Positions 1 through 64,000 of a stretch of 64,000 nt of DNA are shown here, piece after piece. Position numbers and translations under genes: made by a program. Under the pieces are notes generated by a model. It was not told the DNA's origin and made no database searches. It saw only the letters and a program-made list of their open reading frames with translations. The DNA lies in the IMG/VR virus record IMGVR_UViG_3300032173_000004, positions 1 to 64,000 of that record. One strand, given 5' to 3'. This DNA comes from a virus. How positions within the stretch are numbered: the stretch's first letter is position 1; every line of letters begins with the position of its first letter.

Positions 1-2858
1 AAAAAACGGGCGATGCTGCTGCCACCTGTCAGTGTGTACAGGAGAAGAGCCCCTGTCTCATCGACCCAGGACACTTCCCCGTCTGTGAGGGACCAAACTC
101 GCCCGCTCCAATAGGCGAAGACCTTGGAGTCGTTTGCCCAGATGCCGTAAGTGGAAGAACTCACACCAGCTGGGGTTTCCCAAGTTGCACCAAATGGATC
201 AGCTAGAAGATCTGTGCGTCGGATATCCGTACTTGATCCACAAACGTATAACCATCGCCCCGTGCGAAAGAGGTAGTAGGGACCAATGGGGCATGTGATC
301 CATGTCCAGGACATGGTGTCCCAGAGAGCGATCTTGGTCCCCATGGATACTGCAAGGATGGTCCCGTTGTACCAGATCGCGTAGGCATCCCCGCTACCTG
401 AGTAAGCCGGAACGGTCAACGCCTCCCAGCGATTGCCACGGAAGATGCGAACCTCCCGCCCCATCGCCACAGCCACGCTTCGTGCGTCTGGCCCGCTAAG
501 GTTTGTCGGGCGCACGCTCCCGTAGGGGTTGAACGTCCAGCCGAGGGCATACGTGGTCCACTCCCCGGAGGCAGCGCGATGGTAGGAGAGGTTGTCCGAG
601 GATACCACCACCAGGCGGTCCTCGCGGTCCACGTAGGAAACGCGCTGCTTCAGGCCCGCGTAGACGTAGCGGTTGGGCTCCGGCACGTCCACCAGGCTCC
701 TGGACCCATCTGCGAGGGAGACTCGCTGTGCAGCCCGGAACCGCTGGAAGAGGTAGACAGCAGACCCAGAGACAGAGAGGGCGTCGAGGTCGTTCGGGAC
801 GGGCTTGAAGGGGTCGTCCCACAGCCCAGTGGAGCCACGACGCACCCGGGTAACCAGGTCCCGACCGGCGAAGGCGTGGTCCGTCCCGTCGTTGAGCAGG
901 AAGGCTGGGTAAGAGGTAGAGTCCAGCTCCACGTAGAACTGCTCTCTCTCCCCGTCCTGCGTCCAGGCAGCCCCGTCCCAGTGCCAGGTCGTTCCGTCGT
1001 AGCAGAGGATCAGAACGTCCGTGCTTGAGGCCACAGATACCTTGATCGGGCTCTGGATGTAGGCCGGGAGGTCGGAGAACGCCGACCCATTCCAGCGGCG
1101 CACCGTCCTTGCCCCGATGCACTCAACCCAGAGGTCCGTTGGGGACACACCATCTAGACCCCCCATCCCGTCCGTGTGGGCAGAGCTGGTCACCCACGCT
1201 CCGCCGTTGACCGAGGTGTGGAGGTAGCCGTTGGCGTCCCCCACCACCACGCTGAAGGTCCCGCCCGTCCCGGGCCACACCTTCAGGCCGTTGCACCAGT
1301 TCCCCGGGAAGGTCTGAACCGCGAAGGCGGGGTTGAGCTGATCCGGGTTCGCTGCATCTCCCCAGTGCGTCCCGTTGAAGAAGAAGAGGGCGTAGCGGCA
1401 GAGTACCCAGACGTGGGTGGCATCGAGCCCAAAGATCACATTCACCGGGCCAGAGGTCACCGGGGCGGTCAGCTCCCACGGATGGTCGTCCTCCGTCGTA
1501 CAGTTGATCCCCCACCGCCACTTCGAGCCTACTGGAGGAACGGAAGTCCCCGTGGAGCAGAGAAGACAGCGGCCCGGATAACTGCTACCAGCCTGTGCGG
1601 CGCAGAGCGCCAAACTCCCATCCGGGGACTCCCAGATCACCCCCAATGCGGCTGCACCCAAGAACCTCAACAGGCGACTCGGCCCGTTACCGTTGGGCTG
1701 AAGTGCTGAGCCACTCTTCTTCCAAATCGACTGTGAGTCTGATGTCAGCAGAATCGAGGCAACACTTCCACCAGATGCACAAGCTGACCCAACCGGAACG
1801 AATGATGCAAGATCAACGTCCAGCACAAACCCACCCTCGTCAAGCCGGAGTACGCGCTGGTTGTCATTGACCGCTAGAGTAGCATCTGAGAGCACCAAGA
1901 TCTGCCGATAGGTAGCAGACGCCGAACCAGAACCCCGTGGGATAACCCCAGAGAGAAGGTCCCAAGAAGCTCCGTTCCAACGCCGAGAAGCGTACCCGTA
2001 GTCCCCGGTCCAGATGCCGTTCTGCCCTCCGTAAACGTTGGCGCAGTCATCTCTGGTGCCAGCATTGACGTATCCGTCGTCACGGACTACCCAGGATCCC
2101 CCGGTGTACTCCGTAACCTGCGTGCTTGTCGGGCAGCTAATGCCAATTGAGTGGAAGTAGCATCCGCCCACCCAAACACCTGTAGCGGTGCAGGCTATCG
2201 ACCGGATCACAGTCATCATTCCGGGTGCCGCCGGAGGTGTGGTACCACCGATGTTTCCAATGCTGGTACTGTTGTAGTACCTGGGATCACTCCAGGAGCC
2301 ACCTCCCCACAAGTAATAGATTCCAACGCCCCCGGGCTGCGTTGCCATGGCCCAGACTGTGGTGGGGGGTGCCCCTGGAACTGGCCAAGGAAGGTGCGCT
2401 CCGAGCGAGAAGGTAGACCCATCCCACTTGTAGATTACACCCTGGCCTCTCTGGGCGTAGGGGCTTCTCTCTACCCCGCCGAGGTATACCTCCGAGGAGC
2501 CCAGCGCCTCCGCGCAATGGAGATAGGAGGGACTGATCAACCCGGCGATGGTCACGGCGAGAAACGCAGAGCCGTCCCAGTGGACAGCTAGGTCCGCTAC
2601 GTTCTCCCCAAAGACGAACCAGACGTCATCAACAGATACACCGCTTGCAGCCACCGCCCCCTTGAACTCCGGGTGAAGCCGCCACACCCCGGAGAGGCAG
2701 TGAAGCAGTCCGTTGGAGGTCCCAACCCAGAAGTTGTCCTTGTCCAGGCCCCAAACAAAGTAGGTAGTCCCTGGCCGATCCCATCCAGCCGACCGGAGGT
2801 CGGTCAGAGACGAACCACTCTTGACGTAGCGGCCGGTGATACTCAGGACGGAGGACAT
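1..2858 (-). CDS. Large beta-propeller-type protein (>950 aa, 3' end outside the window); probable receptor-binding or tail-associated protein
   Basis: Manually translated open frame from ATG at 2858 (TAATG overlap with the upstream stop) to the window edge with no stop: MSSVLSITGRYVKSG... Contains repeated blade motifs (VWGLDKDNFWVG, DDVWFV, HWDGSAF, YKWDGSTF, RRWNGASW, FFNGTHW, RRWNGSAF, WHWDGAAW). Absent from the ORF track because it has no stop in the window. Confidence 0.85.
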   Translation of the reverse strand, partial: MSSVLSITGRYVKSGSSLTDLRSAGWDRPGTTYFVWGLDKDNFWVGTSNGLLHCLSGVWRLHPEFKGAVAASGVSVDDVWFVFGENVADLAVHWDGSAFLAVTIAGLISPSYLHCAEALGSSEVYLGGVERSPYAQRGQGVIYKWDGSTFSLGAHLPWPVPGAPPTTVWAMATQPGGVGIYYLWGGGSWSDPRYYNSTSIGNIGGTTPPAAPGMMTVIRSIACTATGVWVGGCYFHSIGISCPTSTQVTEYTGGSWVVRDDGYVNAGTRDDCANVYGGQNGIWTGDYGYASRRWNGASWDLLSGVIPRGSGSASATYRQILVLSDATLAVNDNQRVLRLDEGGFVLDVDLASFVPVGSACASGGSVASILLTSDSQSIWKKSGSALQPNGNGPSRLLRFLGAAALGVIWESPDGSLALCAAQAGSSYPGRCLLCSTGTSVPPVGSKWRWGINCTTEDDHPWELTAPVTSGPVNVIFGLDATHVWVLCRYALFFFNGTHWGDAANPDQLNPAFAVQTFPGNWCNGLKVWPGTGGTFSVVVGDANGYLHTSVNGGAWVTSSAHTDGMGGLDGVSPTDLWVECIGARTVRRWNGSAFSDLPAYIQSPIKVSVASSTDVLILCYDGTTWHWDGAAWTQDGEREQFYVELDSTSYPAFLLNDGTDHAFAGRDLVTRVRRGSTGLWDDPFKPVPNDLDALSVSGSAVYLFQRFRAAQRVSLADGSRSLVDVPEPNRYVYAGLKQRVSYVDREDRLVVVSSDNLSYHRAASGEWTTYALGWTFNPYGSVRPTNLSGPDARSVAVAMGREVRIFRGNRWEALTVPAYSGSGDAYAIWYNGTILAVSMGTKIALWDTMSWTWITCPIGPYYLFRTGRWLYVCGSSTDIRRTDLLADPFGATWETPAGVSSSTYGIWANDSKVFAYWSGRVWSLTDGEVSWVDETGALLLYTLTGGSSIARF

Positions 2859-3295
2859 TAGATCACCCCCAAGATGCGAAGTGCCCGCACACGCGCCTGG
2901 TGCATCTCGCAGATGGTAGTGGTCCGCTTTGCGAGACAGCCGGGGAAGATACGACCGTTAGCATCCGCCACCGCCACGCACTGCTGGCCGTTCTCCCGGT
3001 CCACCGCAGGATCGCTCTGCCCATCCCCGTTGGTGGCTCGGCACTGGAGCACGATGGTCCCGGCCGCCACGTTGGTGGGCAAGGGCAGGGATGGGTTCTG
3101 GACCGAGGCCACTCCATCGATGAAGCTCCCCTGAACCCCAACCAGAAGCGCCTCCAGTCCCACCGGCACAGAGAGGATGGTCCAGCGCCAGGACGTGGGA
3201 GAGCCGGTAGCTACGGCAGTAAGGGCTGCCGTCTGAGCACCAGAGGCCCAGGTGTACTCGATGTCCGCGCCGCAAGTAACAGCCGGGATTGCCAT
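2858..3295 (-). CDS. Small PKD/Ig-like virion protein
   Basis: 145 aa; PTSWRWTILSVP and TIVLQCRATNGDGQS resemble PKD/Ig beta-strands; AGGAG RBS. Confidence 0.55.
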   Translation of the reverse strand: MAIPAVTCGADIEYTWASGAQTAALTAVATGSPTSWRWTILSVPVGLEALLVGVQGSFIDGVASVQNPSLPLPTNVAAGTIVLQCRATNGDGQSDPAVDRENGQQCVAVADANGRIFPGCLAKRTTTICEMHQARVRALRILGVI

Positions 3296-3324
3296 TGAGG
3301 ATCTCCTGCTAGTTCAAAACCAAT

Positions 3325-3933
3325 CTAAGCGGTGGGTGTGGTTCCATTGACGGGCTTGGGGTTCTGCAGGGTCTGCACACCCAGCCATCCTTCGACCTTC
3401 TTGGTCCACCACTCCTTGCCCTTGTCGGGGAGCTTGTACTCCTTCGCCTTCTCAGCCATGAAGTCCAAAGCCACCACAAGCTTCTCAGCACTGGCCAAGG
3501 GCTTCCCATTGAGCTTGAGGGCCTGGAGGCTCTTCTGTTCAGCGTAGCCAGCCCCACGCTCCAGGATGCTGTTCACCTTGGCCGAATAGTCCTCGAACCC
3601 GTACTTCTTCATCAACACTGTCACGAGAACTGTCGCCATGATACCAAGAAGGGAGAAGACCAGCTCCAGGCCGTAGCGAATCAGAACTTTCCACCACAGC
3701 ATCTCCTCAGTGGTTGTAGTAGAGGCAGTGACCGCAGTGGACGACGTTGATACTGGTGCGGGCTGAGAGACTGACGGGACCGCGACAGCGGTCGGTGCTG
3801 CTGCAGCTGGCTGGGTAGCCGGCGCGGGGGCCTTGACCTCGACCTTGGGGGCTGTGGCCTTGGTCTCCTGGGCGTAGGACATAGGAGCAAGGGCCAGAAT
3901 CAGGGAAACGAGCGAAAGCTTGAGGAACCTCAT
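3325..3933 (-). CDS. Membrane protein with signal peptide; C-terminal half resembles LL-H-type phage holin
   Basis: Signal peptide MRFLKLSLVSLILALAPMSYA, Ala/Pro/Thr linker, TM segment LVFSLLGIMATVLVTVLM, then AGYAEQ...AEKLVVALDF as in LL-H-like holins; AGGAG RBS. Confidence 0.5.
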   Translation of the reverse strand: MRFLKLSLVSLILALAPMSYAQETKATAPKVEVKAPAPATQPAAAAPTAVAVPSVSQPAPVSTSSTAVTASTTTTEEMLWWKVLIRYGLELVFSLLGIMATVLVTVLMKKYGFEDYSAKVNSILERGAGYAEQKSLQALKLNGKPLASAEKLVVALDFMAEKAKEYKLPDKGKEWWTKKVEGWLGVQTLQNPKPVNGTTPTA

Positions 3934-3947
3934 GGTGCTTCTCCTTT

Positions 3948-4124
3948 CTATCCTTCGTGAGTCGGAATGACCGGATTGGCGACGCTGTCATACTCGGTCT
4001 TGGTCAGCGTTTGTAACACAGCGCCGCTGTTCTTGTCGATGATCTTGACAGTGTTCTCATCCACCGTCTCGATGCGGATTCGATTCTCCAACCGATGCGG
4101 AACTACAGGCGGCCAGGCGTTCAT
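3948..4124 (-). CDS. 58-aa hypothetical protein, possible tailspike accessory
   Basis: Manual translation MNAWPPVVPHRLENRIRIETVDENTVKIIDKNSGAVLQTLTKTEYDSVANPVIPTHEG*, with TAGGAG RBS; fills the gap between neighbours and is below the track's length cut-off. Confidence 0.7.
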   Translation of the reverse strand: MNAWPPVVPHRLENRIRIETVDENTVKIIDKNSGAVLQTLTKTEYDSVANPVIPTHEG

Positions 4125-4133
4125 TGTGATCTC

Positions 4134-7100
4134 CTATGGGAAAACAGCCCCAACATCGTGGAATGAGTCAGCCGGGTTTCCTACAACTACTGTTCGGATC
4201 ATGTTGTCGCAGACAAGACCTTGTCCAACTACCGTATTTCCTGATCCGAAGGTCAGAATAGAAGCATTGGGCATGCCTCCTAGAACTACATTTCGATCAC
4301 AGATATTGTCGCTAACGATGTACACCACGTTGCTCGAATCGGAAAGGTTGACATTGCACGCCGAGTTGAGTGGGGATGCCACATCGATCGTGTAAAGATA
4401 GTTGCCTGTGATCGAAGTTTTCTGGCAAGCGATGACTATGATGTTATTCTTGGCAGCCGTCGAGGAGACGTTGTTTCCGCTGACAGTCACCCCATTGATC
4501 CCCTGTATCATGATCGAGTCATAGCTGCCAGTGTTCAGAGTGTTTCCTGTGATGGAAACGTTCTTCCTGGTGGTTGCCATGGCCAGAGCAACGATGATGC
4601 CGCCTCCTCCCGTGAGGGTATTTCCGGTGATCGCGATGTGATCGTAGTTTCCACCGGTCGCAGCGATGTACACACCGATATCCATGAAGTAGCCGGTATT
4701 TCCGCTAATGGTGACCGTGTTGACGGTGCCCGACGTACCAATCTCCACACCTCTCATAACACTGGAGAAGTTGCCCAAAAACGAGTTACCAGTGATGGTC
4801 ACGTTGGTCCACGATCCAGCAGTCTCCAGAGTGGCTATTCCAACGCCAGTTCCAGACGATGGGCCATAGATAGTGGTGCAGACGTTTCCTGTGACAGACA
4901 CGTTTATCGCGGTCAGCATATAGATGCCGACAGCCCAGCTCTGAAGACCGACGCCTCCGGTGACTGTGTTCACGGCGGTTAACGTATTGTTGCAGATCTT
5001 GCCATTGGTGAAACCAGTGACACCTAGGATCCCAAACCCACCCTTTCCGATCACGGTTTCGATTGTGTTATTGGATATCGTGCTGGTTCCTAGCGATGTG
5101 AAATAGATCGCCGCTGTGTTGGGCAGCTCGAATCCTGTAGCGCCAACCTTGCTGATCAGGTTGTTATTGATCGTGAACTCATAGTTGTTGCTTCCAAGAA
5201 TGCAGATCGCAGACCTCGGATTTCCGCTCACCGTGTTAGTAGTCGGCGGATTCAGCTCGTCGAACGTGTTGTCGCTGATGTTCACGTTGTTGCGCGAAGA
5301 ACGATCTCCGAACAATAAGCCGAGCTTGAAGTTGATCGCACCAGACGGAGAGTCCCGGAACTGGTTTCCGACGATCTCGATGTTCTTGTATGTTCCCACT
5401 GCCGCCGGCAGAGGATTGGAGAAGCACCCTCCTGTCTCCAGGTACCGGAAGTTGTTATCTCGAATGATCACGTTGGAAACTACCCGGGCCGCATCACCGG
5501 TGATGGCGAACAAGAACCCCATCGAGTTGTTGGTGGTGTAGTCCCCAGAGATCGTGTTTCCTTCGATCAAGTAGTCATTGATATCGCCGGAGGCTGAGGT
5601 CACCTTGATCGCCGAGTTGCCCAAAGCCGTCCCGGATGTCGTGACGAGATCGCATTTGGTGATCTTGACGTGGCTGCAATCCGTCAGATCGATCGTAGGC
5701 CAGCCAATCGGGTTGTTGTCGACGTAGCCGGAGATCTCCAGGTGGTTTACCGTGGAGCCTTGGAAGAAGGCCGTTCCGATGCTCGGTGGAATCAAGATGT
5801 CCGCGCCGATGCAGTCGATGAACTTGATGTTGTTTCCGCCAGTGGCACGTACGTGACACGGGATCAACCATCCCCAGAACATGCACTTGTTGAAGTGGAC
5901 AAGATTGGGATTGGTTCCCAGGTTGATGCTCTCGAAGTTCAACAGGGCCGTTGTGAATGTGCAGTTGTTGAACTTGGCATAGTTGAAAGCCTGAGTCGGT
6001 GCTCCGTTGATCCCGTCAATCAGAGAGCAGGTCAGAGACAGCATCGAGAAGTGGTTGAAGTCACACTCAGCGAAGTTGCCAGAGATCACCCCGTTGGTAC
6101 CGGAGACCTTGAACAGTGGGATCGCCGACATGGCGCCGCCGATGCCCCAGAACCACACTCGATGGAACACCGCGGTCGCAGGAAGGGCAGCATTCAGATA
6201 GAACGCAGCATCGGTCATGAGGACCGTGTCCATCATGAAGCCGCCGGGGTTCGACGTGTCGACCAGGATGCCAACGTTAGATGTTCCACCTTGGATGATG
6301 AGGTTGTTGATCGTCACCGACCCAGTAGTGGCAACATGAATCCGGCCACCGTCGACGATGATGGTGGTTCCGTTCTCACCTTCGAATGTCACTGACCCCG
6401 TGCTGGTCCAGTTGAAGTCTGCGGTCAGGTGGTACGAGCCTCTCTTGAGAATGATCTTGCCGCCAGCTGCTGGCAAGGCATCGTGGGCTGCTTGGAGAAC
6501 GGCCTGAGTTGCTCCGTTGAAGTCGCCCCACGAATTCACACCATCACCTACGGTAACTGCGGCGGTTCTGGCTCCCATGACGCCGCCGGCACGATCATAG
6601 TGGCGAGGCACTGTGGGGAAGTTGGCCAACAGACCAGGCGGAATCCTCCTCGCGGAGGTACCGGAGTCCCACGGATTGAGGGAACCCCACTTCAGCTCCT
6701 GAATCTGAGCTGCCAGGAAGTCCACATGGTCCTTGAGGCTCTCCAAGGACATGTCAGATCGACCCGTAGGAGAGCTGAGGGACCGGCTCAGAACGTCGCC
6801 GTGAACCTCGTCTCCCTGGTACATCGTGTCCCGCCAGTCATTCTGGGACGAGATGGTCTGACGATCTCGATAGTACCTTCCGTAGGAAGCACTGGTGACG
6901 TAGTCCGCAGTTCCAGTCCCCGTGGCCCTGATAATATCTCCCGGCTGGTGATCTCCAGTGAAGTTGATCACGGAGTGGGTCAGCAGACCAGTTTCGATGT
7001 CGACAGCCGACAGGGTGGCCAGCTCTTGAGTCGCACCTCCGGCTGTGACGAAGATATCTTGACCAGAAACAAAGAGAGACGCGTCCCGAACCACGGTCTG

Positions 7101-7742
7101 GGTGGTGGAAATCTGTCGCAGCAGAATCGATGCTGCCTTCTCTGTGGTCAAGCTGGGATTGCCAGTGGAGTTGATCTTTCCACTTCCGTCTGTGGCCAAC
7201 CTGATGAGCGGTATTCTCAGCGAGGACAGCGTGCCCACAACATCGCGCTCGAACATGGCTGAGGCACCAGTGCGGATCGGCGTCACGATCTGCCAATCCA
7301 TGGTCTTTCTAGTGGCCACGTTTGCGCTAAACTCCTCCCCGTCCGGTAGGGCGTCGCCGGAGACATCGGTTCCGTTCTCCACAGTGGGGTCCCAGAACGC
7401 TCTGGCATCGACGTCGCTGTTAGCTTCGACGAACTCGATCTCGAGCCAGTAGGTTGTGCCTGGGGCATCCAAGGTGACAGACTTGGTGACATCGAGCTGG
7501 TCCTCGTTGAAGACCATTCGTCCGTCATAGCGGAAGCTGGCCCCGCCATGAATCACGACACGGCCGGGATAGGTGTTCTGATCGGGAATCTCAACACGGA
7601 AACCGTGTATGATTCTCGACTGACGATCGAGGATGTTCTTCTTCGTCAGCAGGCTGTCAGACTCGCGAGCATAGCCAAACACGGCTCCGAAATCGACGAG
7701 ATCAACTCGCTCATTGGGACGCATCTGCGGAAACTTCGGCAT
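4134..7742 (-). CDS. Tail fibre/tailspike with parallel beta-helix (pectate-lyase-like), putative depolymerase
   Basis: 1202 aa; N-terminal baseplate-attachment region, then LQAAHDALPAAGGKIILKRGSY (typical beta-helix cap) and many NVxITGN/ISGN/ISNN repeats. Confidence 0.85.
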   Translation of the reverse strand: MPKFPQMRPNERVDLVDFGAVFGYARESDSLLTKKNILDRQSRIIHGFRVEIPDQNTYPGRVVIHGGASFRYDGRMVFNEDQLDVTKSVTLDAPGTTYWLEIEFVEANSDVDARAFWDPTVENGTDVSGDALPDGEEFSANVATRKTMDWQIVTPIRTGASAMFERDVVGTLSSLRIPLIRLATDGSGKINSTGNPSLTTEKAASILLRQISTTQTVVRDASLFVSGQDIFVTAGGATQELATLSAVDIETGLLTHSVINFTGDHQPGDIIRATGTGTADYVTSASYGRYYRDRQTISSQNDWRDTMYQGDEVHGDVLSRSLSSPTGRSDMSLESLKDHVDFLAAQIQELKWGSLNPWDSGTSARRIPPGLLANFPTVPRHYDRAGGVMGARTAAVTVGDGVNSWGDFNGATQAVLQAAHDALPAAGGKIILKRGSYHLTADFNWTSTGSVTFEGENGTTIIVDGGRIHVATTGSVTINNLIIQGGTSNVGILVDTSNPGGFMMDTVLMTDAAFYLNAALPATAVFHRVWFWGIGGAMSAIPLFKVSGTNGVISGNFAECDFNHFSMLSLTCSLIDGINGAPTQAFNYAKFNNCTFTTALLNFESINLGTNPNLVHFNKCMFWGWLIPCHVRATGGNNIKFIDCIGADILIPPSIGTAFFQGSTVNHLEISGYVDNNPIGWPTIDLTDCSHVKITKCDLVTTSGTALGNSAIKVTSASGDINDYLIEGNTISGDYTTNNSMGFLFAITGDAARVVSNVIIRDNNFRYLETGGCFSNPLPAAVGTYKNIEIVGNQFRDSPSGAINFKLGLLFGDRSSRNNVNISDNTFDELNPPTTNTVSGNPRSAICILGSNNYEFTINNNLISKVGATGFELPNTAAIYFTSLGTSTISNNTIETVIGKGGFGILGVTGFTNGKICNNTLTAVNTVTGGVGLQSWAVGIYMLTAINVSVTGNVCTTIYGPSSGTGVGIATLETAGSWTNVTITGNSFLGNFSSVMRGVEIGTSGTVNTVTISGNTGYFMDIGVYIAATGGNYDHIAITGNTLTGGGGIIVALAMATTRKNVSITGNTLNTGSYDSIMIQGINGVTVSGNNVSSTAAKNNIIVIACQKTSITGNYLYTIDVASPLNSACNVNLSDSSNVVYIVSDNICDRNVVLGGMPNASILTFGSGNTVVGQGLVCDNMIRTVVVGNPADSFHDVGAVFP

Positions 7743-7752
7743 GAACGTTCTC

Positions 7753-10521
7753 CTAGGTGTCGCTGATCACTTCGATCTCGACGCCAGCTGCTCTTCCTCG
7801 ATCGAAGATGTAGTTGATCCTGTCCGCCCACGAGGACGGGAGGTAAAAAGGATAGTCAAAGCCGTCATGACCGGGAAGACTCTCGACGGCTGACAGAACG
7901 ATGTTGGACCCGCTAAGGTGCGGCTCGCTGAGAGCCACCCCGTCTCCATCCTCAAACACGATTCTATCGGGGCTCGTCTCGACAGTTGTGAAATCGATCC
8001 GTTCCTCAGAGCCGGGGTAGTATCTGACCCAGGCTCCCTTGGGGTGAGCATACTTCAGCGCTGGACTGAAAGTCAGAACCTCGGTGCCGGTGTTGTTGTT
8101 TGACACCTGGCGCAGCTCACTAACGTTGGTATCTGGGTCGATCTCGACGAAGTAGGGATAGCTGGTCGGAAAGCTGTCAGACGAACGAAGAGTCACTGAG
8201 GTGACTCCGGCGCTGATGTCAGCTGCCAGCTGATTGGACGTTGGAACCCTGGCATCACCGCTGTTGATCAGCATGATGCCTCCGTTGGCTGGAACGCCAG
8301 ACAGAGAAGCAACCTGGATCGACGTTCTCATCTCTTCTACAAGAACCCAGCGATCCGTGTTGTTGTACTTGGACGGAATCAACAGCTTTCGATCTGAAAA
8401 CGGAATCTTTCCCTCTTGGGAGTACTGAAGCTTCTTTCCCAGCGAGATGACATCTGCCACCAGACGGCACGTAGCTCCGAGCAGGTGATTCTGAGTCAGA
8501 GCCTCTTCCAGGTAGACCACACCACCTGTGATCAACCGAACGATGACGATCTCTGCCGCAAGAGACCCTTCGTCGATGAGAAGTCTGTAGCCGTAAGAGG
8601 AGCCAGCACCTGGGTGCGGAAGCTTGTTGGCGTCCGGTGTCGACATAGTGATCTGCATATCACCAATCGAGCCAGCCAACGTCAGCGCCAACCCAGTGGC
8701 ATTGTACCACAACGTGACAGCACTAGTGTCGATGGTCTCACTTGATCCAAACCCGAACCCGATTCGGATACTGAAAAGACCTGTCGACTCGAACAGCTCT
8801 GCGTGCTGAACCTCGAGGGACCCTCGGTTGGCAATCTGTGACTGCAGAAGATAGACCGGCCCGGCCAGGTTCTCTGTGATCGTAGTACGAACCGTGGAGC
8901 TGGGAGCCCTCTCACCTAGCTGAAAGGTGTAGTGACCTTGAAACCGGTACGAGTTGGCCGGAGACACCCGGGGATCGCCGATCGCCAGAGAAGTCCCCGG
9001 GTAGGCGTCCACATAAAGCGCCACAGACTGGCCTGAGGCGTGCGGACTGGTCAACCCACGAGTCAGCCACATCGTGTTCATCTCGGCAACCTCGACAGCG
9101 TCTCCTGCCAGGTGATTCTGCGTGGCCGCCAAGGCGAACGTGACATAGTTTGTCACCGGATCGACGGACTTCCAGACTAGGGTCTCCTGTCTCACAGTTC
9201 CGCGGCTCAGGATCAGGCTCTTGCCGGCAACACCTGCCGCTTCTAGCAACGGTGTCACATCAGCCACGAACGTACCTGAGATACCAATCGCCAGCACCGT
9301 GGCTCCAGACCGCCCCACCAGGCTCGTCGAGAAACGATCGATCCTGTTATAACCGATCTTCTCTGAGCTGTTGATGATGACAGCGCCAGCTGATGGGAAG
9401 CCAGAGGCATCAGCAACGTAGAGCCTCGTGTCACCGATGGAGGCCGAGGTTCCCACCGTAGTGGACGGAGCCGTCACAACATCATGAAGGTAGGAAGCGT
9501 CCAGCAACCGGTTCTTGGAAATCTCCGGTGGGATGTAGATCTGCATCTTTCTCGGAATGGTCTGAAAGATCTTCCAGCCAACCCCCTTGACCTGAAGCTG
9601 CCCCAGCTGAACCACCGTCGTCGGCCTCATCAAAGTGACGCTAGCTCCACCAGAACCAGTAGTATAGGTCAAACTGATCTTGTTTTTTAGGTACAAGGTG
9701 CTGTTCGCGACATCGTTAAGGTAGAACTCAACAATCTCGGCAAGACCCAGAGCCCCAGGTTCCTTGACCTTGATCACGCCAGACTTCGGAAAGTTGGCTG
9801 TGCTTTCCAGGATGATCGTGGTGCCACCGCCTGCATTCCTCTCCAGCTCCGACACCACCGGAGTCGGCTTGAGCCCAGAGTGGTCCTTGGTCAAAGCCGA
9901 CACTGTGAGAGGGCTAGAGGGCGTCGAATGGGCTGTGAGCTGGACAACCTCTTCGTCATCCTGGCCTGGATTGATCAGCAGGGTGTGTGGAAACCCTGAC
10001 GTAGGGAACTTCGTGGCGCTGACAAGAGTCAGCGCGGTTGCGCCTGCTGAAACATCAGATAGAAGGGCTCCATCCGCGTTGTCATCCACCGCGGTGAGAG
10101 CGCTGGTCAGAGCGGTCTCGAGCCACATCTGTCCGCTCAGCGGATCAAGAAACATGTACTTGATGGATTGGACTGACACCAAACCCTCGTTGATCACCAC
10201 GGTTCCGCACTGTGGAAGACGACCTGGGTCCGTGACGTAAATCGACTCATCCCCCAAAGCAGCGTCAACTGACATCACTGATGACACAGTGATCCGTGGA
10301 CCAAGGATCACCGACAGAAGGTCTTCGAACAAGTTCCGAATCTGCCGATAGTCCAGTGCCAAACGACGCGCCACGGCCCTCCACACGGCGTCATTGTGAA
10401 AGCCAAAGACCGGTCTCTCGAGGCCGATGTTGGACGAGACGTGAGACAGATACTCGCCGACTGCTCTATTCAAGAACAGTTGATCTTTGGCCTCTCGAAT
10501 GGCCGAGCGCTGAGTCGTCAT
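7753..10521 (-). CDS. Baseplate wedge protein with multiple inserted repeat domains
   Basis: 922 aa; follows baseplate J; N-terminal AVGEYLSHVSSNIGLERP and C-terminal RAAGVEIEV typical of P2 gpI/T4 gp7-like wedge proteins. Confidence 0.7.
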   Translation of the reverse strand: MTTQRSAIREAKDQLFLNRAVGEYLSHVSSNIGLERPVFGFHNDAVWRAVARRLALDYRQIRNLFEDLLSVILGPRITVSSVMSVDAALGDESIYVTDPGRLPQCGTVVINEGLVSVQSIKYMFLDPLSGQMWLETALTSALTAVDDNADGALLSDVSAGATALTLVSATKFPTSGFPHTLLINPGQDDEEVVQLTAHSTPSSPLTVSALTKDHSGLKPTPVVSELERNAGGGTTIILESTANFPKSGVIKVKEPGALGLAEIVEFYLNDVANSTLYLKNKISLTYTTGSGGASVTLMRPTTVVQLGQLQVKGVGWKIFQTIPRKMQIYIPPEISKNRLLDASYLHDVVTAPSTTVGTSASIGDTRLYVADASGFPSAGAVIINSSEKIGYNRIDRFSTSLVGRSGATVLAIGISGTFVADVTPLLEAAGVAGKSLILSRGTVRQETLVWKSVDPVTNYVTFALAATQNHLAGDAVEVAEMNTMWLTRGLTSPHASGQSVALYVDAYPGTSLAIGDPRVSPANSYRFQGHYTFQLGERAPSSTVRTTITENLAGPVYLLQSQIANRGSLEVQHAELFESTGLFSIRIGFGFGSSETIDTSAVTLWYNATGLALTLAGSIGDMQITMSTPDANKLPHPGAGSSYGYRLLIDEGSLAAEIVIVRLITGGVVYLEEALTQNHLLGATCRLVADVISLGKKLQYSQEGKIPFSDRKLLIPSKYNNTDRWVLVEEMRTSIQVASLSGVPANGGIMLINSGDARVPTSNQLAADISAGVTSVTLRSSDSFPTSYPYFVEIDPDTNVSELRQVSNNNTGTEVLTFSPALKYAHPKGAWVRYYPGSEERIDFTTVETSPDRIVFEDGDGVALSEPHLSGSNIVLSAVESLPGHDGFDYPFYLPSSWADRINYIFDRGRAAGVEIEVISDT

Positions 10522-12341
10522 TAGAGCACCGTTACTAGGCTGTTTCCGTTGAAGTCGAACGATACAGGCAGCTCATTCTCCAAGATCACCACATCCGAAG
10601 ATGGAGACTGGACGATCACGTTCTCCACACCTTCCACCTGCATCGTGACTTCCACGATCTTGGCGCGGTACACGTTGTCACCGACGAGAAGTCCATCGAT
10701 GTACGCCTCGATCTCACGCTGCACAGAGTCCCGAAGCTCACTCTTGCTGAATCCCACCTTCGCCGTGAGGGTCACGATCACTGTGACTCTCCTGATGACC
10801 GGTGTGCTTACAGCCACCATGATGCCGGCAGCAATGACTCCTGGATAGTTAGATCGGTCATTGGGGTCGCCAGTGATCACCTTCTGTACCTCCTGAACCA
10901 GGCCAGTGTAAAAGCTGTAGTTGGCAATCACCAGCGTGCCCTTGGGCAATCCCGAGCCTAGGTATTGGACCTCTCCGTTCGTCCTATTGAAGAGGTAGTC
11001 AACCCCTTCGACTCTCTCTGTGAATATGCCAGGGGCATCGTCGTAGAGATCGAAGGTACCCTTCACGATCGGAAAGTCAGAGGTCTGGAAGAAGTTCTGG
11101 CCCTCTTCCGCGGTTTCTACGAGGTCTACCAAGAGTACGTCTATCCCAGATGCGTGGCTGTACGACGTTGCCAGGTTCAGGTTGATCGTGTTTCCGGTCC
11201 CCTTGGAGGTATAGTAGATCAGCTCTGGGTTGGTACCTTGAGGATCAATGAGAACCCAACCCGACGAAGGGTATGGCTCCACGTTGTTCACGGTCAACGT
11301 CGTCACCCCGATGCCGTGGAGACCCACCAGAGAACTGGTCGCCAGAATGGTCTTGCTGGGAGTGAACCCAGAACCATCGTCGATGTAGAGGATATTGTTA
11401 GTGGGATCCGAGAAGTCCTCGCGAATCTTCGCCGTGATGACTCGCTGTCCTGTTCTCTGATCTTCAACACCGATGGCGGTTCCCTCGATGGCGTACCTGG
11501 TTCCACGGGACAGGGCGTTCAGTCGCGCCATGGCTCGAGATCGAAGCTCGACATCTGTCTCCGCATCCCGTCCGCCAGTCGTGGACTTCTTGTTCGTGAC
11601 CAAGGCTCCGGTGAACGGCGGCGAGCCTTGGAACTGAGATATCTGTCCAGCCGTGACGTTGCCCTTCTTGCCCACGCTGGTGGCCTTGGCCTGCACATAG
11701 CCAGACTCATAGTTGCCAGCGACGATCGTTCCTGTCTCCAGGGTGCTGAAGGTGATCGCCGAACTGCCGGCCTTCGGCGGAACCTGAATCTGCTGCCCCG
11801 AGTTGATTACCTTGTCCCCGCCTGTAACGAGAGACACACGATCTCCAGCAGAGTGGTTGTAGATCAACGTGGCGGCCTTGAGCTGGTGGTTCGTTGTGTC
11901 GTTGTTGGTGATGGTCACGTCTTCAACCGAAGGTGTTCCCTCGCCGACCCTGGTGGTGAACGGGGCTACCGGAAAGTTGCTAGTGTCCGGCAACGTCAAC
12001 AGCACGTTCGATCCTGCCAGGACGTTGAACTCCAGCAGCTCAGTGGTGAGTCCGCCATTCTGAAACACGATCGAATCCGTGAAGGCTGACTTCGAGCCAT
12101 AGCGAACGATGTTGTAGTCCGCCACTCGCTCGTCCAGCTCGGTTCCTGTTGCTGTCTGGATTCGGAAGGCGTCTAGCAGCCTCACCATCTGGTAATACTG
12201 TTCGTCGTCTTCGAGAGCAGAGGCCTCGAGGATGGTACGGATTGCCGATCCTACGGTGAAGTCTGTCAGCGTCGAATTGGCGCGGACATGGGTGATCATG
12301 TCGTTGAGAATCTGCTCAAAGTTGCGAGGTACGAACGCCAT
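10521..12341 (-). CDS. Baseplate J-like wedge protein
   Basis: Start re-called at MAFVPRNFEQILNDM; DFTVGSAIRTILEA, ATGTELDERVADY, GGRDAETDVELRSR, YIDDGSG motifs. Confidence 0.9.
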   Translation of the reverse strand: MAFVPRNFEQILNDMITHVRANSTLTDFTVGSAIRTILEASALEDDEQYYQMVRLLDAFRIQTATGTELDERVADYNIVRYGSKSAFTDSIVFQNGGLTTELLEFNVLAGSNVLLTLPDTSNFPVAPFTTRVGEGTPSVEDVTITNNDTTNHQLKAATLIYNHSAGDRVSLVTGGDKVINSGQQIQVPPKAGSSAITFSTLETGTIVAGNYESGYVQAKATSVGKKGNVTAGQISQFQGSPPFTGALVTNKKSTTGGRDAETDVELRSRAMARLNALSRGTRYAIEGTAIGVEDQRTGQRVITAKIREDFSDPTNNILYIDDGSGFTPSKTILATSSLVGLHGIGVTTLTVNNVEPYPSSGWVLIDPQGTNPELIYYTSKGTGNTINLNLATSYSHASGIDVLLVDLVETAEEGQNFFQTSDFPIVKGTFDLYDDAPGIFTERVEGVDYLFNRTNGEVQYLGSGLPKGTLVIANYSFYTGLVQEVQKVITGDPNDRSNYPGVIAAGIMVAVSTPVIRRVTVIVTLTAKVGFSKSELRDSVQREIEAYIDGLLVGDNVYRAKIVEVTMQVEGVENVIVQSPSSDVVILENELPVSFDFNGNSLVTVL

Positions 12342-12343
12342 GA

Positions 12344-14233
12344 CTATCTCCTCACCGAGAACGAGATCGGGAGCTGTGAATCCGAGCCTCTCAGGTTGAT
12401 GACAGCAGTGATCCAAACCTGATCTGCGTTCACGAAGATTCGCAGGTTGTCTATGCTTTCAGTTCGCGGATCTTGACGAATCGTCCGCTGAAAGTTCATC
12501 GAGTACTCATGCAGACGGACCAGCGACGGAAACTTGGTGCCAATAGGGAACTTGGCTCCGAACGTGGGATGAGTAGCCAACTCTCCTTGCTCTGTGTTCA
12601 ACTTGATCGCAAGAGCTTGATTTACATTGTCCACACCCTCGATGATATCTAAGTCACCCCTACTGTTCACCATCAGATCGAACTGTTCAGTCTTCTCGTT
12701 AAGCGATAGCTTGATGTCTCTGCCGTACTTCTTCATCATCGGAGACATTTCGTCCGACGACTCGTCCGAATTGGTCACACGGGGCACCATACTGGACTGA
12801 TCAACTCCGTTGGCTTCTTTCGGTATCAAAATCTTGCTACCTGGACCAAGAACCCCATCACCAGCAGATGTGGAGATATAGGGCGGCTTCAGACCATTCA
12901 AGATCGCCAGCTTCTTCCACTGATTCGCGTTGCCCAAAAACTTCTTGGCCAACGTCATGATCGTGTCACCTGAGGTGACTTGCTGCTCAACAGCTGACGA
13001 CGGAATCGTGATGTTGGAGACATTGAGTGGGGAGCCAGCAGTGAGCGGTGGCTCACCGTACTGATCCAGATAGGCATTAGCATAGTCCCTGACCTGGTAA
13101 CTCCTCTGCTCTGTCCACAGAAAGTCCAAGGACAGCAGGCCCTCGCCTGTGCGAACGCAGTCCCTCAAAATCTTGGCAACTTCCATGTCCCCTGCGGACG
13201 GTATCTCACCGGGGACAGAAAATGAATCGGTGAACGAAGCGAACGCCTCGTTGCATGACTGAGTCCACCGCTTGGTGGCGTCCTCGGTGAGCTTGCTGAA
13301 GTTGGTCGAGTTCTTGATCGCGGATACACCCTCGAGGATGCCAAGGCCGGCACCTAGAACACCGTCCACGATGTTGAACGGGAACCTCGTCACGTAGTTG
13401 ATGACGCCTGCCAGCTCGTTGAGATGGCGAGCCAAGTCCTTGCCGAACTTGTTGAAGAAGTCCAGCCCGCTGTTGATCTGGTTAATAAAACCAGCAGACT
13501 CGGTGATCGCCTTGAAGGTCAGGTCCAGCGGATACAGCGTTCGACACTGGATCTGATAGGTCCAGCTGAGGGGGTTCTTGGAATCCCGGTTTGTGGTGAA
13601 GGACAGTGGCTCTACAACCCAAGCCTCGCTCTCCTTGCTATAGATCCACACCAAGGCCGTGAAGCGAGCGACCTCGGGCGACAGCTGCTTGATGTCGTAG
13701 TAGGCCCGGAAGAGGTTCCGCAGGAAGATGATGTCGTCGAACCCGGTCGCTTCCTTCTTGTGCAGTCCGCGCTCGTCGTTGTAGAGGATGCTGTTCAGCG
13801 TGCTGGGCATCGTGATTTGAATGCCCGTGTTCTTCGCCAGACCACCGAACATCTCCGTCGACGGAGGGCTTGGACGAAAGCCAACGGTGCCACCGATGCG
13901 GACGTCCTTGAAGATGCCGCCCTGGCTCTCAACGAACTTTCCACCTCCCTGCGTCGGAACGATGGTCGTAGCCGCTGGCTCTACCAGCTCGTATTGCTGC
14001 GGAGGTGTGGGGAACTGATAGAGGGCCAGGTTGCCCTGGCCGCGATACTTGCCAGCCGGATCAAGTCCTGGGTACTCCATCACCTCTTCTGTGGCCAGAT
14101 TCATCAAGAAGAAAGAGAAGGCACTGGACAGGACGATACCAGCATCCGTCTTGATGTCGTCGAGGCTTCCCCAGAAGCGTCGATCCACATTCCTACGAAC
14201 TGTCGCCAAGGTGAACAGTGAGGTATCAGCCAT
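12344..14233 (-). CDS. Fused baseplate protein: N-terminal tube-initiator-like domain, LysM, C-terminal gp25/gpW-like domain
   Basis: LysM-like QVTSGDTIMTLAKKFLGNANQWKKLAILNGL...PGSKILIP; gp25-like GDLDIIEGVDNVNQALAIKLNTEQGELATHPTFG...QDPR. Confidence 0.75.
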   Translation of the reverse strand: MADTSLFTLATVRRNVDRRFWGSLDDIKTDAGIVLSSAFSFFLMNLATEEVMEYPGLDPAGKYRGQGNLALYQFPTPPQQYELVEPAATTIVPTQGGGKFVESQGGIFKDVRIGGTVGFRPSPPSTEMFGGLAKNTGIQITMPSTLNSILYNDERGLHKKEATGFDDIIFLRNLFRAYYDIKQLSPEVARFTALVWIYSKESEAWVVEPLSFTTNRDSKNPLSWTYQIQCRTLYPLDLTFKAITESAGFINQINSGLDFFNKFGKDLARHLNELAGVINYVTRFPFNIVDGVLGAGLGILEGVSAIKNSTNFSKLTEDATKRWTQSCNEAFASFTDSFSVPGEIPSAGDMEVAKILRDCVRTGEGLLSLDFLWTEQRSYQVRDYANAYLDQYGEPPLTAGSPLNVSNITIPSSAVEQQVTSGDTIMTLAKKFLGNANQWKKLAILNGLKPPYISTSAGDGVLGPGSKILIPKEANGVDQSSMVPRVTNSDESSDEMSPMMKKYGRDIKLSLNEKTEQFDLMVNSRGDLDIIEGVDNVNQALAIKLNTEQGELATHPTFGAKFPIGTKFPSLVRLHEYSMNFQRTIRQDPRTESIDNLRIFVNADQVWITAVINLRGSDSQLPISFSVRR

Positions 14234-14631
14234 TACAACTTCTCCTGGACCTTGTCAGGGCATGAAAACGACAACGACAGATCTGGAAGGGTCGGCAAAG
14301 ACGGAAGCTCAGGTATCGCTGGAATCAGCGGAATTTTGATCGACAGAGACGGCAACGACGGGAGATCCGGCACGGGAATCTCCACGTTGAACGATGGCAA
14401 CGATGGCAGCTTCAGCGTCGGCAGCGTTGGCAGCTCTGGAATTGCTGGCAGCAGAGGTATGCTGATCGACAAAGACGGGAGCGACGGCAGCTCTGGTACC
14501 GGAATTTCTGGGTTAAACGACGGAAGCGACGGCAGCTTGAGAGTAGGCAGCGTCGGCAGATCAGGGATCGCCGGAATCAACGGAATGTTGATCGACAGCG
14601 TCGGCAGATCTGGGAAAACCGCGCAGCTCAT
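14233..14631 (-). CDS. Proline-rich tandem-repeat protein (132 aa)
   Basis: Start re-called at the ATGA overlap with the spike gene stop: MSCAVFPDLPTLSINIP...FSCPDKVQEKL; 42-aa (126-bp) unit, about 2.6 copies. Confidence 0.75.
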   Translation of the reverse strand: MSCAVFPDLPTLSINIPLIPAIPDLPTLPTLKLPSLPSFNPEIPVPELPSLPSLSISIPLLPAIPELPTLPTLKLPSLPSFNVEIPVPDLPSLPSLSIKIPLIPAIPELPSLPTLPDLSLSFSCPDKVQEKL

Positions 14632-16097
14632 GTCGTTGTTGTGTTCTTTGCCAAGTACGTGTTCGCCGGTGGAGGCAGAGCAGCCTTCGTCATGAATGCC
14701 GTGATCGCCTCGACGTACTTCTGCCAAGCCGTTGCAAGGGCAGCAAACGGTGGATTTAGAGGCGTCAGCGGAGGAGCCTTGGTGGCGGCATCAAGGGCCT
14801 GCCACTGCGCATAGGTAGTGGAGGCACAAGCAAGCTCTTTGGCCAAATAGTCTGTCCCGAGATCGGTCAGGAATGGTGGTCCAAGAACTGGTGGAACGCC
14901 CACACCACCAATGGCCAGCGGACCGGTGATGTTCACTTTTCCGCTGACCGTCATGGTGCTACCCTTCAGGTCAATCACCCCTCCGCTCTTTGTCACGATC
15001 TGTATTTCATCGCTGAGAACATTGATCTGGGAGCCATCGTTGCTCCAGATCTGCAACTTGCCCTCGGCGATGTTGATCATAGTCCCTTTGGCAGTACCTT
15101 TGCTGACTACGATCGAGATCGTGTCTTCGGCCTTGACGGCGCACTCGCCTTTCTTGCCACCATCGCTTTCGGTGTTCTCGCAGAAGAGGTTAAAGCTGGA
15201 GGTCTTCTCCAGGGTCTCCCACTCCTTCGATCGTCGATAGGTTCTCTTGGTTGCCCGGGTCTTCGGAGACCCTGTTACAGGCTGATCTGGGTGTGGAAGA
15301 TCAACGTCAGTCACAGGAGTGGACTTGGTACTTCCGGCTCCCAGACGAGGGTTCTGATGTTCCTTCTCGTTGAAGTTGATCTCGAGCTGGCAGGTCTTAC
15401 CAACATCGACCTGTACGTGGCCACCTTTGTCGACCAGCTTCCGAGTCAGCTTCCCATCCTTGATCGAAACCTGAGAGTTGGCTTCCGTGGTGTCCAGGTA
15501 CACATCTCCGGTCTTGTTGATCGCGAAGATGGTACCATTGACCCTACGAATAAACCGAGATCGATTCTTCTTGATGTCGGTCTGAACAAGGGCCTTCTCT
15601 TTGTACCCATGACCGCTCGTAGCCAGATCGAACGGGTTCGACGGATGTGGCCACCACCCCATGATGAACGGAAGCTCGATACGACCACCAATGAAGCCAA
15701 TCAAGCACCACTCACCGTCGAGCTTGGCGTAGTTGACCTTGCTGAAATCGCTGCTCAGCGTGGACCCATCCACCAACTCCGAGCATCCACGAGGAAGGTC
15801 TTCCTCGTAGTTGTCGACGCCAGAGTGTCGGCCAGGAGGAACCGTGACATGCTTGATCAGAATATCCGGCTGCTGGCCGATGTGGTCCGTGGCCAGGACC
15901 GTGCATTCGTGTCGGATACCTCGGAAGTCATCCGACTGCAGCGCTGTGTAGTTGTCTACAGCGTCCGCCGGAACTACGGACAGGATGATCCCAACCAGAG
16001 GGTGCATGCCCTGGTCGGCTTCGAGAGACCGAAACTGGTGTTGCGAAGACGAGAGGACAGTTCCGTCCTCCATGTAGCAGTTGACTCTGGCCGTCAT
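14628..16097 (-). CDS. Baseplate central spike (gp5/gpV-like)
   Basis: OB-fold-like DGEWCLIGFIGGRIELPFIMG, then beta-repeat region (TMINIAEGKLQIWSNDGSQINV); located after the hub gene. Confidence 0.7.
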   Translation of the reverse strand: MTARVNCYMEDGTVLSSSQHQFRSLEADQGMHPLVGIILSVVPADAVDNYTALQSDDFRGIRHECTVLATDHIGQQPDILIKHVTVPPGRHSGVDNYEEDLPRGCSELVDGSTLSSDFSKVNYAKLDGEWCLIGFIGGRIELPFIMGWWPHPSNPFDLATSGHGYKEKALVQTDIKKNRSRFIRRVNGTIFAINKTGDVYLDTTEANSQVSIKDGKLTRKLVDKGGHVQVDVGKTCQLEINFNEKEHQNPRLGAGSTKSTPVTDVDLPHPDQPVTGSPKTRATKRTYRRSKEWETLEKTSSFNLFCENTESDGGKKGECAVKAEDTISIVVSKGTAKGTMINIAEGKLQIWSNDGSQINVLSDEIQIVTKSGGVIDLKGSTMTVSGKVNITGPLAIGGVGVPPVLGPPFLTDLGTDYLAKELACASTTYAQWQALDAATKAPPLTPLNPPFAALATAWQKYVEAITAFMTKAALPPPANTYLAKNTTTT

Positions 16098-18412
16098 GTG
16101 TCACTTCCTCCAACCTTCTCCGCGGCACCTCCAGCTTCCTCTAGGAACTTGAACGCCTCACGAAGCTTGGTCAGAGCCTTCTGCAGGATGGTCTGATCTT
16201 TCGACGATGTGATCGGGGTTCCTCCTGAGGCTACGAATGCCTCTTCATTGGCGCCCCAGTTGAACTTCCCATTCTTGTTGAGACCAGGAAGGTCGGTCTC
16301 GTTGTCGAGAAGATGCTGCTCCGACGTGGATGAATCTCCATACCACAGAGATGATGCTGACGTGGCTTGCACGTCCTTCATTCTGAAGCAGTCGGCCAAT
16401 CGGCTCTGGTCATCCCGGCAGTTGGAGCCGCCCCAGGCTTTTAGAGGCGGCATGACGTACACAGGGAGAGGATTGTTTCGCTGTCCACGACTGACAGCCA
16501 CGGTCGTGGTCAACATGGTACCACTTTGGTCGATCTTCCAGTTCTGGCTGACGGCCTCGATGTAGTACGACTCGTTCCGCTCTTTGATGTCAAGTCGGTA
16601 CCCTACACGAAGCTCTGGAAACGCTCGTAGGTTGAACGTCCCATTCAGGTACTCTCGATTGTGCTGGTACCAGTGATCCAGAAGCATAGCCCAGCGGATG
16701 GTCTGGAACCGACTTCCGGGTCCATCAACCCCCTCGATCATCTTCAGCTGTGTAGGCCATCTGGCGAACTTGGTGGTGTAGGACCTAACCCTAAGGCCAT
16801 CACGAACCACTGAAATAGGGTTACAGATGGGGATCAAGTCCTGGAACATGTACTTCGCAGCCTCACCGATACCTGTGTCGGCATAGGCCTCGAGCAGGTT
16901 CACCACGTCATTATCACTACGACCGATCGACTCATTCGTGATGTCCTGGATGCTGATCGCAAACGTGTCCAGATGCTTCTGGGCCTTCACTCCCGAGGCT
17001 GCTAGCGGGTTGAGGGCTTCGATCTTGGATACTTGTCTACCAGTCTTTCCGATCCCCTTGGCAAATACCGCCTCGTCACCGAACCCGCCAAGAGCGATCG
17101 GACCCAGCTTCTTCTGTCCCGGCAGGATGATGGAACCAGTCGGCTTAACCCCCTCCACCGTCGAGAATGGATACTCTCGCATCACGATCGCCGGGACCAT
17201 CGTGACACCAGTGTTCTCTTTGAGCAGATCTGGCCGCCGTGCGTAGCCGCCAGTTTGTAGATCGAAGTTCTCGTTCTCTCCAACAGGACGAAGATCGCAG
17301 AAAAGCTCGTTGACCATGTCGTTGGACCACGAGTTCATGATCGACCACAGTGGTCCCTGCGACGACCAGATCTGTGGAGACAATATTGATCCGTCGATCG
17401 CGTTGTATTCCACAAACCTGAAATCGATCAGATCGAGCAGAGTGAGTTTGACCCCAGGAGGGTTCATGATGGACTTCCCCTCCTGGATAACAGTGGTGAA
17501 CTCAGGTCTCTGCATCTTCATCCAGGCGGCCCACTTCGTCTGGATTCGATCTTGCTCAGCAGCAGACGTCTTTTTCTTGTCCTTGATGACGTTTTCAGGA
17601 AGAGCATTCGTCAGCTCTGACGCTGGCCGACCCGTCAGCTGCTCCAGCTCTTTCGTAGCATCCTTCTTGAGCTTCTCCAACTGATCAGGGCTATCAAGAG
17701 CCCCGTAGTCATCGGGTAGAACCGTAAGGAGGTTCTTGAATCTTGTCTTACGAGCGTTGGTGACCAGTGCCTGATCAATCACAGGGAAAGTGGCAGGCAC
17801 AGCAAATTGAGCACTGAATCCCAACAGTCGCTCAGCTAAGGTGAGAACGATATCCGCAGGATTTCCCTTAATCGTTAGACCTTTGGTCTGCAGAAGGGCT
17901 CCCGCGATCATCTTGGTACCAGCAAAATGCTGAGATACGAAATCACCACGTTGCACAATGCTGGGGTTGAAGTACAGCTGAGTCTTGTCGAACGCTTTGG
18001 TGAAATCAGAACAAGTGACGTTGAAGACCGTAGTCTGTGTTCCGTCTCCGTTTACAGTGATCGCCCTTTCGATCCTGTCCACGAACCCGAAGAAAGACAT
18101 GATGAATCCACGTCCATCACCAGGATCAAAATAGATGAAGACGTAGTCGTTGGGAAAGATGTAGTTGAGATAGTTCCTGCGAGGAACTAGAACAAACGAG
18201 GCGCCTCCACCACTCTTGATCGTCTTGCTGGTTTGGCACTGAATGACATCTCGGGTACAGTCAACGGCTTTGGACGACTCCTTTCCCTTCTCGTCTTTGC
18301 CACCACCTGTTCCATCAGAGATGTGAGAATAGATCAGAATCCTGCAGACAGAAGACTGCCTCGGAATATCGAAGATCTCAGCGCCATATACGTCGCGAAC
18401 TGAATCAGCCAT
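16094..18412 (-). CDS. Baseplate hub / tail tip protein
   Basis: 772 aa directly after tape measure; FFGFVDRIER...VTCSDFTK and LNGTFNLRAFPELRVGYRL...YYIEAVSQNW...TTTVAVSRG typical of gp27/late-control-D-like hubs. Confidence 0.75.
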   Translation of the reverse strand: MADSVRDVYGAEIFDIPRQSSVCRILIYSHISDGTGGGKDEKGKESSKAVDCTRDVIQCQTSKTIKSGGGASFVLVPRRNYLNYIFPNDYVFIYFDPGDGRGFIMSFFGFVDRIERAITVNGDGTQTTVFNVTCSDFTKAFDKTQLYFNPSIVQRGDFVSQHFAGTKMIAGALLQTKGLTIKGNPADIVLTLAERLLGFSAQFAVPATFPVIDQALVTNARKTRFKNLLTVLPDDYGALDSPDQLEKLKKDATKELEQLTGRPASELTNALPENVIKDKKKTSAAEQDRIQTKWAAWMKMQRPEFTTVIQEGKSIMNPPGVKLTLLDLIDFRFVEYNAIDGSILSPQIWSSQGPLWSIMNSWSNDMVNELFCDLRPVGENENFDLQTGGYARRPDLLKENTGVTMVPAIVMREYPFSTVEGVKPTGSIILPGQKKLGPIALGGFGDEAVFAKGIGKTGRQVSKIEALNPLAASGVKAQKHLDTFAISIQDITNESIGRSDNDVVNLLEAYADTGIGEAAKYMFQDLIPICNPISVVRDGLRVRSYTTKFARWPTQLKMIEGVDGPGSRFQTIRWAMLLDHWYQHNREYLNGTFNLRAFPELRVGYRLDIKERNESYYIEAVSQNWKIDQSGTMLTTTVAVSRGQRNNPLPVYVMPPLKAWGGSNCRDDQSRLADCFRMKDVQATSASSLWYGDSSTSEQHLLDNETDLPGLNKNGKFNWGANEEAFVASGGTPITSSKDQTILQKALTKLREAFKFLEEAGGAAEKVGGSDT

Positions 18413-18415
18413 GGA

Positions 18416-20818
18416 TCACTTCGTTGTGGCAGATGTTCTGCCTTCGCCCTTCATCCCCGACTGCACATTTACGTTGGACCCGGCGATACGGGACTCACCA
18501 ACAGGTGTGGCGCCAGCCGCTGTTTTGACCTGCCCTCGTCGAGCACGTAGGAATTCGGGATCGCTTACCTCTTCGATCTCACTTCTAAGCTTCTTTACTG
18601 GCTTGTCCCTTTCCGCAGCAGCACCCTCCACAGACTTACGGGCCTGAGCAAAAACTTCTTTCGCCGCCCTGACCATCGTGGCTCGATCACCAGACTGAGC
18701 GGCGTGAGCAAGACGTCGTGTCTGACCAGAGGTAATGGCCTCGAGGTATTGATTTGCCTTCTCCCCACCTTGCTTCTTGAAGTAGGCCTCGACGATGTTC
18801 GCGTAATCAATCTGACGCTGAGCCATCTGCTTTTCAGCTGTGGGAGCGCCTACCATGGCCTCGGTAACAGACTTTCGATAGGCCGAGCTTCCGATCATTC
18901 CGATCATACCCATCGGACCTGAAGTCAGGTGCTCGAGAGCTTTCCTATTCTGCATCAGATTTGCAGCACCAAGCTCAGCCTGTCCACGCTCACGAAGACC
19001 TTTGGTTCCTTTCCAGCTGGACTTCTCAATGGCATTCGTCATCTTGTTGAAGTCACTACTAATCTCCTGCCATGCCTTTGCAGGATCGGGCATCTTCATT
19101 GTCTTGGACCACCAAGTGACAATGGTCTTCCAGATGTCCTCCAGAATCTTGAAAATCTTAGGAAGGTAGTCAGCAACAGTCTTGATCATTTCAAGCTGAG
19201 CCATCTGCAGCTTCATCATCACCGGAGCGATCTTCGATCCGATATGTATCTGCATGGCTTCCACACCAGCCATATGCTTCTTGATGCCGGCGAAGCCCTC
19301 CTTGGAAACCTTGAGCGCTTGCTCGTCGATGGGCTTGGTCTCTTCGAGAACCTTGTTGATCTCTTCATTCTTCTTGGCCAAGGACAGGTTGGAATCGTAG
19401 ATGTCCTTGAGTTTCTCGACCTGCTCGATGGAGAGACGACCGCCGCTCATCTGCTCCATGACCAAGTTGGCCATCTGATTCTCAGGAGCCCGGCCAGGGG
19501 CATTCATGTTGCCATGCTGACCGTAGACCTCTTTCATCATCCGGGTGACGTTCTCTGGGTCTTGGATTCCCTTCTGCTGCATCTTGCGAGCGTCGTAGTA
19601 GCTGACCCCGCTTCCCGGCTTTCCGAAGCCCATGGCCTGCATCATCATGGCCTGCCCGGCTTCGCCAGCACCTGGATTCTTGATCATCTGATCAACAGCG
19701 CTGAGCATCTGCTGACCACGTTGACCCTGGAAGCCAACACCACCGTACTTGCCCATCATGGCAAGCTGTTTGGAGATGGCCGTCATGTCGACCTTGCCAG
19801 CTGCCGTAGAGAACTGCTGCTGGGTCAAGGCCTGCACGCCTTGGAAGAACTCCGGCAACCTCGCCTTCTCGAGGCCGGAGTACATGCCCAAAGAGATCGT
19901 CTTCTCGAGCTGCTTAGCAGCAGCTTTCTGGTTGACCGCTCCTGTGAAAGACTGGCCTGCCTGGCGCATCGTGCCCATGTGGGCAATGGCTTCGCCGATG
20001 CGACCAGGACCGAACCCACCAGCCAGGGATAGCTGCTGAGCCATCCCAACCGAGCCCAGATTGCCTGTTGCAGCTGCTGCAGCAGGTGCCAGGGTGGCCG
20101 TTTCAGTGGGGGTGAAGCCGAGAGCCCCTCCAGACTTCCCACGACCCCTTCTGCGGAAGTCCCGAGGGGTGCCCAGACCGGTCATCCCGAACTGGGCCGC
20201 CCCATACTGCATGTACTGTTGGTAGCCGGACTGGAGGCCTCCGGTGACCATACCCAGAAGACCAGAGCCGAGCCCAGCGATCCCTCGTCCAGCAGCTGCA
20301 CCGAGCCGGTAGCGCTTATTGGGACCCTGGAAGGCCTGAATCAGCCCAGCCAGGCCCGAACCGCGTCCCAGGCCTGCCAGGAACCCCCCACCTTCTCCTA
20401 GGAAGCCTGGACCCTTCTTGCCACCACCAGGAGGAGGCGCTCCTGGAGCGGGACCTCGACCAGCACCAGGACCAGTGCCTCCACCGAAGTTGAACCCTAC
20501 GCTTTTGGCAAGAGCGGCAATGCTCTTCATCCGCTCTTCGGTGGTCTTCAGTCGTCGATTGAGGATCGAGAGAGTGTCGGATGCCCGCTTGAAGGCATCC
20601 GACATCTCATTGACCGCGCCTGCAGCTCCCTTCTTGCGTCGACCACCAGCGCCTCTGGACCCGGCGCCCTGACCACCCTCGATTCTGCCTAGACCTTTGT
20701 CCCCAGTGGCACGCTTGGCGAAGTTTTCGAGGCGCTGGGTAGCTTCCCGAAGGTTCTTCTCGAGTTCTTTGATCTTGATCTCGAGTTCAATTTGAATCTT
20801 GTTTTCGTCGCCCGGCAT
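18416..20818 (-). CDS. Tape measure protein
   Basis: 800 aa, Ala/Gly/Gln/Met-rich and helical; follows tube and chaperones. Confidence 0.85.
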   Translation of the reverse strand: MPGDENKIQIELEIKIKELEKNLREATQRLENFAKRATGDKGLGRIEGGQGAGSRGAGGRRKKGAAGAVNEMSDAFKRASDTLSILNRRLKTTEERMKSIAALAKSVGFNFGGGTGPGAGRGPAPGAPPPGGGKKGPGFLGEGGGFLAGLGRGSGLAGLIQAFQGPNKRYRLGAAAGRGIAGLGSGLLGMVTGGLQSGYQQYMQYGAAQFGMTGLGTPRDFRRRGRGKSGGALGFTPTETATLAPAAAAATGNLGSVGMAQQLSLAGGFGPGRIGEAIAHMGTMRQAGQSFTGAVNQKAAAKQLEKTISLGMYSGLEKARLPEFFQGVQALTQQQFSTAAGKVDMTAISKQLAMMGKYGGVGFQGQRGQQMLSAVDQMIKNPGAGEAGQAMMMQAMGFGKPGSGVSYYDARKMQQKGIQDPENVTRMMKEVYGQHGNMNAPGRAPENQMANLVMEQMSGGRLSIEQVEKLKDIYDSNLSLAKKNEEINKVLEETKPIDEQALKVSKEGFAGIKKHMAGVEAMQIHIGSKIAPVMMKLQMAQLEMIKTVADYLPKIFKILEDIWKTIVTWWSKTMKMPDPAKAWQEISSDFNKMTNAIEKSSWKGTKGLRERGQAELGAANLMQNRKALEHLTSGPMGMIGMIGSSAYRKSVTEAMVGAPTAEKQMAQRQIDYANIVEAYFKKQGGEKANQYLEAITSGQTRRLAHAAQSGDRATMVRAAKEVFAQARKSVEGAAAERDKPVKKLRSEIEEVSDPEFLRARRGQVKTAAGATPVGESRIAGSNVNVQSGMKGEGRTSATTK

Positions 20819-20833
20819 GCCGCCATCCTTCGC

Positions 20834-21275
20834 TCAGTAGGTCTCAGAGAATCCGTCGGCTAGGCCGATCTCTTCAGCTACTTGCACGCTCTGCTGTGTG
20901 AGACGCGCCTTGGCTTCTTCTTCTTTCCTCCTCTCCTCGGTGTCCACACCATCGAGAAGATCAGGTTCGAGACCCTCGGCGATCTCTTTCTCCCACTTGT
21001 CGATGAGAGAGTCGCCGGTATTGCTGAAGACTACTTGTCCGTCCCTCGTCTGCCTCGCTTCGATCGGGTTCTTCCGGTAGTAGTCCTCCCAGAACAGCGT
21101 CAACAGCTCCAGCAGCGTGAGCTGTTCGAACGCATCATGGGTCGATGGAAGGTGGTACTTGGCCTCCCACCAGCTGCGGAGGATGTCCAGCGTGTCCGGG
21201 TTCCTGACCCGTTTGGCTGCGATCATCCGCGCTGCTTCTTCCAGTCGATAGCTCTTCTCGGAGCCTGGCAGGGAG
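20834..21275 (-). CDS. Tail assembly chaperone C-terminal extension (probable +1 frameshift product)
   Basis: Overlapping +1 frame ORF (...LRSWWEAKYHLPSTHDAFEQLTLLELL...) directly before tape measure, lacking a good RBS. Confidence 0.6.
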
Positions 21276-21731
21276 AAACGAATTCTCGAACTTGAGAACC
21301 TCCTCGTAAAGAACCTGCAGGAGGTCCGGGTCAATGATCTCGTCGAGATTGAACCAGGTCGGGGCCTGGATGACAGCGAACTCGAGGTGCGCCATCATCC
21401 CGTTCATGTTGTTGATGTGTCGCTCGATGCCGTGACCAGGATTGTTCTCGTCGAAGTGAAGCCCACCATTGAGCTGTACTTTCCTGACTCCGATCTGGGC
21501 CAAGTCACGAACCGACATCTTCTTGATCGTGAAACTGCCCTCGTACACCTTGTTCTCCATCTCCGACATGTATCGGAAAGGAAAACTGTGGGTACGGTTG
21601 ATCGGAGTTGTCATCACGTTCGCCTGCTGAGGATGCTGAGGGTACGGTGGCATCGGCTGCGAGGGCGAAGTGGAGGGGTTGGTCTGTCGGAACTGCGGCT
21701 GACCACCCACAATTGCTGCTGGATCTACCAT
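21135..21731 (-). CDS. Tail assembly chaperone
   Basis: Between tube and tape measure; YEGSFTIKKMSVRD...AHLEFAVIQAPTWF...LYEEVLKFENSF; AGGAG RBS. Confidence 0.75.
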   Translation of the reverse strand: MVDPAAIVGGQPQFRQTNPSTSPSQPMPPYPQHPQQANVMTTPINRTHSFPFRYMSEMENKVYEGSFTIKKMSVRDLAQIGVRKVQLNGGLHFDENNPGHGIERHINNMNGMMAHLEFAVIQAPTWFNLDEIIDPDLLQVLYEEVLKFENSFLPARLREELSTGRSSADDRSQTGQEPGHAGHPPQLVGGQVPPSIDP

Positions 21732-21771
21732 CTTCTTATCTCCTATTGTCGCCAGGTCTCTGGACGGCCCG

Positions 21772-22221
21772 TTACGGACGCTCGTACTCGTCCGCCACCT
21801 TGATCGCCACGAAGGGGACGTTCTCGCTCACGATGCCGCGGGCGGTAACATCGAAAGAGTGCCCGCCGCAGCGGACACCGGTGAAGAGAGCCACGGTCTT
21901 GCGGGTGACACCAGCGTCCTCGATGGCGGCATCCATCGCGTTCGACGTGATGATGTCCTTGGGCTTGGGGAAGATCCCTTGCTTCTTGATGGAGTCCCCG
22001 ATGATCCTGAAGATCTGAGCCGAGAGCGTGCATCGGTACGCCACCGGCACATGCTCGCGAACCTCAAGAAGATCAAGTACTTCCACCGGTTCGTAGTCGA
22101 TCGTCTCCTCGCCGCTCACTCCTGCGGCGTAGCCAACCGTCACTCCGCTGACCTTGAAACGAGCCCGAGCGCCGGAGAACACCTGAGGTGCGCCGGCAAC
22201 GTTCGCAGTGGCTTCCGCCAT
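21772..22221 (-). CDS. Tail tube protein
   Basis: 149 aa; VFSGARARFKVSGVTVGYA...YEPVEVLDLLEVREHVPVAY; AGGAGG RBS; downstream of sheath. Confidence 0.85.
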   Translation of the reverse strand: MAEATANVAGAPQVFSGARARFKVSGVTVGYAAGVSGEETIDYEPVEVLDLLEVREHVPVAYRCTLSAQIFRIIGDSIKKQGIFPKPKDIITSNAMDAAIEDAGVTRKTVALFTGVRCGGHSFDVTARGIVSENVPFVAIKVADEYERP

Positions 22222-22409
22222 AGGATCCTCCTATCCTTGGTTGATCTTGTTTTCTACTACCGAGCATGCTGGGGGTGCCGAAGGGTGACCGCTACGTGTC
22301 AGCTCCAGAGCACTCCGCTGGCGAGCAAGGTGAAACCCCGGGGAGGACTTGCCTCCCCGGGGATCACACTGTTTCCTGTGGCCTGGCGGACAACAGGATC
22401 TTGACAACC

Positions 22410-22439
22410 AGCCTATCTCAGGTGGTAGACCCGCGTCAA
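22410..22439 (-). promoter_or_regulatory. Putative promoter for the tail tube operon
   Basis: TTGACG-N18-TAGGCT, just after a terminator hairpin. Confidence 0.5.
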
Positions 22440-22454
22440 GAAATCGGGATCTTA

Positions 22455-22477
22455 GAAAAGCTGAACGATCTCAGCTG
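22455..22477 (-). terminator. Intrinsic terminator
   Basis: AGCTGA-gatcgt-TCAGCT followed by TTTC immediately after the stop at 22478. Confidence 0.5.
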
Positions 22478-23161
22478 CTAGGAGGGCTTGGTGTAGAGGG
22501 CGATCGTGTCCCGGACCAGCTGCAGCGCAGAAGCGATGAGAGCCCCGCCACCGTGGCCGCCAGCAGATCCGCCCGCGAAGGGGCTGCCGACCGTGAAAGG
22601 GACCGTGGCTGCACTCAACCAGGCCGGCACGGCACCTCCCAGCTGTCCGATGAGTCTCACCAGGGCTGAGATCATCGTGGGGCCGAAGCCATAAGGATTG
22701 CTGGCAGAGTCGCCGAGCCCCTTGCCACCACTCATCGAATCGATCTCCGCGTCGACGGCAGCGTACTCGACGCTGAAGGTGTCGTTGTCGCCTGGAGCCG
22801 ACGGCAGAACCTTGTTCAGGTTCAGCGTGTTGGTCGTGTTGCTCACCACGAACGCTGTGACACCAGCCAGGGCTGGGGTCACATCGCCGAGGAACGTCAC
22901 CTTGGCGCCGACGAGGCTATTGACCCTGGTGAAGGCACCTGCCGTCTTCACCGCCGTGGTCGAACTACCGATGGCTACCGCCAGCAGTCCCGTGGTGTCG
23001 ATGAGTGCCGTCAGGCACCTCAACAGGTCTCCCACCCGATTGCCCCGAACGAATAGATCTGTGGCTGCCGCGGTGTGAGTGGTCGCATCCGTGTGAGGCA
23101 GGACAGAAGCCTTGAGGTTTGCCAGCTGGGTGTCCAGGATGGCCGGAATCGAGATCGACAT
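22478..23161 (-). CDS. Virion structural protein between sheath and tube
   Basis: 227 aa; contains the same beta module as the sheath insertions (LVGAKVTF...VVSNTTNTLNL...PSAPGDNDTFSV); AGGAG RBS. Confidence 0.65.
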   Translation of the reverse strand: MSISIPAILDTQLANLKASVLPHTDATTHTAAATDLFVRGNRVGDLLRCLTALIDTTGLLAVAIGSSTTAVKTAGAFTRVNSLVGAKVTFLGDVTPALAGVTAFVVSNTTNTLNLNKVLPSAPGDNDTFSVEYAAVDAEIDSMSGGKGLGDSASNPYGFGPTMISALVRLIGQLGGAVPAWLSAATVPFTVGSPFAGGSAGGHGGGALIASALQLVRDTIALYTKPS

Positions 23162-23188
23162 GACTCAGTCTCCTTTCTTTCTTGTCTT

Positions 23189-25795
23189 CTACGCAGCCTG
23201 CCTGGGCAGCTGGAGGTAGATATCGTTGAGCTGGAAGTTGATCCCCACCGCGGGGTAGATCATGACCTTGATGGTGGCGATGTCGCCACTGATCGTCACC
23301 CGGAGCTGCTCATAGCCCGGCACCGTCTCGCCGTTGTCGTTGAGCGAGGTGACGACAATGTTGTCGGCGTTGCATGCATCCAGGTACGCCACCGCGGTGT
23401 CTTTGATCGAAGCCGCGTTGGCTGGGCTGCCCTTGACACCGGTGAACCGGTCTTCAAGGGTCGTGCGAAGCCCGTAGGCCACGTACCGAACCACATCGCG
23501 AGTCGAACCTTCCATGTAGGCCAGGTTGTCATCCTTCAGGTACGTCGTGAGGTCGCGGACCCACCTGATGCCCTTGCCTTGGACGAACTCCGCGAACAGA
23601 ACTCCACCTGCGATCATCTGATTCGCGTCCGTCCGGTCACGAGGATCCCAGGACGTGTCCTGAGTGATCGCAAAGGCCTTGAGGTACTTGTGGGTGAGGG
23701 GCTCGCCAACCTCAGGAGCACCAGACCTCATACCGGCAGCCTCAACTGCTTGCGCCCACGCATCCTGGGTCACCAGATTGCTGTCAACATCGAGAACATC
23801 GATCCTCTGTCCACAGAGTTGAATGTCTTCGTTGTTGATAGCTTGCACCTGAGACAGAATCTGGGTTTTCGTTCCCTTGTAGCCGATGATGCCACCACAC
23901 TCATTCTTGGCAACACCTCGAGCCATCGAAACGTGAGCCGACAGCTGAGCTGCTACTGCAGACCAAGTGGCATCCGAAGTAAGGCCTTCGTTGGCCAGAT
24001 CTTCAACGATGAGAGGCACCACGAAGTTGTGGCGCACCTGCAGCATCATGTCGAACGCCGTCTGCCAGTCACTGTTGTGACTGTGACCGCGAGAACCGCC
24101 GGACAGGTACCTGTATGTGTCTCCGACGACACCTACTGATCCACCCGTCCACTCTGGCCGACCACCACCGGTTCCGGTTCCTCCCGTCGTAGCCTTCGCC
24201 GCCGTGATCCACTGATTCTTGACGTTGATGTCGTCAACCAGCTGCGACAGGTTCCGCTTGAAGTTGTTCGGCCACGGAACAGTGTAGGCCAGCGTCGGAG
24301 TCGGCTGAGTTGTCACCGTGGCCAGATCGTTCCTCAGGTCTGATCCGGTGGCACCGAGATCGAAGTCGAACGACGAGGCCAGCGTCGTCTGCTTGTTGAC
24401 ATAGCTCGGGATCGTGGCCTTGTAGTTGGTGTTGGCGTTGATCGTCGCTGCCAGCTGCTCGACCGTGTCCAGCGGACTGATGGTGATGTTCAGCTCCTGA
24501 GTCGGAGAGACCGCCCCGTTGACCGCTGTCATCGTGCGAAAGGCTGTTGCCTTTCCAAGGGACCCGACAAACGATCCAGTGGCCTGGGTGACATAGTGAA
24601 TCTCGTAGACATCACCGACGCCAGGAAGCGTGGTCCACGGGCAGTCCAACGTGAGAACTGGAGCCGTACCAGCCGTGTTGCTGGTGATCGAGCGACGCTG
24701 ACCGGCTCCCACGCCAGTCGTAATCGCCACGACCATGCCTGCCAGCTCGTTGGCAGCCACATTGATGGCATCGACACCCGTACCGGGCAGAGTCAACGAT
24801 GATCCAGAGCCAGCGGCAAGCAGGGCCCCGGTCAAGATCTGACCCTTCCTGATCTCGTACGTGGCTCCGATGCCAGGAGCCAGCTGGAAGGCGTTGGTAA
24901 CGCTGACCGTGGTCGCTCCATTGGCGCTGATCTTGCGAAAGTTCGGAGTGGTCAGAGCACCACCCGTCGCCTTGACGAAGAATCCGATCCACGCGCTCGG
25001 AGTCCACGCTTTGGTGGAGTCAGCGATCTGTGTCGTAGAGCCAGCTCCGTCGGCTGTTCCTCCGTCCAAGAGCACACGAGTCGACTGACCAATGTACTCT
25101 ACTTGGAGGAATGACTTGTCACCGAGGTCATCGCTAACCTGGGACAGATCTCCGAACGAAGTGGACCAGGCGCCGCCGCTGGTCACGCCAGGCTCCCACT
25201 CCTGTTTGATCTGATTGGTGTGAGCACCGTAGTCCTTGCTCGTGAAGACGATCATCGGGGCAAGAACATACAACGTGGCCGAGGTAGCCGGAATCGCCGA
25301 GAACGGAGTTGCCAGCGTGATGGCTGTCGCCGTGTTGGTCAGGATCACTCGATCCTCTGAGCCACTCCGAAGGATGTTGTTCTTCAGCTCGTCCACGGTG
25401 AACGACTCGGCAGGAACCTGGATAACCGATGTGGTGGATCCAGGCCCCACAACCACGCTGTCGATGCGGTTGTAGAGAGTCAACGCAGCCTGTGTGCTGT
25501 TGTTGACCTTGAGGCAAAGGCAGCGGAACGCGCCACCAGGGATACGTGGATCGTTCGACGCGTCGAACGCCACCCTGATGGCATCAGCCAGCTTGCCGTT
25601 GCGGAAGGCACCCTTGGCCAAGGCCGGATCGTCGATGGTGACGATCGTGAGAGGCGGTCCGCCCTCGGCCTCGCCAATCAGACCGACGATGCCATTGGTG
25701 GCGAGACCGATCTGGGCAAGAGCGCTGGAGTTGATCCTCGTGAGACCACCCGGTCGAAACTGGGTGATCCCGTTGAACGTTACTGAGCGTGCCAT
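23189..25795 (-). CDS. Contractile tail sheath protein
   Basis: 868 aa; IVGLIGEAEGGPP, FTSKDYGAHTNQI, GEPLTHKYL, RWVRDLTTY, IYPAVGINF match SPO1/Herelle-type sheaths. Confidence 0.93.
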   Translation of the reverse strand: MARSVTFNGITQFRPGGLTRINSSALAQIGLATNGIVGLIGEAEGGPPLTIVTIDDPALAKGAFRNGKLADAIRVAFDASNDPRIPGGAFRCLCLKVNNSTQAALTLYNRIDSVVVGPGSTTSVIQVPAESFTVDELKNNILRSGSEDRVILTNTATAITLATPFSAIPATSATLYVLAPMIVFTSKDYGAHTNQIKQEWEPGVTSGGAWSTSFGDLSQVSDDLGDKSFLQVEYIGQSTRVLLDGGTADGAGSTTQIADSTKAWTPSAWIGFFVKATGGALTTPNFRKISANGATTVSVTNAFQLAPGIGATYEIRKGQILTGALLAAGSGSSLTLPGTGVDAINVAANELAGMVVAITTGVGAGQRRSITSNTAGTAPVLTLDCPWTTLPGVGDVYEIHYVTQATGSFVGSLGKATAFRTMTAVNGAVSPTQELNITISPLDTVEQLAATINANTNYKATIPSYVNKQTTLASSFDFDLGATGSDLRNDLATVTTQPTPTLAYTVPWPNNFKRNLSQLVDDINVKNQWITAAKATTGGTGTGGGRPEWTGGSVGVVGDTYRYLSGGSRGHSHNSDWQTAFDMMLQVRHNFVVPLIVEDLANEGLTSDATWSAVAAQLSAHVSMARGVAKNECGGIIGYKGTKTQILSQVQAINNEDIQLCGQRIDVLDVDSNLVTQDAWAQAVEAAGMRSGAPEVGEPLTHKYLKAFAITQDTSWDPRDRTDANQMIAGGVLFAEFVQGKGIRWVRDLTTYLKDDNLAYMEGSTRDVVRYVAYGLRTTLEDRFTGVKGSPANAASIKDTAVAYLDACNADNIVVTSLNDNGETVPGYEQLRVTISGDIATIKVMIYPAVGINFQLNDIYLQLPRQAA

Positions 25796-25813
25796 GGTTT
25801 GCTCCTACCCTGG

Positions 25814-26074
25814 TTAGTAGTTCTTGAAGAGCTTGTCCCACTCTTCGACTGTTCGCCGCCCCGTGGTGTCCGCGAACGCCTCCATGCCACCTCTCCAGTG
25901 GGGCTTGAATCCCTTCGACTGGAACCACCTGGCAAACGACACCAAGGGGGCCAGCTCCTTCTTCGGAGAGGCGACCTTTGGCTCCTCTGCGGGGGTTGAG
26001 GCTTCCTTCAGCTCGGGCTGCGGAGCAGAAGGAGCCGGGTTCTCCTTTACGTCCTCACGCGTTGTCTTCGCCAT
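25814..26074 (-). CDS. Small hypothetical protein upstream of sheath
   Basis: 86 aa with AGGAGG RBS; operon context. Confidence 0.7.
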   Translation of the reverse strand: MAKTTREDVKENPAPSAPQPELKEASTPAEEPKVASPKKELAPLVSFARWFQSKGFKPHWRGGMEAFADTTGRRTVEEWDKLFKNY

Positions 26075-26086
26075 TGGCCGGTCCTC

Positions 26087-27145
26087 CTACGGAGCAAGGT
26101 TCAAAGTCGTTTCAGAGACAGTTCGGCTCACTCCCGAGCTATCCCCAACATTCGGATCACGAACACTGAGAGCGACGGCGATCCTCTTGATCGTCTCGAC
26201 CGTGAGATAGACATCAAAGCCGTACTGGAACTCGAGGATCAGAGCACGCAGATATGACGGATCAGGAAGGTACTCTGGTTTCTGAACAAAATCCGTCCCG
26301 CTAACCTTCGGCTCGATGATTCCTCGTTGCTGCATCCACTCGCAGAAGATAAAGAAGATCGCCTTGACCATAGCATACAAGCAGATCGTGATCTCTGGAT
26401 TCGGACCGGCGATCGAAAGCTGGTACGACGTTCGGTACAAGGCTCCCTTTCGCTCCACGACAGCTCCAGTGCCGAAGAGCTTAGAAGGCTCACCCGTGAT
26501 GTGCCCGGCGTCCTGGAACTGGAAATCGAACACAGACGTCGCATCTGGGATCGTCATCCAGTTCGAAGTGACCTCCACCGTGATGGCTTTGGAGGCAGCA
26601 TTCCTGGACATGGTATTGACCACGCGTCGTTGACCAGCACCCTGGCCCTCCCTAATCACCACCAACACTTCTGGCACCTCAAACGGATCGGAGATGTTGA
26701 AGATTTCATCTGTGGTCTCGAAGATGAGTGTGGAGATCGTTGCCGCGGTGACACGGTACGGACCAGCCAAAGTGAACGTCTCGTTGGCCAGGTTAGACAA
26801 GGAGCCACTGCCAACTTCATTCGCTGGATCACCAGCCTCGTCTTCGAAGTCGAATGGCGTTCCTGTGTCCTCTACGTTCCTTGGGCCCTGCATCACGTCC
26901 CCCAAGAACGCTTGGCTCTCAGCCTCGCTCTTGAGGGCTATGATGATCGCCGGCAGCTGCGGCGGGGTGGCAGGCCAATTGATCGCAATGTCGATTGAGC
27001 TGTTGACGATGAAATCCCGCAACCCCATGACATCTTCTTGGGTGAGATTTCGAAACAGCATGTCGATCAGATCAGGATTCTCTCGGAAGGTGCGAATGCC
27101 CTTCACCAGAACTTCCTGAATGACCATCTCTGGCATGAGGCTCAT
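26087..27145 (-). CDS. Tail terminator / head-tail joining protein
   Basis: 352 aa; INWPATPPQLPAIIIALKSEAESQAFLGD...YLRALILEF; located before sheath. Confidence 0.6.
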   Translation of the reverse strand: MSLMPEMVIQEVLVKGIRTFRENPDLIDMLFRNLTQEDVMGLRDFIVNSSIDIAINWPATPPQLPAIIIALKSEAESQAFLGDVMQGPRNVEDTGTPFDFEDEAGDPANEVGSGSLSNLANETFTLAGPYRVTAATISTLIFETTDEIFNISDPFEVPEVLVVIREGQGAGQRRVVNTMSRNAASKAITVEVTSNWMTIPDATSVFDFQFQDAGHITGEPSKLFGTGAVVERKGALYRTSYQLSIAGPNPEITICLYAMVKAIFFIFCEWMQQRGIIEPKVSGTDFVQKPEYLPDPSYLRALILEFQYGFDVYLTVETIKRIAVALSVRDPNVGDSSGVSRTVSETTLNLAP

Positions 27146-27744
27146 ACGAGCACCCGTGCAATCAACGGCACGAAGACCGTCGCAATCTGCTTCCTGATGT
27201 ACTCGATCACTGCCGGTCTCAGCGGCCCAGGACCGCCCGTACCGATGGGCTTGAAACCTGGATGAACCCAGCCACTGGACTTCGGCAGCATCCGTCGGTA
27301 GCTATTCGGATCACCCTGCTCCTTGTTCTTGGTGCGAAACGGGATGTCCACGAATGGTGGATTCGGCTTCTTTCCGCCAGGATTCGTCTTATGCAGCTGG
27401 GACCAATGATCTCCGGCGTGGCCCTCGAGGCGCGGTGGCTTCAGGTCGAATGCCGACACACCCTGTTCCAGCTTGGAGACAAGCCAGTTCGTTGACTTGT
27501 CTCGAGCGAACAGAGTGATGCACGAATGCGAGGCATCGTCGATGGAGTAGTGCAGAGCGTCTTGGTAGCGACGTCGTGTTGACTTCAGCTTGCGCCCAGC
27601 TTCGTTCTGCCATTCCTCATAGGCCGCCTGCGTGATCTGACGAAGACCTTTCTCGCAAGCTTCCTCGAGGCGCTGGGGCAGCTTCTCCATCTTGTTGATG
27701 AGTCGATCCGCCAACACCTTGACTTTGATAACCAACGTGATCAT
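27142..27744 (-). CDS. Neck / tail-completion protein
   Basis: Start re-called at the TGATG overlap; AYEEWQNEAGRKLKSTRRRYQDAL, LEQGVSAFDLKP, FVDIPFR, SGWVHPG as in SPO1-type neck proteins. Confidence 0.65.
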   Translation of the reverse strand: MITLVIKVKVLADRLINKMEKLPQRLEEACEKGLRQITQAAYEEWQNEAGRKLKSTRRRYQDALHYSIDDASHSCITLFARDKSTNWLVSKLEQGVSAFDLKPPRLEGHAGDHWSQLHKTNPGGKKPNPPFVDIPFRTKNKEQGDPNSYRRMLPKSSGWVHPGFKPIGTGGPGPLRPAVIEYIRKQIATVFVPLIARVLV

Positions 27745-28541
27745 CAGCATCCCCCCAGTCGCGTGCAGAAAGCCACGCGGTCCAGTGCCCGAATCGACGG
27801 GTCCTTCGTGGGAAGAACGATGTGCCTCTTGCGCAAAGGGCACCTCATGCCAAGGTCACGACCTCGATCCTGTCTCGTGTTCGGAGGATTGAAAACGATC
27901 CACTCCAGGTACGCCATGTACTTCAGGGTGTAGGGCTTGAACATCTGCGGTCGGTTTCCCTTCCAGCGGACCACTCTGCTTCCATCAAGCTCAAAGTCCG
28001 CTCCACCTTCGTAGACCTTGCCATCAAGATCTTCGCACCATACCGACTCTGCGGCGTTGTACCAAAGAAGATCCTCATCGTCGTCAACACCGATGTTCTT
28101 CCTGGTACCGTTCTCGTCCTGAGATCCAGCTCCTCGAACGATGACTTGTCCCTCATCCACGGCCTGAGGCCAGGTGTAGGTGATCCGATCTCCAGTGCAA
28201 ACCTGGTAGCCCGGAGCGATGGACATGATGGCGTCGCCTGGAACCATCCAGCCCATCTCATCGCGATTACGGGTCTCGGAGATCCCTGTGAGGATGGCCA
28301 CGACCTTGCGAGGATCTCGGAAGAGGAATCCGATGCCGTTGCACAGCTCGCAGCGGAAGGTCGTTCTCTTCCGCAGAACGTGAGGACGCTCCAGAAGCCC
28401 AGCCGGCATGTCATCAGCGCCACACGGGCAGCGGATCGCCGTCTCGTGGATCACGATCTCGCCCCGGTTGTTCACCTGGCCGGTGTGGAGCTTGAGGTTC
28501 CAATCGATCCCCAGCCCTCGGTATGGTCCTCTCGTCGTCAT
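27744..28541 (-). CDS. Neck / head-closure protein with CPC...CxxCxG motif
   Basis: AIRCPC...CELCNGIGFLF, typical of SPO1/Herelle neck proteins. Confidence 0.7.
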   Translation of the reverse strand: MTTRGPYRGLGIDWNLKLHTGQVNNRGEIVIHETAIRCPCGADDMPAGLLERPHVLRKRTTFRCELCNGIGFLFRDPRKVVAILTGISETRNRDEMGWMVPGDAIMSIAPGYQVCTGDRITYTWPQAVDEGQVIVRGAGSQDENGTRKNIGVDDDEDLLWYNAAESVWCEDLDGKVYEGGADFELDGSRVVRWKGNRPQMFKPYTLKYMAYLEWIVFNPPNTRQDRGRDLGMRCPLRKRHIVLPTKDPSIRALDRVAFCTRLGGC

Positions 28542-28588
28542 GATCCTCGCTATAGTAACCGAAACAAAGAGAATTCGGCCACTTATAT

Positions 28589-30001
28589 CTACAGAACCAC
28601 CACTCCCAGCCCCTTGTACCTGCCCTTGACCCCTTTGATCTCCCGGTTGATGAACTTGTTGTAATCCTCGATAGTTGCAGCGTAGATCCCGTAGACGGCG
28701 CTGGCAGTGTAGGACACGCTCTCCGACACCCCGTCTCGGGATAGGGACTGGGAGGAGAACCCGCCGCGGTAGGCGTGCCCAGCGACCGTCAGAGCGTCGA
28801 TGGCGGCCTTCTTGCCCAAGATCTCCAGAAGAACAGGATCCACTTGCCTCAAACCAGCCCGCCCGTTGAAGTGCCAGAAGTTCGGCAGCTCGATCTGACC
28901 ACGGATGCTCTCGACCCAGACAAGGCCGATGAACTGGAAAGCGATCTGCTGATTGAAAGGCACCAGCTGCGAGTACCCACTACGCTCAGCAATCTCTAGC
29001 CATTCCAGGGCTGTATCGATGATCCTGGTATTGGCGATCTGGCCAAACAGGTTGTCGAGCCTCAGCAGGCCAGGGTAAGGGAACATGATGTCGATCCAAC
29101 GAGCTGGGGTCGACGGGAAGAACGTGATTGGCGGAACAAGGAAGTCCCAGTCCACTACCGGGCCACCTGGAACCGGAACCAAATCCGTGGTGATCCGAGT
29201 AGGCTCTAGAAACACGCCCGCGAGCTTGTCGTTCTCCAACCAGTCGCACGACTGGTTGATCCAGCGACGTAGCATGTCGTCAGTGATTTCGGCTGCCGTG
29301 ACGAACAGCTCCTCAGCTTTGTTGGCAGTGGGAAGAGCAGTCACGTTTCGAACCTGGATGACGATGTAGTCGCTGCCCTGGCAATCTCTCTTGAGAAGAT
29401 AACGACCAGGGGAGTTGATCACGATCAGAGGACCAGCTCCCCATGAGATCTGTCTCGAGACGGTTGCTGTTCCGTGGTAGACGTAGGTGAGCTTCTCGAA
29501 CCCCGTGGCATGGGACGTGCTGACCTGGACCACCTCAACGCCGGTGATCTCCGACGGCTGAAACTTCACAGCCCGCACATCGTTGGCTTCCAGAGGCAGA
29601 CCGAAGATGTACGTGTCCCGGAGCTGCTGAGCCGTCAGGATCGAAATAAGGAAGTCAGCTGTCACACCCGCCACCGAGGGATTGGACTTCACGAACGCTT
29701 TGACGAAGTAGTACCCCCTACGGATGAGGTTGATCTGATACTGGTCAACTACATCTTCGTAAAGGTTGATCGACACAACTCCTACTTGTGGATCGGTAGT
29801 GCCAGAGATCGTGACGTCCTTCGAGTACACTGCGACGCTTCGATCTCTACGCGCCTTGACAAGCTGCACCGTCAAGACAGTCCCTGACATGTTGCCGCCG
29901 CCAGACGCAGTCCATTGGACATTGATCACCTGACGAGGACGCTCGAACTTGCTGTACTCGTCGAGATCAACAGTGACTTGGACAGTGGTTGGTGCCGCCA
30001 T
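28589..30001 (-). CDS. Head-tail adaptor (neck) protein
   Basis: 470 aa; LRDTYIFGLPL and GFSSQSLSRDGVSESVSYTASAVYGIYAATIEDY signature of adaptor proteins. Confidence 0.75.
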   Translation of the reverse strand: MAAPTTVQVTVDLDEYSKFERPRQVINVQWTASGGGNMSGTVLTVQLVKARRDRSVAVYSKDVTISGTTDPQVGVVSINLYEDVVDQYQINLIRRGYYFVKAFVKSNPSVAGVTADFLISILTAQQLRDTYIFGLPLEANDVRAVKFQPSEITGVEVVQVSTSHATGFEKLTYVYHGTATVSRQISWGAGPLIVINSPGRYLLKRDCQGSDYIVIQVRNVTALPTANKAEELFVTAAEITDDMLRRWINQSCDWLENDKLAGVFLEPTRITTDLVPVPGGPVVDWDFLVPPITFFPSTPARWIDIMFPYPGLLRLDNLFGQIANTRIIDTALEWLEIAERSGYSQLVPFNQQIAFQFIGLVWVESIRGQIELPNFWHFNGRAGLRQVDPVLLEILGKKAAIDALTVAGHAYRGGFSSQSLSRDGVSESVSYTASAVYGIYAATIEDYNKFINREIKGVKGRYKGLGVVVL

Positions 30002-30010
30002 GTCTGTCCC

Positions 30011-30646
30011 CTATGGGATGTCGAACAGATTGTCCGACGCGTTAGCCGGCACAGTCAGAGTGCGCCGATAGTTGATCACCGGGATAACGATGTCCACGAT
30101 TGAGCCCTGCAGAATCTCGAGGGCGAAGAAGCCTCCTTGATCTGTTTTGGCGCTGATGATTCCAGAACAGATGCCACCACGGTTCGGAGTGATCCCCATG
30201 ATAGCCGGCGCTGACAGTACTCTGGCGCTGATCGACTCTCCGATGAGAGCCTGCCCCTTGAGGTCGACCAGGTTTCCTGTGATGACATTGGTCGCCAGGC
30301 TGATCGTTCCTGGAGTGTAGGTGCTCGACGACTCCACGAATGCCTGGCCCACCGACTGACGGATGGCCGGAGACGGCAGAGCCCCGTTCCCGTTAACGAC
30401 ATAGAGGAACGTGCCCAGAACAGCCAGCTCTGGAGCGGAGAACAGAATCTCGTAGAAGCCGTTGCCGTTCTCTCGGAAGTCAGCCCCCGAGAGCAGCTTC
30501 AGAGTGAAGGTTGGATCAGTGGACTTCTTGAAGCTGACATCCACTTGGTTGTAGAGAATGCCCACTCGCGGATCACCAGTGCCGACGTCCGCAGCGAGGA
30601 AAGGCAGCCAGGTTGGTGTTCCTTGAAGAATCTCGATGTAGGACAT
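30011..30646 (-). CDS. Beta-rich virion structural protein
   Basis: 211 aa; Ig/transthyretin-like strands (SAKTDQGGFFALEILQG); AGGAG RBS. Confidence 0.6.
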   Translation of the reverse strand: MSYIEILQGTPTWLPFLAADVGTGDPRVGILYNQVDVSFKKSTDPTFTLKLLSGADFRENGNGFYEILFSAPELAVLGTFLYVVNGNGALPSPAIRQSVGQAFVESSSTYTPGTISLATNVITGNLVDLKGQALIGESISARVLSAPAIMGITPNRGGICSGIISAKTDQGGFFALEILQGSIVDIVIPVINYRRTLTVPANASDNLFDIP

Positions 30647-30656
30647 CGTCTGTCTC

Positions 30657-31076
30657 CTAGAAGATCACCGGGTACCGATCCTCGACCACATCGTCGACGA
30701 ATCCACCCATCTTGATCTCCCCAATCTGGGGCATGTTAGCCGCATCGCCGCCGCCATCCATCACAGCCGTCACGACGTAGGATTCGATCGGCTGTGTCGG
30801 ACCCAATGTCGAGGTATCGAACCCATCCACATGCGTCGGCGTGTTCAAGTAGTACTCTCCTGGGCTGAGTGCAGACGACACCTCGTCCAGCTCCTGCAAC
30901 AGCTGAGTGGGTGACGCTTTGAACTCGTTGTCGCTCCAGTCCAGATAGAAATTGTCGCTTGTCCTCCGAACCTTGATCTTCACATTGGTAAGACCAGTCA
31001 TAGGTTGATCGACAGAATCGACCACCATGACGATGATGGGTTCCTTCTCGCCGGTTTTTATCCGAGCACTGAACAA
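30657..31076 (-). CDS. Ig-like virion structural protein
   Basis: 139 aa; DQPMTGLTNVKIKVRR...PGEYYL. Confidence 0.6.
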   Translation of the reverse strand: MFSARIKTGEKEPIIVMVVDSVDQPMTGLTNVKIKVRRTSDNFYLDWSDNEFKASPTQLLQELDEVSSALSPGEYYLNTPTHVDGFDTSTLGPTQPIESYVVTAVMDGGGDAANMPQIGEIKMGGFVDDVVEDRYPVIF

Positions 31077-31088
31077 GACGACCTCGCG

Positions 31089-31469
31089 TCATGTTGGCTT
31101 TTTCGACGACAACAACCCCGCCGTCACTGCCGGGAATGTGTCGCCGGTTGCCCTCTTCTTCGCTGCGCTTGATTTCTCTCTCACCGATGCCGCCAGGGCT
31201 ATCACCTGAGCGCTGCCCTCTTCAGCGATGGCGGCCTGAGCTTTGGCTTTCACATCCCTCTTTCTGCTTCTCAGTCCTACCTGTGCGCTAAGAGCCATGT
31301 CAAGCTGATCGCTGGAGATCAGGCCATTCGCTATGAGAAGCTTTCCCAGCATCACCTCAATCGACGAATCAGCTTGCTCCTCAACAGCACATTCAAGCTG
31401 ATGAGAATTGATAATCCCCATCGCAAGCAGGATAGCCCCCAAAGATGTCGGGTCATCCTTCGGATTCAT
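31089..31469 (-). CDS. Standalone MshEN-like protein (c-di-GMP receptor fold; Arg of RLG absent)
   Basis: Two tandem 24-aa motifs, SLGAILLAMGIINSHQLECAVEEQ and MLGKLLIANGLISSDQLDMALSAQ. Confidence 0.75.
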   Translation of the reverse strand: MNPKDDPTSLGAILLAMGIINSHQLECAVEEQADSSIEVMLGKLLIANGLISSDQLDMALSAQVGLRSRKRDVKAKAQAAIAEEGSAQVIALAASVREKSSAAKKRATGDTFPAVTAGLLSSKKPT

Positions 31470-31696
31470 CGCGGACTCCTCCGTATCTCATCAAGATCTC
31501 GTTCCACCTTCTGTAGCGTACCGTTGAACTCAGTGTTCGTCTTGGTCATGGCCATACCAAGATCGTATAGCTTGTCAGCCAGTTGATTGATCCTCTTCTG
31601 GCTGTTGATGAACAGAATGATAAACACCGCGCACACAATCCACGGCGCCCCTAGTTTCAACAACGCAGTGATGACTGGTCCAAGAGCGGCGTCCAT
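31466..31696 (-). CDS. Small single-TM protein, BhlA/UviB-like holin candidate
   Basis: 76 aa; TM GAPWIVCAVFIILFINS followed by a coiled coil. Confidence 0.55.
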   Translation of the reverse strand: MDAALGPVITALLKLGAPWIVCAVFIILFINSQKRINQLADKLYDLGMAMTKTNTEFNGTLQKVERDLDEIRRSPR

Positions 31697-31803
31697 GGGT
31701 ACCCCTTACCGAAGCCTATCAATGTAGTCGTTAAGCCTGAAGAACTTCTCCAGCAATTGCTGAATCAGCTCAAGGCCATCCTCCTCAGTAATCTCTCCAT
31801 CGT

Positions 31804-32007
31804 TTATCCTACCAACCAGCCTTTCAGGTCTCCTAGATCAATACCGAACTTAGCCTTGATCTTCTTGGCTAACGCTCTGAGGTCCGCAAGTTGTTGATCA
31901 AGAGTCTTCACCATTGGACACTCTACTACCTCACAAGAAAAGATCGAACGAAGTCGATCTTCCAAACTTGAAACCAGCCTAATGGCTGGAAACTCATTCG
32001 AGGACAT
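31804..32007 (-). CDS. Hypothetical protein, possibly frameshifted
   Basis: 67 aa; an overlapping -1 frame stays open to about 31706. Confidence 0.5.
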   Translation of the reverse strand: MSSNEFPAIRLVSSLEDRLRSIFSCEVVECPMVKTLDQQLADLRALAKKIKAKFGIDLGDLKGWLVG

Positions 32008-32205
32008 CTACCACTCAACCTTCGTGATGGCCTCAGTCAAGGATACTCTGGGTATACCCAAAGAATCACAGGCTGCTGCAATCAGCTCATCCACAGTCTC
32101 ACCCACCACCAATAACCTTAGCTCGGCACAAGTGGCCAAGTAGCCACACGTCAGAGTGCTCACCTCCCACACTGAGCCTTCCAGCACAAACGAAGTGAGA
32201 GGCAC
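32008..32205 (-). CDS. HicB-like small protein
   Basis: GYLATCAELRLLVVGETVDELIAAACDSL resembles the HicB N-terminal motif (YxAxCPEL...GETxEEA). Confidence 0.45.
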   Translation of the reverse strand: MPLTSFVLEGSVWEVSTLTCGYLATCAELRLLVVGETVDELIAAACDSLGIPRVSLTEAITKVEW

Positions 32206-32209
32206 ATTC

Positions 32210-32455
32210 TCACTCCTCTACAGTGGTCAGCAATTCGTTCAGACGTGCTGCGACCATCTCATCGGTGTACTGCCCCGCCGCGACGTAGGCTTCCTTATCC
32301 CAGAGAAGGATGTTCTGCCGCTGGGCACCGAGGCGGTACATGCACGTCACCCGCTGATTGATCGTGTCATCGGTGAACACCACGATCTCTGCTTCAGTAA
32401 CTTCACCCACCACGGTCTTCTTGCACGAGACCGGCTTGGACAGCGTGACCTTCAT
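32210..32455 (-). CDS. Hypothetical protein (possible fibre accessory)
   Basis: 81 aa with GAGGG RBS. Confidence 0.65.
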   Translation of the reverse strand: MKVTLSKPVSCKKTVVGEVTEAEIVVFTDDTINQRVTCMYRLGAQRQNILLWDKEAYVAAGQYTDEMVAARLNELLTTVEE

Positions 32456-32470
32456 GGTTCCCTCTCTTCG

Positions 32471-32578
32471 GTGATCGCCTCAACCCTGCAAGGAATGGAC
32501 AGCGCAGGCAGCCCATTAGAGGCAGCGTGGCAGCCGTAAACGACGGCGCGGCTCTCCTTGCAGGGTTCAAGCGATCAC
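32471..32578. repeat. 24-bp imperfect inverted repeat enclosing a structured 60-nt spacer
   Basis: GTGATCGCCTCAACCCTGCAAGGA ... TCCTTGCAGGGTTCAAGCGATCAC (2 mismatches); fills most of the intergenic space. Confidence 0.85.
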
Positions 32579-33346
32579 TCATCGGTTGATCCACAGGTTG
32601 TAGCGGCATGGCCCGGACCCGTTGTGCTGATCGGGCTTGGTCCCCGCCGAGATGATGACTTCAGACGATAGGGAGCTCCGCGCCCCGTTCGTCGGGTTGT
32701 AGTAGCAGACTCGATAGTGCCGCCACGGGCGAGCATCCGAGCCCTGATCAAACTGGGTCCGCAGGAACAGGCCCTCGTTATCCGTTCCCGCCGACGGCCC
32801 CCGGAACACCGGGAGGTAGCGGCGCCCGGCTCGGTATCCGGTTCCGGCCCCGTGGTCGCCGCCCTTCTGCCTGGTCAGCCTCCACCACTCGACCACGTAG
32901 CCCTCGGGAGGGAGAGCCACCTGGATCGCGTCGGGGGCGAGGAGCGGATCGTTCTGCTTCCAACCGTGGACGGTGTAGTCCGGGCGGTAGATGCCCCCGA
33001 CCAAGTGAACATGCACGAGCATGACGGACGGCGGGGCATGAAGGATGATCCGCTGCTTCCAGCGCAGCGTGAGCGCCACTCCGGCCGGGGGAGGAGTGGT
33101 CAGCGCGATGCCGATCTTGATGTCCCCCACGTTCATCCAGGGCGGGATGCTCCGTCCAATGTGACTGTAGAATCCGTCTCCCGGGTAGTGCATCGCCCCG
33201 CCGTAGTCCAGCTCCGTCTCGCTCACCGCATCGAAGAAGTGCTCCCCAAGCGGCAAAAAGTAGGCAGTCTGGTTGAGGACCGTGTTCATACCGACCGAGC
33301 GGTCCACGGTCACTTCTGGCAGTTGAGAGGATGGTGTGATCAGCAT
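32579..33346 (-). CDS. Hypothetical beta-rich protein
   Basis: 255 aa; TAATG-coupled to the upstream gene; visibly more GC-rich than its flanks. Confidence 0.7.
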   Translation of the reverse strand: MLITPSSQLPEVTVDRSVGMNTVLNQTAYFLPLGEHFFDAVSETELDYGGAMHYPGDGFYSHIGRSIPPWMNVGDIKIGIALTTPPPAGVALTLRWKQRIILHAPPSVMLVHVHLVGGIYRPDYTVHGWKQNDPLLAPDAIQVALPPEGYVVEWWRLTRQKGGDHGAGTGYRAGRRYLPVFRGPSAGTDNEGLFLRTQFDQGSDARPWRHYRVCYYNPTNGARSSLSSEVIISAGTKPDQHNGSGPCRYNLWINR

Positions 33347-34641
33347 TAGCGCACCGGCTCCGACGTTTCGATCATGCGGACGTTGCAGACCACATGCACC
33401 ATAGCCTGGGCTGCGCCTGTGCGGAACATCACTCCCATCCTCGTCTGGTGTGTTGGGAATGGAACGGAGACGACCCTCAAGTCCCAGGTGGCCGCGCCCT
33501 CGGTGTAGAGCTTCTCCTGCACTCCCTCTGCGGTCAGATCGAAGATAGCCCGGAACAGCGGACCGATGGTCGACTTAGCCAGCACCATTTGCTTGAGGCA
33601 CATGCGGTCAGTGCCGCTTGTCGCCACGGCCTCTACCAGGATGCACCACGTTCTTCGTGGTAGCCCCAGCACCAAGTCACCATCAACACCGAACTTCAGC
33701 TCCACCTCCTCGCCGACCGCATCCCCAGGGGTCTCTCCCCTGAGGACGAAGTGAGATCCCTGTGCGTCTCCAGCCTCAGAGAAGCACCCACCCGCCCAAG
33801 CGTGCTGGGTGTCATTGGTCGCGCGGCTCCACACGCCCTGGGCATGCGAGGCCGTTGCCTCTGCCTGCGAGCCGGTGCCTTGAGCAAAGGAGTCCGGCCC
33901 CGATGCTAGCGACGTCGAATCGCCCTGGGTCAGCGGACCATAGAAGCGGGAGGACTTGTCGCCGTAGACGATGAAGCACACCTCATCGTCGCTGTTCTGA
34001 ACCAGGGCGTAGGAATTCTGGTCATTGCCCAGGAGGTGGCTCTCTTCGGTCACCGCATTCTTGAAGAAGGAGCGGTCATCATCCCCCTGAACAGTGATCT
34101 CGAAGTTGCCCGAATTCCTCTTGAGGGTGACCTTTTGCACCCCGTCCGTGTGGCTGAGCACCACACCCTGGCCATCAGTAATGGGAACCAGATTCCCGGT
34201 GAGCAACTTCCACAGTAGTGCTGCATCAAGTTGTCTGATTGCCTCTTGTACCTGATTGGCAGTGATATGAGTAAGACCAACAGGATCAAAACCAGTTCTC
34301 AGTGCTCCAGGAGGATGACGAAATTCTACCAACCCTCCTGTGGAATCTGGAATGTTTTCTACGACAGTGAAAGTGAGATCATCAATAACACTTGCAACTG
34401 TGTAGTTTCCGTCGGCTGACCCTCCAGATGTCCCAGATAGTGTAACTCTATCCTTCGGCTCAATCCTTTGATCTGGCTCTTGGATAAGGTATACACCACT
34501 GACCACCACACGTTTGGTGGAGTGCGTCGTGGACACCACCGTTACCCCCGTTTGGATAACTGTGGTACCGTCGCTGTTCAACTCGACGGCATCGACGATA
34601 TCAAGATCGTCGATATCCCATCTGGACAGACCACGCGGCAT
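33346..34641 (-). CDS. Fibre-like protein with YadA-head-like repeats
   Basis: 431 aa; ASGPDSFAQGTGSQAEATASHAQGVWSRAT 14-aa repeats; neck-like ANQVQEAIRQL. Confidence 0.6.
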   Translation of the reverse strand: MPRGLSRWDIDDLDIVDAVELNSDGTTVIQTGVTVVSTTHSTKRVVVSGVYLIQEPDQRIEPKDRVTLSGTSGGSADGNYTVASVIDDLTFTVVENIPDSTGGLVEFRHPPGALRTGFDPVGLTHITANQVQEAIRQLDAALLWKLLTGNLVPITDGQGVVLSHTDGVQKVTLKRNSGNFEITVQGDDDRSFFKNAVTEESHLLGNDQNSYALVQNSDDEVCFIVYGDKSSRFYGPLTQGDSTSLASGPDSFAQGTGSQAEATASHAQGVWSRATNDTQHAWAGGCFSEAGDAQGSHFVLRGETPGDAVGEEVELKFGVDGDLVLGLPRRTWCILVEAVATSGTDRMCLKQMVLAKSTIGPLFRAIFDLTAEGVQEKLYTEGAATWDLRVVSVPFPTHQTRMGVMFRTGAAQAMVHVVCNVRMIETSEPVR

Positions 34642-34643
34642 TG

Positions 34644-35324
34644 CTACTTGTCCTTGGCCTTTCTGCGCCGTTTCTTTTCTTCGGCCTGGGCGACTACAGG
34701 CTTCTCTTTCACCGGAACCTCTTTCAGGCTGTCACCTACCACCTCCTGAATGGCCCGGGACTCCTGAGCCCTGGTATTCGGTGGTGCCTGACCAAGGATG
34801 CCACCAAGAATACCCTGAGTCTGGTTGATCGCCTCTCGAGTGATCTCTTGTTCCTTCGCACCACCCAACGCCAATGCCTCATCTGCAGCAAGATCAGCTT
34901 CACGCTGAACGATGTCTTTCTCCAACTCGTCAGCCTGCTCTGTCTCTCCACTGGCTTTCAGCTCAGCCAAACGAACTCGATCTTCTTCCAATGCCCGGCG
35001 CTCGATTATGCGAGCCCCAGCCAAGATTCGAAGACGCTCTCGAGTACGAGCATCCACTATGTTCATCACCAGGCTGCCCATCATGGAACACACGTTGGTC
35101 GCTGCCTGGTGATATGCCTTCTGCCGCTCCAACTCCATCAGGGCGGCCTCGTTCTTGAGTCTCAGGGCCTCTACAGCCTTGAGAATCTGAAGAAGAGTCC
35201 CCTGATACTCTTCTGGAGTCGCTGCACCCTGCTCTACGGCCCTGGTCAGGACATCTTGCAGATGGCTAAATTGCTCGGTGAAAGTACCGTGCTCCATCTG
35301 CCCTGACTTCGATCCAATTGGCAT
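34644..35324 (-). CDS. Coiled-coil hypothetical protein
   Basis: 226 aa, helical and charged, basic C-terminus; AGGAG RBS. Confidence 0.7.
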   Translation of the reverse strand: MPIGSKSGQMEHGTFTEQFSHLQDVLTRAVEQGAATPEEYQGTLLQILKAVEALRLKNEAALMELERQKAYHQAATNVCSMMGSLVMNIVDARTRERLRILAGARIIERRALEEDRVRLAELKASGETEQADELEKDIVQREADLAADEALALGGAKEQEITREAINQTQGILGGILGQAPPNTRAQESRAIQEVVGDSLKEVPVKEKPVVAQAEEKKRRRKAKDK

Positions 35325-35347
35325 CGCAATTTTCTCCTATACAAGCC

Positions 35348-35701
35348 TTACTTGCACTCCTCTATGAACCTTTCCCACTCTGGCTTCTCTTGTGACTCTG
35401 TTTCAGCAATACCTCCTGTGAAACCCAACATGATCATTTTTCTTCTCAGCTGAGAAAAGCTGAGAACCTCAGGTTCGTCTGGCACGGATTGAGAAACGTT
35501 AGCCTTCTTCCGTGCCGCTACGATCTGATTAACGATCGTAATGCAATCTTGACAGTAGTCTCCCCACGATGACTTGGGCAATGTGTTTCCACTGACCTTG
35601 TACATCCGACAACCCGATGGAACATCGTGACCACTCTTGCACCACAGCACAGAGGGGTTCAGGATTTCATCGATCGTCAGATCTGCCTTCAATGTAAACA
35701 T
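35348..35701 (-). CDS. Hypothetical protein with possible Zn-binding CxxxH...CxxC
   Basis: 117 aa; WCKSGH...YCQDC. Confidence 0.65.
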   Translation of the reverse strand: MFTLKADLTIDEILNPSVLWCKSGHDVPSGCRMYKVSGNTLPKSSWGDYCQDCITIVNQIVAARKKANVSQSVPDEPEVLSFSQLRRKMIMLGFTGGIAETESQEKPEWERFIEECK

Positions 35702-35710
35702 GTTGATCCT

Positions 35711-35759
35711 TAAAACCTAGATAGGGAACGCAGGTGTTATTCCACGTTCCCTATCTAGG
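35711..35759 (-). terminator. Intrinsic terminator
   Basis: 15-bp perfect stem CCTAGATAGGGAACG...CGTTCCCTATCTAGG followed by TTTTA. Confidence 0.8.
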
Positions 35760-35771
35760 GTCAATCAGTTG

Positions 35772-37742
35772 CTACCCAACCACGAAGTAGTTGATGTGAT
35801 CACCTGCATTGATCTTGGTGTACGGAGTGATGTGCGTGGTGTCCGTCTCCTCGTAGTCATCTCCGTTGGCAACAGTGCCAGGATCACGCAACAGGCCGCG
35901 CCAGAACACCCACAAACGACGACCATTGCCAGTGCCATCGAGGACGTAGGTCACACCACCGGCGATATGATTGGTGAACTTCGGAACACCTGGTCCACCT
36001 GAGGCCAAACGCTCGATGGTACGCACCGATCCTGCCGCTCCGATGGCATCAGAGAGACGCTGTAGCGACTGAGTGATCGTCTCGCCATCATGCGGAGCCA
36101 GTACACCAGTTCCACTGTAGGTACGGTTGCCGATCTGATCGTTGATCGCCTGCACGATCTCTTCGAGACTGGACATCGCCGGACTCGGCAGGTTGTTGAA
36201 GATGTAATAGGCACCCGTGTTGGTGAGAACTGGGTGCTGCTCTCCTGGAGCGGCACCCGTGAAGAGCTGAAGATTGTGGATCGCCGTAGCCAGAGCTGCA
36301 TCACTCGTGATGCCTCCAACCATGGTGGTACGGAAAGCGGTGTCGTCGAGCTGGTCAAGACGATACCGATCTCCATTGTAAAAGTCCCACAAATTGCCTT
36401 CCTGGGAGACCGCCCACTTGATGGACCCGCTGTTGGCATCAGCAGAGAAGTTCCCTGTCCTCGTGACAGTGACCTGCGTAGCAGAATCCACCGTCTCGAT
36501 CTGGTAGATCCCGCAGTCGCCAGCAGTGCCGCAGTTGTACAACGTGATGAATCGGCCCACGTCTTCGGCAACCATGCCAGTGAGGCCACCGATCTGCTTG
36601 TTTCCGCCAGCAAGAGTAGCAACTGACCCGTTGCGGCCAGCAAGCATCTGAAGAACTGCATTGGTGGCGGTACCGTCGTTGAGCCCCGTCAGAAGCTGCA
36701 CGAAGAACCGAACGCCTTCATTGTCAGCAGTGCGCTTGGGGTCCTTGATGTTGCCGAAGCTTCGACCGAAAAGAGCCAGATCAGCGTTCGTGAGAGGATG
36801 GAACCCTGTGACCGTGCTGATCATCTCCACGAAAGTGGCATCGTAGTGAGTGTTGTCGAATGCTCCAGCATCCGCGATGGGGATACCTGTCGTGTCCGTG
36901 GCGTCCGCGTAATTACGGGCACTGAGAACACCCTTGAGACCGGCGACGAGGGCCCAGTTGCAGGCCTCAGCCGTGGCCGAATTGAGGCCATCCAACTCAA
37001 CCGAGTTGTTGGCATTGACAGTCTTGATCCGATAGGTTCCATCTGCATCCGTGGAACCAGATATCGTGATGAAGCTGTTGAGATCCAACGCCGTGAAGTG
37101 CATCTTGGTGGTGGTGAAGGTCTCATCACCGATCAGAAGAGCACCGTCAACATCATTGATCGGAGGACGAAGCTGGATGTTGTGCTGCAGCTCATCCCTC
37201 ACGATGGGCTTGGCATCCGTGGTCTTGCCAGCGATGTTGGTGAGGTTGGCTGGAACTGGGGTTCCCGTGGCATCCGGCCTGGTGTAGGTCGGAACGGCGG
37301 TGTAGTGCTGAGCAGTACCTTTGATGTTCTTGCGGTCGGTTCGAGCGAAGTTGATGTCGTCCGCGATGGTGTACGCATCGTTCGTCTTGAACGTGGCTGC
37401 ACACGGAGCCACTTCGATCCCACCACCAGTGATGGCAAGAAAGGTGAGACTCGTGGCAGTTCGAGAAACGATCAACGAAGTACCGTTGTTGCCAGCCACC
37501 GAGTTCTCGATCGTGATGAACCGACCGATCTCAGCGTCAGTGAATGCCGCCCCCGTATCCGTCAGCGTCTGCAGACCGAGAGCTGGAGCCGAGATGTCCT
37601 CATTCGCTGCTGCCGTCGGTCCGGTCGTCCCCTGCGCTCCCAGAAGACCAGCCTCGTCTACCGGGAGGTTCTTGCTGTTGTTGACCGGTACTGTTCCCAT
37701 CATGTCGATGGATGGATCCAACACATTTCTTCTCGTACTCAT
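35772..37742 (-). CDS. Virion structural / decoration protein with repeated beta modules
   Basis: 656 aa; three GxFITI...GxYxI repeats; C-terminal LWVFWRGLLRDPG...DDYEE...GDHINY; AGGAGG RBS. Confidence 0.75.
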   Translation of the reverse strand: MSTRRNVLDPSIDMMGTVPVNNSKNLPVDEAGLLGAQGTTGPTAAANEDISAPALGLQTLTDTGAAFTDAEIGRFITIENSVAGNNGTSLIVSRTATSLTFLAITGGGIEVAPCAATFKTNDAYTIADDINFARTDRKNIKGTAQHYTAVPTYTRPDATGTPVPANLTNIAGKTTDAKPIVRDELQHNIQLRPPINDVDGALLIGDETFTTTKMHFTALDLNSFITISGSTDADGTYRIKTVNANNSVELDGLNSATAEACNWALVAGLKGVLSARNYADATDTTGIPIADAGAFDNTHYDATFVEMISTVTGFHPLTNADLALFGRSFGNIKDPKRTADNEGVRFFVQLLTGLNDGTATNAVLQMLAGRNGSVATLAGGNKQIGGLTGMVAEDVGRFITLYNCGTAGDCGIYQIETVDSATQVTVTRTGNFSADANSGSIKWAVSQEGNLWDFYNGDRYRLDQLDDTAFRTTMVGGITSDAALATAIHNLQLFTGAAPGEQHPVLTNTGAYYIFNNLPSPAMSSLEEIVQAINDQIGNRTYSGTGVLAPHDGETITQSLQRLSDAIGAAGSVRTIERLASGGPGVPKFTNHIAGGVTYVLDGTGNGRRLWVFWRGLLRDPGTVANGDDYEETDTTHITPYTKINAGDHINYFVVG

Positions 37743-37760
37743 CTGCTCCTCCTGATCCGG

Positions 37761-38060
37761 TTAAATCGCGGTGTAATCAGCGACAAGCTGTGTCCTTGAA
37801 CTCGGTGCCCACGATGTCAACTTCACACGATCATAGTTACCAGATCCGGGCACACTCTCTAGAACCTGGTATTCGTAATCGTTCAGCTTCCGTCCGCCGT
37901 GGTATACTCTCACCACCGAGTATGGAAGATCAACAAACGCAGGCTCCGGCAGGATGAACAATCTGTTCAATCCATCACAAACACCCGACAATGGAATGTT
38001 CCACCGAAACCGACCCAATAGGATCGCGGCAGCTTTAGATCCTATGGGTTGAAGGATCAT
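37761..38060 (-). CDS. Small virion structural protein
   Basis: 99 aa; SGVCDGLNRLF...VRVYHGGRKL...LVADY, typical virion beta module. Confidence 0.65.
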   Translation of the reverse strand: MILQPIGSKAAAILLGRFRWNIPLSGVCDGLNRLFILPEPAFVDLPYSVVRVYHGGRKLNDYEYQVLESVPGSGNYDRVKLTSWAPSSRTQLVADYTAI

Positions 38061-38072
38061 TCGTTCTCCTTC

Positions 38073-38396
38073 CTACGCGATGATCCCCATCACCGAATAC
38101 TTCGCGACTGCACCAGAAGTCCCTCTCACCCGACAGCGATGAATCACCACTGGAAACGGAATCGTGGTGAGCGGAGCAATGGCAAACCACCTGCCGTCGA
38201 CACCGTCAGCAAAGCTCACCTCGAGGGTATTGCCAGCAGAACCCTCCATGTTGGTGACGATGACAGCAGCTGTGGATTGACGGTTTCGATTTGGCCCCAT
38301 GTCGAACGAAATCTCTATGCCTTCCGGTGTTGACGCTGCATCCGGCGCACTCCCGATTCCATTCGTGGGGTGGATAGGCCTACCAGGCTTGAACAT
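38073..38396 (-). CDS. Small beta-sandwich protein, possible head decoration
   Basis: 107 aa; IVTNMEGSAGNTLEVSF. Confidence 0.6.
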   Translation of the reverse strand: MFKPGRPIHPTNGIGSAPDAASTPEGIEISFDMGPNRNRQSTAAVIVTNMEGSAGNTLEVSFADGVDGRWFAIAPLTTIPFPVVIHRCRVRGTSGAVAKYSVMGIIA

Positions 38397-38526
38397 GATG
38401 TGCTCCGTTTGTCAAAGCCCCAAAGGTGGGAGGGGCACATAGAGGGAATTCACATGCCGGCGCATGGCGCCGGATCATCGTCTGCGCATCACCATCTTGC
38501 GCAGATATGACAGCCGGAAGTGCATC

Positions 38527-38775
38527 CTACGTGTGCAGCGCCGGAGCCGGGTTCAGCCTGATGTTGGGCTTCGCCTGCAGCTTGTAGACGAGCGTCTGCA
38601 TGGAAGCTTCCGCCGTCACGGCCAGGGCATTGACCGCCCCGATGTTGGCAGCCGTCTTGAGGTCTGTGATCAGCGTGCCCAGCATGTCGAGCAGCTGGTT
38701 GTAGCTGTGGATCAACTGAGCCGTCTCCTGAGACGGGGTGTCGCCGACTACCTTCTGAGTCATCAGGTTCGCCAT
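38527..38775 (-). CDS. Hypothetical structural protein
   Basis: 82 aa with TAGGAG RBS; capsid-like codon usage. Confidence 0.7.
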   Translation of the reverse strand: MANLMTQKVVGDTPSQETAQLIHSYNQLLDMLGTLITDLKTAANIGAVNALAVTAEASMQTLVYKLQAKPNIRLNPAPALHT

Positions 38776-38784
38776 TGTCTTCTC

Positions 38785-39411
38785 CTAGCGTTTGCCCTTC
38801 GGCGGCATCCGACGTCGAGGGGTTGCCTTATCTGCGTCGTTTTCTACCTCAGCATCCACTGAAGCAGCGTCTTGATGCTCTTGCTCGTCGATCTCCTGTG
38901 CCAGCTCCTGTTCGGCAATCAGAGCTGCATCTTCTTTTGCCTCTGCGCGGGCCTCTGCACGAGCTTCCTTGGCCTCTGCACGAGCTTCCTTGGCCTCTGC
39001 GCGGGCCTCTGCACGAGCTTCCTTGGCCTCTTCTTTTGTCATCTTGACATCAAGATCCGGCGCAATTGCCACCGGAAGATCCTCAGCAGTCTTTTGAGGA
39101 TCGACGATCTTTGCCAAACCTCGAGCACTGCGGATGTAGGTCTCGCAGTCGTATCTGGCATTCCCCGCGTCACGAATCTTCGCGATCCCCTGTCCGTCAA
39201 ACGCGATGACTGTGGATCCTACTACCACGTTTCGATTCTTCATCCAGCGGTGTTCAATGAGGATCATCGGCATGGCCTCCCACGGATTCACACGATCCTC
39301 CATCGAAGCTTGAGCCAGTTTGATCGCCAATTCGGGGTACATCTTCCCGACGGCTCTTTGGTGCTTCAGGAGATCCGCGATCGTCAGGTTGTCTTCGATC
39401 GTACCAGGCAT
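38785..39411 (-). CDS. Hypothetical protein with EAKEARA repeats
   Basis: 208 aa directly after the capsid gene; exact DNA tandem repeats at about 38937-39030. Confidence 0.7.
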   Translation of the reverse strand: MPGTIEDNLTIADLLKHQRAVGKMYPELAIKLAQASMEDRVNPWEAMPMILIEHRWMKNRNVVVGSTVIAFDGQGIAKIRDAGNARYDCETYIRSARGLAKIVDPQKTAEDLPVAIAPDLDVKMTKEEAKEARAEARAEAKEARAEAKEARAEARAEAKEDAALIAEQELAQEIDEQEHQDAASVDAEVENDADKATPRRRMPPKGKR

Positions 39412-39433
39412 CGCAAACCTGCGCAGCTTTTCT

Positions 39434-39478
39434 AGAAATACCCTTGGGCGAGGGGCCTAAACCCTTGTCGCCCAAGGG
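39434..39478 (-). terminator. Terminator after the major capsid gene
   Basis: CCCTTGGGCGA...TCGCCCAAGGG stem followed by TATTTCT. Confidence 0.65.
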
Positions 39479-39517
39479 GATCCACCACCATCCTACTTCA
39501 ACCCAGCCGTACCCCTA

Positions 39518-40960
39518 CTAGGATACCAGCTGGCCGATGTTCACCATCCGCAGCCACTTCTTCGGCGCGAACAGGATCGGCGTGCCGTACAGGAGGATCT
39601 GCCACCTGTAGGCCGGAGCCAGAACCGCGAGGTCCAGGCGCATCATCGGAGCCAGCTGCCGGAACGTGAGCACCTGCGGAGTCAGCTCGCCCATGTAGGC
39701 GATGCTGGTGAACGGCAGGAGGAAGTTCACGTCGTTGCCTGTGGTCGTGCCACTGCCGGCCTGAGACGCTGCCGGGATCTGCATGATCAGGCTGTAGGAA
39801 GCGCCCGTCGAGGGAACTCCCGCGCTGGATGCACGAGCCTTGGTGCGGTACACGCGGAAGAACTCTGGAGGGAAAGCGCCGATGGCAGCTGCGTTGGTGA
39901 TCGTCAGCGGCAGGTGCTGGCCCGAATCCTTGTTGCCCTGAGTCAGGCTGCCCGCTGCGGACACCATGACCGGTGCGCTCTCGCCGAAGCGATTGCATGC
40001 GGTCACGGCATAGCAGTACTCGTTGGTCCCGGCGAAGGCGCCCTTGTTGAAGTCGCCATCCGTGCCGGCGCCAGCGCCCGCTGCGATCGAGGTGGGGGTG
40101 GCGGGAGCGTTGGGGTGCGTCGCCGCCGCAGGCGGGATCGGGAGCGGACGAATGAACACGTCCGGGTTGAACTCGATGTGACCCGCCTGCGTCGCCATCG
40201 AGTTGATCGCCTGGCCGATGACGCCGTTGACCGGCGCCGGCAGGCTGACCCGCTCACGCGGGTACATCGTCTTGGTGAGGTCGCTGAGGGCCCGCGGGTT
40301 GAGGAACAGATCCGTCGGGTAGGCGTAGTTCTCGACGAGGATGTTGCTGGCCTCTTCGATGTCCGCCTCGGTCAGACTGTTGCCCTGCAGATCCACGAAC
40401 GCCGTCGGATCGATCAGCGCGTCGAGACCATCCCACTGCTCTGCCTCGCCGTCGTAGGCGAGAGCGCTGTCAGCCGTGAAGAGTGCCGTCTCGACACGCT
40501 CCAGCAGCCACAGGATGCCGTTCTGGTTCTCGAGCGCGATGATGTCACCGTGCGCGGGGTGGACCAGCGTGGCCGGGTGGGTCACTTCCCGGGTCGTGCC
40601 CAGGAACTTGACCAGCTGCGTACGGCGGACGTAGCTCGAGTCAGTGCTGGGAGGCAGCTCGCCTTCCATCGTGAACGCGAAGCTCCCGGGGCCGTACGAC
40701 GTCAGCTGGTTGTACTCCTCGACGGTGGAGTACGCCGGGCTCTTGGGGATCTTCTTCCAGAACTTGATGTGGTGGTTGGTGTAGGTGACCACCTTGAGAC
40801 TGGCCTCGAGCGACTCCACGCGGAGTGCGCTACCACCGGTCTGGTTGGTGATCTGGTAGCCGGCCTCGAGGGCCTTGCTCAGCTCACGGATGTCCTGCGC
40901 GGGGGCCAGGCCGAAACCGTTGAGCCCCTCGTAGTGCGCCAGGGAAACCTGCGGGTACAT
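39518..40960 (-). CDS. Major capsid protein, SPO1/Herelleviridae type
   Basis: ELSKALEAGY...GGSALRVESLEASL...FWKKIPKSPAYSTVEEYNQ; YAVTACNRFGESAP insertion; AAGGAGG RBS; double TAG stop. Confidence 0.95.
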   Translation of the reverse strand: MYPQVSLAHYEGLNGFGLAPAQDIRELSKALEAGYQITNQTGGSALRVESLEASLKVVTYTNHHIKFWKKIPKSPAYSTVEEYNQLTSYGPGSFAFTMEGELPPSTDSSYVRRTQLVKFLGTTREVTHPATLVHPAHGDIIALENQNGILWLLERVETALFTADSALAYDGEAEQWDGLDALIDPTAFVDLQGNSLTEADIEEASNILVENYAYPTDLFLNPRALSDLTKTMYPRERVSLPAPVNGVIGQAINSMATQAGHIEFNPDVFIRPLPIPPAAATHPNAPATPTSIAAGAGAGTDGDFNKGAFAGTNEYCYAVTACNRFGESAPVMVSAAGSLTQGNKDSGQHLPLTITNAAAIGAFPPEFFRVYRTKARASSAGVPSTGASYSLIMQIPAASQAGSGTTTGNDVNFLLPFTSIAYMGELTPQVLTFRQLAPMMRLDLAVLAPAYRWQILLYGTPILFAPKKWLRMVNIGQLVS

Positions 40961-40990
40961 GTTTGATCCTCCTTGGTTGCTCGAGGGCCG

Positions 40991-42007
40991 TTAGCGGCCA
41001 TTGCCCTGGATGCGTGCCTGAATCTGCGTGAGCAGGTCAGGACGGATCTCCCCGGTCGTGTCGAACTTGATCACCTCGAGAGGGTTGATCTGGCTCTTCT
41101 CGACCATCTCCTGCAGCACCGCGATCACCTGACCCTTGGACAGGTTCTCCCCGCCCGCGGGACCGCCGAACGACTTGTTCAGCACGGTGCTCTGCTGGCC
41201 ACCCGGGAGAGCCCGAAGCTGGCTCTTGGGGGCGCCAACAGGCAGCTGAGCGACCTGCTCGACCTGCTGCAGGCTGCCCGCGATGCCGTGACCGATGTTC
41301 GCCACGGCCTCGGCAAGCGACTTGTTGAACTCGGCCTGCTCGGACGCGAACTGCTGCAGAGCCGCGAAGAGCTGGTTGCCGATGTCCAGGGAGTAGGCCT
41401 GCTGACGCTGCTCGACGGCAGCCAGACCCGTGCCGAAGGACTTGGCGAACTCGGCCAGGAACTCGGAGACCTCAATCCCCTTGTGGACCGTATCGTTGCT
41501 CGAAAGAACCTCGGACATGGACTTGCCGAACGGGAACCCGCCCTTGTCGTCCTTGCCCTTGTCCTTCTTGCCATCCTTCTTGTCGTCCTTGTCGTCGTCA
41601 TCGTCGTCCGCGTCCATGCCCTTCATGGCCGGGGGCTTCATGCCGCCGCCGACACCCATCCCGCCAGCGCCGGTGATCGGACCGGCCTTGTCGAGATCCG
41701 ACTTGAGGAGCGCCAGCTCGTCGACGGACAGCGGAAGGCCCTTCTTGACCTTCATCCGAATCGACTTGCGAACACCACGCTCGTTGTAGTCGGTCCCATC
41801 GGGCTTGATGTCGTCGGCGCCGGGGCCGTTGCCCGGGACGTCGGTGACCTTGCCTGCCGGCCAGTCGCGACGCTCGCTGTTCGGGCCGGTGCAGATCTGG
41901 GACTTGTTCATCGGTTCCCCGGTCTGACCACCCTTCGCGAGAGCCTCCAGGCGAGCCAGGCTCTTGTAGAACTCCTCGCTGCGGATCGTGGCCTCCTGCG
42001 GTGCCAT
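40991..42007 (-). CDS. Scaffolding protein
   Basis: Start re-called at MAPQEATIRS (AGGAGG RBS); acidic stretch, coiled coil, more than 10 x-x-K[S/A/G] sites; between protease and capsid. Confidence 0.8.
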   Translation of the reverse strand: MAPQEATIRSEEFYKSLARLEALAKGGQTGEPMNKSQICTGPNSERRDWPAGKVTDVPGNGPGADDIKPDGTDYNERGVRKSIRMKVKKGLPLSVDELALLKSDLDKAGPITGAGGMGVGGGMKPPAMKGMDADDDDDDKDDKKDGKKDKGKDDKGGFPFGKSMSEVLSSNDTVHKGIEVSEFLAEFAKSFGTGLAAVEQRQQAYSLDIGNQLFAALQQFASEQAEFNKSLAEAVANIGHGIAGSLQQVEQVAQLPVGAPKSQLRALPGGQQSTVLNKSFGGPAGGENLSKGQVIAVLQEMVEKSQINPLEVIKFDTTGEIRPDLLTQIQARIQGNGR

Positions 42008-42018
42008 CTCTTCGCCTC

Positions 42019-43014
42019 CTAGTTTGTGAGTCCGTTCATTCGAAAGACAGCCTTGGCCACGATCTGGGCCTGTGGCTGTGTGAGTTTGCGTTCCACCATC
42101 AGCCATGCAACGGACTCTCCGAAGCTCATGGCCTCCGGCAACGACTTCCGAACATGCTCAGGATCAGAGTGACCGTACCGAAGATCACTCATCCGACCTT
42201 CCAGACTTTGAACCGTGATCGCACGACCTGAAGCTCCAGTAGCTGCGAACGCCTTGGCTGACTCGTTTCGCTTCTGGAGATCCATCTCTTCCTGGGTCAG
42301 AGAACGAATTGCCTTCTTCTGATCCCTTCCACCACCAGAACAGTTGCAGGCTCCACAGCACTTGCCGCCCGAAGACTCTTGGCACGATCCACGCTCTTCG
42401 CGGTGAGCTTTGTAGACCATGTCTGGAGTAATCGAGATCGACTTGGCATCATCTGCGGCCCACCACTCCACTGGCAGGGCGTTCAACGACTTCACGACTT
42501 CGAGCCAGGTGTTGGTGTTGATCGGAGCTGCCGTGATGGCAATGTCCTGGATCCAGCACTTGATGATGGTCTTGCCAGTGCGGCGAAGAACCTTGCCCTG
42601 GATCGAGAAGCCCACCTTACGGTTCGATCCTGATGCCTCGAGAGCCAGAATCAGCTCCCAGATCGAATCAGCCTCCTTGTGGTTCTGGAAGAGGAAGCCC
42701 TTGACGTAGAGACCCTTGGCAGTCACTCGACACTCGGTCGGCTGACCTACCTTGTTCTCGAATCCGGGCTTGTGGTCGTTGTTGAAAAAACCGTGCTTGA
42801 GGAAGTAAGAAAAGTCGATCCCGTGCTGCTTTACGATCTCATCCTGGAGATCCATGTCCTCCGTGGACGCGATGCCTTCGATCCATCGCTTCCCGTCCGC
42901 GGGCTTCTTGGTCTCAGGAGTGGATTTCGTGATCGGCAACCAGAAGGAAAAACCACTCTCTTGAAGAAGATCAAGCATCCAGGATCCAGAAACAAAAAAA
43001 GGGAGGTCGAGCAC
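42019..43014 (-). CDS. Prohead maturation protease (HK97/SPO1 type); alternative start at 42978
   Basis: IEGIASTEDMDLQDEIV...GFFNNDH...VGFSIQG...IAITAAPINTNT. Confidence 0.92.
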   Translation of the reverse strand: MLDLPFFVSGSWMLDLLQESGFSFWLPITKSTPETKKPADGKRWIEGIASTEDMDLQDEIVKQHGIDFSYFLKHGFFNNDHKPGFENKVGQPTECRVTAKGLYVKGFLFQNHKEADSIWELILALEASGSNRKVGFSIQGKVLRRTGKTIIKCWIQDIAITAAPINTNTWLEVVKSLNALPVEWWAADDAKSISITPDMVYKAHREERGSCQESSGGKCCGACNCSGGGRDQKKAIRSLTQEEMDLQKRNESAKAFAATGASGRAITVQSLEGRMSDLRYGHSDPEHVRKSLPEAMSFGESVAWLMVERKLTQPQAQIVAKAVFRMNGLTN

Positions 43015-43034
43015 TTGGCTCGGTCTCCCTTTGT
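42989..43034 (-). promoter_or_regulatory. Terminator-like hairpin sequestering the SD and enclosing the GTG start of the protease gene
   Basis: AAAGGGAGACCGAGC-caagt-GCTCGACCTCCCTTT followed by a further T-run. Confidence 0.65.
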
Positions 43035-43056
43035 TGGAGTCGTCAGGTTTTGGAGA

Positions 43057-43086
43057 ACGCTACAGTGGATCGGATCGTTCTGTCAA
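43057..43086 (-). promoter_or_regulatory. Putative promoter for protease-scaffold-capsid
   Basis: TTGACA-N18-TAGCGT. Confidence 0.55.
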
Positions 43087-43093
43087 GAAGATC

Positions 43094-43321
43094 CTACGCA
43101 GGTTTCTTTTGCGTCTGCAAGAAAAGTTTTGGCCTTCGATCACTTGGCTGAATCTTCGACGAGTCCAGCAAGACAGGCACCGGCACTTCCTCGCCGCAGT
43201 TCTTGCACACGGCGAAGGCTTTGCCATCGCGGAACACCATAACCTTGTTAAGGATTTTGACAGTCCCGTTGGCGGACTTCACCACCACACCACCACAAGG
43301 GCAGGTGATGACGTGCTCCAT
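43094..43321 (-). CDS. Zinc-ribbon protein
   Basis: 75 aa; CPC...CKNC; TGATG-coupled to the polyprotein gene. Confidence 0.75.
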   Translation of the reverse strand: MEHVITCPCGGVVVKSANGTVKILNKVMVFRDGKAFAVCKNCGEEVPVPVLLDSSKIQPSDRRPKLFLQTQKKPA

Positions 43322-46300
43322 CAGGCGACGGCCTGGATCCTGGAAATCATCGAATCGAGCAAGGATTTCGCAACGTTGCTATCTTGTCCCTGCTGTGGCC
43401 GATCTTCCTCGATCGGAGAGGTATCAGGCTCATCTTGCAGCTCGAAGCCGTCCGCACCGTCGTCCAGATCTCCCTTGCCCCCGTCCGCGTACTCTCTTCC
43501 ATCGGGAGGAAGAGGTGGATCAGAAACACCCGTTGCCTGCTTGAACGACGCCCACTCTTGATCGTGCTCATGGAGCGGGTGACTGTGAATCCACTCGCTG
43601 AAGGCCTGCTCATCCGGCAGACGATCAGGGTGAGTTGCCGTTACGTGCCAGACCACAGGTCCGTACGTTCCCTGCGCAAGACTCTTCTCGATCTTCTTCA
43701 GCTTCTGGTAGTACTTCGGATCCTCTGTGAGATGATCCTTTGCGATCTCGTACGCAACGCTGGGATCATTGGTGTGCTCCATCTCCACCTTGATCCCCTC
43801 CATCACGCTGTCGAAGTCGAAATCCTTGTCAGCTCTTCCCTCTGCCAAACCACCAGGGATCTTATCCTTGGTGATCATGTAGGGATGCTTGTGAGTCCCG
43901 AAGACCTTGCTCTTGAACTCACGCATGGTCATCTGAGTCATCGATCCGAAAAAGTTCGGATTGTCGTAGTGCTTGAGGTAGGCCTTCTTCGCCTGCTTGG
44001 CCGAATCAAAGCCAAGCATACACTTGTCCTCGTCATACTGCTTGAAGTCCGGCCCCTTCATCTGGTGGATGACGAACACCTTGTCGGAGTTCCGACGTGG
44101 ACCGACGTAGACGTCGACCTCTCCATTGTCCGTCCCCTCCGTCTTACGGATGAATCCGTACGGGTAGAGCATCTTCGTCTCACCCGTCTCTCCTGTCGCG
44201 TGATCCTCCCAACGGCGTATACTGCCGGCAGGATTCTCAATGGAGATCGGCAGGCCCTGAAACACCATCTTGCCTACGACACCGATCGAAGCTCCTGACT
44301 CTCGGTCGTCGATCTTCTGATGAAACGGCTGAGCTTTGCCAAGCTGGTGCTCGCTGCCTTCGAAGGCCGAATTCTCCGACGCCGGCTTCACATGCAACCA
44401 ACGACCGGTCTTCTTGCTATCGACCCACCGGTAGCTACCGTGAACAGCGCCCGTTTCGGGATGAACCACGTCTCCGTGCCACTCCGACTTTGGATGAAGC
44501 TTCAGCTCCGTTCCACTGTGGTCGGTGACCACTGCACGACCCATGCGTCCGCCTGGATCATGAGGAATGTTGATCTCACCTGGCTTCGTGCCGTACGACT
44601 TGTTCAGATCTGGGTTGTGGTGATGGATGGCCGCGATGTAGAGGGCCTCAACCAGCAGAGGATCGACGTACAGCTCCTGAGCAATCCTGTGGAAGCTGCC
44701 ACCGCGGTGACCAAGCATCTGAGCCACTTGAGCCATCGCCTGCTTCGTGATCGCAGGCAGATTGTTCGGCTTCAGGTTGGCTTTCTTGGCAACCAGATTC
44801 TGGAAGACCTTCGAGAACAGCTCAGACCCGTGATAGACACGGAACTGGTTGAGTAGCAACCCAAACTGCTGATCCATGATCTGGGCCAACAGCGACTGGG
44901 GAATCCTCTGTCCGTTGATCTGAAACAGGTAGTCCTCTGGAGACTTGCCCTGCATCAGTTCCTGAAGGACTGCAGATGACTCGGAGTCCATGGTGACCAC
45001 GGACTGATGCGGTCCACCCGTCTTGTCCTTGTAGGTGAACTGGATCGTGTTGCCCTGAGGCGCCACGTCTTTCACCTTGATCGACAGAAGTCCACTTTCG
45101 TCGCCATCGGCCACCATCTTGGCCTGATCCACCAGGGCCATGATGAGACCGAGAGCCCTCTCGCCCGGATCCTGGGACTGGAACAGGCTCGCATACCACT
45201 GACGAACCTTCTCCAGCTGCGCATCGACATGCTTCAGATCCTCATTGAACTTACGCCGAGGATCCTTCACACAGTCGCGGTGGAAGTAGTTGTGCTCGGT
45301 CTTGCCAGTCTCTGGGTCCTGATACCTCTGAGCCCAGTGATAGATATCAGGATCATAGTGATTATTGTCCTCAACCTCAGCACCCTCTGGAGCCGGGCGA
45401 TTGAGCTTTCGACCACGATGATCGAAGAACTGCGGTGCTACATCCGGCGTTGGCTCATGCGGGTGAACCTGAGGCGGACCTGCATTGGGATCATGGTGGG
45501 GGTGACCCTCAGGAGCGTTGGTTCCTCGGACCACGTTGCCTTGTGGATCTTCCCACATGTGCCGATGAGCACCAGGCTCTCCCTCTCTCCAGAGGTACTT
45601 CATGGTGTTGGAGTGCATCGGCTCTCCAGCCATTGCCTTGGCCAGAACATCCAGAGCCTCTTCGAAAAGAAGATCATCGAAGGCCTTGCGGGTGTACTCA
45701 TACTGCGAATAGTCCGGCTCGTACTCCTCACCGGCAACGTCAGCGTACCTTTGGGCGTACTCGTCCTCCGGTTCTTTCGCAGCTGGACGGGACATGGCAG
45801 CCATGCGCTGCCGGTAGGCCTCTTCTTCTTTTCTACGCTGAGCCTGAATCTCCGGTGGGGCGAGATGAGCATACGGATCCTCTGTCGTCCCCGCCTCTAC
45901 TGCTTCCGGCTCCATCATGTGGCCGCCGCCAGCCAGCTCGTGAGCTGCTCCCTGATAGCCTTGCGTCTGCTGAAGCTGCTGTTGACGGGCTACCATCTGC
46001 TCTGGACCTGCCTGGTATCCAGTCCCCATCTTCAGACCCACACCACCAGGCTCACGACCCTGCCGAGCTTGGCCTCCCGGAGCCGGGCGTGCTGTCCACG
46101 ACACCTCTGGCTCCTGGTACGGAACCGCACCAGCCTTCGGGCTGCGCATCACCTCTCCGGTCTCAGGATCGGCGAACTCAGCAGCACTTACCTGCATCGC
46201 ACCCTTCGGCTTGGCAGCCTTGGCACCTTGCCTCTTGATCTCAGGCTGATCACGATACTCCCGCATCTGCTGTTCCTGTGCTGCCGACAAGAACTGAGGC

Positions 46301-48492
46301 AGACTTCGGATCATCTCACCGCGAGCAGTGTTGAGCAGGTGATTCTGAAACCGACCTCGATGCGGATTGTAGGTGTTGATGGCGTGCTCTACTGACGCGC
46401 CGATGGCGTGGCTGGCTAGCTCTTTGGCCAAGTCGTGAGATTGCGGATCCATGTGGCCACTGTACAGACCTCGAGGGCGCAGAACTCCATAGGCAGCCAT
46501 GTTGTAGAGAGGGCCCATGTTCTCGGTCTGGATGTCTCGCTTGACCTTCCGTTCCAGCTCAGGACTGTTGAACTGAAGCTTGGGCGCCATACGAACATTG
46601 CGAATCTCGTGACCCAGAGAGTTGATCGTCGTTCTGACAGCTGTCGGTGCCTCACCCCACGTCCACGTTCCATGCTCCCCGTGCTCAAGAGCATTCGTGG
46701 TCTTCATCGGCTTGCGAGACTCTTTTCCTTCAGGACCACGACGAGGACGCCAGTCTGCGTCGTGCTCCACGTACGACGTGGGTTCCCATCCTGCCGTGTG
46801 CTTCAACTTCTGCCGTTCTGCGGGTGGCGTCGCTCCTCGCTCTTCCTCATCCTTGAGAAAGCGCATCGTCGATGCGTGCTTCGCCACGAAGTTTCGCAGA
46901 TTGTCCGGCGTCTCCGCATGGCCGCGGGACCACTCTCCGGGCTCCTCGCCGTAGGCCTCAGCAAGAGCCTTTCCGTACTTGCTGGTCGTGTCGAACTGAG
47001 TCAGTGGCTTTCCAGTCCCTGTCTTCGGGCTGCGCCAGTGAAGCCACGGCTGACCATGAGGATCGTACTCCGTGTTGACCTGGTTCTGCAGCAGATGCCT
47101 TTCGAAGTCAGCCATTGATCCAGGTCGATATGCCTGCTGCACGTTGGTCTTGCCAGGGGTCTGTCCGGGACCGTAGACGACAACAGAGCCCTTGGTGAAC
47201 TTGGGCACACCTTTTTCGTCAACTGCGATCTCTTTCTGTTTGCCTGGCTGATCTCCCTTGCCACGGCGTCCCGCACCTCGGGCAGAGCCAGGCATGTGGA
47301 TGATCTTGTCCTCGGTCTTGCCCGTGTCCTTGTTGAACAGCTGAGCCGGGAACGAACCACCCTCAGCGACATGCCACGCTCTCGAGTGATGATAGGCCTC
47401 CTCGGGAGAAGACACGTTGGCAGCCTTGGTCTCTGGGTGGATGTCCATCGTGTGACCTGACAGACGACCCATGTGTTGAATGCCGTGGTGGCCCTCGGGA
47501 TGCATCTCACCCGTGTAGGCGTACTGCCAACGGCCATTCTCCCACCACCTTTTGACGTACTGGTGACCCTGCTTCTCAGGAGCCGCCACAGGCTTCTGGG
47601 GCGCCGCAGCTGCCACTGGGGCTGCCGGAGCCTTGGGAGCCGCTGCGGGGGCTTCCTGAGCCGCTGGAGCGCCTCCAGCAGCCTCTGCTTCGCCCAGAGC
47701 TTTGGACAGCAAGCCGCCCTCGAAATCCGGCCTCCAGCACCACAGGATACCGGTGGCTCCATCCAAAGAGCGTGCCAGGATGTTGGTGAACTTCTCCATA
47801 CCAGCTCGGTCACCAGCCCCAAGATACCGGCGGATCTCCTGAATCGGATTGGTCATGGGAACCTTGATCCCGAGCACCTCCGACCAGGGCCTGCGCTGAT
47901 TCTTTCCCGGTCGGATCGGTCCCGGAGCTTTGTACTTGGTGTCTGACGTTCTCTCGTAGCCATACTTGAGAGCCAGAGGATCACCATTGGCGTCACGCGG
48001 CGTGTAGTCTCCGAAGGTGTCGACAGGCGACACTTGAGACGACATCACAGCGATCGACTTGGTGGCTTCCTTCTCTTCGTCCTTCTCCGTTTGCTCTTGA
48101 GCTTCTTCCTGCGCTTCGCCACTGTCCTGAGCATCCTGGGCAGCCTGCTCGTTCTCCTCTGCTTGACCAGAGTTGATCATGTCCTGGCGCTTCTCTTCAC
48201 GCTTTCGCTGCAACTCTTCAGGATCACCACCGCGGAAGGTGCCTTCTTCTGACGGGTCCTTGGCCTTGCGAACCACAGGATTCTTGCGATCTGTGGTATT
48301 GACCCAGCTTGGCTCCATCCAGTCCGGCAGGCCGTCTGGTGTCGACTTGTCCACCTCAGCTTCCTGCCGCTTCTCTTCCCTCTTCTCCTGCATGTCCACC
48401 GGGTCACCACCGCGGAAGGTCCCATCCCCATCGCTATCGGACGCTTTGGAGATCATCTCATTGATGAGGTCGTGAGAGCTGCTAAGCCGCAT
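43321..48492 (-). CDS. Large polyvalent head-associated protein: sigma-region-2-like, topoisomerase IB-like, inorganic pyrophosphatase (InPase) and DUF5661-like domains
   Basis: Start re-called at MRLSSSHDL (GGAGGG RBS). InPase: GLPISIENPAGSIR...YGFIRKTEGTDNGEVDVYVGP...DEDKCMLGF. DUF5661-like: GIKVEMEHTNDPSVAYEIAKDHLTEDPKYY. TopIB-like: GLLSIKVKDV...DKTG...FRVYHGS...LGH...YVDP. Confidence 0.85.
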   Translation of the reverse strand: MRLSSSHDLINEMISKASDSDGDGTFRGGDPVDMQEKREEKRQEAEVDKSTPDGLPDWMEPSWVNTTDRKNPVVRKAKDPSEEGTFRGGDPEELQRKREEKRQDMINSGQAEENEQAAQDAQDSGEAQEEAQEQTEKDEEKEATKSIAVMSSQVSPVDTFGDYTPRDANGDPLALKYGYERTSDTKYKAPGPIRPGKNQRRPWSEVLGIKVPMTNPIQEIRRYLGAGDRAGMEKFTNILARSLDGATGILWCWRPDFEGGLLSKALGEAEAAGGAPAAQEAPAAAPKAPAAPVAAAAPQKPVAAPEKQGHQYVKRWWENGRWQYAYTGEMHPEGHHGIQHMGRLSGHTMDIHPETKAANVSSPEEAYHHSRAWHVAEGGSFPAQLFNKDTGKTEDKIIHMPGSARGAGRRGKGDQPGKQKEIAVDEKGVPKFTKGSVVVYGPGQTPGKTNVQQAYRPGSMADFERHLLQNQVNTEYDPHGQPWLHWRSPKTGTGKPLTQFDTTSKYGKALAEAYGEEPGEWSRGHAETPDNLRNFVAKHASTMRFLKDEEERGATPPAERQKLKHTAGWEPTSYVEHDADWRPRRGPEGKESRKPMKTTNALEHGEHGTWTWGEAPTAVRTTINSLGHEIRNVRMAPKLQFNSPELERKVKRDIQTENMGPLYNMAAYGVLRPRGLYSGHMDPQSHDLAKELASHAIGASVEHAINTYNPHRGRFQNHLLNTARGEMIRSLPQFLSAAQEQQMREYRDQPEIKRQGAKAAKPKGAMQVSAAEFADPETGEVMRSPKAGAVPYQEPEVSWTARPAPGGQARQGREPGGVGLKMGTGYQAGPEQMVARQQQLQQTQGYQGAAHELAGGGHMMEPEAVEAGTTEDPYAHLAPPEIQAQRRKEEEAYRQRMAAMSRPAAKEPEDEYAQRYADVAGEEYEPDYSQYEYTRKAFDDLLFEEALDVLAKAMAGEPMHSNTMKYLWREGEPGAHRHMWEDPQGNVVRGTNAPEGHPHHDPNAGPPQVHPHEPTPDVAPQFFDHRGRKLNRPAPEGAEVEDNNHYDPDIYHWAQRYQDPETGKTEHNYFHRDCVKDPRRKFNEDLKHVDAQLEKVRQWYASLFQSQDPGERALGLIMALVDQAKMVADGDESGLLSIKVKDVAPQGNTIQFTYKDKTGGPHQSVVTMDSESSAVLQELMQGKSPEDYLFQINGQRIPQSLLAQIMDQQFGLLLNQFRVYHGSELFSKVFQNLVAKKANLKPNNLPAITKQAMAQVAQMLGHRGGSFHRIAQELYVDPLLVEALYIAAIHHHNPDLNKSYGTKPGEINIPHDPGGRMGRAVVTDHSGTELKLHPKSEWHGDVVHPETGAVHGSYRWVDSKKTGRWLHVKPASENSAFEGSEHQLGKAQPFHQKIDDRESGASIGVVGKMVFQGLPISIENPAGSIRRWEDHATGETGETKMLYPYGFIRKTEGTDNGEVDVYVGPRRNSDKVFVIHQMKGPDFKQYDEDKCMLGFDSAKQAKKAYLKHYDNPNFFGSMTQMTMREFKSKVFGTHKHPYMITKDKIPGGLAEGRADKDFDFDSVMEGIKVEMEHTNDPSVAYEIAKDHLTEDPKYYQKLKKIEKSLAQGTYGPVVWHVTATHPDRLPDEQAFSEWIHSHPLHEHDQEWASFKQATGVSDPPLPPDGREYADGGKGDLDDGADGFELQDEPDTSPIEEDRPQQGQDSNVAKSLLDSMISRIQAVA

Positions 48493-48772
48493 TGGGACCC
48501 TCCGGGACGTCGCTCTGCGCACCAAGACCGCCGCCTTCCTGACCAGCGTTCTGCTTCATGTACAGGACATGATCTCGACCCTTGGCCGTACGGAGAAGCT
48601 CATCGATCTTGGTGTGAAGCTGCTCGTCGTGGATGTACATCTGCTCCAGCTTCTCAAGGCGCTGGATGATCTGTCTCATCTCGTCCAGGTCTTGAACCTG
48701 AAACAGGTAGCTCTCGTCAGGAAGAGCTGCTTGAGAAGCATTCAGAAGCGAATGAGCCTTGGAGTCGATCAT
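48482..48772 (-). CDS. Hypothetical protein
   Basis: 96 aa, helical; operon context. Confidence 0.7.
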   Translation of the reverse strand: MIDSKAHSLLNASQAALPDESYLFQVQDLDEMRQIIQRLEKLEQMYIHDEQLHTKIDELLRTAKGRDHVLYMKQNAGQEGGGLGAQSDVPEGPNAA

Positions 48773-48775
48773 TGT

Positions 48776-49675
48776 TCAGTCCTTATCAGGAAACGCCTTG
48801 TCAGGATCAACAAGCGTGTACTCACCCTTCTTGTTCCACCCCCAACCAGGGGGCACGTATCGCATCCGACAGAAACAGTGCGGATGAAGAGGGGGTATGA
48901 CAGGACGAGCATGCTGCCGCCATGGCCTGACATAGTTCGATCCCTCATTCGACATCAGCACCGACAGCTTGAAGATCTTTGGGTTGCCAGTTTTTGGATC
49001 AAGGTACAAACGCTTGCAGTCTTCACATGCGTCTGGAGCAGGAACAATCGCCACATCGCTGTCGATTCCGTCGGAGTCCTTGTAGAAGTCAACCTTGCCA
49101 ATGATCGACTGTGCGATGCCGCGCTGCCTGACCGAGTGCATCTCTGTTGAGGCCACCCGGGACCAGTTGCGCTTGTCCTCCTTCAGACTGACAACCAGCT
49201 CCTTCATCACGTCCAGATATTTCTGGTTGAGGATGACACCAGTCTTGACCGCATCCTTGATCACACCACGTACCTGAGCCTCTGACACCGCTGCCTTGGT
49301 TTCAGCTGCCAGCTTGGAGTAGAGACCGTTGGCAATGTCCTCTCCTAGCGCCCGGTACTTGGAGTGGGCTGACAGCTCTGAGGCCTTGACCTGCAGGTTC
49401 TCGATGGGAGTCAAAGGACGCTCAGCGTCTTTTGTCAGGTCCGTCCAACCGTACTGCGTCCACTCCGTCTGCTTCATGACCGCTTCTTGCTCGCCCAGCA
49501 CGAAAGCAAGTTGGATCAAAGACGACGGAAGCTGTGTCGACATCTCAGCCGGAACAGCCACTGATCCTGGGTGTGGAGTTTGAGCGTCACCAAACAGACG
49601 CCATAGAAACCAACTCACATGGCGTTGGATGATCTCGAGGATCTTCTCCAGCTGTTGCTTGGTGAGCACCGACAT
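48776..49675 (-). CDS. Head morphogenesis protein (MuF/SPP1 gp7-like)
   Basis: WSRVASTEMH, ACEDCKRLY, PPLHPHCFCR. Confidence 0.85.
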   Translation of the reverse strand: MSVLTKQQLEKILEIIQRHVSWFLWRLFGDAQTPHPGSVAVPAEMSTQLPSSLIQLAFVLGEQEAVMKQTEWTQYGWTDLTKDAERPLTPIENLQVKASELSAHSKYRALGEDIANGLYSKLAAETKAAVSEAQVRGVIKDAVKTGVILNQKYLDVMKELVVSLKEDKRNWSRVASTEMHSVRQRGIAQSIIGKVDFYKDSDGIDSDVAIVPAPDACEDCKRLYLDPKTGNPKIFKLSVLMSNEGSNYVRPWRQHARPVIPPLHPHCFCRMRYVPPGWGWNKKGEYTLVDPDKAFPDKD

Positions 49676-49692
49676 TCAAGCACGACCTGATC

Positions 49693-50664
49693 CTACACCG
49701 TGACGTAGAGGGATTTCTTTGCCTTCTTCTTGGACCGACCTGCCATGCTGTACGCGATGGCGATGGCTTGGTCCTGAGGCTTTCCCTCGTGCATCAGCAA
49801 CCTGATCTTGTCACTGACCCACTGGTCGCTCTTAGACTTGCGCATCATCCCTTCCAGAATTGATCTGGCAAATGTAGCTCCATGTGGATCTACAATCTGC
49901 GACTGACGAGCCTGAGTCAAAAGATCAGACATTGGTTTCTTACTACCCTTCAGCCGATCAGACTGCTCCAACTGACGTTCGGCCATAGGTGTGGCAACCT
50001 GGTACGTTGGACCACCTTCTTCTGTACCAATCTTCCACGGCGCCCGAGCTTCCTGGGTTGCTTTTCCTCCCAGGACTCCTATGTGCGCAGACAAGGCAGC
50101 ACTGACGTGAGGTTCCGAATAGCTCTTCGGATTCCTCGCATAGTGCATCATCATATCGTAGTGATGATCTGGCCCTGAAGTGATCCCCAAACCTTCGAGG
50201 TGTTGAATCTTGCGATTGGTATCGGCAAGCAGATTAATCCGGCGCTGAACGTCAGGGTGAGTGGCGTCGTGACCAGAGGCCTGGTGACCATTCAGCTTCT
50301 CGGTCAGATGCACCTTCATCGCCTGCAGACGAGCATGCTTGTGCTCTGGAGAAGAAACATCAGGACCCTCGGGATGCGCCCCCTCGGACACGTCAATCGC
50401 CGCCTTGTGCAGATAGTCCGCGTGTGCCCGAACAGCTTTGAACAGATCCATTCCCTTCGTCAGGTCATCACGGATCACGAGCGCCGGCTGCGGAGGTGAC
50501 GGAGGACGAAGACCGGTGATCACACCGTTCACCATTCCTTGCGTCGACACAGGACCCACTTCTGCTTGCAGAGGCGACTTCTCCATAACGATTCCACCAA
50601 GAAACGCAGATGGCCGCTCAGCGGAAACAAGTCGTCGGGGACCAATCATGTCAGCTCGGATCAT
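49693..50664 (-). CDS. Putative internal head protein
   Basis: 323 aa; LTKG, LFKA, LHKA, MRKS sites; C-terminal KIRLLMHEGKPQDQAIAIAYS motif common in phage head-region proteins. Confidence 0.65.
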   Translation of the reverse strand: MIRADMIGPRRLVSAERPSAFLGGIVMEKSPLQAEVGPVSTQGMVNGVITGLRPPSPPQPALVIRDDLTKGMDLFKAVRAHADYLHKAAIDVSEGAHPEGPDVSSPEHKHARLQAMKVHLTEKLNGHQASGHDATHPDVQRRINLLADTNRKIQHLEGLGITSGPDHHYDMMMHYARNPKSYSEPHVSAALSAHIGVLGGKATQEARAPWKIGTEEGGPTYQVATPMAERQLEQSDRLKGSKKPMSDLLTQARQSQIVDPHGATFARSILEGMMRKSKSDQWVSDKIRLLMHEGKPQDQAIAIAYSMAGRSKKKAKKSLYVTV

Positions 50665-50668
50665 CGGT

Positions 50669-50830
50669 CTACCTCGTCATCGCCATGAGTGCTATTGCCA
50701 GCGGTGCCTTCCCATCCTGCATCAGGCGAACCGCGTTGTCTCTCGTCATCCCGTACTTGATGATGAGGAGCTTCAACACCTTCTCCCCATCTGTCGACAA
50801 CCTCGTCGATTTTTTGACCCTGGACTTCAT
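50669..50830 (-). CDS. 53-aa hypothetical protein
   Basis: Manual translation MKSRVKKSTRLSTDGEKVLKLLIIKYGMTRDNAVRLMQDGKAPLAIALMAMTR*; ATGA overlap with the upstream stop. Confidence 0.55.
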   Translation of the reverse strand: MKSRVKKSTRLSTDGEKVLKLLIIKYGMTRDNAVRLMQDGKAPLAIALMAMTR

Positions 50831-51072
50831 ACCAGGAGCATCTTCTTGATCCGAAACAACACCACCAGTTCCTGCATCATGCTGTCGATCATCGCGTCGT
50901 AGGTGTCAGACACTTCTTTGGAGAGCCTCCTCGTTGCCTCGTTCTGAGACGTGAAGAAGTCCTCCTGCTCCGATGGCTCGCCCAGAGCCTTCTCGAGAGC
51001 ATCATGCATCACTTCCAGCTTTTCCGCTGGAACGGTGATGCTAACTGCGGCTGACGGATCGACCCGGGACAC
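50827..51072 (-). CDS. Hypothetical protein
   Basis: 81 aa; GGAGG RBS; LEKA motif. Confidence 0.65.
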   Translation of the reverse strand: MSRVDPSAAVSITVPAEKLEVMHDALEKALGEPSEQEDFFTSQNEATRRLSKEVSDTYDAMIDSMMQELVVLFRIKKMLLV

Positions 51073-51517
51073 TTCCGCCTCCGCGGCCTGCGTTCCAGTT
51101 GACCTCTTCCTGCAAGTGAGCGTTCACTAGCAGGGCGACAGCGATCTTCTCCTCGTCGGTCATCCTGGCATGAACCCCGGCGAGCCGCTTGTCCATGAGG
51201 CCTTCGAACTTCCCCGGAAGGATCGAAACCAGCATGGCCTTCTCGAAGCTCGTCAGGTTTCCACCATCCTGCAGCTTGTGCAGGGTGTCGATGATCTGGT
51301 TCGCAACGTACTTGAAGTCCAGCTTGCCGTTCGGATAACGGCGAAGCGGAGTGCAGCCCTCGTTGCGATCCACACCGTCGATCTGCGGAGAACGAACTTC
51401 GGTCTTGTGCGTGACACCGTCACGGAAGCTCGTCTCGGTGCTGGTGGACTTGGCCACCGTGTCGGGATCCCTCCGAAGGTTCAGTGGGACACGACCTGCG
51501 TATGGACTGTTGGACAT
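51041..51517 (-). CDS. Hypothetical protein
   Basis: Start re-called at MSNSPYAG (GAGGAG RBS); VAKS and FEKA motifs. Confidence 0.7.
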   Translation of the reverse strand: MSNSPYAGRVPLNLRRDPDTVAKSTSTETSFRDGVTHKTEVRSPQIDGVDRNEGCTPLRRYPNGKLDFKYVANQIIDTLHKLQDGGNLTSFEKAMLVSILPGKFEGLMDKRLAGVHARMTDEEKIAVALLVNAHLQEEVNWNAGRGGGSVPGRSVSRS

Positions 51518-51527
51518 GGTGGCTCCT

Positions 51528-51953
51528 CTACTTGCACAGCTCTTTGCGGATATACAGACTCGCGTGCTTGAACGCGGGCTGTAGCTCCGACATCGCCTGC
51601 TTGAAGTGTTCAGCCCTCGGAGTGGCACCTTGTGCCACGAGGCTGTCGAACTTCTGTTTGTGGAACGCAGCCTGCTGCTGACCTCCAGGACGCCGGCTGT
51701 GAAATTCGTGCTGGATGTAGTGCTTCGCAGCCTCGATGTGAGGACCCTGCGTGGCCAGATGCTCGTGGTGGGCATACATCGGATCTCCTGATCCGATCTT
51801 GCCAGAGAACTCCTGCTGTCCCTCGATCGCTTTCTCAGCAGTCAGTGCTTTGACCAGATCACTTTTACTAAGACGAACAAGCAGGGGCACATGGTGGCGA
51901 GACGTCGCCCCGCCACGTACGCCTATGAACAATCCAAGACGATCGCCACTCAT
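51528..51953 (-). CDS. Hypothetical protein
   Basis: 141 aa; LSKSDLVKA motif. Confidence 0.7.
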   Translation of the reverse strand: MSGDRLGLFIGVRGGATSRHHVPLLVRLSKSDLVKALTAEKAIEGQQEFSGKIGSGDPMYAHHEHLATQGPHIEAAKHYIQHEFHSRRPGGQQQAAFHKQKFDSLVAQGATPRAEHFKQAMSELQPAFKHASLYIRKELCK

Positions 51954-51965
51954 GAGCCTTCTCCG

Positions 51966-53936
51966 CTAGTCGATGAAAGAAGAGATCAGGGTGCCGTTCT
52001 GACTCTTGGCCATGTTGGTCTGACCCATCGTGCTGCAGGACGGGCACTTGTCCTCCATGCCCTTGTGCAACGTGTAGGTTCGTCCACAGCCGTCGCAGCT
52101 CTTAATGATCGGAGAGCGATGCGTCCTCTCGTCCTCGTCATGCTCGAGGATGTTGAGCACCTCAGCATTGAGGGGACCTGCACCAGCGTGCTTGGCAAAC
52201 ACCGAGTTGCCACGAGTCATCGCCTGGGTGGCGGACCTCCAGGTGTCCATCGACACAGCCAGAGCCCTCGGCAAGCGAGGAACCGACATCGAAGTCACAG
52301 CCTTGCTGACCTCGGACTCGTTGCCAGCCGCAGCGGCACCGTGAACCGGACCCTGCTCCTTCTTGGGACAGCCAGCAGACTGCTTCCCGTGAACCTTGCC
52401 CTGAGAAGGACCCTTTCCAGCGTAGTCCTCCTCGTCGGACTTGTTCATCTGAGAAACGTTACCAGGTGCTGCTGTTCCGTGAACCGAGCCCTGGCTTGAC
52501 CGAGAACCAACGTGATCCTCTTCTTCATTTGGAGCGACGCTCGTTTGGGCTGGCCCGATCCCCATGTGCGCCGAACCGTGAACTGGGCCCTGGCTGGCGC
52601 GAGCCGCCACATGGTCCTCTTCGGCGTTGGGAGTGACACTCATCTGAGCAGGTCCAGCGTTCGGATGCTGTGCCCCGCGGACTGGCCCCTGCCGGTTGGC
52701 ATCATTGCCGGCGAAGCACTTCATCATGTCCTGCAGCATCTCGATCGCTGACTTCTTCATGCTCTTCTCCTTGGCGGCAGCAGCTGGGATGGGTGGTGGA
52801 GTAGCTCTAGCGGATGTCAGAACGTCGCCACCGTGAGACACCGTGTGCAGACCCGAGGCTCCACCCACTCTAACCGATCCCATAGACAACCTCGGCTTCG
52901 CCGCAGCGGCTGGAGTGCTTGGGGCGAACTTGGTTGGTTGCGGCTTTCCCTCCTGAGCCAAGATCGTTCGATGCTCTTCTTCTTTGACAACATGCTCCGG
53001 GAGCTTCACCCCTCCCGCCGTCGGAGTCCCCGCTGGTCTAGTCCCTGATCCAGAGAACGTGGCCCCCTGCTTCCCGATATTCACGCTGCCGAGGTAGGCC
53101 TTCTCTGTCGTGTCAGACTTGATGGCTGGCTCTGGGAACAGCCGTATGCCCTTTGCCGAGCACGACTTGCCCATGGCCCTGTTGACGCTGCCACTGAGAA
53201 AGTTCGCGTTGGCACTCGATCGCCACGCCTTCTGACGATTTGCGGGAGTAGGGTTGTGAGCAGCGACGTGATGATCCATCGCCGCCTGCATATTCGCGTG
53301 GAAGGCCTTCTCGTGATGCTCCTTGAGCGGCCCGCCCTTCGCTGCATGACTCTGATGCTCTTGGGCCGCGTCGAAGTACGGCTTCACGTTGCCCGCATGA
53401 ATCTCACGGGGCTCATAGCCGAGCTGCTTCGCTTCTTCGGAAGACTTCATCATGGAGTCCAGCATGTCTCCAGCTTGCGATTTTCCCATCATCTTGCTCC
53501 CGGTTTCTTTGATCCGTTTTTCACGATGTTCTTGAGAAAGACGAGCACCCGGCCTGTCTATCCCAAGCTTTGGAAGCCCGGGAGCCGGCTTGTCCAGAAT
53601 CGATTCCACTTCTTTTGAACCACCTTCGAAGTCCTTGTGAACGGCAACAGACTTCTCGGCCCCGACCTGAACGTTGTGACGGATGGTGTGAGTGATCCTA
53701 GATGGAATCACTCTCTGACCACGGTACTTCGGAGCCAATCTCTTGGCTCCGCTAGTCAGCACCTTCTGCTTCTTGCTCTTGGCCGGCTTGAGCTTCTTCT
53801 TCTTTTCAAGTGCCTTGTCCATGAGACACTCCATAGCTTTCTGGGCCGACGTGTGAAGCTTTCCCGGCTCCCACTCCTTGACAGAACCACCAGGATCAAA
53901 ACGACCCTGTTCTCGTCTGGGCTCAGCGGGATTCAC
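51966..53936 (-). CDS. Low-complexity putative internal head protein with QGxVHG repeats and C-terminal Zn ribbon
   Basis: 656 aa; many K[S/A] sites; CDGC...CPSC. Confidence 0.7.
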   Translation of the reverse strand: MNPAEPRREQGRFDPGGSVKEWEPGKLHTSAQKAMECLMDKALEKKKKLKPAKSKKQKVLTSGAKRLAPKYRGQRVIPSRITHTIRHNVQVGAEKSVAVHKDFEGGSKEVESILDKPAPGLPKLGIDRPGARLSQEHREKRIKETGSKMMGKSQAGDMLDSMMKSSEEAKQLGYEPREIHAGNVKPYFDAAQEHQSHAAKGGPLKEHHEKAFHANMQAAMDHHVAAHNPTPANRQKAWRSSANANFLSGSVNRAMGKSCSAKGIRLFPEPAIKSDTTEKAYLGSVNIGKQGATFSGSGTRPAGTPTAGGVKLPEHVVKEEEHRTILAQEGKPQPTKFAPSTPAAAAKPRLSMGSVRVGGASGLHTVSHGGDVLTSARATPPPIPAAAAKEKSMKKSAIEMLQDMMKCFAGNDANRQGPVRGAQHPNAGPAQMSVTPNAEEDHVAARASQGPVHGSAHMGIGPAQTSVAPNEEEDHVGSRSSQGSVHGTAAPGNVSQMNKSDEEDYAGKGPSQGKVHGKQSAGCPKKEQGPVHGAAAAGNESEVSKAVTSMSVPRLPRALAVSMDTWRSATQAMTRGNSVFAKHAGAGPLNAEVLNILEHDEDERTHRSPIIKSCDGCGRTYTLHKGMEDKCPSCSTMGQTNMAKSQNGTLISSFID

Positions 53937-55899
53937 GTTGCGACCTCATGAAGTCGATGAAGTTGTCGAAGGTGACCGACTTGCCAAACAGCCCCGCATA
54001 CTGCTTCTTCGTGTCGGGATGATTCGGCCCGGCAGGAGCGGCAGCCTCGGGTGCTTGTTCGTCACTTGTTGCGCTCAGATCTGGTTCGGCTGACTCGTCA
54101 GCTGGTGGAGTCATCTCAGGTTCGCCAGGCTGCATGCCAGCACCCGCCAGCTGTGCCCCACCTTGAGCCACCTTCTGCTGAAGTAGCTCCATTTCCAGAG
54201 GATGCTTGTCCTCGTTGTGACGGACCTTCTGCTCCTTTTCAGGATCTGGTGGCTCCTGCTGCTGATCCTGCTGCATACCTTGCTCTTGCTGAGCCTGTTG
54301 TTCCTGTCGATCACGCAAGGTATCTTCTCGCTGCTGCTGAATTTGGAGCAGCTGCACCAGCGTAGGATTGAGAGGAATCTCACCGATGCCACCAGGGATG
54401 TCAGGAAGATCAAGCTGACGACGAGCTTCATTCAGCGTCAGATAGCTACCGATCTGCTCCGTCAGAAGCTCGTGCTTCTCTTGTTCTGTCAGCTCATCAA
54501 GTCCAGCAAACTCGAACACAAAGTGATCATCGATCTTGTCGATGATGTACTCGTTGATGAGTCCAGCAATGAACTTGAGAAGCGGCTTGAGACCACGGTC
54601 ACGAGATGCCTTGAGCTTCCACTCCTGGCTGCTCTCGAAAAGTGGAGTCTGCTGTACGCCACCGTGCAGGTCGAAGTTGATCTCAGCCGGGTCAATAAGG
54701 TACACACCGCAGGTAATCTTGATCAGGTATTCCAACCAACCCTGAAACCCCATCTCCTGATTCGATCGCTGCAGATCAACCCACTCGAGGCCTTCAGACT
54801 GAGTGACAGGGGTCTTCCACGCGTTCTCAGCACCTGCCACCTGGGCCGCCCACTGTCGACGAAAAGCCTCAAGCTGCTCCAAGGTCCAGTTGTCACCCTT
54901 GAAGTTGAGGATGCCTTTCGGGTTGGCGCCTTGGCTGAAGAAACGACGATTGTACTCTTCGGCGTACAGAACACCGGTGATGATCGTGATCAGCTGCTCC
55001 AGCTCTCCGTACCCATACCCCTGAATGTAGATGTCCGATCGAGGGTTACGGATGCCGAATGCCATCTCGTCCTCGAAGTAGACATTTTCGATCTGACCGT
55101 TCACAACCTGGACGTAACGAACCGATTGCCCGACGACATCTTGCTCACCGTACGTCTGTCCCTCGTAGAGGTTGGTGAACCGGTGAGGCCTCTGCGTCGG
55201 GATCATCGAGTTGCGCTGATGATAGCTGAAATGCATTCCGGCGTCTCGATCTGGGGACGCCAACCGCATCGTCGACGCGTCCGTCGCCCAGAATTCGAAG
55301 GGAATGCCGTTTCGACGAGGAACGACTTCGAAAGTGAGCTGGTCGAAGGTCAACGTGTCTCGGACGATGCACTTCAAGAAGGCTTCGAACTTGGGCCTCC
55401 TCATGCGAGTCCACGGATTCGATTGACCGGGCTCTCCACAGCACGCGATGAAGGCCTCAGCCCTCTGAATGAAGTCGCGCTCTGCATCATCAGTGTGATG
55501 GTCTGGGCTCTTGTGCTTGATCTGATAGCCAAGAGACTTGGTCGTTCGATAGGGCTCGGAGAACGCAGCCACCTGAGCGATACGCGTGTTGATGATCGCG
55601 CCAATAATTGACACCTGATGTGCAACCCGGCGCAGCGTATCGTAGGTCAGATTGTACCGACGATCCTTGTAGCCAAGAGAGTACTGCAGCGTCAATGGAT
55701 CGAAGAATACCGACTTCGGTCCACGCTTGGCTGGGTCGTTATGGATGCCAGCAGTCGGGTCTTCCGCCTTCCTCAGCATCGCCGGGATGTGGCGAGTCAT
55801 CTGTCTCAGCTCGTGAACAGCCGAGAAGATCTCGTCGGGATTGGTGGTTTCCCCGAGGGACTTGACTATATCCGTGTAGTCGATCGGTGTTCGGTTCAC
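53923..55899 (-). CDS. Portal protein, SPO1/Herelle type
   Basis: Start re-called at the GTGA overlap (GGGGAG RBS); AIINTRIAQV, FLKCIVRDTLTFDQLTFE, IRNPRSDIYIQGYGYGELE, FFSQGANPKGIL, YLIDPAEINF, SRDRGLKPLL. Confidence 0.95.
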   Translation of the reverse strand: MNRTPIDYTDIVKSLGETTNPDEIFSAVHELRQMTRHIPAMLRKAEDPTAGIHNDPAKRGPKSVFFDPLTLQYSLGYKDRRYNLTYDTLRRVAHQVSIIGAIINTRIAQVAAFSEPYRTTKSLGYQIKHKSPDHHTDDAERDFIQRAEAFIACCGEPGQSNPWTRMRRPKFEAFLKCIVRDTLTFDQLTFEVVPRRNGIPFEFWATDASTMRLASPDRDAGMHFSYHQRNSMIPTQRPHRFTNLYEGQTYGEQDVVGQSVRYVQVVNGQIENVYFEDEMAFGIRNPRSDIYIQGYGYGELEQLITIITGVLYAEEYNRRFFSQGANPKGILNFKGDNWTLEQLEAFRRQWAAQVAGAENAWKTPVTQSEGLEWVDLQRSNQEMGFQGWLEYLIKITCGVYLIDPAEINFDLHGGVQQTPLFESSQEWKLKASRDRGLKPLLKFIAGLINEYIIDKIDDHFVFEFAGLDELTEQEKHELLTEQIGSYLTLNEARRQLDLPDIPGGIGEIPLNPTLVQLLQIQQQREDTLRDRQEQQAQQEQGMQQDQQQEPPDPEKEQKVRHNEDKHPLEMELLQQKVAQGGAQLAGAGMQPGEPEMTPPADESAEPDLSATSDEQAPEAAAPAGPNHPDTKKQYAGLFGKSVTFDNFIDFMRSQRESR

Positions 55900-56564
55900 G
55901 ATAGCAACTCCCCAATCGACTTCTGGACCGTCGCGGTCAGCCACTTATTGAATGCGGCACGCAGTCTGGGAGGCATGATGAATCCCCGGTCGATATCCTC
56001 GTCCGAGTACCCATGCATCTGCAAGAACTGCTTTTCCCGAGGGGCCACGAACGGACCAGGGCTGAAGCGGGGAGCTGCCACGAAGGCCTTCTTGGCCTCC
56101 TCATTTGCCCCCTGCATGATCTTCTGAACAGCCTTGTCCGCGTCTGGTTCCTGATCAACTAGGTTGATCGGAGGCTTGTCGACGTTCTCGTTCTTCGGCT
56201 CTGGACTCTCAGGCCAGTGAGCGCCGCGGTTCGGCAGATCTGGAGTCTCAACACCGCGAATTCCAGAAGTACTGTGACCGTCACTGTACTGAGTAGCTCT
56301 CTGGCCCTCAGTCTGCGGAAGCAGAGCAGTCGATCCAGGATTGGCCTTTACCGCCATTGCTCGCAGCAGATCCGTGGCCTTCTTCGTCGTCGCTGCGGCA
56401 GTCTCAAGACCATTCTCTGGGTCTGGCTCCAGCTTCTCGAACTGAGAGTCAGGCATGGACTTGATTTTGATCTTCACCTTCCTGTCCCGGTCCGAGTTGT
56501 CCCGAACATCACGGACAGGCCGATGAAACAGCTTCGAGTGGAGATACAATGACGGGATGCTCAT
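55896..56564 (-). CDS. Hypothetical head-cluster protein
   Basis: About 222 aa; start re-called at MSIPSLY; VQKS near the C-terminus. Confidence 0.65.
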   Translation of the reverse strand: MSIPSLYLHSKLFHRPVRDVRDNSDRDRKVKIKIKSMPDSQFEKLEPDPENGLETAAATTKKATDLLRAMAVKANPGSTALLPQTEGQRATQYSDGHSTSGIRGVETPDLPNRGAHWPESPEPKNENVDKPPINLVDQEPDADKAVQKIMQGANEEAKKAFVAAPRFSPGPFVAPREKQFLQMHGYSDEDIDRGFIMPPRLRAAFNKWLTATVQKSIGELLS

Positions 56565-56572
56565 TCGAAGCC

Positions 56573-57817
56573 TCACCTCGCCGCTTGATCCGACATGCGG
56601 CGTAGCATCTCAGCTCGCTGCTGATAAGCGTCACGATCCGATCGTCCACGCTCTTGCGGAGACGGATGGGACGCAACACCGTGTGCCGCTCCCATGACCT
56701 TGTGAGCCAGCATGGCCGCAGTTGCAGCCCCACCACCAAGCGTTCCACCCTGCAACCCGATCTGATATCCAGTACCGAAGTTGCCGAGGATATTTGGTCC
56801 CATGGCCCGCTTGGCCCTGGCTGACAGCTGCGGAGCCGCCCCAGTTCGTCCACCACCCACACCAGCTCCAGCTGCAGCTTGTGAAGGCTGACTTGGATTG
56901 GAGCGTCCCGTCTTTCCTCTGGCAGCCGCCCCTTCTGGTGGAGGGGGAAGCGTACCGCCTGCAGTGGCAGGAGGTGTCAAAGACATGGCAGGATTTGCAG
57001 CACCAGCAGCCGGAGATGGAGCTTCTGCCTCACGTTCCCTCTGGCGATGAGACAGCATGGCACCGGCGCGTTTCATCGCAGCGGTGCGCTCTGCGCCAGA
57101 GCCCTGCGTGATGGCAGAAACACCCTCGCCTATGATCTCCTTCTGCCTGCCGGCGACACTCAACTCAGGCTTGGCAGAAGGAACAATCAATGGTCCACCT
57201 GCCGCGGGCTTGAGACCAGGAGTTTCAATCTCAGCTTCCGGTCTGGGCGTAGCTCCTGGGACTTCGAGCTTAACTGACTCCTTCTTCGGAGACGCCATCA
57301 TCGTCTCTCGACCCAGGTGCGACGGCATCACCCTGGTCACCGGTGCTCCGGCACCGTAGGTCGTCAAGCCTGGCTTTCGACTCTGCAGCTCTAGTGCTGG
57401 TCCTTCGTGTGGGCTTTTCGTCGGAGGACGATACCCAGCCGATCCAGGACCAAACGAAGGAAGCTCTGCAGGCTTGCCACCTGGAGTGACCAGTTTTGCT
57501 GCTGGCCGCGGTGCCGGCCCTGGAGTGATCAACGGACCACCCGTCTTAGGTGCCGCCAGCTTCGCTGCTGGTTTTGGTGCCGCTCCAGGCGTGATGATGG
57601 AACCTGAAGGCTTGGTTGTGGCCGCCGATGGATTAAGAATAGATCCACCCGTCGCCTGCGGTGCGCTGGGATGGATGATCGATACTGGGGGTCGCTCCTC
57701 ACTCGCACCGATGATGGGAGTGGCCTTCTGAATCTGCAGAAGAGAGGAGATTCCCCCGATCGCTTTTCCGCCTACCACAGTAGGCGGCGACCACTGCCGA
57801 AAGCAGATCGGGTTCAT
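56573..57817 (-). CDS. Pro/Ala/Gly-rich disordered protein
   Basis: 414 aa; GGAGG RBS; IITPG/LITPG/LVTPG repeats. Confidence 0.65.
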   Translation of the reverse strand: MNPICFRQWSPPTVVGGKAIGGISSLLQIQKATPIIGASEERPPVSIIHPSAPQATGGSILNPSAATTKPSGSIITPGAAPKPAAKLAAPKTGGPLITPGPAPRPAAKLVTPGGKPAELPSFGPGSAGYRPPTKSPHEGPALELQSRKPGLTTYGAGAPVTRVMPSHLGRETMMASPKKESVKLEVPGATPRPEAEIETPGLKPAAGGPLIVPSAKPELSVAGRQKEIIGEGVSAITQGSGAERTAAMKRAGAMLSHRQREREAEAPSPAAGAANPAMSLTPPATAGGTLPPPPEGAAARGKTGRSNPSQPSQAAAGAGVGGGRTGAAPQLSARAKRAMGPNILGNFGTGYQIGLQGGTLGGGAATAAMLAHKVMGAAHGVASHPSPQERGRSDRDAYQQRAEMLRRMSDQAAR

Positions 57818-57828
57818 GAAGCCTCCAG

Positions 57829-58605
57829 CTAGTCACCGAATCCTGATGCACCTATCGGACGCGGGTTCACGCCAATTACGGTTTGACCAGCCAGGGGTGG
57901 ACGACGAGGAGGCCGACGCGAACTTCCCTCTGCTGCCTCAGCAATAGCAGCAGCATCAGCCTGCACTGACTCTTCCGCTGTCATCGGATGCTGAGGCTGT
58001 CGACCTTTGACGATCTCTCGACGCTGCAGCTCGCGCTGATGACGCTGCGATGCCTGCTGCTCCGCATACCGACGAGCTTGCTCGGAAGGAACTCTCTCCG
58101 CACGTTGCAGACCAGAGGGAAGAGACACATCCGTCTGAGCGTTCACAGCCTCGGGCGCAGTCAGCTGTTCCAGAGTCTCCTCGTAGTTCGGTCCTTGGCA
58201 GAAGATCAACTCCACATCTCCAACACCGGATGTGGCCATCTCGTACTCGGTGTTCTTCGGCAGCGAGAACGACAGACCTCCATGAAGCCGGGTCTGGTGA
58301 CCGTTCACAGTCACGAAGATCTCTCCCGACAGAACCCGCACAGCTCGGTCTTGCTCACTCTTCACGAGACCTGTGGCATTGCGAGCACAGATGTACTCGT
58401 AGATCATCTCGAACTCGTCACCGCGGTGGATCACCACTTTCCACCCACGCGACGTTGGCTCACGGTCCCGAACATCAACGATGCTTGCCGACTCGGGCCC
58501 ACGTCCTGCCACAATGTCGCTGTGACGGACTCCGGCTCGGGGATCCAACCTGCGCTCGCGTCGAGGTCTGATGAGTCCCTGCTGCCGTCTTGGGTTGTAT
58601 GACAC
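57829..58605 (-). CDS. Cupin-fold protein lacking metal-binding His residues
   Basis: RVLSGEIFVTVNGHQTRLHGGLSFSLPKNTEYEM...DVELIF; AGGAGG RBS with GTG start. Confidence 0.6.
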   Translation of the reverse strand: MSYNPRRQQGLIRPRRERRLDPRAGVRHSDIVAGRGPESASIVDVRDREPTSRGWKVVIHRGDEFEMIYEYICARNATGLVKSEQDRAVRVLSGEIFVTVNGHQTRLHGGLSFSLPKNTEYEMATSGVGDVELIFCQGPNYEETLEQLTAPEAVNAQTDVSLPSGLQRAERVPSEQARRYAEQQASQRHQRELQRREIVKGRQPQHPMTAEESVQADAAAIAEAAEGSSRRPPRRPPLAGQTVIGVNPRPIGASGFGD

Positions 58606-58656
58606 GCTGTGCCTCCTGTTGTTTGCCAGGCTTGAGGATCGGTCGAGGATCTTACT

Positions 58657-58686
58657 GAGCTACACCAACAATCGACAATTTGTCAA
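58657..58686 (-). promoter_or_regulatory. Putative promoter at the start of the morphogenesis operon
   Basis: TTGACA-N18-TAGCTC in an AT-rich 200-bp intergenic region. Confidence 0.55.
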
Positions 58687-58811
58687 CCAATCCAATTAGC
58701 TACCGATGATACATGAGGGATCACACCGTCACCACAAATTTCGCGGATCTTCAAGAACAAACCGATTATTACAGTAATTATGCTGTCTTGTAGATGATCC
58801 GAGGTAAGACT

Positions 58812-59417
58812 TCAGGGCACGATCTGGAGACCTGGCACGTTTTCCTCGAGCCAGTTGATAGCGATGATCGCTGCCCGACTTTCAATCGCACCCTGCTGAA
58901 CCACACCCGCACGGATGGTCATCATCTGCTTCGCCATCTCGATGTCGGCATCGCTGCAGTTATAGTCCTTGAGCACCAACACACGAGAATCGATGTCGTA
59001 GATCTGACCGGTACGCCAGAATTCCATCTCGATCTCTGTTCCGAAGGCCTCAGCCTCATAGCCGGCGCGGAACGAGGCCGAGGTCAAGTACCTCATAGCG
59101 AACGTGGGAAGACCTTCTCGACCAGCCTGTTCGACATGCTGATGCTCGTGGACACAGACTCTGATCTGATTCCACAGAGGCCAGCGATCTACATTCGAGC
59201 CAAGCTCGAATGGGATGTAGATCGTCTTGTCCAGGGTCGTGACGAAGTCCTTCATGAAGTGCTCTTTGTTCTGGATGTGAAGAGCATCCAGAACCTCAGA
59301 GGCGATCTTCATAATCTCCGAGTTGTCCTTCTGCACTGCGTAGCTTCCGAACTCCTTCTGCATGTGGGCCCAGAAGGCCTTCACCAGATCTGGAGTGAGA
59401 ATCTCGTCGCTCATCAC
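58812..59417 (-). CDS. Zincin-like metallopeptidase
   Basis: VCVHEHQHVEQ (HExxH) plus downstream YEAEAF. Confidence 0.7.
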   Translation of the reverse strand: MMSDEILTPDLVKAFWAHMQKEFGSYAVQKDNSEIMKIASEVLDALHIQNKEHFMKDFVTTLDKTIYIPFELGSNVDRWPLWNQIRVCVHEHQHVEQAGREGLPTFAMRYLTSASFRAGYEAEAFGTEIEMEFWRTGQIYDIDSRVLVLKDYNCSDADIEMAKQMMTIRAGVVQQGAIESRAAIIAINWLEENVPGLQIVP

Positions 59418-59656
59418 TTACCTCCTGCCGGAACGCAAGTGCAGCCCGTGGTAGTCTGGCCACAGATCCACTTCGTCGGTGCTCCAGGACGAATGGCCTT
59501 GACCTGCGTGCAGTCCATTACACGCTGCCACTTCTTGTTCGAACCACAGGCCTCTACTACACTACCGTTGCATCTCGTCTCTTTGATCTGCTGGCATGGA
59601 GAACCACACCCGCTCAGCAGGATGCCAGAAATCAAAACCCATCTCATGGCGATCAT
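59414..59656 (-). CDS. Cys-rich lipoprotein (80 aa)
   Basis: Start re-called at the ATGA overlap; lipobox LLSG|C plus 7 more Cys. Confidence 0.7.
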   Translation of the reverse strand: MIAMRWVLISGILLSGCGSPCQQIKETRCNGSVVEACGSNKKWQRVMDCTQVKAIRPGAPTKWICGQTTTGCTCVPAGGK

Positions 59657-59862
59657 TCTTTCTTCCTCCGATCTCGTCTTGGTGTTTGTGCTTCTTGCTC
59701 TCGGCGCCAATTCTCCATGCGCTGCCGCTCCATCACCTGTTGTTGTCTGGCGCCCTCGCAGTCGCAAACGATAACTTTTCCAGCCTCGACAGGTTGCTCC
59801 TTTCCGCAGAAGGAACAAGTGAACGTCAACGATGGGGACGGATCAATGAATGGATTGGTCAC
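59653..59862 (-). CDS. Small Zn-ribbon protein
   Basis: CSFC...CDC. Confidence 0.6.
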   Translation of the reverse strand: MTNPFIDPSPSLTFTCSFCGKEQPVEAGKVIVCDCEGARQQQVMERQRMENWRREQEAQTPRRDRRKKE

Positions 59863-60131
59863 CGAGACGGCTCCTTGCTGTACATGGAAGACTTACCCTG
59901 CTCCCAGTTACCAGACAGAGTCTTGATCCCCCAATGGCCAGCAATGTCCACTTCTGTGATTGCCCCACTCTGTCCTGCCAGAAGCTCCGAAGCCAACACA
60001 GCTTCGTCGGTATCGGGGACACCGCGGTGGTCTGTTAGAATGGCCGCTTTGGCCCCGTCCAAGTCCACCATCTCCACACGGTGATCGGTAGAAGTGATCT
60101 TCTGACACAGTGGACAGTCATCCAGCTTCAT
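59859..60131 (-). CDS. Hypothetical protein (CPLC...H)
   Basis: Start re-called at MKLDDCPLC; AAGGA RBS. Confidence 0.55.
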   Translation of the reverse strand: MKLDDCPLCQKITSTDHRVEMVDLDGAKAAILTDHRGVPDTDEAVLASELLAGQSGAITEVDIAGHWGIKTLSGNWEQGKSSMYSKEPSR

Positions 60132-60303
60132 CGTCTTCCTTCCGTCGTTTGGACTTCCCACTCATCTGAGGTCCAGCTGCGATCGATATTTCCAGGATAG
60201 CCTGCCGAAGCAGAGGAAGCTGATCGCACCAAGGAGAGTCCATGGCCTTCTCAGCATCTCGTATGATAGACCTGATCTTGGCTAGACGCTCCTCTGGCTT
60301 CAC
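60118..60303 (-). CDS. Hypothetical protein
   Basis: 61 aa; GTGA overlap. Confidence 0.5.
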   Translation of the reverse strand: MKPEERLAKIRSIIRDAEKAMDSPWCDQLPLLRQAILEISIAAGPQMSGKSKRRKEDDEAG

Positions 60304-60734
60304 GGCTTCCTCACCAATCGATCACGCCTAATCACACGAGCGATGTCTGGAGGTGTCCAACCCGGCGGCTTGGCCACCTTTCCATTCTCGAGCTTTCTAG
60401 ATCCAGGGCCGAACTTGTCGAGGTTGGCCTGTTGAATCTCTTGCATAATATCCGGCATTGGGAGGCCCCACGCCAGCCCATTCCACGTCACCACATAGAG
60501 AAGATCTCCCAGGGCATCTGCAACCTCTGCAAGCGCCTCTACCAGGTCTTCTTCAGACGACTCTTCCTGCAGACGATCGACGACATGAACTGCTTTCTGC
60601 AGCTCTTCCCATTCCTCTCTAATCAGATCTAGTCCTAGTCGGGCATTGCTTGCCGACGGGACACCGGGACGGTTCAGGATTGGTTGACCAGCCAGTTTCA
60701 TGAACTGGCGCACTTGGGAGAACAACGTTCGCAT
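60300..60734 (-). CDS. MazG/PRA-PH-like NTP pyrophosphohydrolase
   Basis: LIREEWEEL...EVADALGDLLYV...EIQQANLDK...GKVAKPPGWTPPDI. Confidence 0.88.
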   Translation of the reverse strand: MRTLFSQVRQFMKLAGQPILNRPGVPSASNARLGLDLIREEWEELQKAVHVVDRLQEESSEEDLVEALAEVADALGDLLYVVTWNGLAWGLPMPDIMQEIQQANLDKFGPGSRKLENGKVAKPPGWTPPDIARVIRRDRLVRKP

Positions 60735-60794
60735 GGGCCAGCTCCTGTTGTAGATTCTACCGAATCTACTCCAGTCAACTGACCTTGGCTAGAC

Positions 60795-61562
60795 CTACCC
60801 GCGCCAGCCAGGAGGGGGCTTGCAACCCTGATCTGCGGGGAACGGGTTCGGATGAGCCGCCTCAGGCTTACGATCCAGGTTCACGCCACGACGCTTGAGG
60901 CCCTCTCTCGTATCGTAAGTGATCTCAAAAGACTCATCCGGCGTTGCCGAAGACCTCTCGAAGTTCACCTTGACGGTGTGGAAGTCCTGCTTGGCTCCGA
61001 ATCCGGTTCCGATCTCAGACTGCACATTGTAAACCGAGATCGGTGGTTCTTCCCCAGAGGGTGTCACACAACAGTCGGTGTCAGCGGAAAAGAAGCTGCT
61101 GTCGCCACCCAGCATCATGCCACGGGCGCCCTTGGAATGACCCCTCAAGTAGCGATAGCGGATATCGGAATCCTCGGGCTCCTCTTTCTCCTTGAACAGG
61201 GCACACCCGATGACACCGATGTTGCGCTTGTCCTGTCCAGACTGAGCGTTGTAGCTCTGACCCTCCTTGGCGAAGATGAACTTCGCCACAGCCTTGTCAT
61301 CCAGACTCCATCCCGGAATGTTGATCTCGGCCTGAGGGTACAGAATGTACCCGCTACCATCAATGCTGGCTGGCTTTCCGTCCATGATCGACAGTCCATC
61401 GACTGACAGAACGACCAAAAGACGCTTCCAGGTCCGATTGCGGACTCGGAGCGTGAACTCTGATCCTTTTCTACCTTCGATGAAAAATCGACCTTCGTGC
61501 GGGTATTCGTGGCAAGGCTTACCGTGGACACAGACCTCGAGTTCGCAGAGTTCTCCTCGCAT
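60795..61562 (-). CDS. Conserved phage hypothetical protein
   Basis: 255 aa; EFTLRVRN...VVLSVDGLSIMDG...GYIL...IPGW...NIGVIGCALFKE...IGTGFG. Confidence 0.75.
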   Translation of the reverse strand: MRGELCELEVCVHGKPCHEYPHEGRFFIEGRKGSEFTLRVRNRTWKRLLVVLSVDGLSIMDGKPASIDGSGYILYPQAEINIPGWSLDDKAVAKFIFAKEGQSYNAQSGQDKRNIGVIGCALFKEKEEPEDSDIRYRYLRGHSKGARGMMLGGDSSFFSADTDCCVTPSGEEPPISVYNVQSEIGTGFGAKQDFHTVKVNFERSSATPDESFEITYDTREGLKRRGVNLDRKPEAAHPNPFPADQGCKPPPGWRG

Positions 61563-61633
61563 GGGCTTCTCCTCGCAGCGGAACTGTTCTGCCTGGCACC
61601 ACGCCAGGACTTCGACCGCCGCTCTTTGGGTCT

Positions 61634-61662
61634 ACCCTACGGAGAACTACAAGGCGGGTCAA
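61634..61662 (-). promoter_or_regulatory. Putative sigma70-like promoter
   Basis: TTGACC-N17-TAGGGT. Confidence 0.45.
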
Positions 61663-61871
61663 GCAGCTTCTTTGAGAGGGCGTGCCACTACCTGACCCGC
61701 CACATGGGCAGTCAAGGCCAGAACGATGTTCTGAGCCCGATTCAGCTCCTCACGAGCTTTGCGCAGCTCCAGAACCGCCTGGCAGCAAGCCCAGCACAGG
61801 TGCTTCATTAAATTATGCAGGTGAGCCAATCCCGCCTGGGCATGTCCTCCACAGTGTTCGCAACGCAGCAT
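61659..61871 (-). CDS. Small Zn-finger / coiled-coil protein
   Basis: Start re-called at MLRCEHC (AGGAGG RBS); CWACC. Confidence 0.6.
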   Translation of the reverse strand: MLRCEHCGGHAQAGLAHLHNLMKHLCWACCQAVLELRKAREELNRAQNIVLALTAHVAGQVVARPLKEAA

Positions 61872-62066
61872 GGCGGGCCTCCTTTCCAGGACAGCCCGCC
61901 TGCCAAGGCGGGCCGTCAGTTGGTCATCCGTTCCGCTGTTGTAAAGGCGGCAGGATACGGTCCTGTGCGCCACCTTGATCCATCTATGCAGCGGAGATTG
62001 ACCATCATCTGAGTGATGAAGGATCGGAGAAGGAAAGTCAAGAAGAAAAAGATCAATGACCACATC

Positions 62067-62414
62067 TCAACACAGCATAACCACAGGTCGTATGCCGTTA
62101 GAGGTACCGTAGGGTTTTGTCGGAGGGTGGCGCTTCGGCGCCTTGCCCCAGTTCCTCTGGCAGACATGATCCACAAACTCCCAGAATGACACCTTATTCT
62201 GGATCGATACCAGCGACCTCCTCTCCTCCTTTTCAAGTCGCTCCAGAGCAGGCGGAAGACGTGTAGCCGCTGCTGGACCCCGCAGCACTACCACCTGCTG
62301 TGTCTGGTTGGTAACGTAGCACGTACTCCCACCCATGCTGTTGGTCCAGAAAGACCATGGATGGGACATAGGAGCAGTCCCAGAGGTGTCAGAATTCGGG
62401 TCGTAGGGAATCAC
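62067..62414 (-). CDS. Hypothetical protein
   Basis: 115 aa; same-strand packing. Confidence 0.45.
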   Translation of the reverse strand: MIPYDPNSDTSGTAPMSHPWSFWTNSMGGSTCYVTNQTQQVVVLRGPAAATRLPPALERLEKEERRSLVSIQNKVSFWEFVDHVCQRNWGKAPKRHPPTKPYGTSNGIRPVVMLC

Positions 62415-62437
62415 GGCTGCCTGGGCCTATGAGGGCC

Positions 62438-62695
62438 TCAGTTTACCATGGGCTCAGAAGCAGAACGCAACCACCTTTTCACCACAGCCGGGACAGGAGG
62501 AACAGCCAACGAATGACCCTTCGGGCAGGGTGGGTGCTTGATCTTGGACCAATGCTGCTTGATGGCCCACTGCTCAGCCTGGGCCCTTCTGTGAATGCTC
62601 CATTTCTGAAGGGCCTTCAGTGGAACCACGGCACCAACCAACTTCAACTCGTCTTGGATGATCTCCAATTCTACCTTGACGCACTCGTGCATCAT
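62438..62695 (-). CDS. Hypothetical protein
   Basis: Start re-called at MMHECVK (GAGGAG RBS). Confidence 0.5.
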   Translation of the reverse strand: MMHECVKVELEIIQDELKLVGAVVPLKALQKWSIHRRAQAEQWAIKQHWSKIKHPPCPKGHSLAVPPVPAVVKRWLRSASEPMVN

Positions 62696-62735
62696 TGGCT
62701 CCTCCGGCTGTTGGGTGATTTGAATCTGAGTCGTT

Positions 62736-63635
62736 CTAGTTGTCAAAGAAAAAGCAGATTCGCACACGGTCCGGTGGCAGTCCTAGGGACTGCAACCACG
62801 GAAGAACCTCGCGATGGAATCCGTATGTCGCCTCCGCATAGGTCATCGTCCAGCTCACCTGGGTGTACAGGTGATCCCAACCAGTGACTGCTGCACTGAT
62901 CCTGGTCAACAGCACTTTGTCTTTGGGAGTACCGAACCCGTTTAATGATCCGTAGCCTTCGCAGTCCGTCAACAAAGGCAACAACTTCTCGGCAACAAAC
63001 GTATCCATTTCTTCATTCGACACATGCCGCACATTTGGACCCGAAACACCACCACTCCAACAATGCGGACCCTTTCCAGCGGCCTTGTCTCCAGATTTGA
63101 TCCACAATGCGTATACAATAGAAGATACCGTCCCGTGCAACACAGTCGTCTGTTGCCAATCGTACTCAAGAAGCTCCTTGAGAGTCAGATACGAATGGCT
63201 GTGACCGTCGCCGTTCCACCGCTTCGCCTCGTCGCGATACTCCCTCGAGGCATCCGATGGAATCCCCTTCGGTGACGAGATAGGGCTGAACCCCTCACCC
63301 GTCTTGCAGCCCGCAAAACCTCGTCCGTTGCGCACGCCGGCTAGGATAGCGAACGTGTTGTAGCATCGCTCGTCCAGCGTCAGAATAGGATGCTTGCACT
63401 TGTGGTACTTGCCGCTGTCGAGCTTCGTCCGATCCTCCGTCAGAAAGTCCTCGATGTTGAAAGGAAGATCAATCGGCAAAGGACGAATCCCGTGGACGTA
63501 CTCGGCGTGCAGTTCCGCCAGAAATGCATCGTAGTTGCTGTCACCGCGACCAAAGAAGTGACGAGGCTCCGGCAGCAGAACCCAGCGTCCTTTTTGATCT
63601 CGAACCTCAACATACGGATGGATGTCGCAACCCAT
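62736..63635 (-). CDS. Conserved phage hypothetical protein (MGCDIH...FDN family)
   Basis: MGCDIH, RCYNTFAILAGVRN, PKGIPSDAS, DGHSHSYLTLKEL, RICFFFDN; GGAGG RBS. Confidence 0.8.
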   Translation of the reverse strand: MGCDIHPYVEVRDQKGRWVLLPEPRHFFGRGDSNYDAFLAELHAEYVHGIRPLPIDLPFNIEDFLTEDRTKLDSGKYHKCKHPILTLDERCYNTFAILAGVRNGRGFAGCKTGEGFSPISSPKGIPSDASREYRDEAKRWNGDGHSHSYLTLKELLEYDWQQTTVLHGTVSSIVYALWIKSGDKAAGKGPHCWSGGVSGPNVRHVSNEEMDTFVAEKLLPLLTDCEGYGSLNGFGTPKDKVLLTRISAAVTGWDHLYTQVSWTMTYAEATYGFHREVLPWLQSLGLPPDRVRICFFFDN

Positions 63636-63689
63636 GGAACCTCCCGTTTTCCAGTTGTACTGGCAGCGACACCTGTTCTAACCAAAAAT

Positions 63690-63911
63690 CTACCGACCGA
63701 TGCGAACCCCGTGATAGTTCGACATGAGCTGCATTTCCACTTCCGTTCTGGGCCCCTCCCAGTCTAGAATGCCCAGCCGCTGGTCCACCTCCAGCTGCTG
63801 CTTGAGCGTGAGGTCGAAGTAGTTCTTGGGCCTGCGCAACGCTGCCTCGAACATCTCCTCATGAGTCCGGGGTACTTGAAGTTCTGGAAGAGCTACTGCT
63901 GCCTGTCCCAT
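63690..63911 (-). CDS. Hypothetical protein
   Basis: 73 aa; RPKNYFDL...DQRLGILDWEG. Confidence 0.65.
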   Translation of the reverse strand: MGQAAVALPELQVPRTHEEMFEAALRRPKNYFDLTLKQQLEVDQRLGILDWEGPRTEVEMQLMSNYHGVRIGR

Positions 63912-64000
63912 GGTGTCTGCCCTCTGTTGGAAAAGATCATGTTAGAATCGATGGGCGCCGCAGTACAATACCCAAAATGAAGAGGCTCTCATGTGCATGA

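Follow-up and report, generated by a model that had tools for sequence, protein, structure and literature searches.

A candidate head-cargo polyprotein with prohead-protease-type motifs in its linkers, encoded by an uncultivated phage with an SPO1-type head

The window analysed here, a stretch of 64,000 nucleotides from the IMG/VR virus record IMGVR_UViG_3300032173_000004, comes from an uncultivated phage with an SPO1/Herelle-type head. Its minus strand carries an ORF (43321..48492) for a protein of 1723 aa and 192 kDa, the candidate polyprotein. The ORF is intact, as the minus strand is open from 43321 to 48525. The chosen start, an ATG at 48492 with a good ribosome-binding site (GGAGGG) 8 nt upstream, agrees with the starts of the homologues (M..L.DEMISK↓A, the arrow marking the predicted cut), and the stop codon (43321-43323) shares bases with the start codon of the following gene (TGATG). 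The gene is flanked by a MuF-like gene and by SPO1-type prohead protease, scaffold and capsid genes, all on the minus strand. The MuF-like minor head protein (48776..49675) is encoded upstream; on the other side lie the prohead protease (42019..43014; phrog_1028, 5.8e-53), which is the presumed processing enzyme, the scaffold protein (40991..42106) and the major capsid protein, MCP (39518-40960; phrog_752, 4e-100), with a predicted propeptide of aa 1-29 (40874..40960) ending at ELSK↓ALEAG. The protease matches SPO1 gp3.2 at 47%, with the homology residing in the N-terminal 180 aa, and no sequence relative of it was found in PDB. The identities of the scaffold, MCP and portal genes near the polyprotein gene were confirmed. 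An earlier note on this DNA had placed the ORF between the MuF gene and the prohead protease, and this is borne out with a MuF call that is weak (phrog_115, 2.2e-5). The order portal-..-MuF-orf96-polyprotein-small ORF-protease-scaffold-MCP is kept in the IMG/VR relatives wherever the contig is long enough.

The polyprotein opens with a propeptide-like helix of 16 aa (48445..48492) ending MISK↓A at site 16; ..DEMISK↓A is found in nine of the 14 homologues. Two acidic FRGGDP..KREEKRQ units follow (aa 17-76 and 77-145; 48058..48444), both beginning just C-terminal to K↓A sites and terminating at sites 76 and 145. The FRGGDP unit, which starts 3-11 aa past a K↓A/G site, is the most conserved element of the family. 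The basic module of aa 146-264 (QVSPVDTFGDY...; 47701..48057) ends LLSK↓A at site 264, which is kept in 11 of the 14 homologues; this module, modelled by AlphaFold2 (AF2) with weak confidence, is also found separately in other proteins. Behind it lies a large folded unit (aa 308-760; 46213..47571; pLDDT 80-95) that passes from a His-rich GHQYVKRW.. sub-module through unknown folds to a helical end, a putative sigma domain-2-like domain (about aa 593-745; 46258..46716) with the family motif AVNSYNP..G.RFSTHL. Searches with the middle unit (aa 308-643) gave no Pfam or NCBIfam match, no Foldseek match in PDB at E<=1e-3 and no usable match in the ESM Atlas, and the VIA rows for it fall solely on the sigma-like part.

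The folded unit is followed by a disordered or low-confidence helical tail (aa 761-952; 45637..46212), which ends VLAK↓A at site 952, kept in 13 of the 14 homologues. The type IB topoisomerase (TopIB) module (aa 953-1298; 44599..45636) holds both TopIB domains, is folded over aa 962-1295 and ends DLNK↓S at site 1298. The stretch of aa 1299-1386 (44335..44598), ending QLGK↓A at site 1386, was rejected as a module; it is a disordered spacer, for the most part an insert peculiar to this phage, and P0013 and P0003 have only short pieces of it. An InPase domain (aa 1404-1533) and DUF5661 (aa 1559-1603) share the next segment (43684..44334), which ends KIEK↓S at site 1603. A small conserved domain (aa 1610-1673, GPxVWHVSV..HPMHEHDQHW) with an acidic tail (43366..43683) ends VAK↓S at site 1709, and the protein closes with a C-terminal amphipathic helix of 14 aa, SLLDSMISRIQAVA (43324..43365), which resembles the N-terminal ..DEMISK helix. 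Neither a zincin-like MPTase nor any other peptidase domain was detected in the polyprotein with Pfam and PHROGs.

Much of this architecture had been anticipated in the earlier note, which described an ORF of about 1720 aa composed of unrelated modules strung together. The duplicated GTFRGGDP...KREEKRQ repeat is present at residues 24-44 and 84-104, and Pfam together with AlphaFold/Foldseek confirmed three of the named modules. For TopIB, the Pfam profile Topoisom_I (PF01028) matches residues 1080-1263 (E 1.4e-15, 57.8 bits vs a cut-off of 23.7) and is matched by all 15 family members. The AF2 model has a pLDDT of about 90 over aa 962-1295 and a two-domain TopIB fold, for which Foldseek returned the human, variola, D. 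radiodurans and archaeal enzymes (E 5e-11 to 2e-6). The catalytic pentad Arg-Lys-Arg-His-Tyr is incomplete: its first Arg, present in only three homologues, is replaced by Lys (DQAKM), while Lys, the second Arg, His and Tyr1276 (QELYVDP) are kept here and in the closest relatives. Across the family, the nucleophile Tyr is retained in 8 of 15 members and the general-acid Lys varies.

The InPase and DUF5661 assignments likewise rest on Pfam profiles above their cut-offs. InPase (PF18823) covers residues 1407-1529 (E 4.6e-35, 120.9 bits vs 26.8), and its segment matches family I PPases in Foldseek (E about 2e-3; OB-type PPase fold) and, in the profile search, the portal-fused InPase of 9b41. Residues E1419, D1455, D1460 and D1487-E1488-D1489 are invariant. 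The D-x-D-x-x-D signature lacks its middle Asp, as the polyprotein and two close relatives read DNGEVDV, with Gly at this position, where most of the family has DGDxVDV. DUF5661 (PF18905) covers residues 1559-1603 (E 3.9e-10, 40.4 bits vs 27) with low AF2 confidence. Judged by these residues, the partly degenerate TopIB and InPase modules are as compatible with binding or a structural role as with catalysis.

The proposed sigma-region-2 segment fared less well, and a sigma domain-2-like fold in the polyprotein is moderately supported by the models and homologues. The segment itself does not match Pfam Sigma70_r2 (PF04542), even at E up to 10; this profile does match four homologues at the aligned place, one of them (P0022) at 24.5 bits vs a cut-off of 24 and the other three with E down to 3.5e-4. 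Foldseek matches to the segment are weak (E 0.27-2; the best, 5h6x, at 0.27; rmsd about 3.3 Å over 87 residues). Among the best 30 VIA rows, most are sigma domain 2 chains, with Z of 6-7.5 over 85-118 residues, values below 8 that are middling and in the range usual for helical domains.

Comparison of the homologues indicated that modules are swapped, inserted or separately encoded, usually with the motif at their flanks. DUF5661 is N-terminal in the homologue P0013, an insert of about 130 aa is found in P0004, P0005 and P0010, and one family member carries a GNAT domain. At one related locus (L013) InPase is a stand-alone gene after the portal, and at another (L011) the modules are split over several genes. 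The idea that FRGGDP is a general head-targeting tag is unsupported, as only the first gene of L011 has it. A tblastn search with TopIB and the middle modules against 50,697 GenBank phages found nothing, so that no cultured phage with TopIB or the middle modules was seen among the GenBank phages searched.

All eight motifs listed in the earlier note are present, at residues 16, 145, 264, 952, 1298, 1386, 1603 and 1709. Raw counting was rejected as evidence, since K[S/A/G] occurs in the polyprotein at chance (28 vs 26.4 expected). The strict motif [LIVMF]-x-K-[S/A/G] occurs 10 times vs 5.0 expected (p 0.03), and nine of the ten sites are in linkers. Over the 15 family members, 137 strict motifs were observed in linkers vs 31.8 expected and 14 in folded domains vs 52.6 expected, an approximately fourfold depletion, although the sequences are related and these pooled statistics overstate their independence. 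The motif thus prefers domain boundaries to interiors, the opposite of the outcome that the earlier note had named as refuting its proposal. Linkers are poorer in hydrophobic residues than domains, yet they hold 4.3x the expected motif number, and control motifs, in which P1 was changed to R, E, D or Q or a different residue class was taken at P1' or P3, did not partition in this way. The linker/domain partition was adopted in place of a conserved-dipeptide control with weakly conserved flanks of +-40 columns, which was dropped because such flanks reach the neighbouring domains and do not discriminate. Nine sites (K16, K76, K145, K264, K952, K1298, K1386, K1603 and K1709) are kept in 8-13 of 14 homologues at 30-47% identity; the 13 remaining K[S/A] sites are kept in just 0-6. 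All six conserved sites covered by models (264, 952, 1298, 1386, 1603 and 1709) lie in low-pLDDT segments between folded units. The signal is one of placement and conservation, not of raw number.

The motif is also a feature of the head genes as a group. The scaffold has 14 strict sites vs 2.0 expected, in line with the earlier description of it as saturated, and the tail and other genes of this phage have 30 vs 28.7 expected. In six related loci, 41-65 motifs were observed in the head modules vs 13-28 expected, and 21 vs 23.4 in the downstream genes. The polyprotein motif was also said to be that of the predicted capsid maturation site, and it does have the same form as K29↓ALEAG of MCP. This site is invariant among the relatives and aligns with ALNK↓ALEAG of SPO1 gp6.1 and DVVK↓SFQTGY of phi812. 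Our literature search turned up no paper that states where the SPO1/Herelle MCP is cleaved, and a PDB chain comparison was used instead: the 9row chain, which is phi812 MCP lacking 24 N-terminal residues, begins SFQTGY. K29↓ALEAG is homologous to the experimentally defined mature N-terminus of the phi812 MCP.

These data make it fairly likely that the polyprotein is a head-assembly cargo, co-assembled into the prohead and cut after Lys in its linkers, with the pieces leaving with the DNA to act early. Cleavage at the linker motifs is the step that we hold to be probable, given their placement and conservation; the putative ejection and early function of the pieces are plausible, with the balance tilting slightly against them. 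According to this model, the polyprotein would join the assembling prohead, where the prohead protease would cut it after Lys in the [L/I/V/M/F]-x-K↓[S/A/G] motifs of the flexible linkers. The predicted products are the 16-aa propeptide, two acidic FRGGDP peptides and a 13-kDa basic module from the N-terminal part, a 76-kDa unit with a sigma domain-2-like, presumably RNA-polymerase-binding domain, and, from the C-terminal part, a 39-kDa TopIB, a 25-kDa InPase-DUF5661 piece and a 12-kDa C-terminal domain. With so many of these sites, the scaffold would be shredded; the cargo domains, depleted in internal sites, would survive the protease. Most likely, the pieces would then travel out of the head together with the DNA and do their work as soon as infection starts, when they may serve DNA topology, contact with the host RNA polymerase and pyrophosphate or nucleotide hydrolysis.

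Other readings attribute different roles to the same features. The protein might be packaged and ejected uncut as one 192-kDa polyvalent protein, like the N4 virion RNA polymerase, with motifs that serve another purpose, for instance as docking points for the scaffold, the protease or the inside of the capsid. Giant polyvalent proteins that are packaged uncut are known (PMC5512222), and the motif ends short amphipathic helices (..LLDSMISK) that are possible binding elements. We nevertheless regard this as improbable, since the motif is identical in form to the capsid cleavage site and to those that crowd the scaffold, its roughly fourfold depletion in folded domains is expected only if the site is a cut, and the same modules are separate genes in relatives. 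It is very improbable that the polyprotein is a non-virion multidomain replication or transcription protein that just happens to be encoded in the head operon, with motifs that are a by-product of linker composition. The chance-level count of K[SAG] would agree with this, but the position between MuF and the protease is conserved, the motif enrichment is confined to head-module proteins, and the less hydrophobic linkers carry their 4.3-fold excess while the control residues stay flat.

The cargo may also be processed and yet remain at work inside the capsid, as part of the internal head or the scaffolding core; its enzyme-like domains would then be relics that mainly bind DNA or protein, and nothing would act in the host cytoplasm. 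Possible roles would be DNA organisation, the binding of genome ends, or aid to packaging or exit. The gene sits with those for the scaffold and protease, InPase is fused to portals in other phages, seven of the 15 family members have lost the TopIB Tyr, Lys stands in for the first Arg, and the InPase signature is altered in the subclade of this phage. Still, we consider this reading unlikely, as K, R, H and Y of TopIB persist in this phage and its closest relatives, it is hard to see what a sigma domain-2-like fold would do in a capsid, and the turnover of modules, with GNAT or other inserts gained, is reminiscent of conflict-type effectors (PMC5512222).

If the preferred reading, that of a cut and ejected cargo, is taken to its furthest extent, the virion would carry a ready-made "first-minute kit": a TopIB that needs no cofactor, an RNA-polymerase-binding factor of the sigma2-only type and a pyrophosphatase, all cut from a single precursor by the capsid protease and entering the cell along with the DNA. 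This extension is rather doubtful. If true, host transcription could be taken over and DNA topology fixed before phage gene expression, the kit would be the bacterial-virus counterpart of the enzyme-loaded poxvirus core, and its sigma-like factor and TopIB would be the first of their kind to be delivered by a phage virion. As candidate cargo, the type IB topoisomerase and the sigma-like domain would both be new for phage heads. The rule of a linker-placed hydrophobic-x-Lys-[Ser/Ala/Gly] may make head cargo and its mature products predictable from sequence in uncultivated SPO1-like phages, and the protease sites and stable domains form a natural set possibly usable for loading foreign proteins into capsids.

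The individual modules have recognisable counterparts. The type IB topoisomerase of poxviruses is carried inside the virion. The two-domain fold and the Lys, second Arg, His and Tyr are common to the polyprotein module and the poxvirus virion and bacterial enzymes (1a41, 2h7f, 2f4q/3m4a); unlike them, the module is embedded in a polyprotein, has Lys for the first Arg and lacks the Tyr in about half of the family. The predicted helical fold of the sigma-like segment gives middling matches to sigma-70 domain 2, including that of the sigma2-only T4 gp55 (7d7d_F), and the family motif ..YNP...G.RFSTHL.. resembles the core-binding segment of sigma-70 region 2.1-2.2. In contrast to sigma-70 factors, the polyprotein has no region 4 detectable with Pfam, the family alignment window of residues 685-735 shows no conserved aromatic residues of the -10-recognition type, and the domain is joined to unknown folds in a single folded unit of 450 aa.

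The processing code resembles that of Herelleviridae capsid maturation (phi812, SPO1 gp6.1), with a homologous protease, MCP and cut position after Lys with a hydrophobic P3, but here it also applies to a large protein with several enzyme domains and to further products of the head module. In T4 (internal proteins and Alt) and phiKZ, the maturation protease trims cargo that has been loaded into the prohead, recognising a short motif, and the cargo is later ejected with the DNA; the motif has a charged P1 residue, Glu, two positions past a defined P3 residue. Inner-body or ejection proteins of SPN3US are likewise reported to be prohead protease substrates (PMC10052503, PMC7411985). Compared with T4, phiKZ and SPN3US cargo, P1 is Lys here, one gene product with about nine sites would yield several distinct folded proteins, and the lineage is SPO1/Herelle-like, where no such cargo was found in the 50,697 GenBank phages searched. 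The closest parallel in architecture is provided by the polyvalent proteins (Iyer, Burroughs, Anand, de Souza, Aravind 2017, PMC5512222), which also combine many unrelated effector-type domains in one polypeptide, lie among head genes beside a MuF-type gene, are predicted to be packaged and delivered, and exchange modules between relatives. InPase, a domain defined in that work, occurs in those virion proteins, and TopIB appears in its text only within the title of a cited reference. A zincin-like MPTase for self-processing is common, if not universal, among polyvalent proteins; none was detected here, and processing has apparently been handed to the prohead protease via the linker motifs. This would be a second way to separate multi-enzyme polyvalent proteins, with the capsid protease in place of a built-in peptidase, and the polyprotein is probably a variant of the phage polyvalent or ejection proteins that is cut in this manner.

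The polyprotein is encoded in a head-assembly operon on the minus strand, whose listed order begins with the portal (53923-55944), followed directly by a 656-aa ORF (51966-53936), and continues with a 323-aa ORF (49693-50664), a weakly assigned MuF-like gene (48776-49675), a 96-aa ORF, the 1723-aa polyprotein ORF (43321-48492), a 75-aa ORF (43094-43321), the prohead protease (42019-43014), the scaffold (40991-42106) and, last, the major capsid protein (39518-40960). The contig is 75.8 kb long, and the window covers its first 64 kb; the polyprotein was found again on a 118-kb contig. The start codon of the polyprotein, the ATG at 48492, is preceded by a GGAGGG ribosome-binding site and agrees with the starts of the homologues. 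The polyprotein stop is overlapped by the ATG of the 75-aa ORF (TGATG), which is kept at the same place in all relatives (41-57% identity) and, with its two Cys pairs (CPCG ... CKNCG), is likely a zinc ribbon. As listed, the scaffold ORF shares 88 nt with the protease gene, and alignments to its homologues start only at residue 30-40; a Met codon inside the ORF, at residue 34 and 12 nt past the protease stop, is more likely the start than the listed one.

The capsid protein shows 42-46% identity to those of Bacillus SPO1-group phages, and SPO1 gp3.2 shares 47% identity with the N-terminal half of the protease. At residue 29 the capsid protein carries ELSK↓ALEAG (the arrow marks the presumed cut), with K-ALEAG invariant in relatives, and this segment aligns with ALNK↓ALEAG of SPO1 gp6.1 and DVVK↓SFQTGY of phi812. 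In PDB 9row, the phi812-type capsid protein lacks its first 24 residues and starts at SFQTGY; therefore, the mature N-terminus of this homologous capsid protein directly follows the aligned Lys, in line with the capsid maturation site predicted in the earlier note. The protease itself has a C-terminal extension of ~150 aa (aa 180-331; 42019-42480, minus strand) missing from the SPO1 match. The extension includes a stretch rich in Cys, CQESSGGKCCGACNCSGGG, as well as several motif sites, and perhaps serves self-trimming or targeting.

All eight motif sites that the earlier note had named in the polyprotein are present. The raw count of K[S/A/G] (28 observed, 26.4 expected) is uninformative alone; the signal lies in the placement and persistence of the sites. 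In an alignment with 14 metagenomic homologues (30-47% identity), the sites at Lys 16, 76, 145, 264, 952, 1298, 1386, 1603 and 1709, all with a hydrophobic P3 residue, are each kept in 8-13 of the 14; the remaining 13 K[S/A] sites are kept in 0-6. For placement, which was assessed over all 15 proteins, the AlphaFold units were taken as domains and everything else as linkers. Linkers contain the strict motif, [LIVMF]-x-K-[SAG], 137 times where 31.8 would be expected, and domains contain it 14 times where 52.6 would be expected, so that it is indeed commoner at domain boundaries than inside domains, as had been claimed; relatedness among the homologues makes the pooled p-values overstate independence here. 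The split is nevertheless present in each of the 15 sequences individually, and nine of the ten strict sites of the window protein lie in linkers. The partition vanishes with Arg, Glu, Asp or Gln in place of Lys, or with an altered P1' or P3 class.

The motif is also enriched in neighbouring head genes. The scaffold, described earlier as saturated with it, holds 14 sites against 2.0 expected (p 3e-8), or one per ~25 residues; the 656-aa ORF has 10 (3.3 expected), the 323-aa ORF 5 (1.4) and the protease 5 (1.6), while tail genes and others in the window have 30 against 28.7. Likewise, the head modules of six related IMG/VR loci contain 41-65 sites against 13-28 expected, and their downstream genes 21 against 23.4. 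The conserved polyprotein sites lie between domains only, and the domains are motif-depleted; this contrast with the scaffold fits a scaffold that is destroyed and a polyprotein whose pieces are separated. The 656-aa ORF shows internal repeats (..QGPVHG..GPAQ.SV.PN.EEDHV..), helices of the MLDSMMK↓S type and a C-terminal CxxC..CxxC pair, and is probably a further protease substrate or cargo protein. The last 45 residues of the 323-aa ORF match phrog_2423 (E 3.6e-12).

Three of the domain assignments proposed earlier were borne out by Pfam matches above threshold: Topoisom_I (aa 1080-1263, E 1.4e-15), InPase (aa 1407-1529, E 4.6e-35) and DUF5661 (aa 1559-1603, E 3.9e-10). Domain limits came from two AlphaFold models that used alignments of the family as input. 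These show a weak fold (aa 146-243), disorder (aa 244-307), a single large confident unit (aa 308-760), disorder with weak helices (aa 761-961), the TopIB domain (aa 962-1295, pLDDT ~90), disorder (aa 1296-1403), InPase (aa 1404-1533), low-confidence helices corresponding to DUF5661 (aa 1534-1609), a small confident domain (aa 1610-1673) and an acidic disordered tail with a terminal helix (aa 1674-1723). In Foldseek searches, the aa 962-1295 model resembled human, variola, D. radiodurans and archaeal TopIB (E 5e-11 to 2e-6), and the InPase model family I pyrophosphatases; the family profile also matched an InPase-like C-terminal domain in a phage portal structure (9b41, gp19). Within the large unit, aa 308-565 (46800-47571, minus strand) form a conserved His-rich sub-module (Y312, R315, W322, Y324, Y326, H331, H336, G337, H347, H352), also found at the head of other ~1000-aa proteins without a Pfam family; it may bind metal.

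The sigma-like segment stands in part. The window protein itself has no Pfam match there, but Sigma70_r2 exceeded the curated cut-off in the homologue P0022, aligning to window residues 688-727, and matched three further family members more weakly. The family motif AVNSYNP...G.RFSTHL resembles the sigma region 2.1-2.2 segment. Sigma domain 2 structures were the best Foldseek matches for the model, with weak E-values, and made up most of the 30 best matches of an exhaustive VIA search, including the sigma2-only T4 gp55 (Z 6-7.5). No sigma region 4 was found in the polyprotein. A sigma2-like fold is thus moderately supported, as a fold only, which says nothing for sigma function.

The TopIB domain of the window protein retains the catalytic Lys (FTYKDK), second Arg (QFRVY), His (LGHR) and Tyr (QELYVDP); the position of the first Arg is occupied by Lys (DQAKM), and by Arg in three homologues. 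Since only 8 of the 15 family members keep the Tyr, the domain may act as a DNA clamp in part of the family. Most invariant acidic residues of InPase are kept, with the signature DNGEVDV in the window subclade versus DGDxVDV in most of the family.

Homologues also show the expected module swaps bounded by the motif. DUF5661, C-terminal in the window protein, is N-terminal in P0013, there between ALMK↓A and VIEK↓G. Three homologues (P0004, P0005, P0010) have InPase/DUF5661 separated from the C-terminal domain by an extra ~130-aa module (..PGYVYHATNE..GSWHPL..), whose two ends coincide with motif sites or lie close to them. A GNAT domain is present in one member, and in P0033 InPase precedes the His-rich module. 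Among related loci, InPase has a 277-aa gene of its own adjoining the portal in L013, and the modules are distributed over four genes in L011. The L011 cargo region, from MuF to protease, includes ORFs of 1899 aa (14129-19828, plus strand) and 938 aa (5070-7886, plus strand), neither with a Pfam family and only the latter with FRGGDP. Members without DUF5661 have a PQMIK↓[S/A/G] site directly after InPase; this site is lost in the window subclade (MITK-D), and InPase and DUF5661 therefore probably remain joined there. The stretch aa 1299-1386 is mostly an insert specific to this phage, its two flanking sites being a few residues apart in most relatives. Among the family's elements, the FRGGDP..KREEKRQ unit is the best conserved; its FRGGDP begins 3-11 residues past a K↓A/G site, always close to the start of the protein encoded by the first cargo gene. 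A short helix, ..LLDSMISK, recurs at both polyprotein termini and in the 656-aa ORF, and may be an element recognised by the protease or prohead.

In the mechanism we propose, the precursor would enter the prohead together with the scaffold and be cut by the prohead protease at the nine linker sites into predicted fragments of 1.9, 6.8, 7.8, 13.2, 76.0, 39.2, 9.6, 24.8, 11.7 and 1.5 kDa, the folded pieces staying with the DNA. TopIB enzymes have no ATP requirement, and sigma2-like domains have a known partner located in the host. For InPase, a role early in infection has been suggested, either clearing pyrophosphate or attacking nucleotides (PMC5512222). From the nature of these three domains, and by analogy with T4, phiKZ-like phages and N4, we infer that the pieces would be ejected and act early.

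In T4 and phiKZ/SPN3US-type phages, head cargo is processed by the prohead protease after Glu, whereas the system described here is predicted to be cut after Lys. The TopIB domain and the middle unit had no match in 50,697 GenBank phage records, and our literature search found no paper linking TopIB to phage virions. The window polyprotein, in which no zincin peptidase was found, differs from polyvalent proteins, for which a built-in one was proposed for processing (Iyer et al. 2017; PMC5512222). The polyvalent protein class, in the description of which InPase was defined and packaging predicted (Iyer et al. 2017; PMC5512222), is the closest concept.
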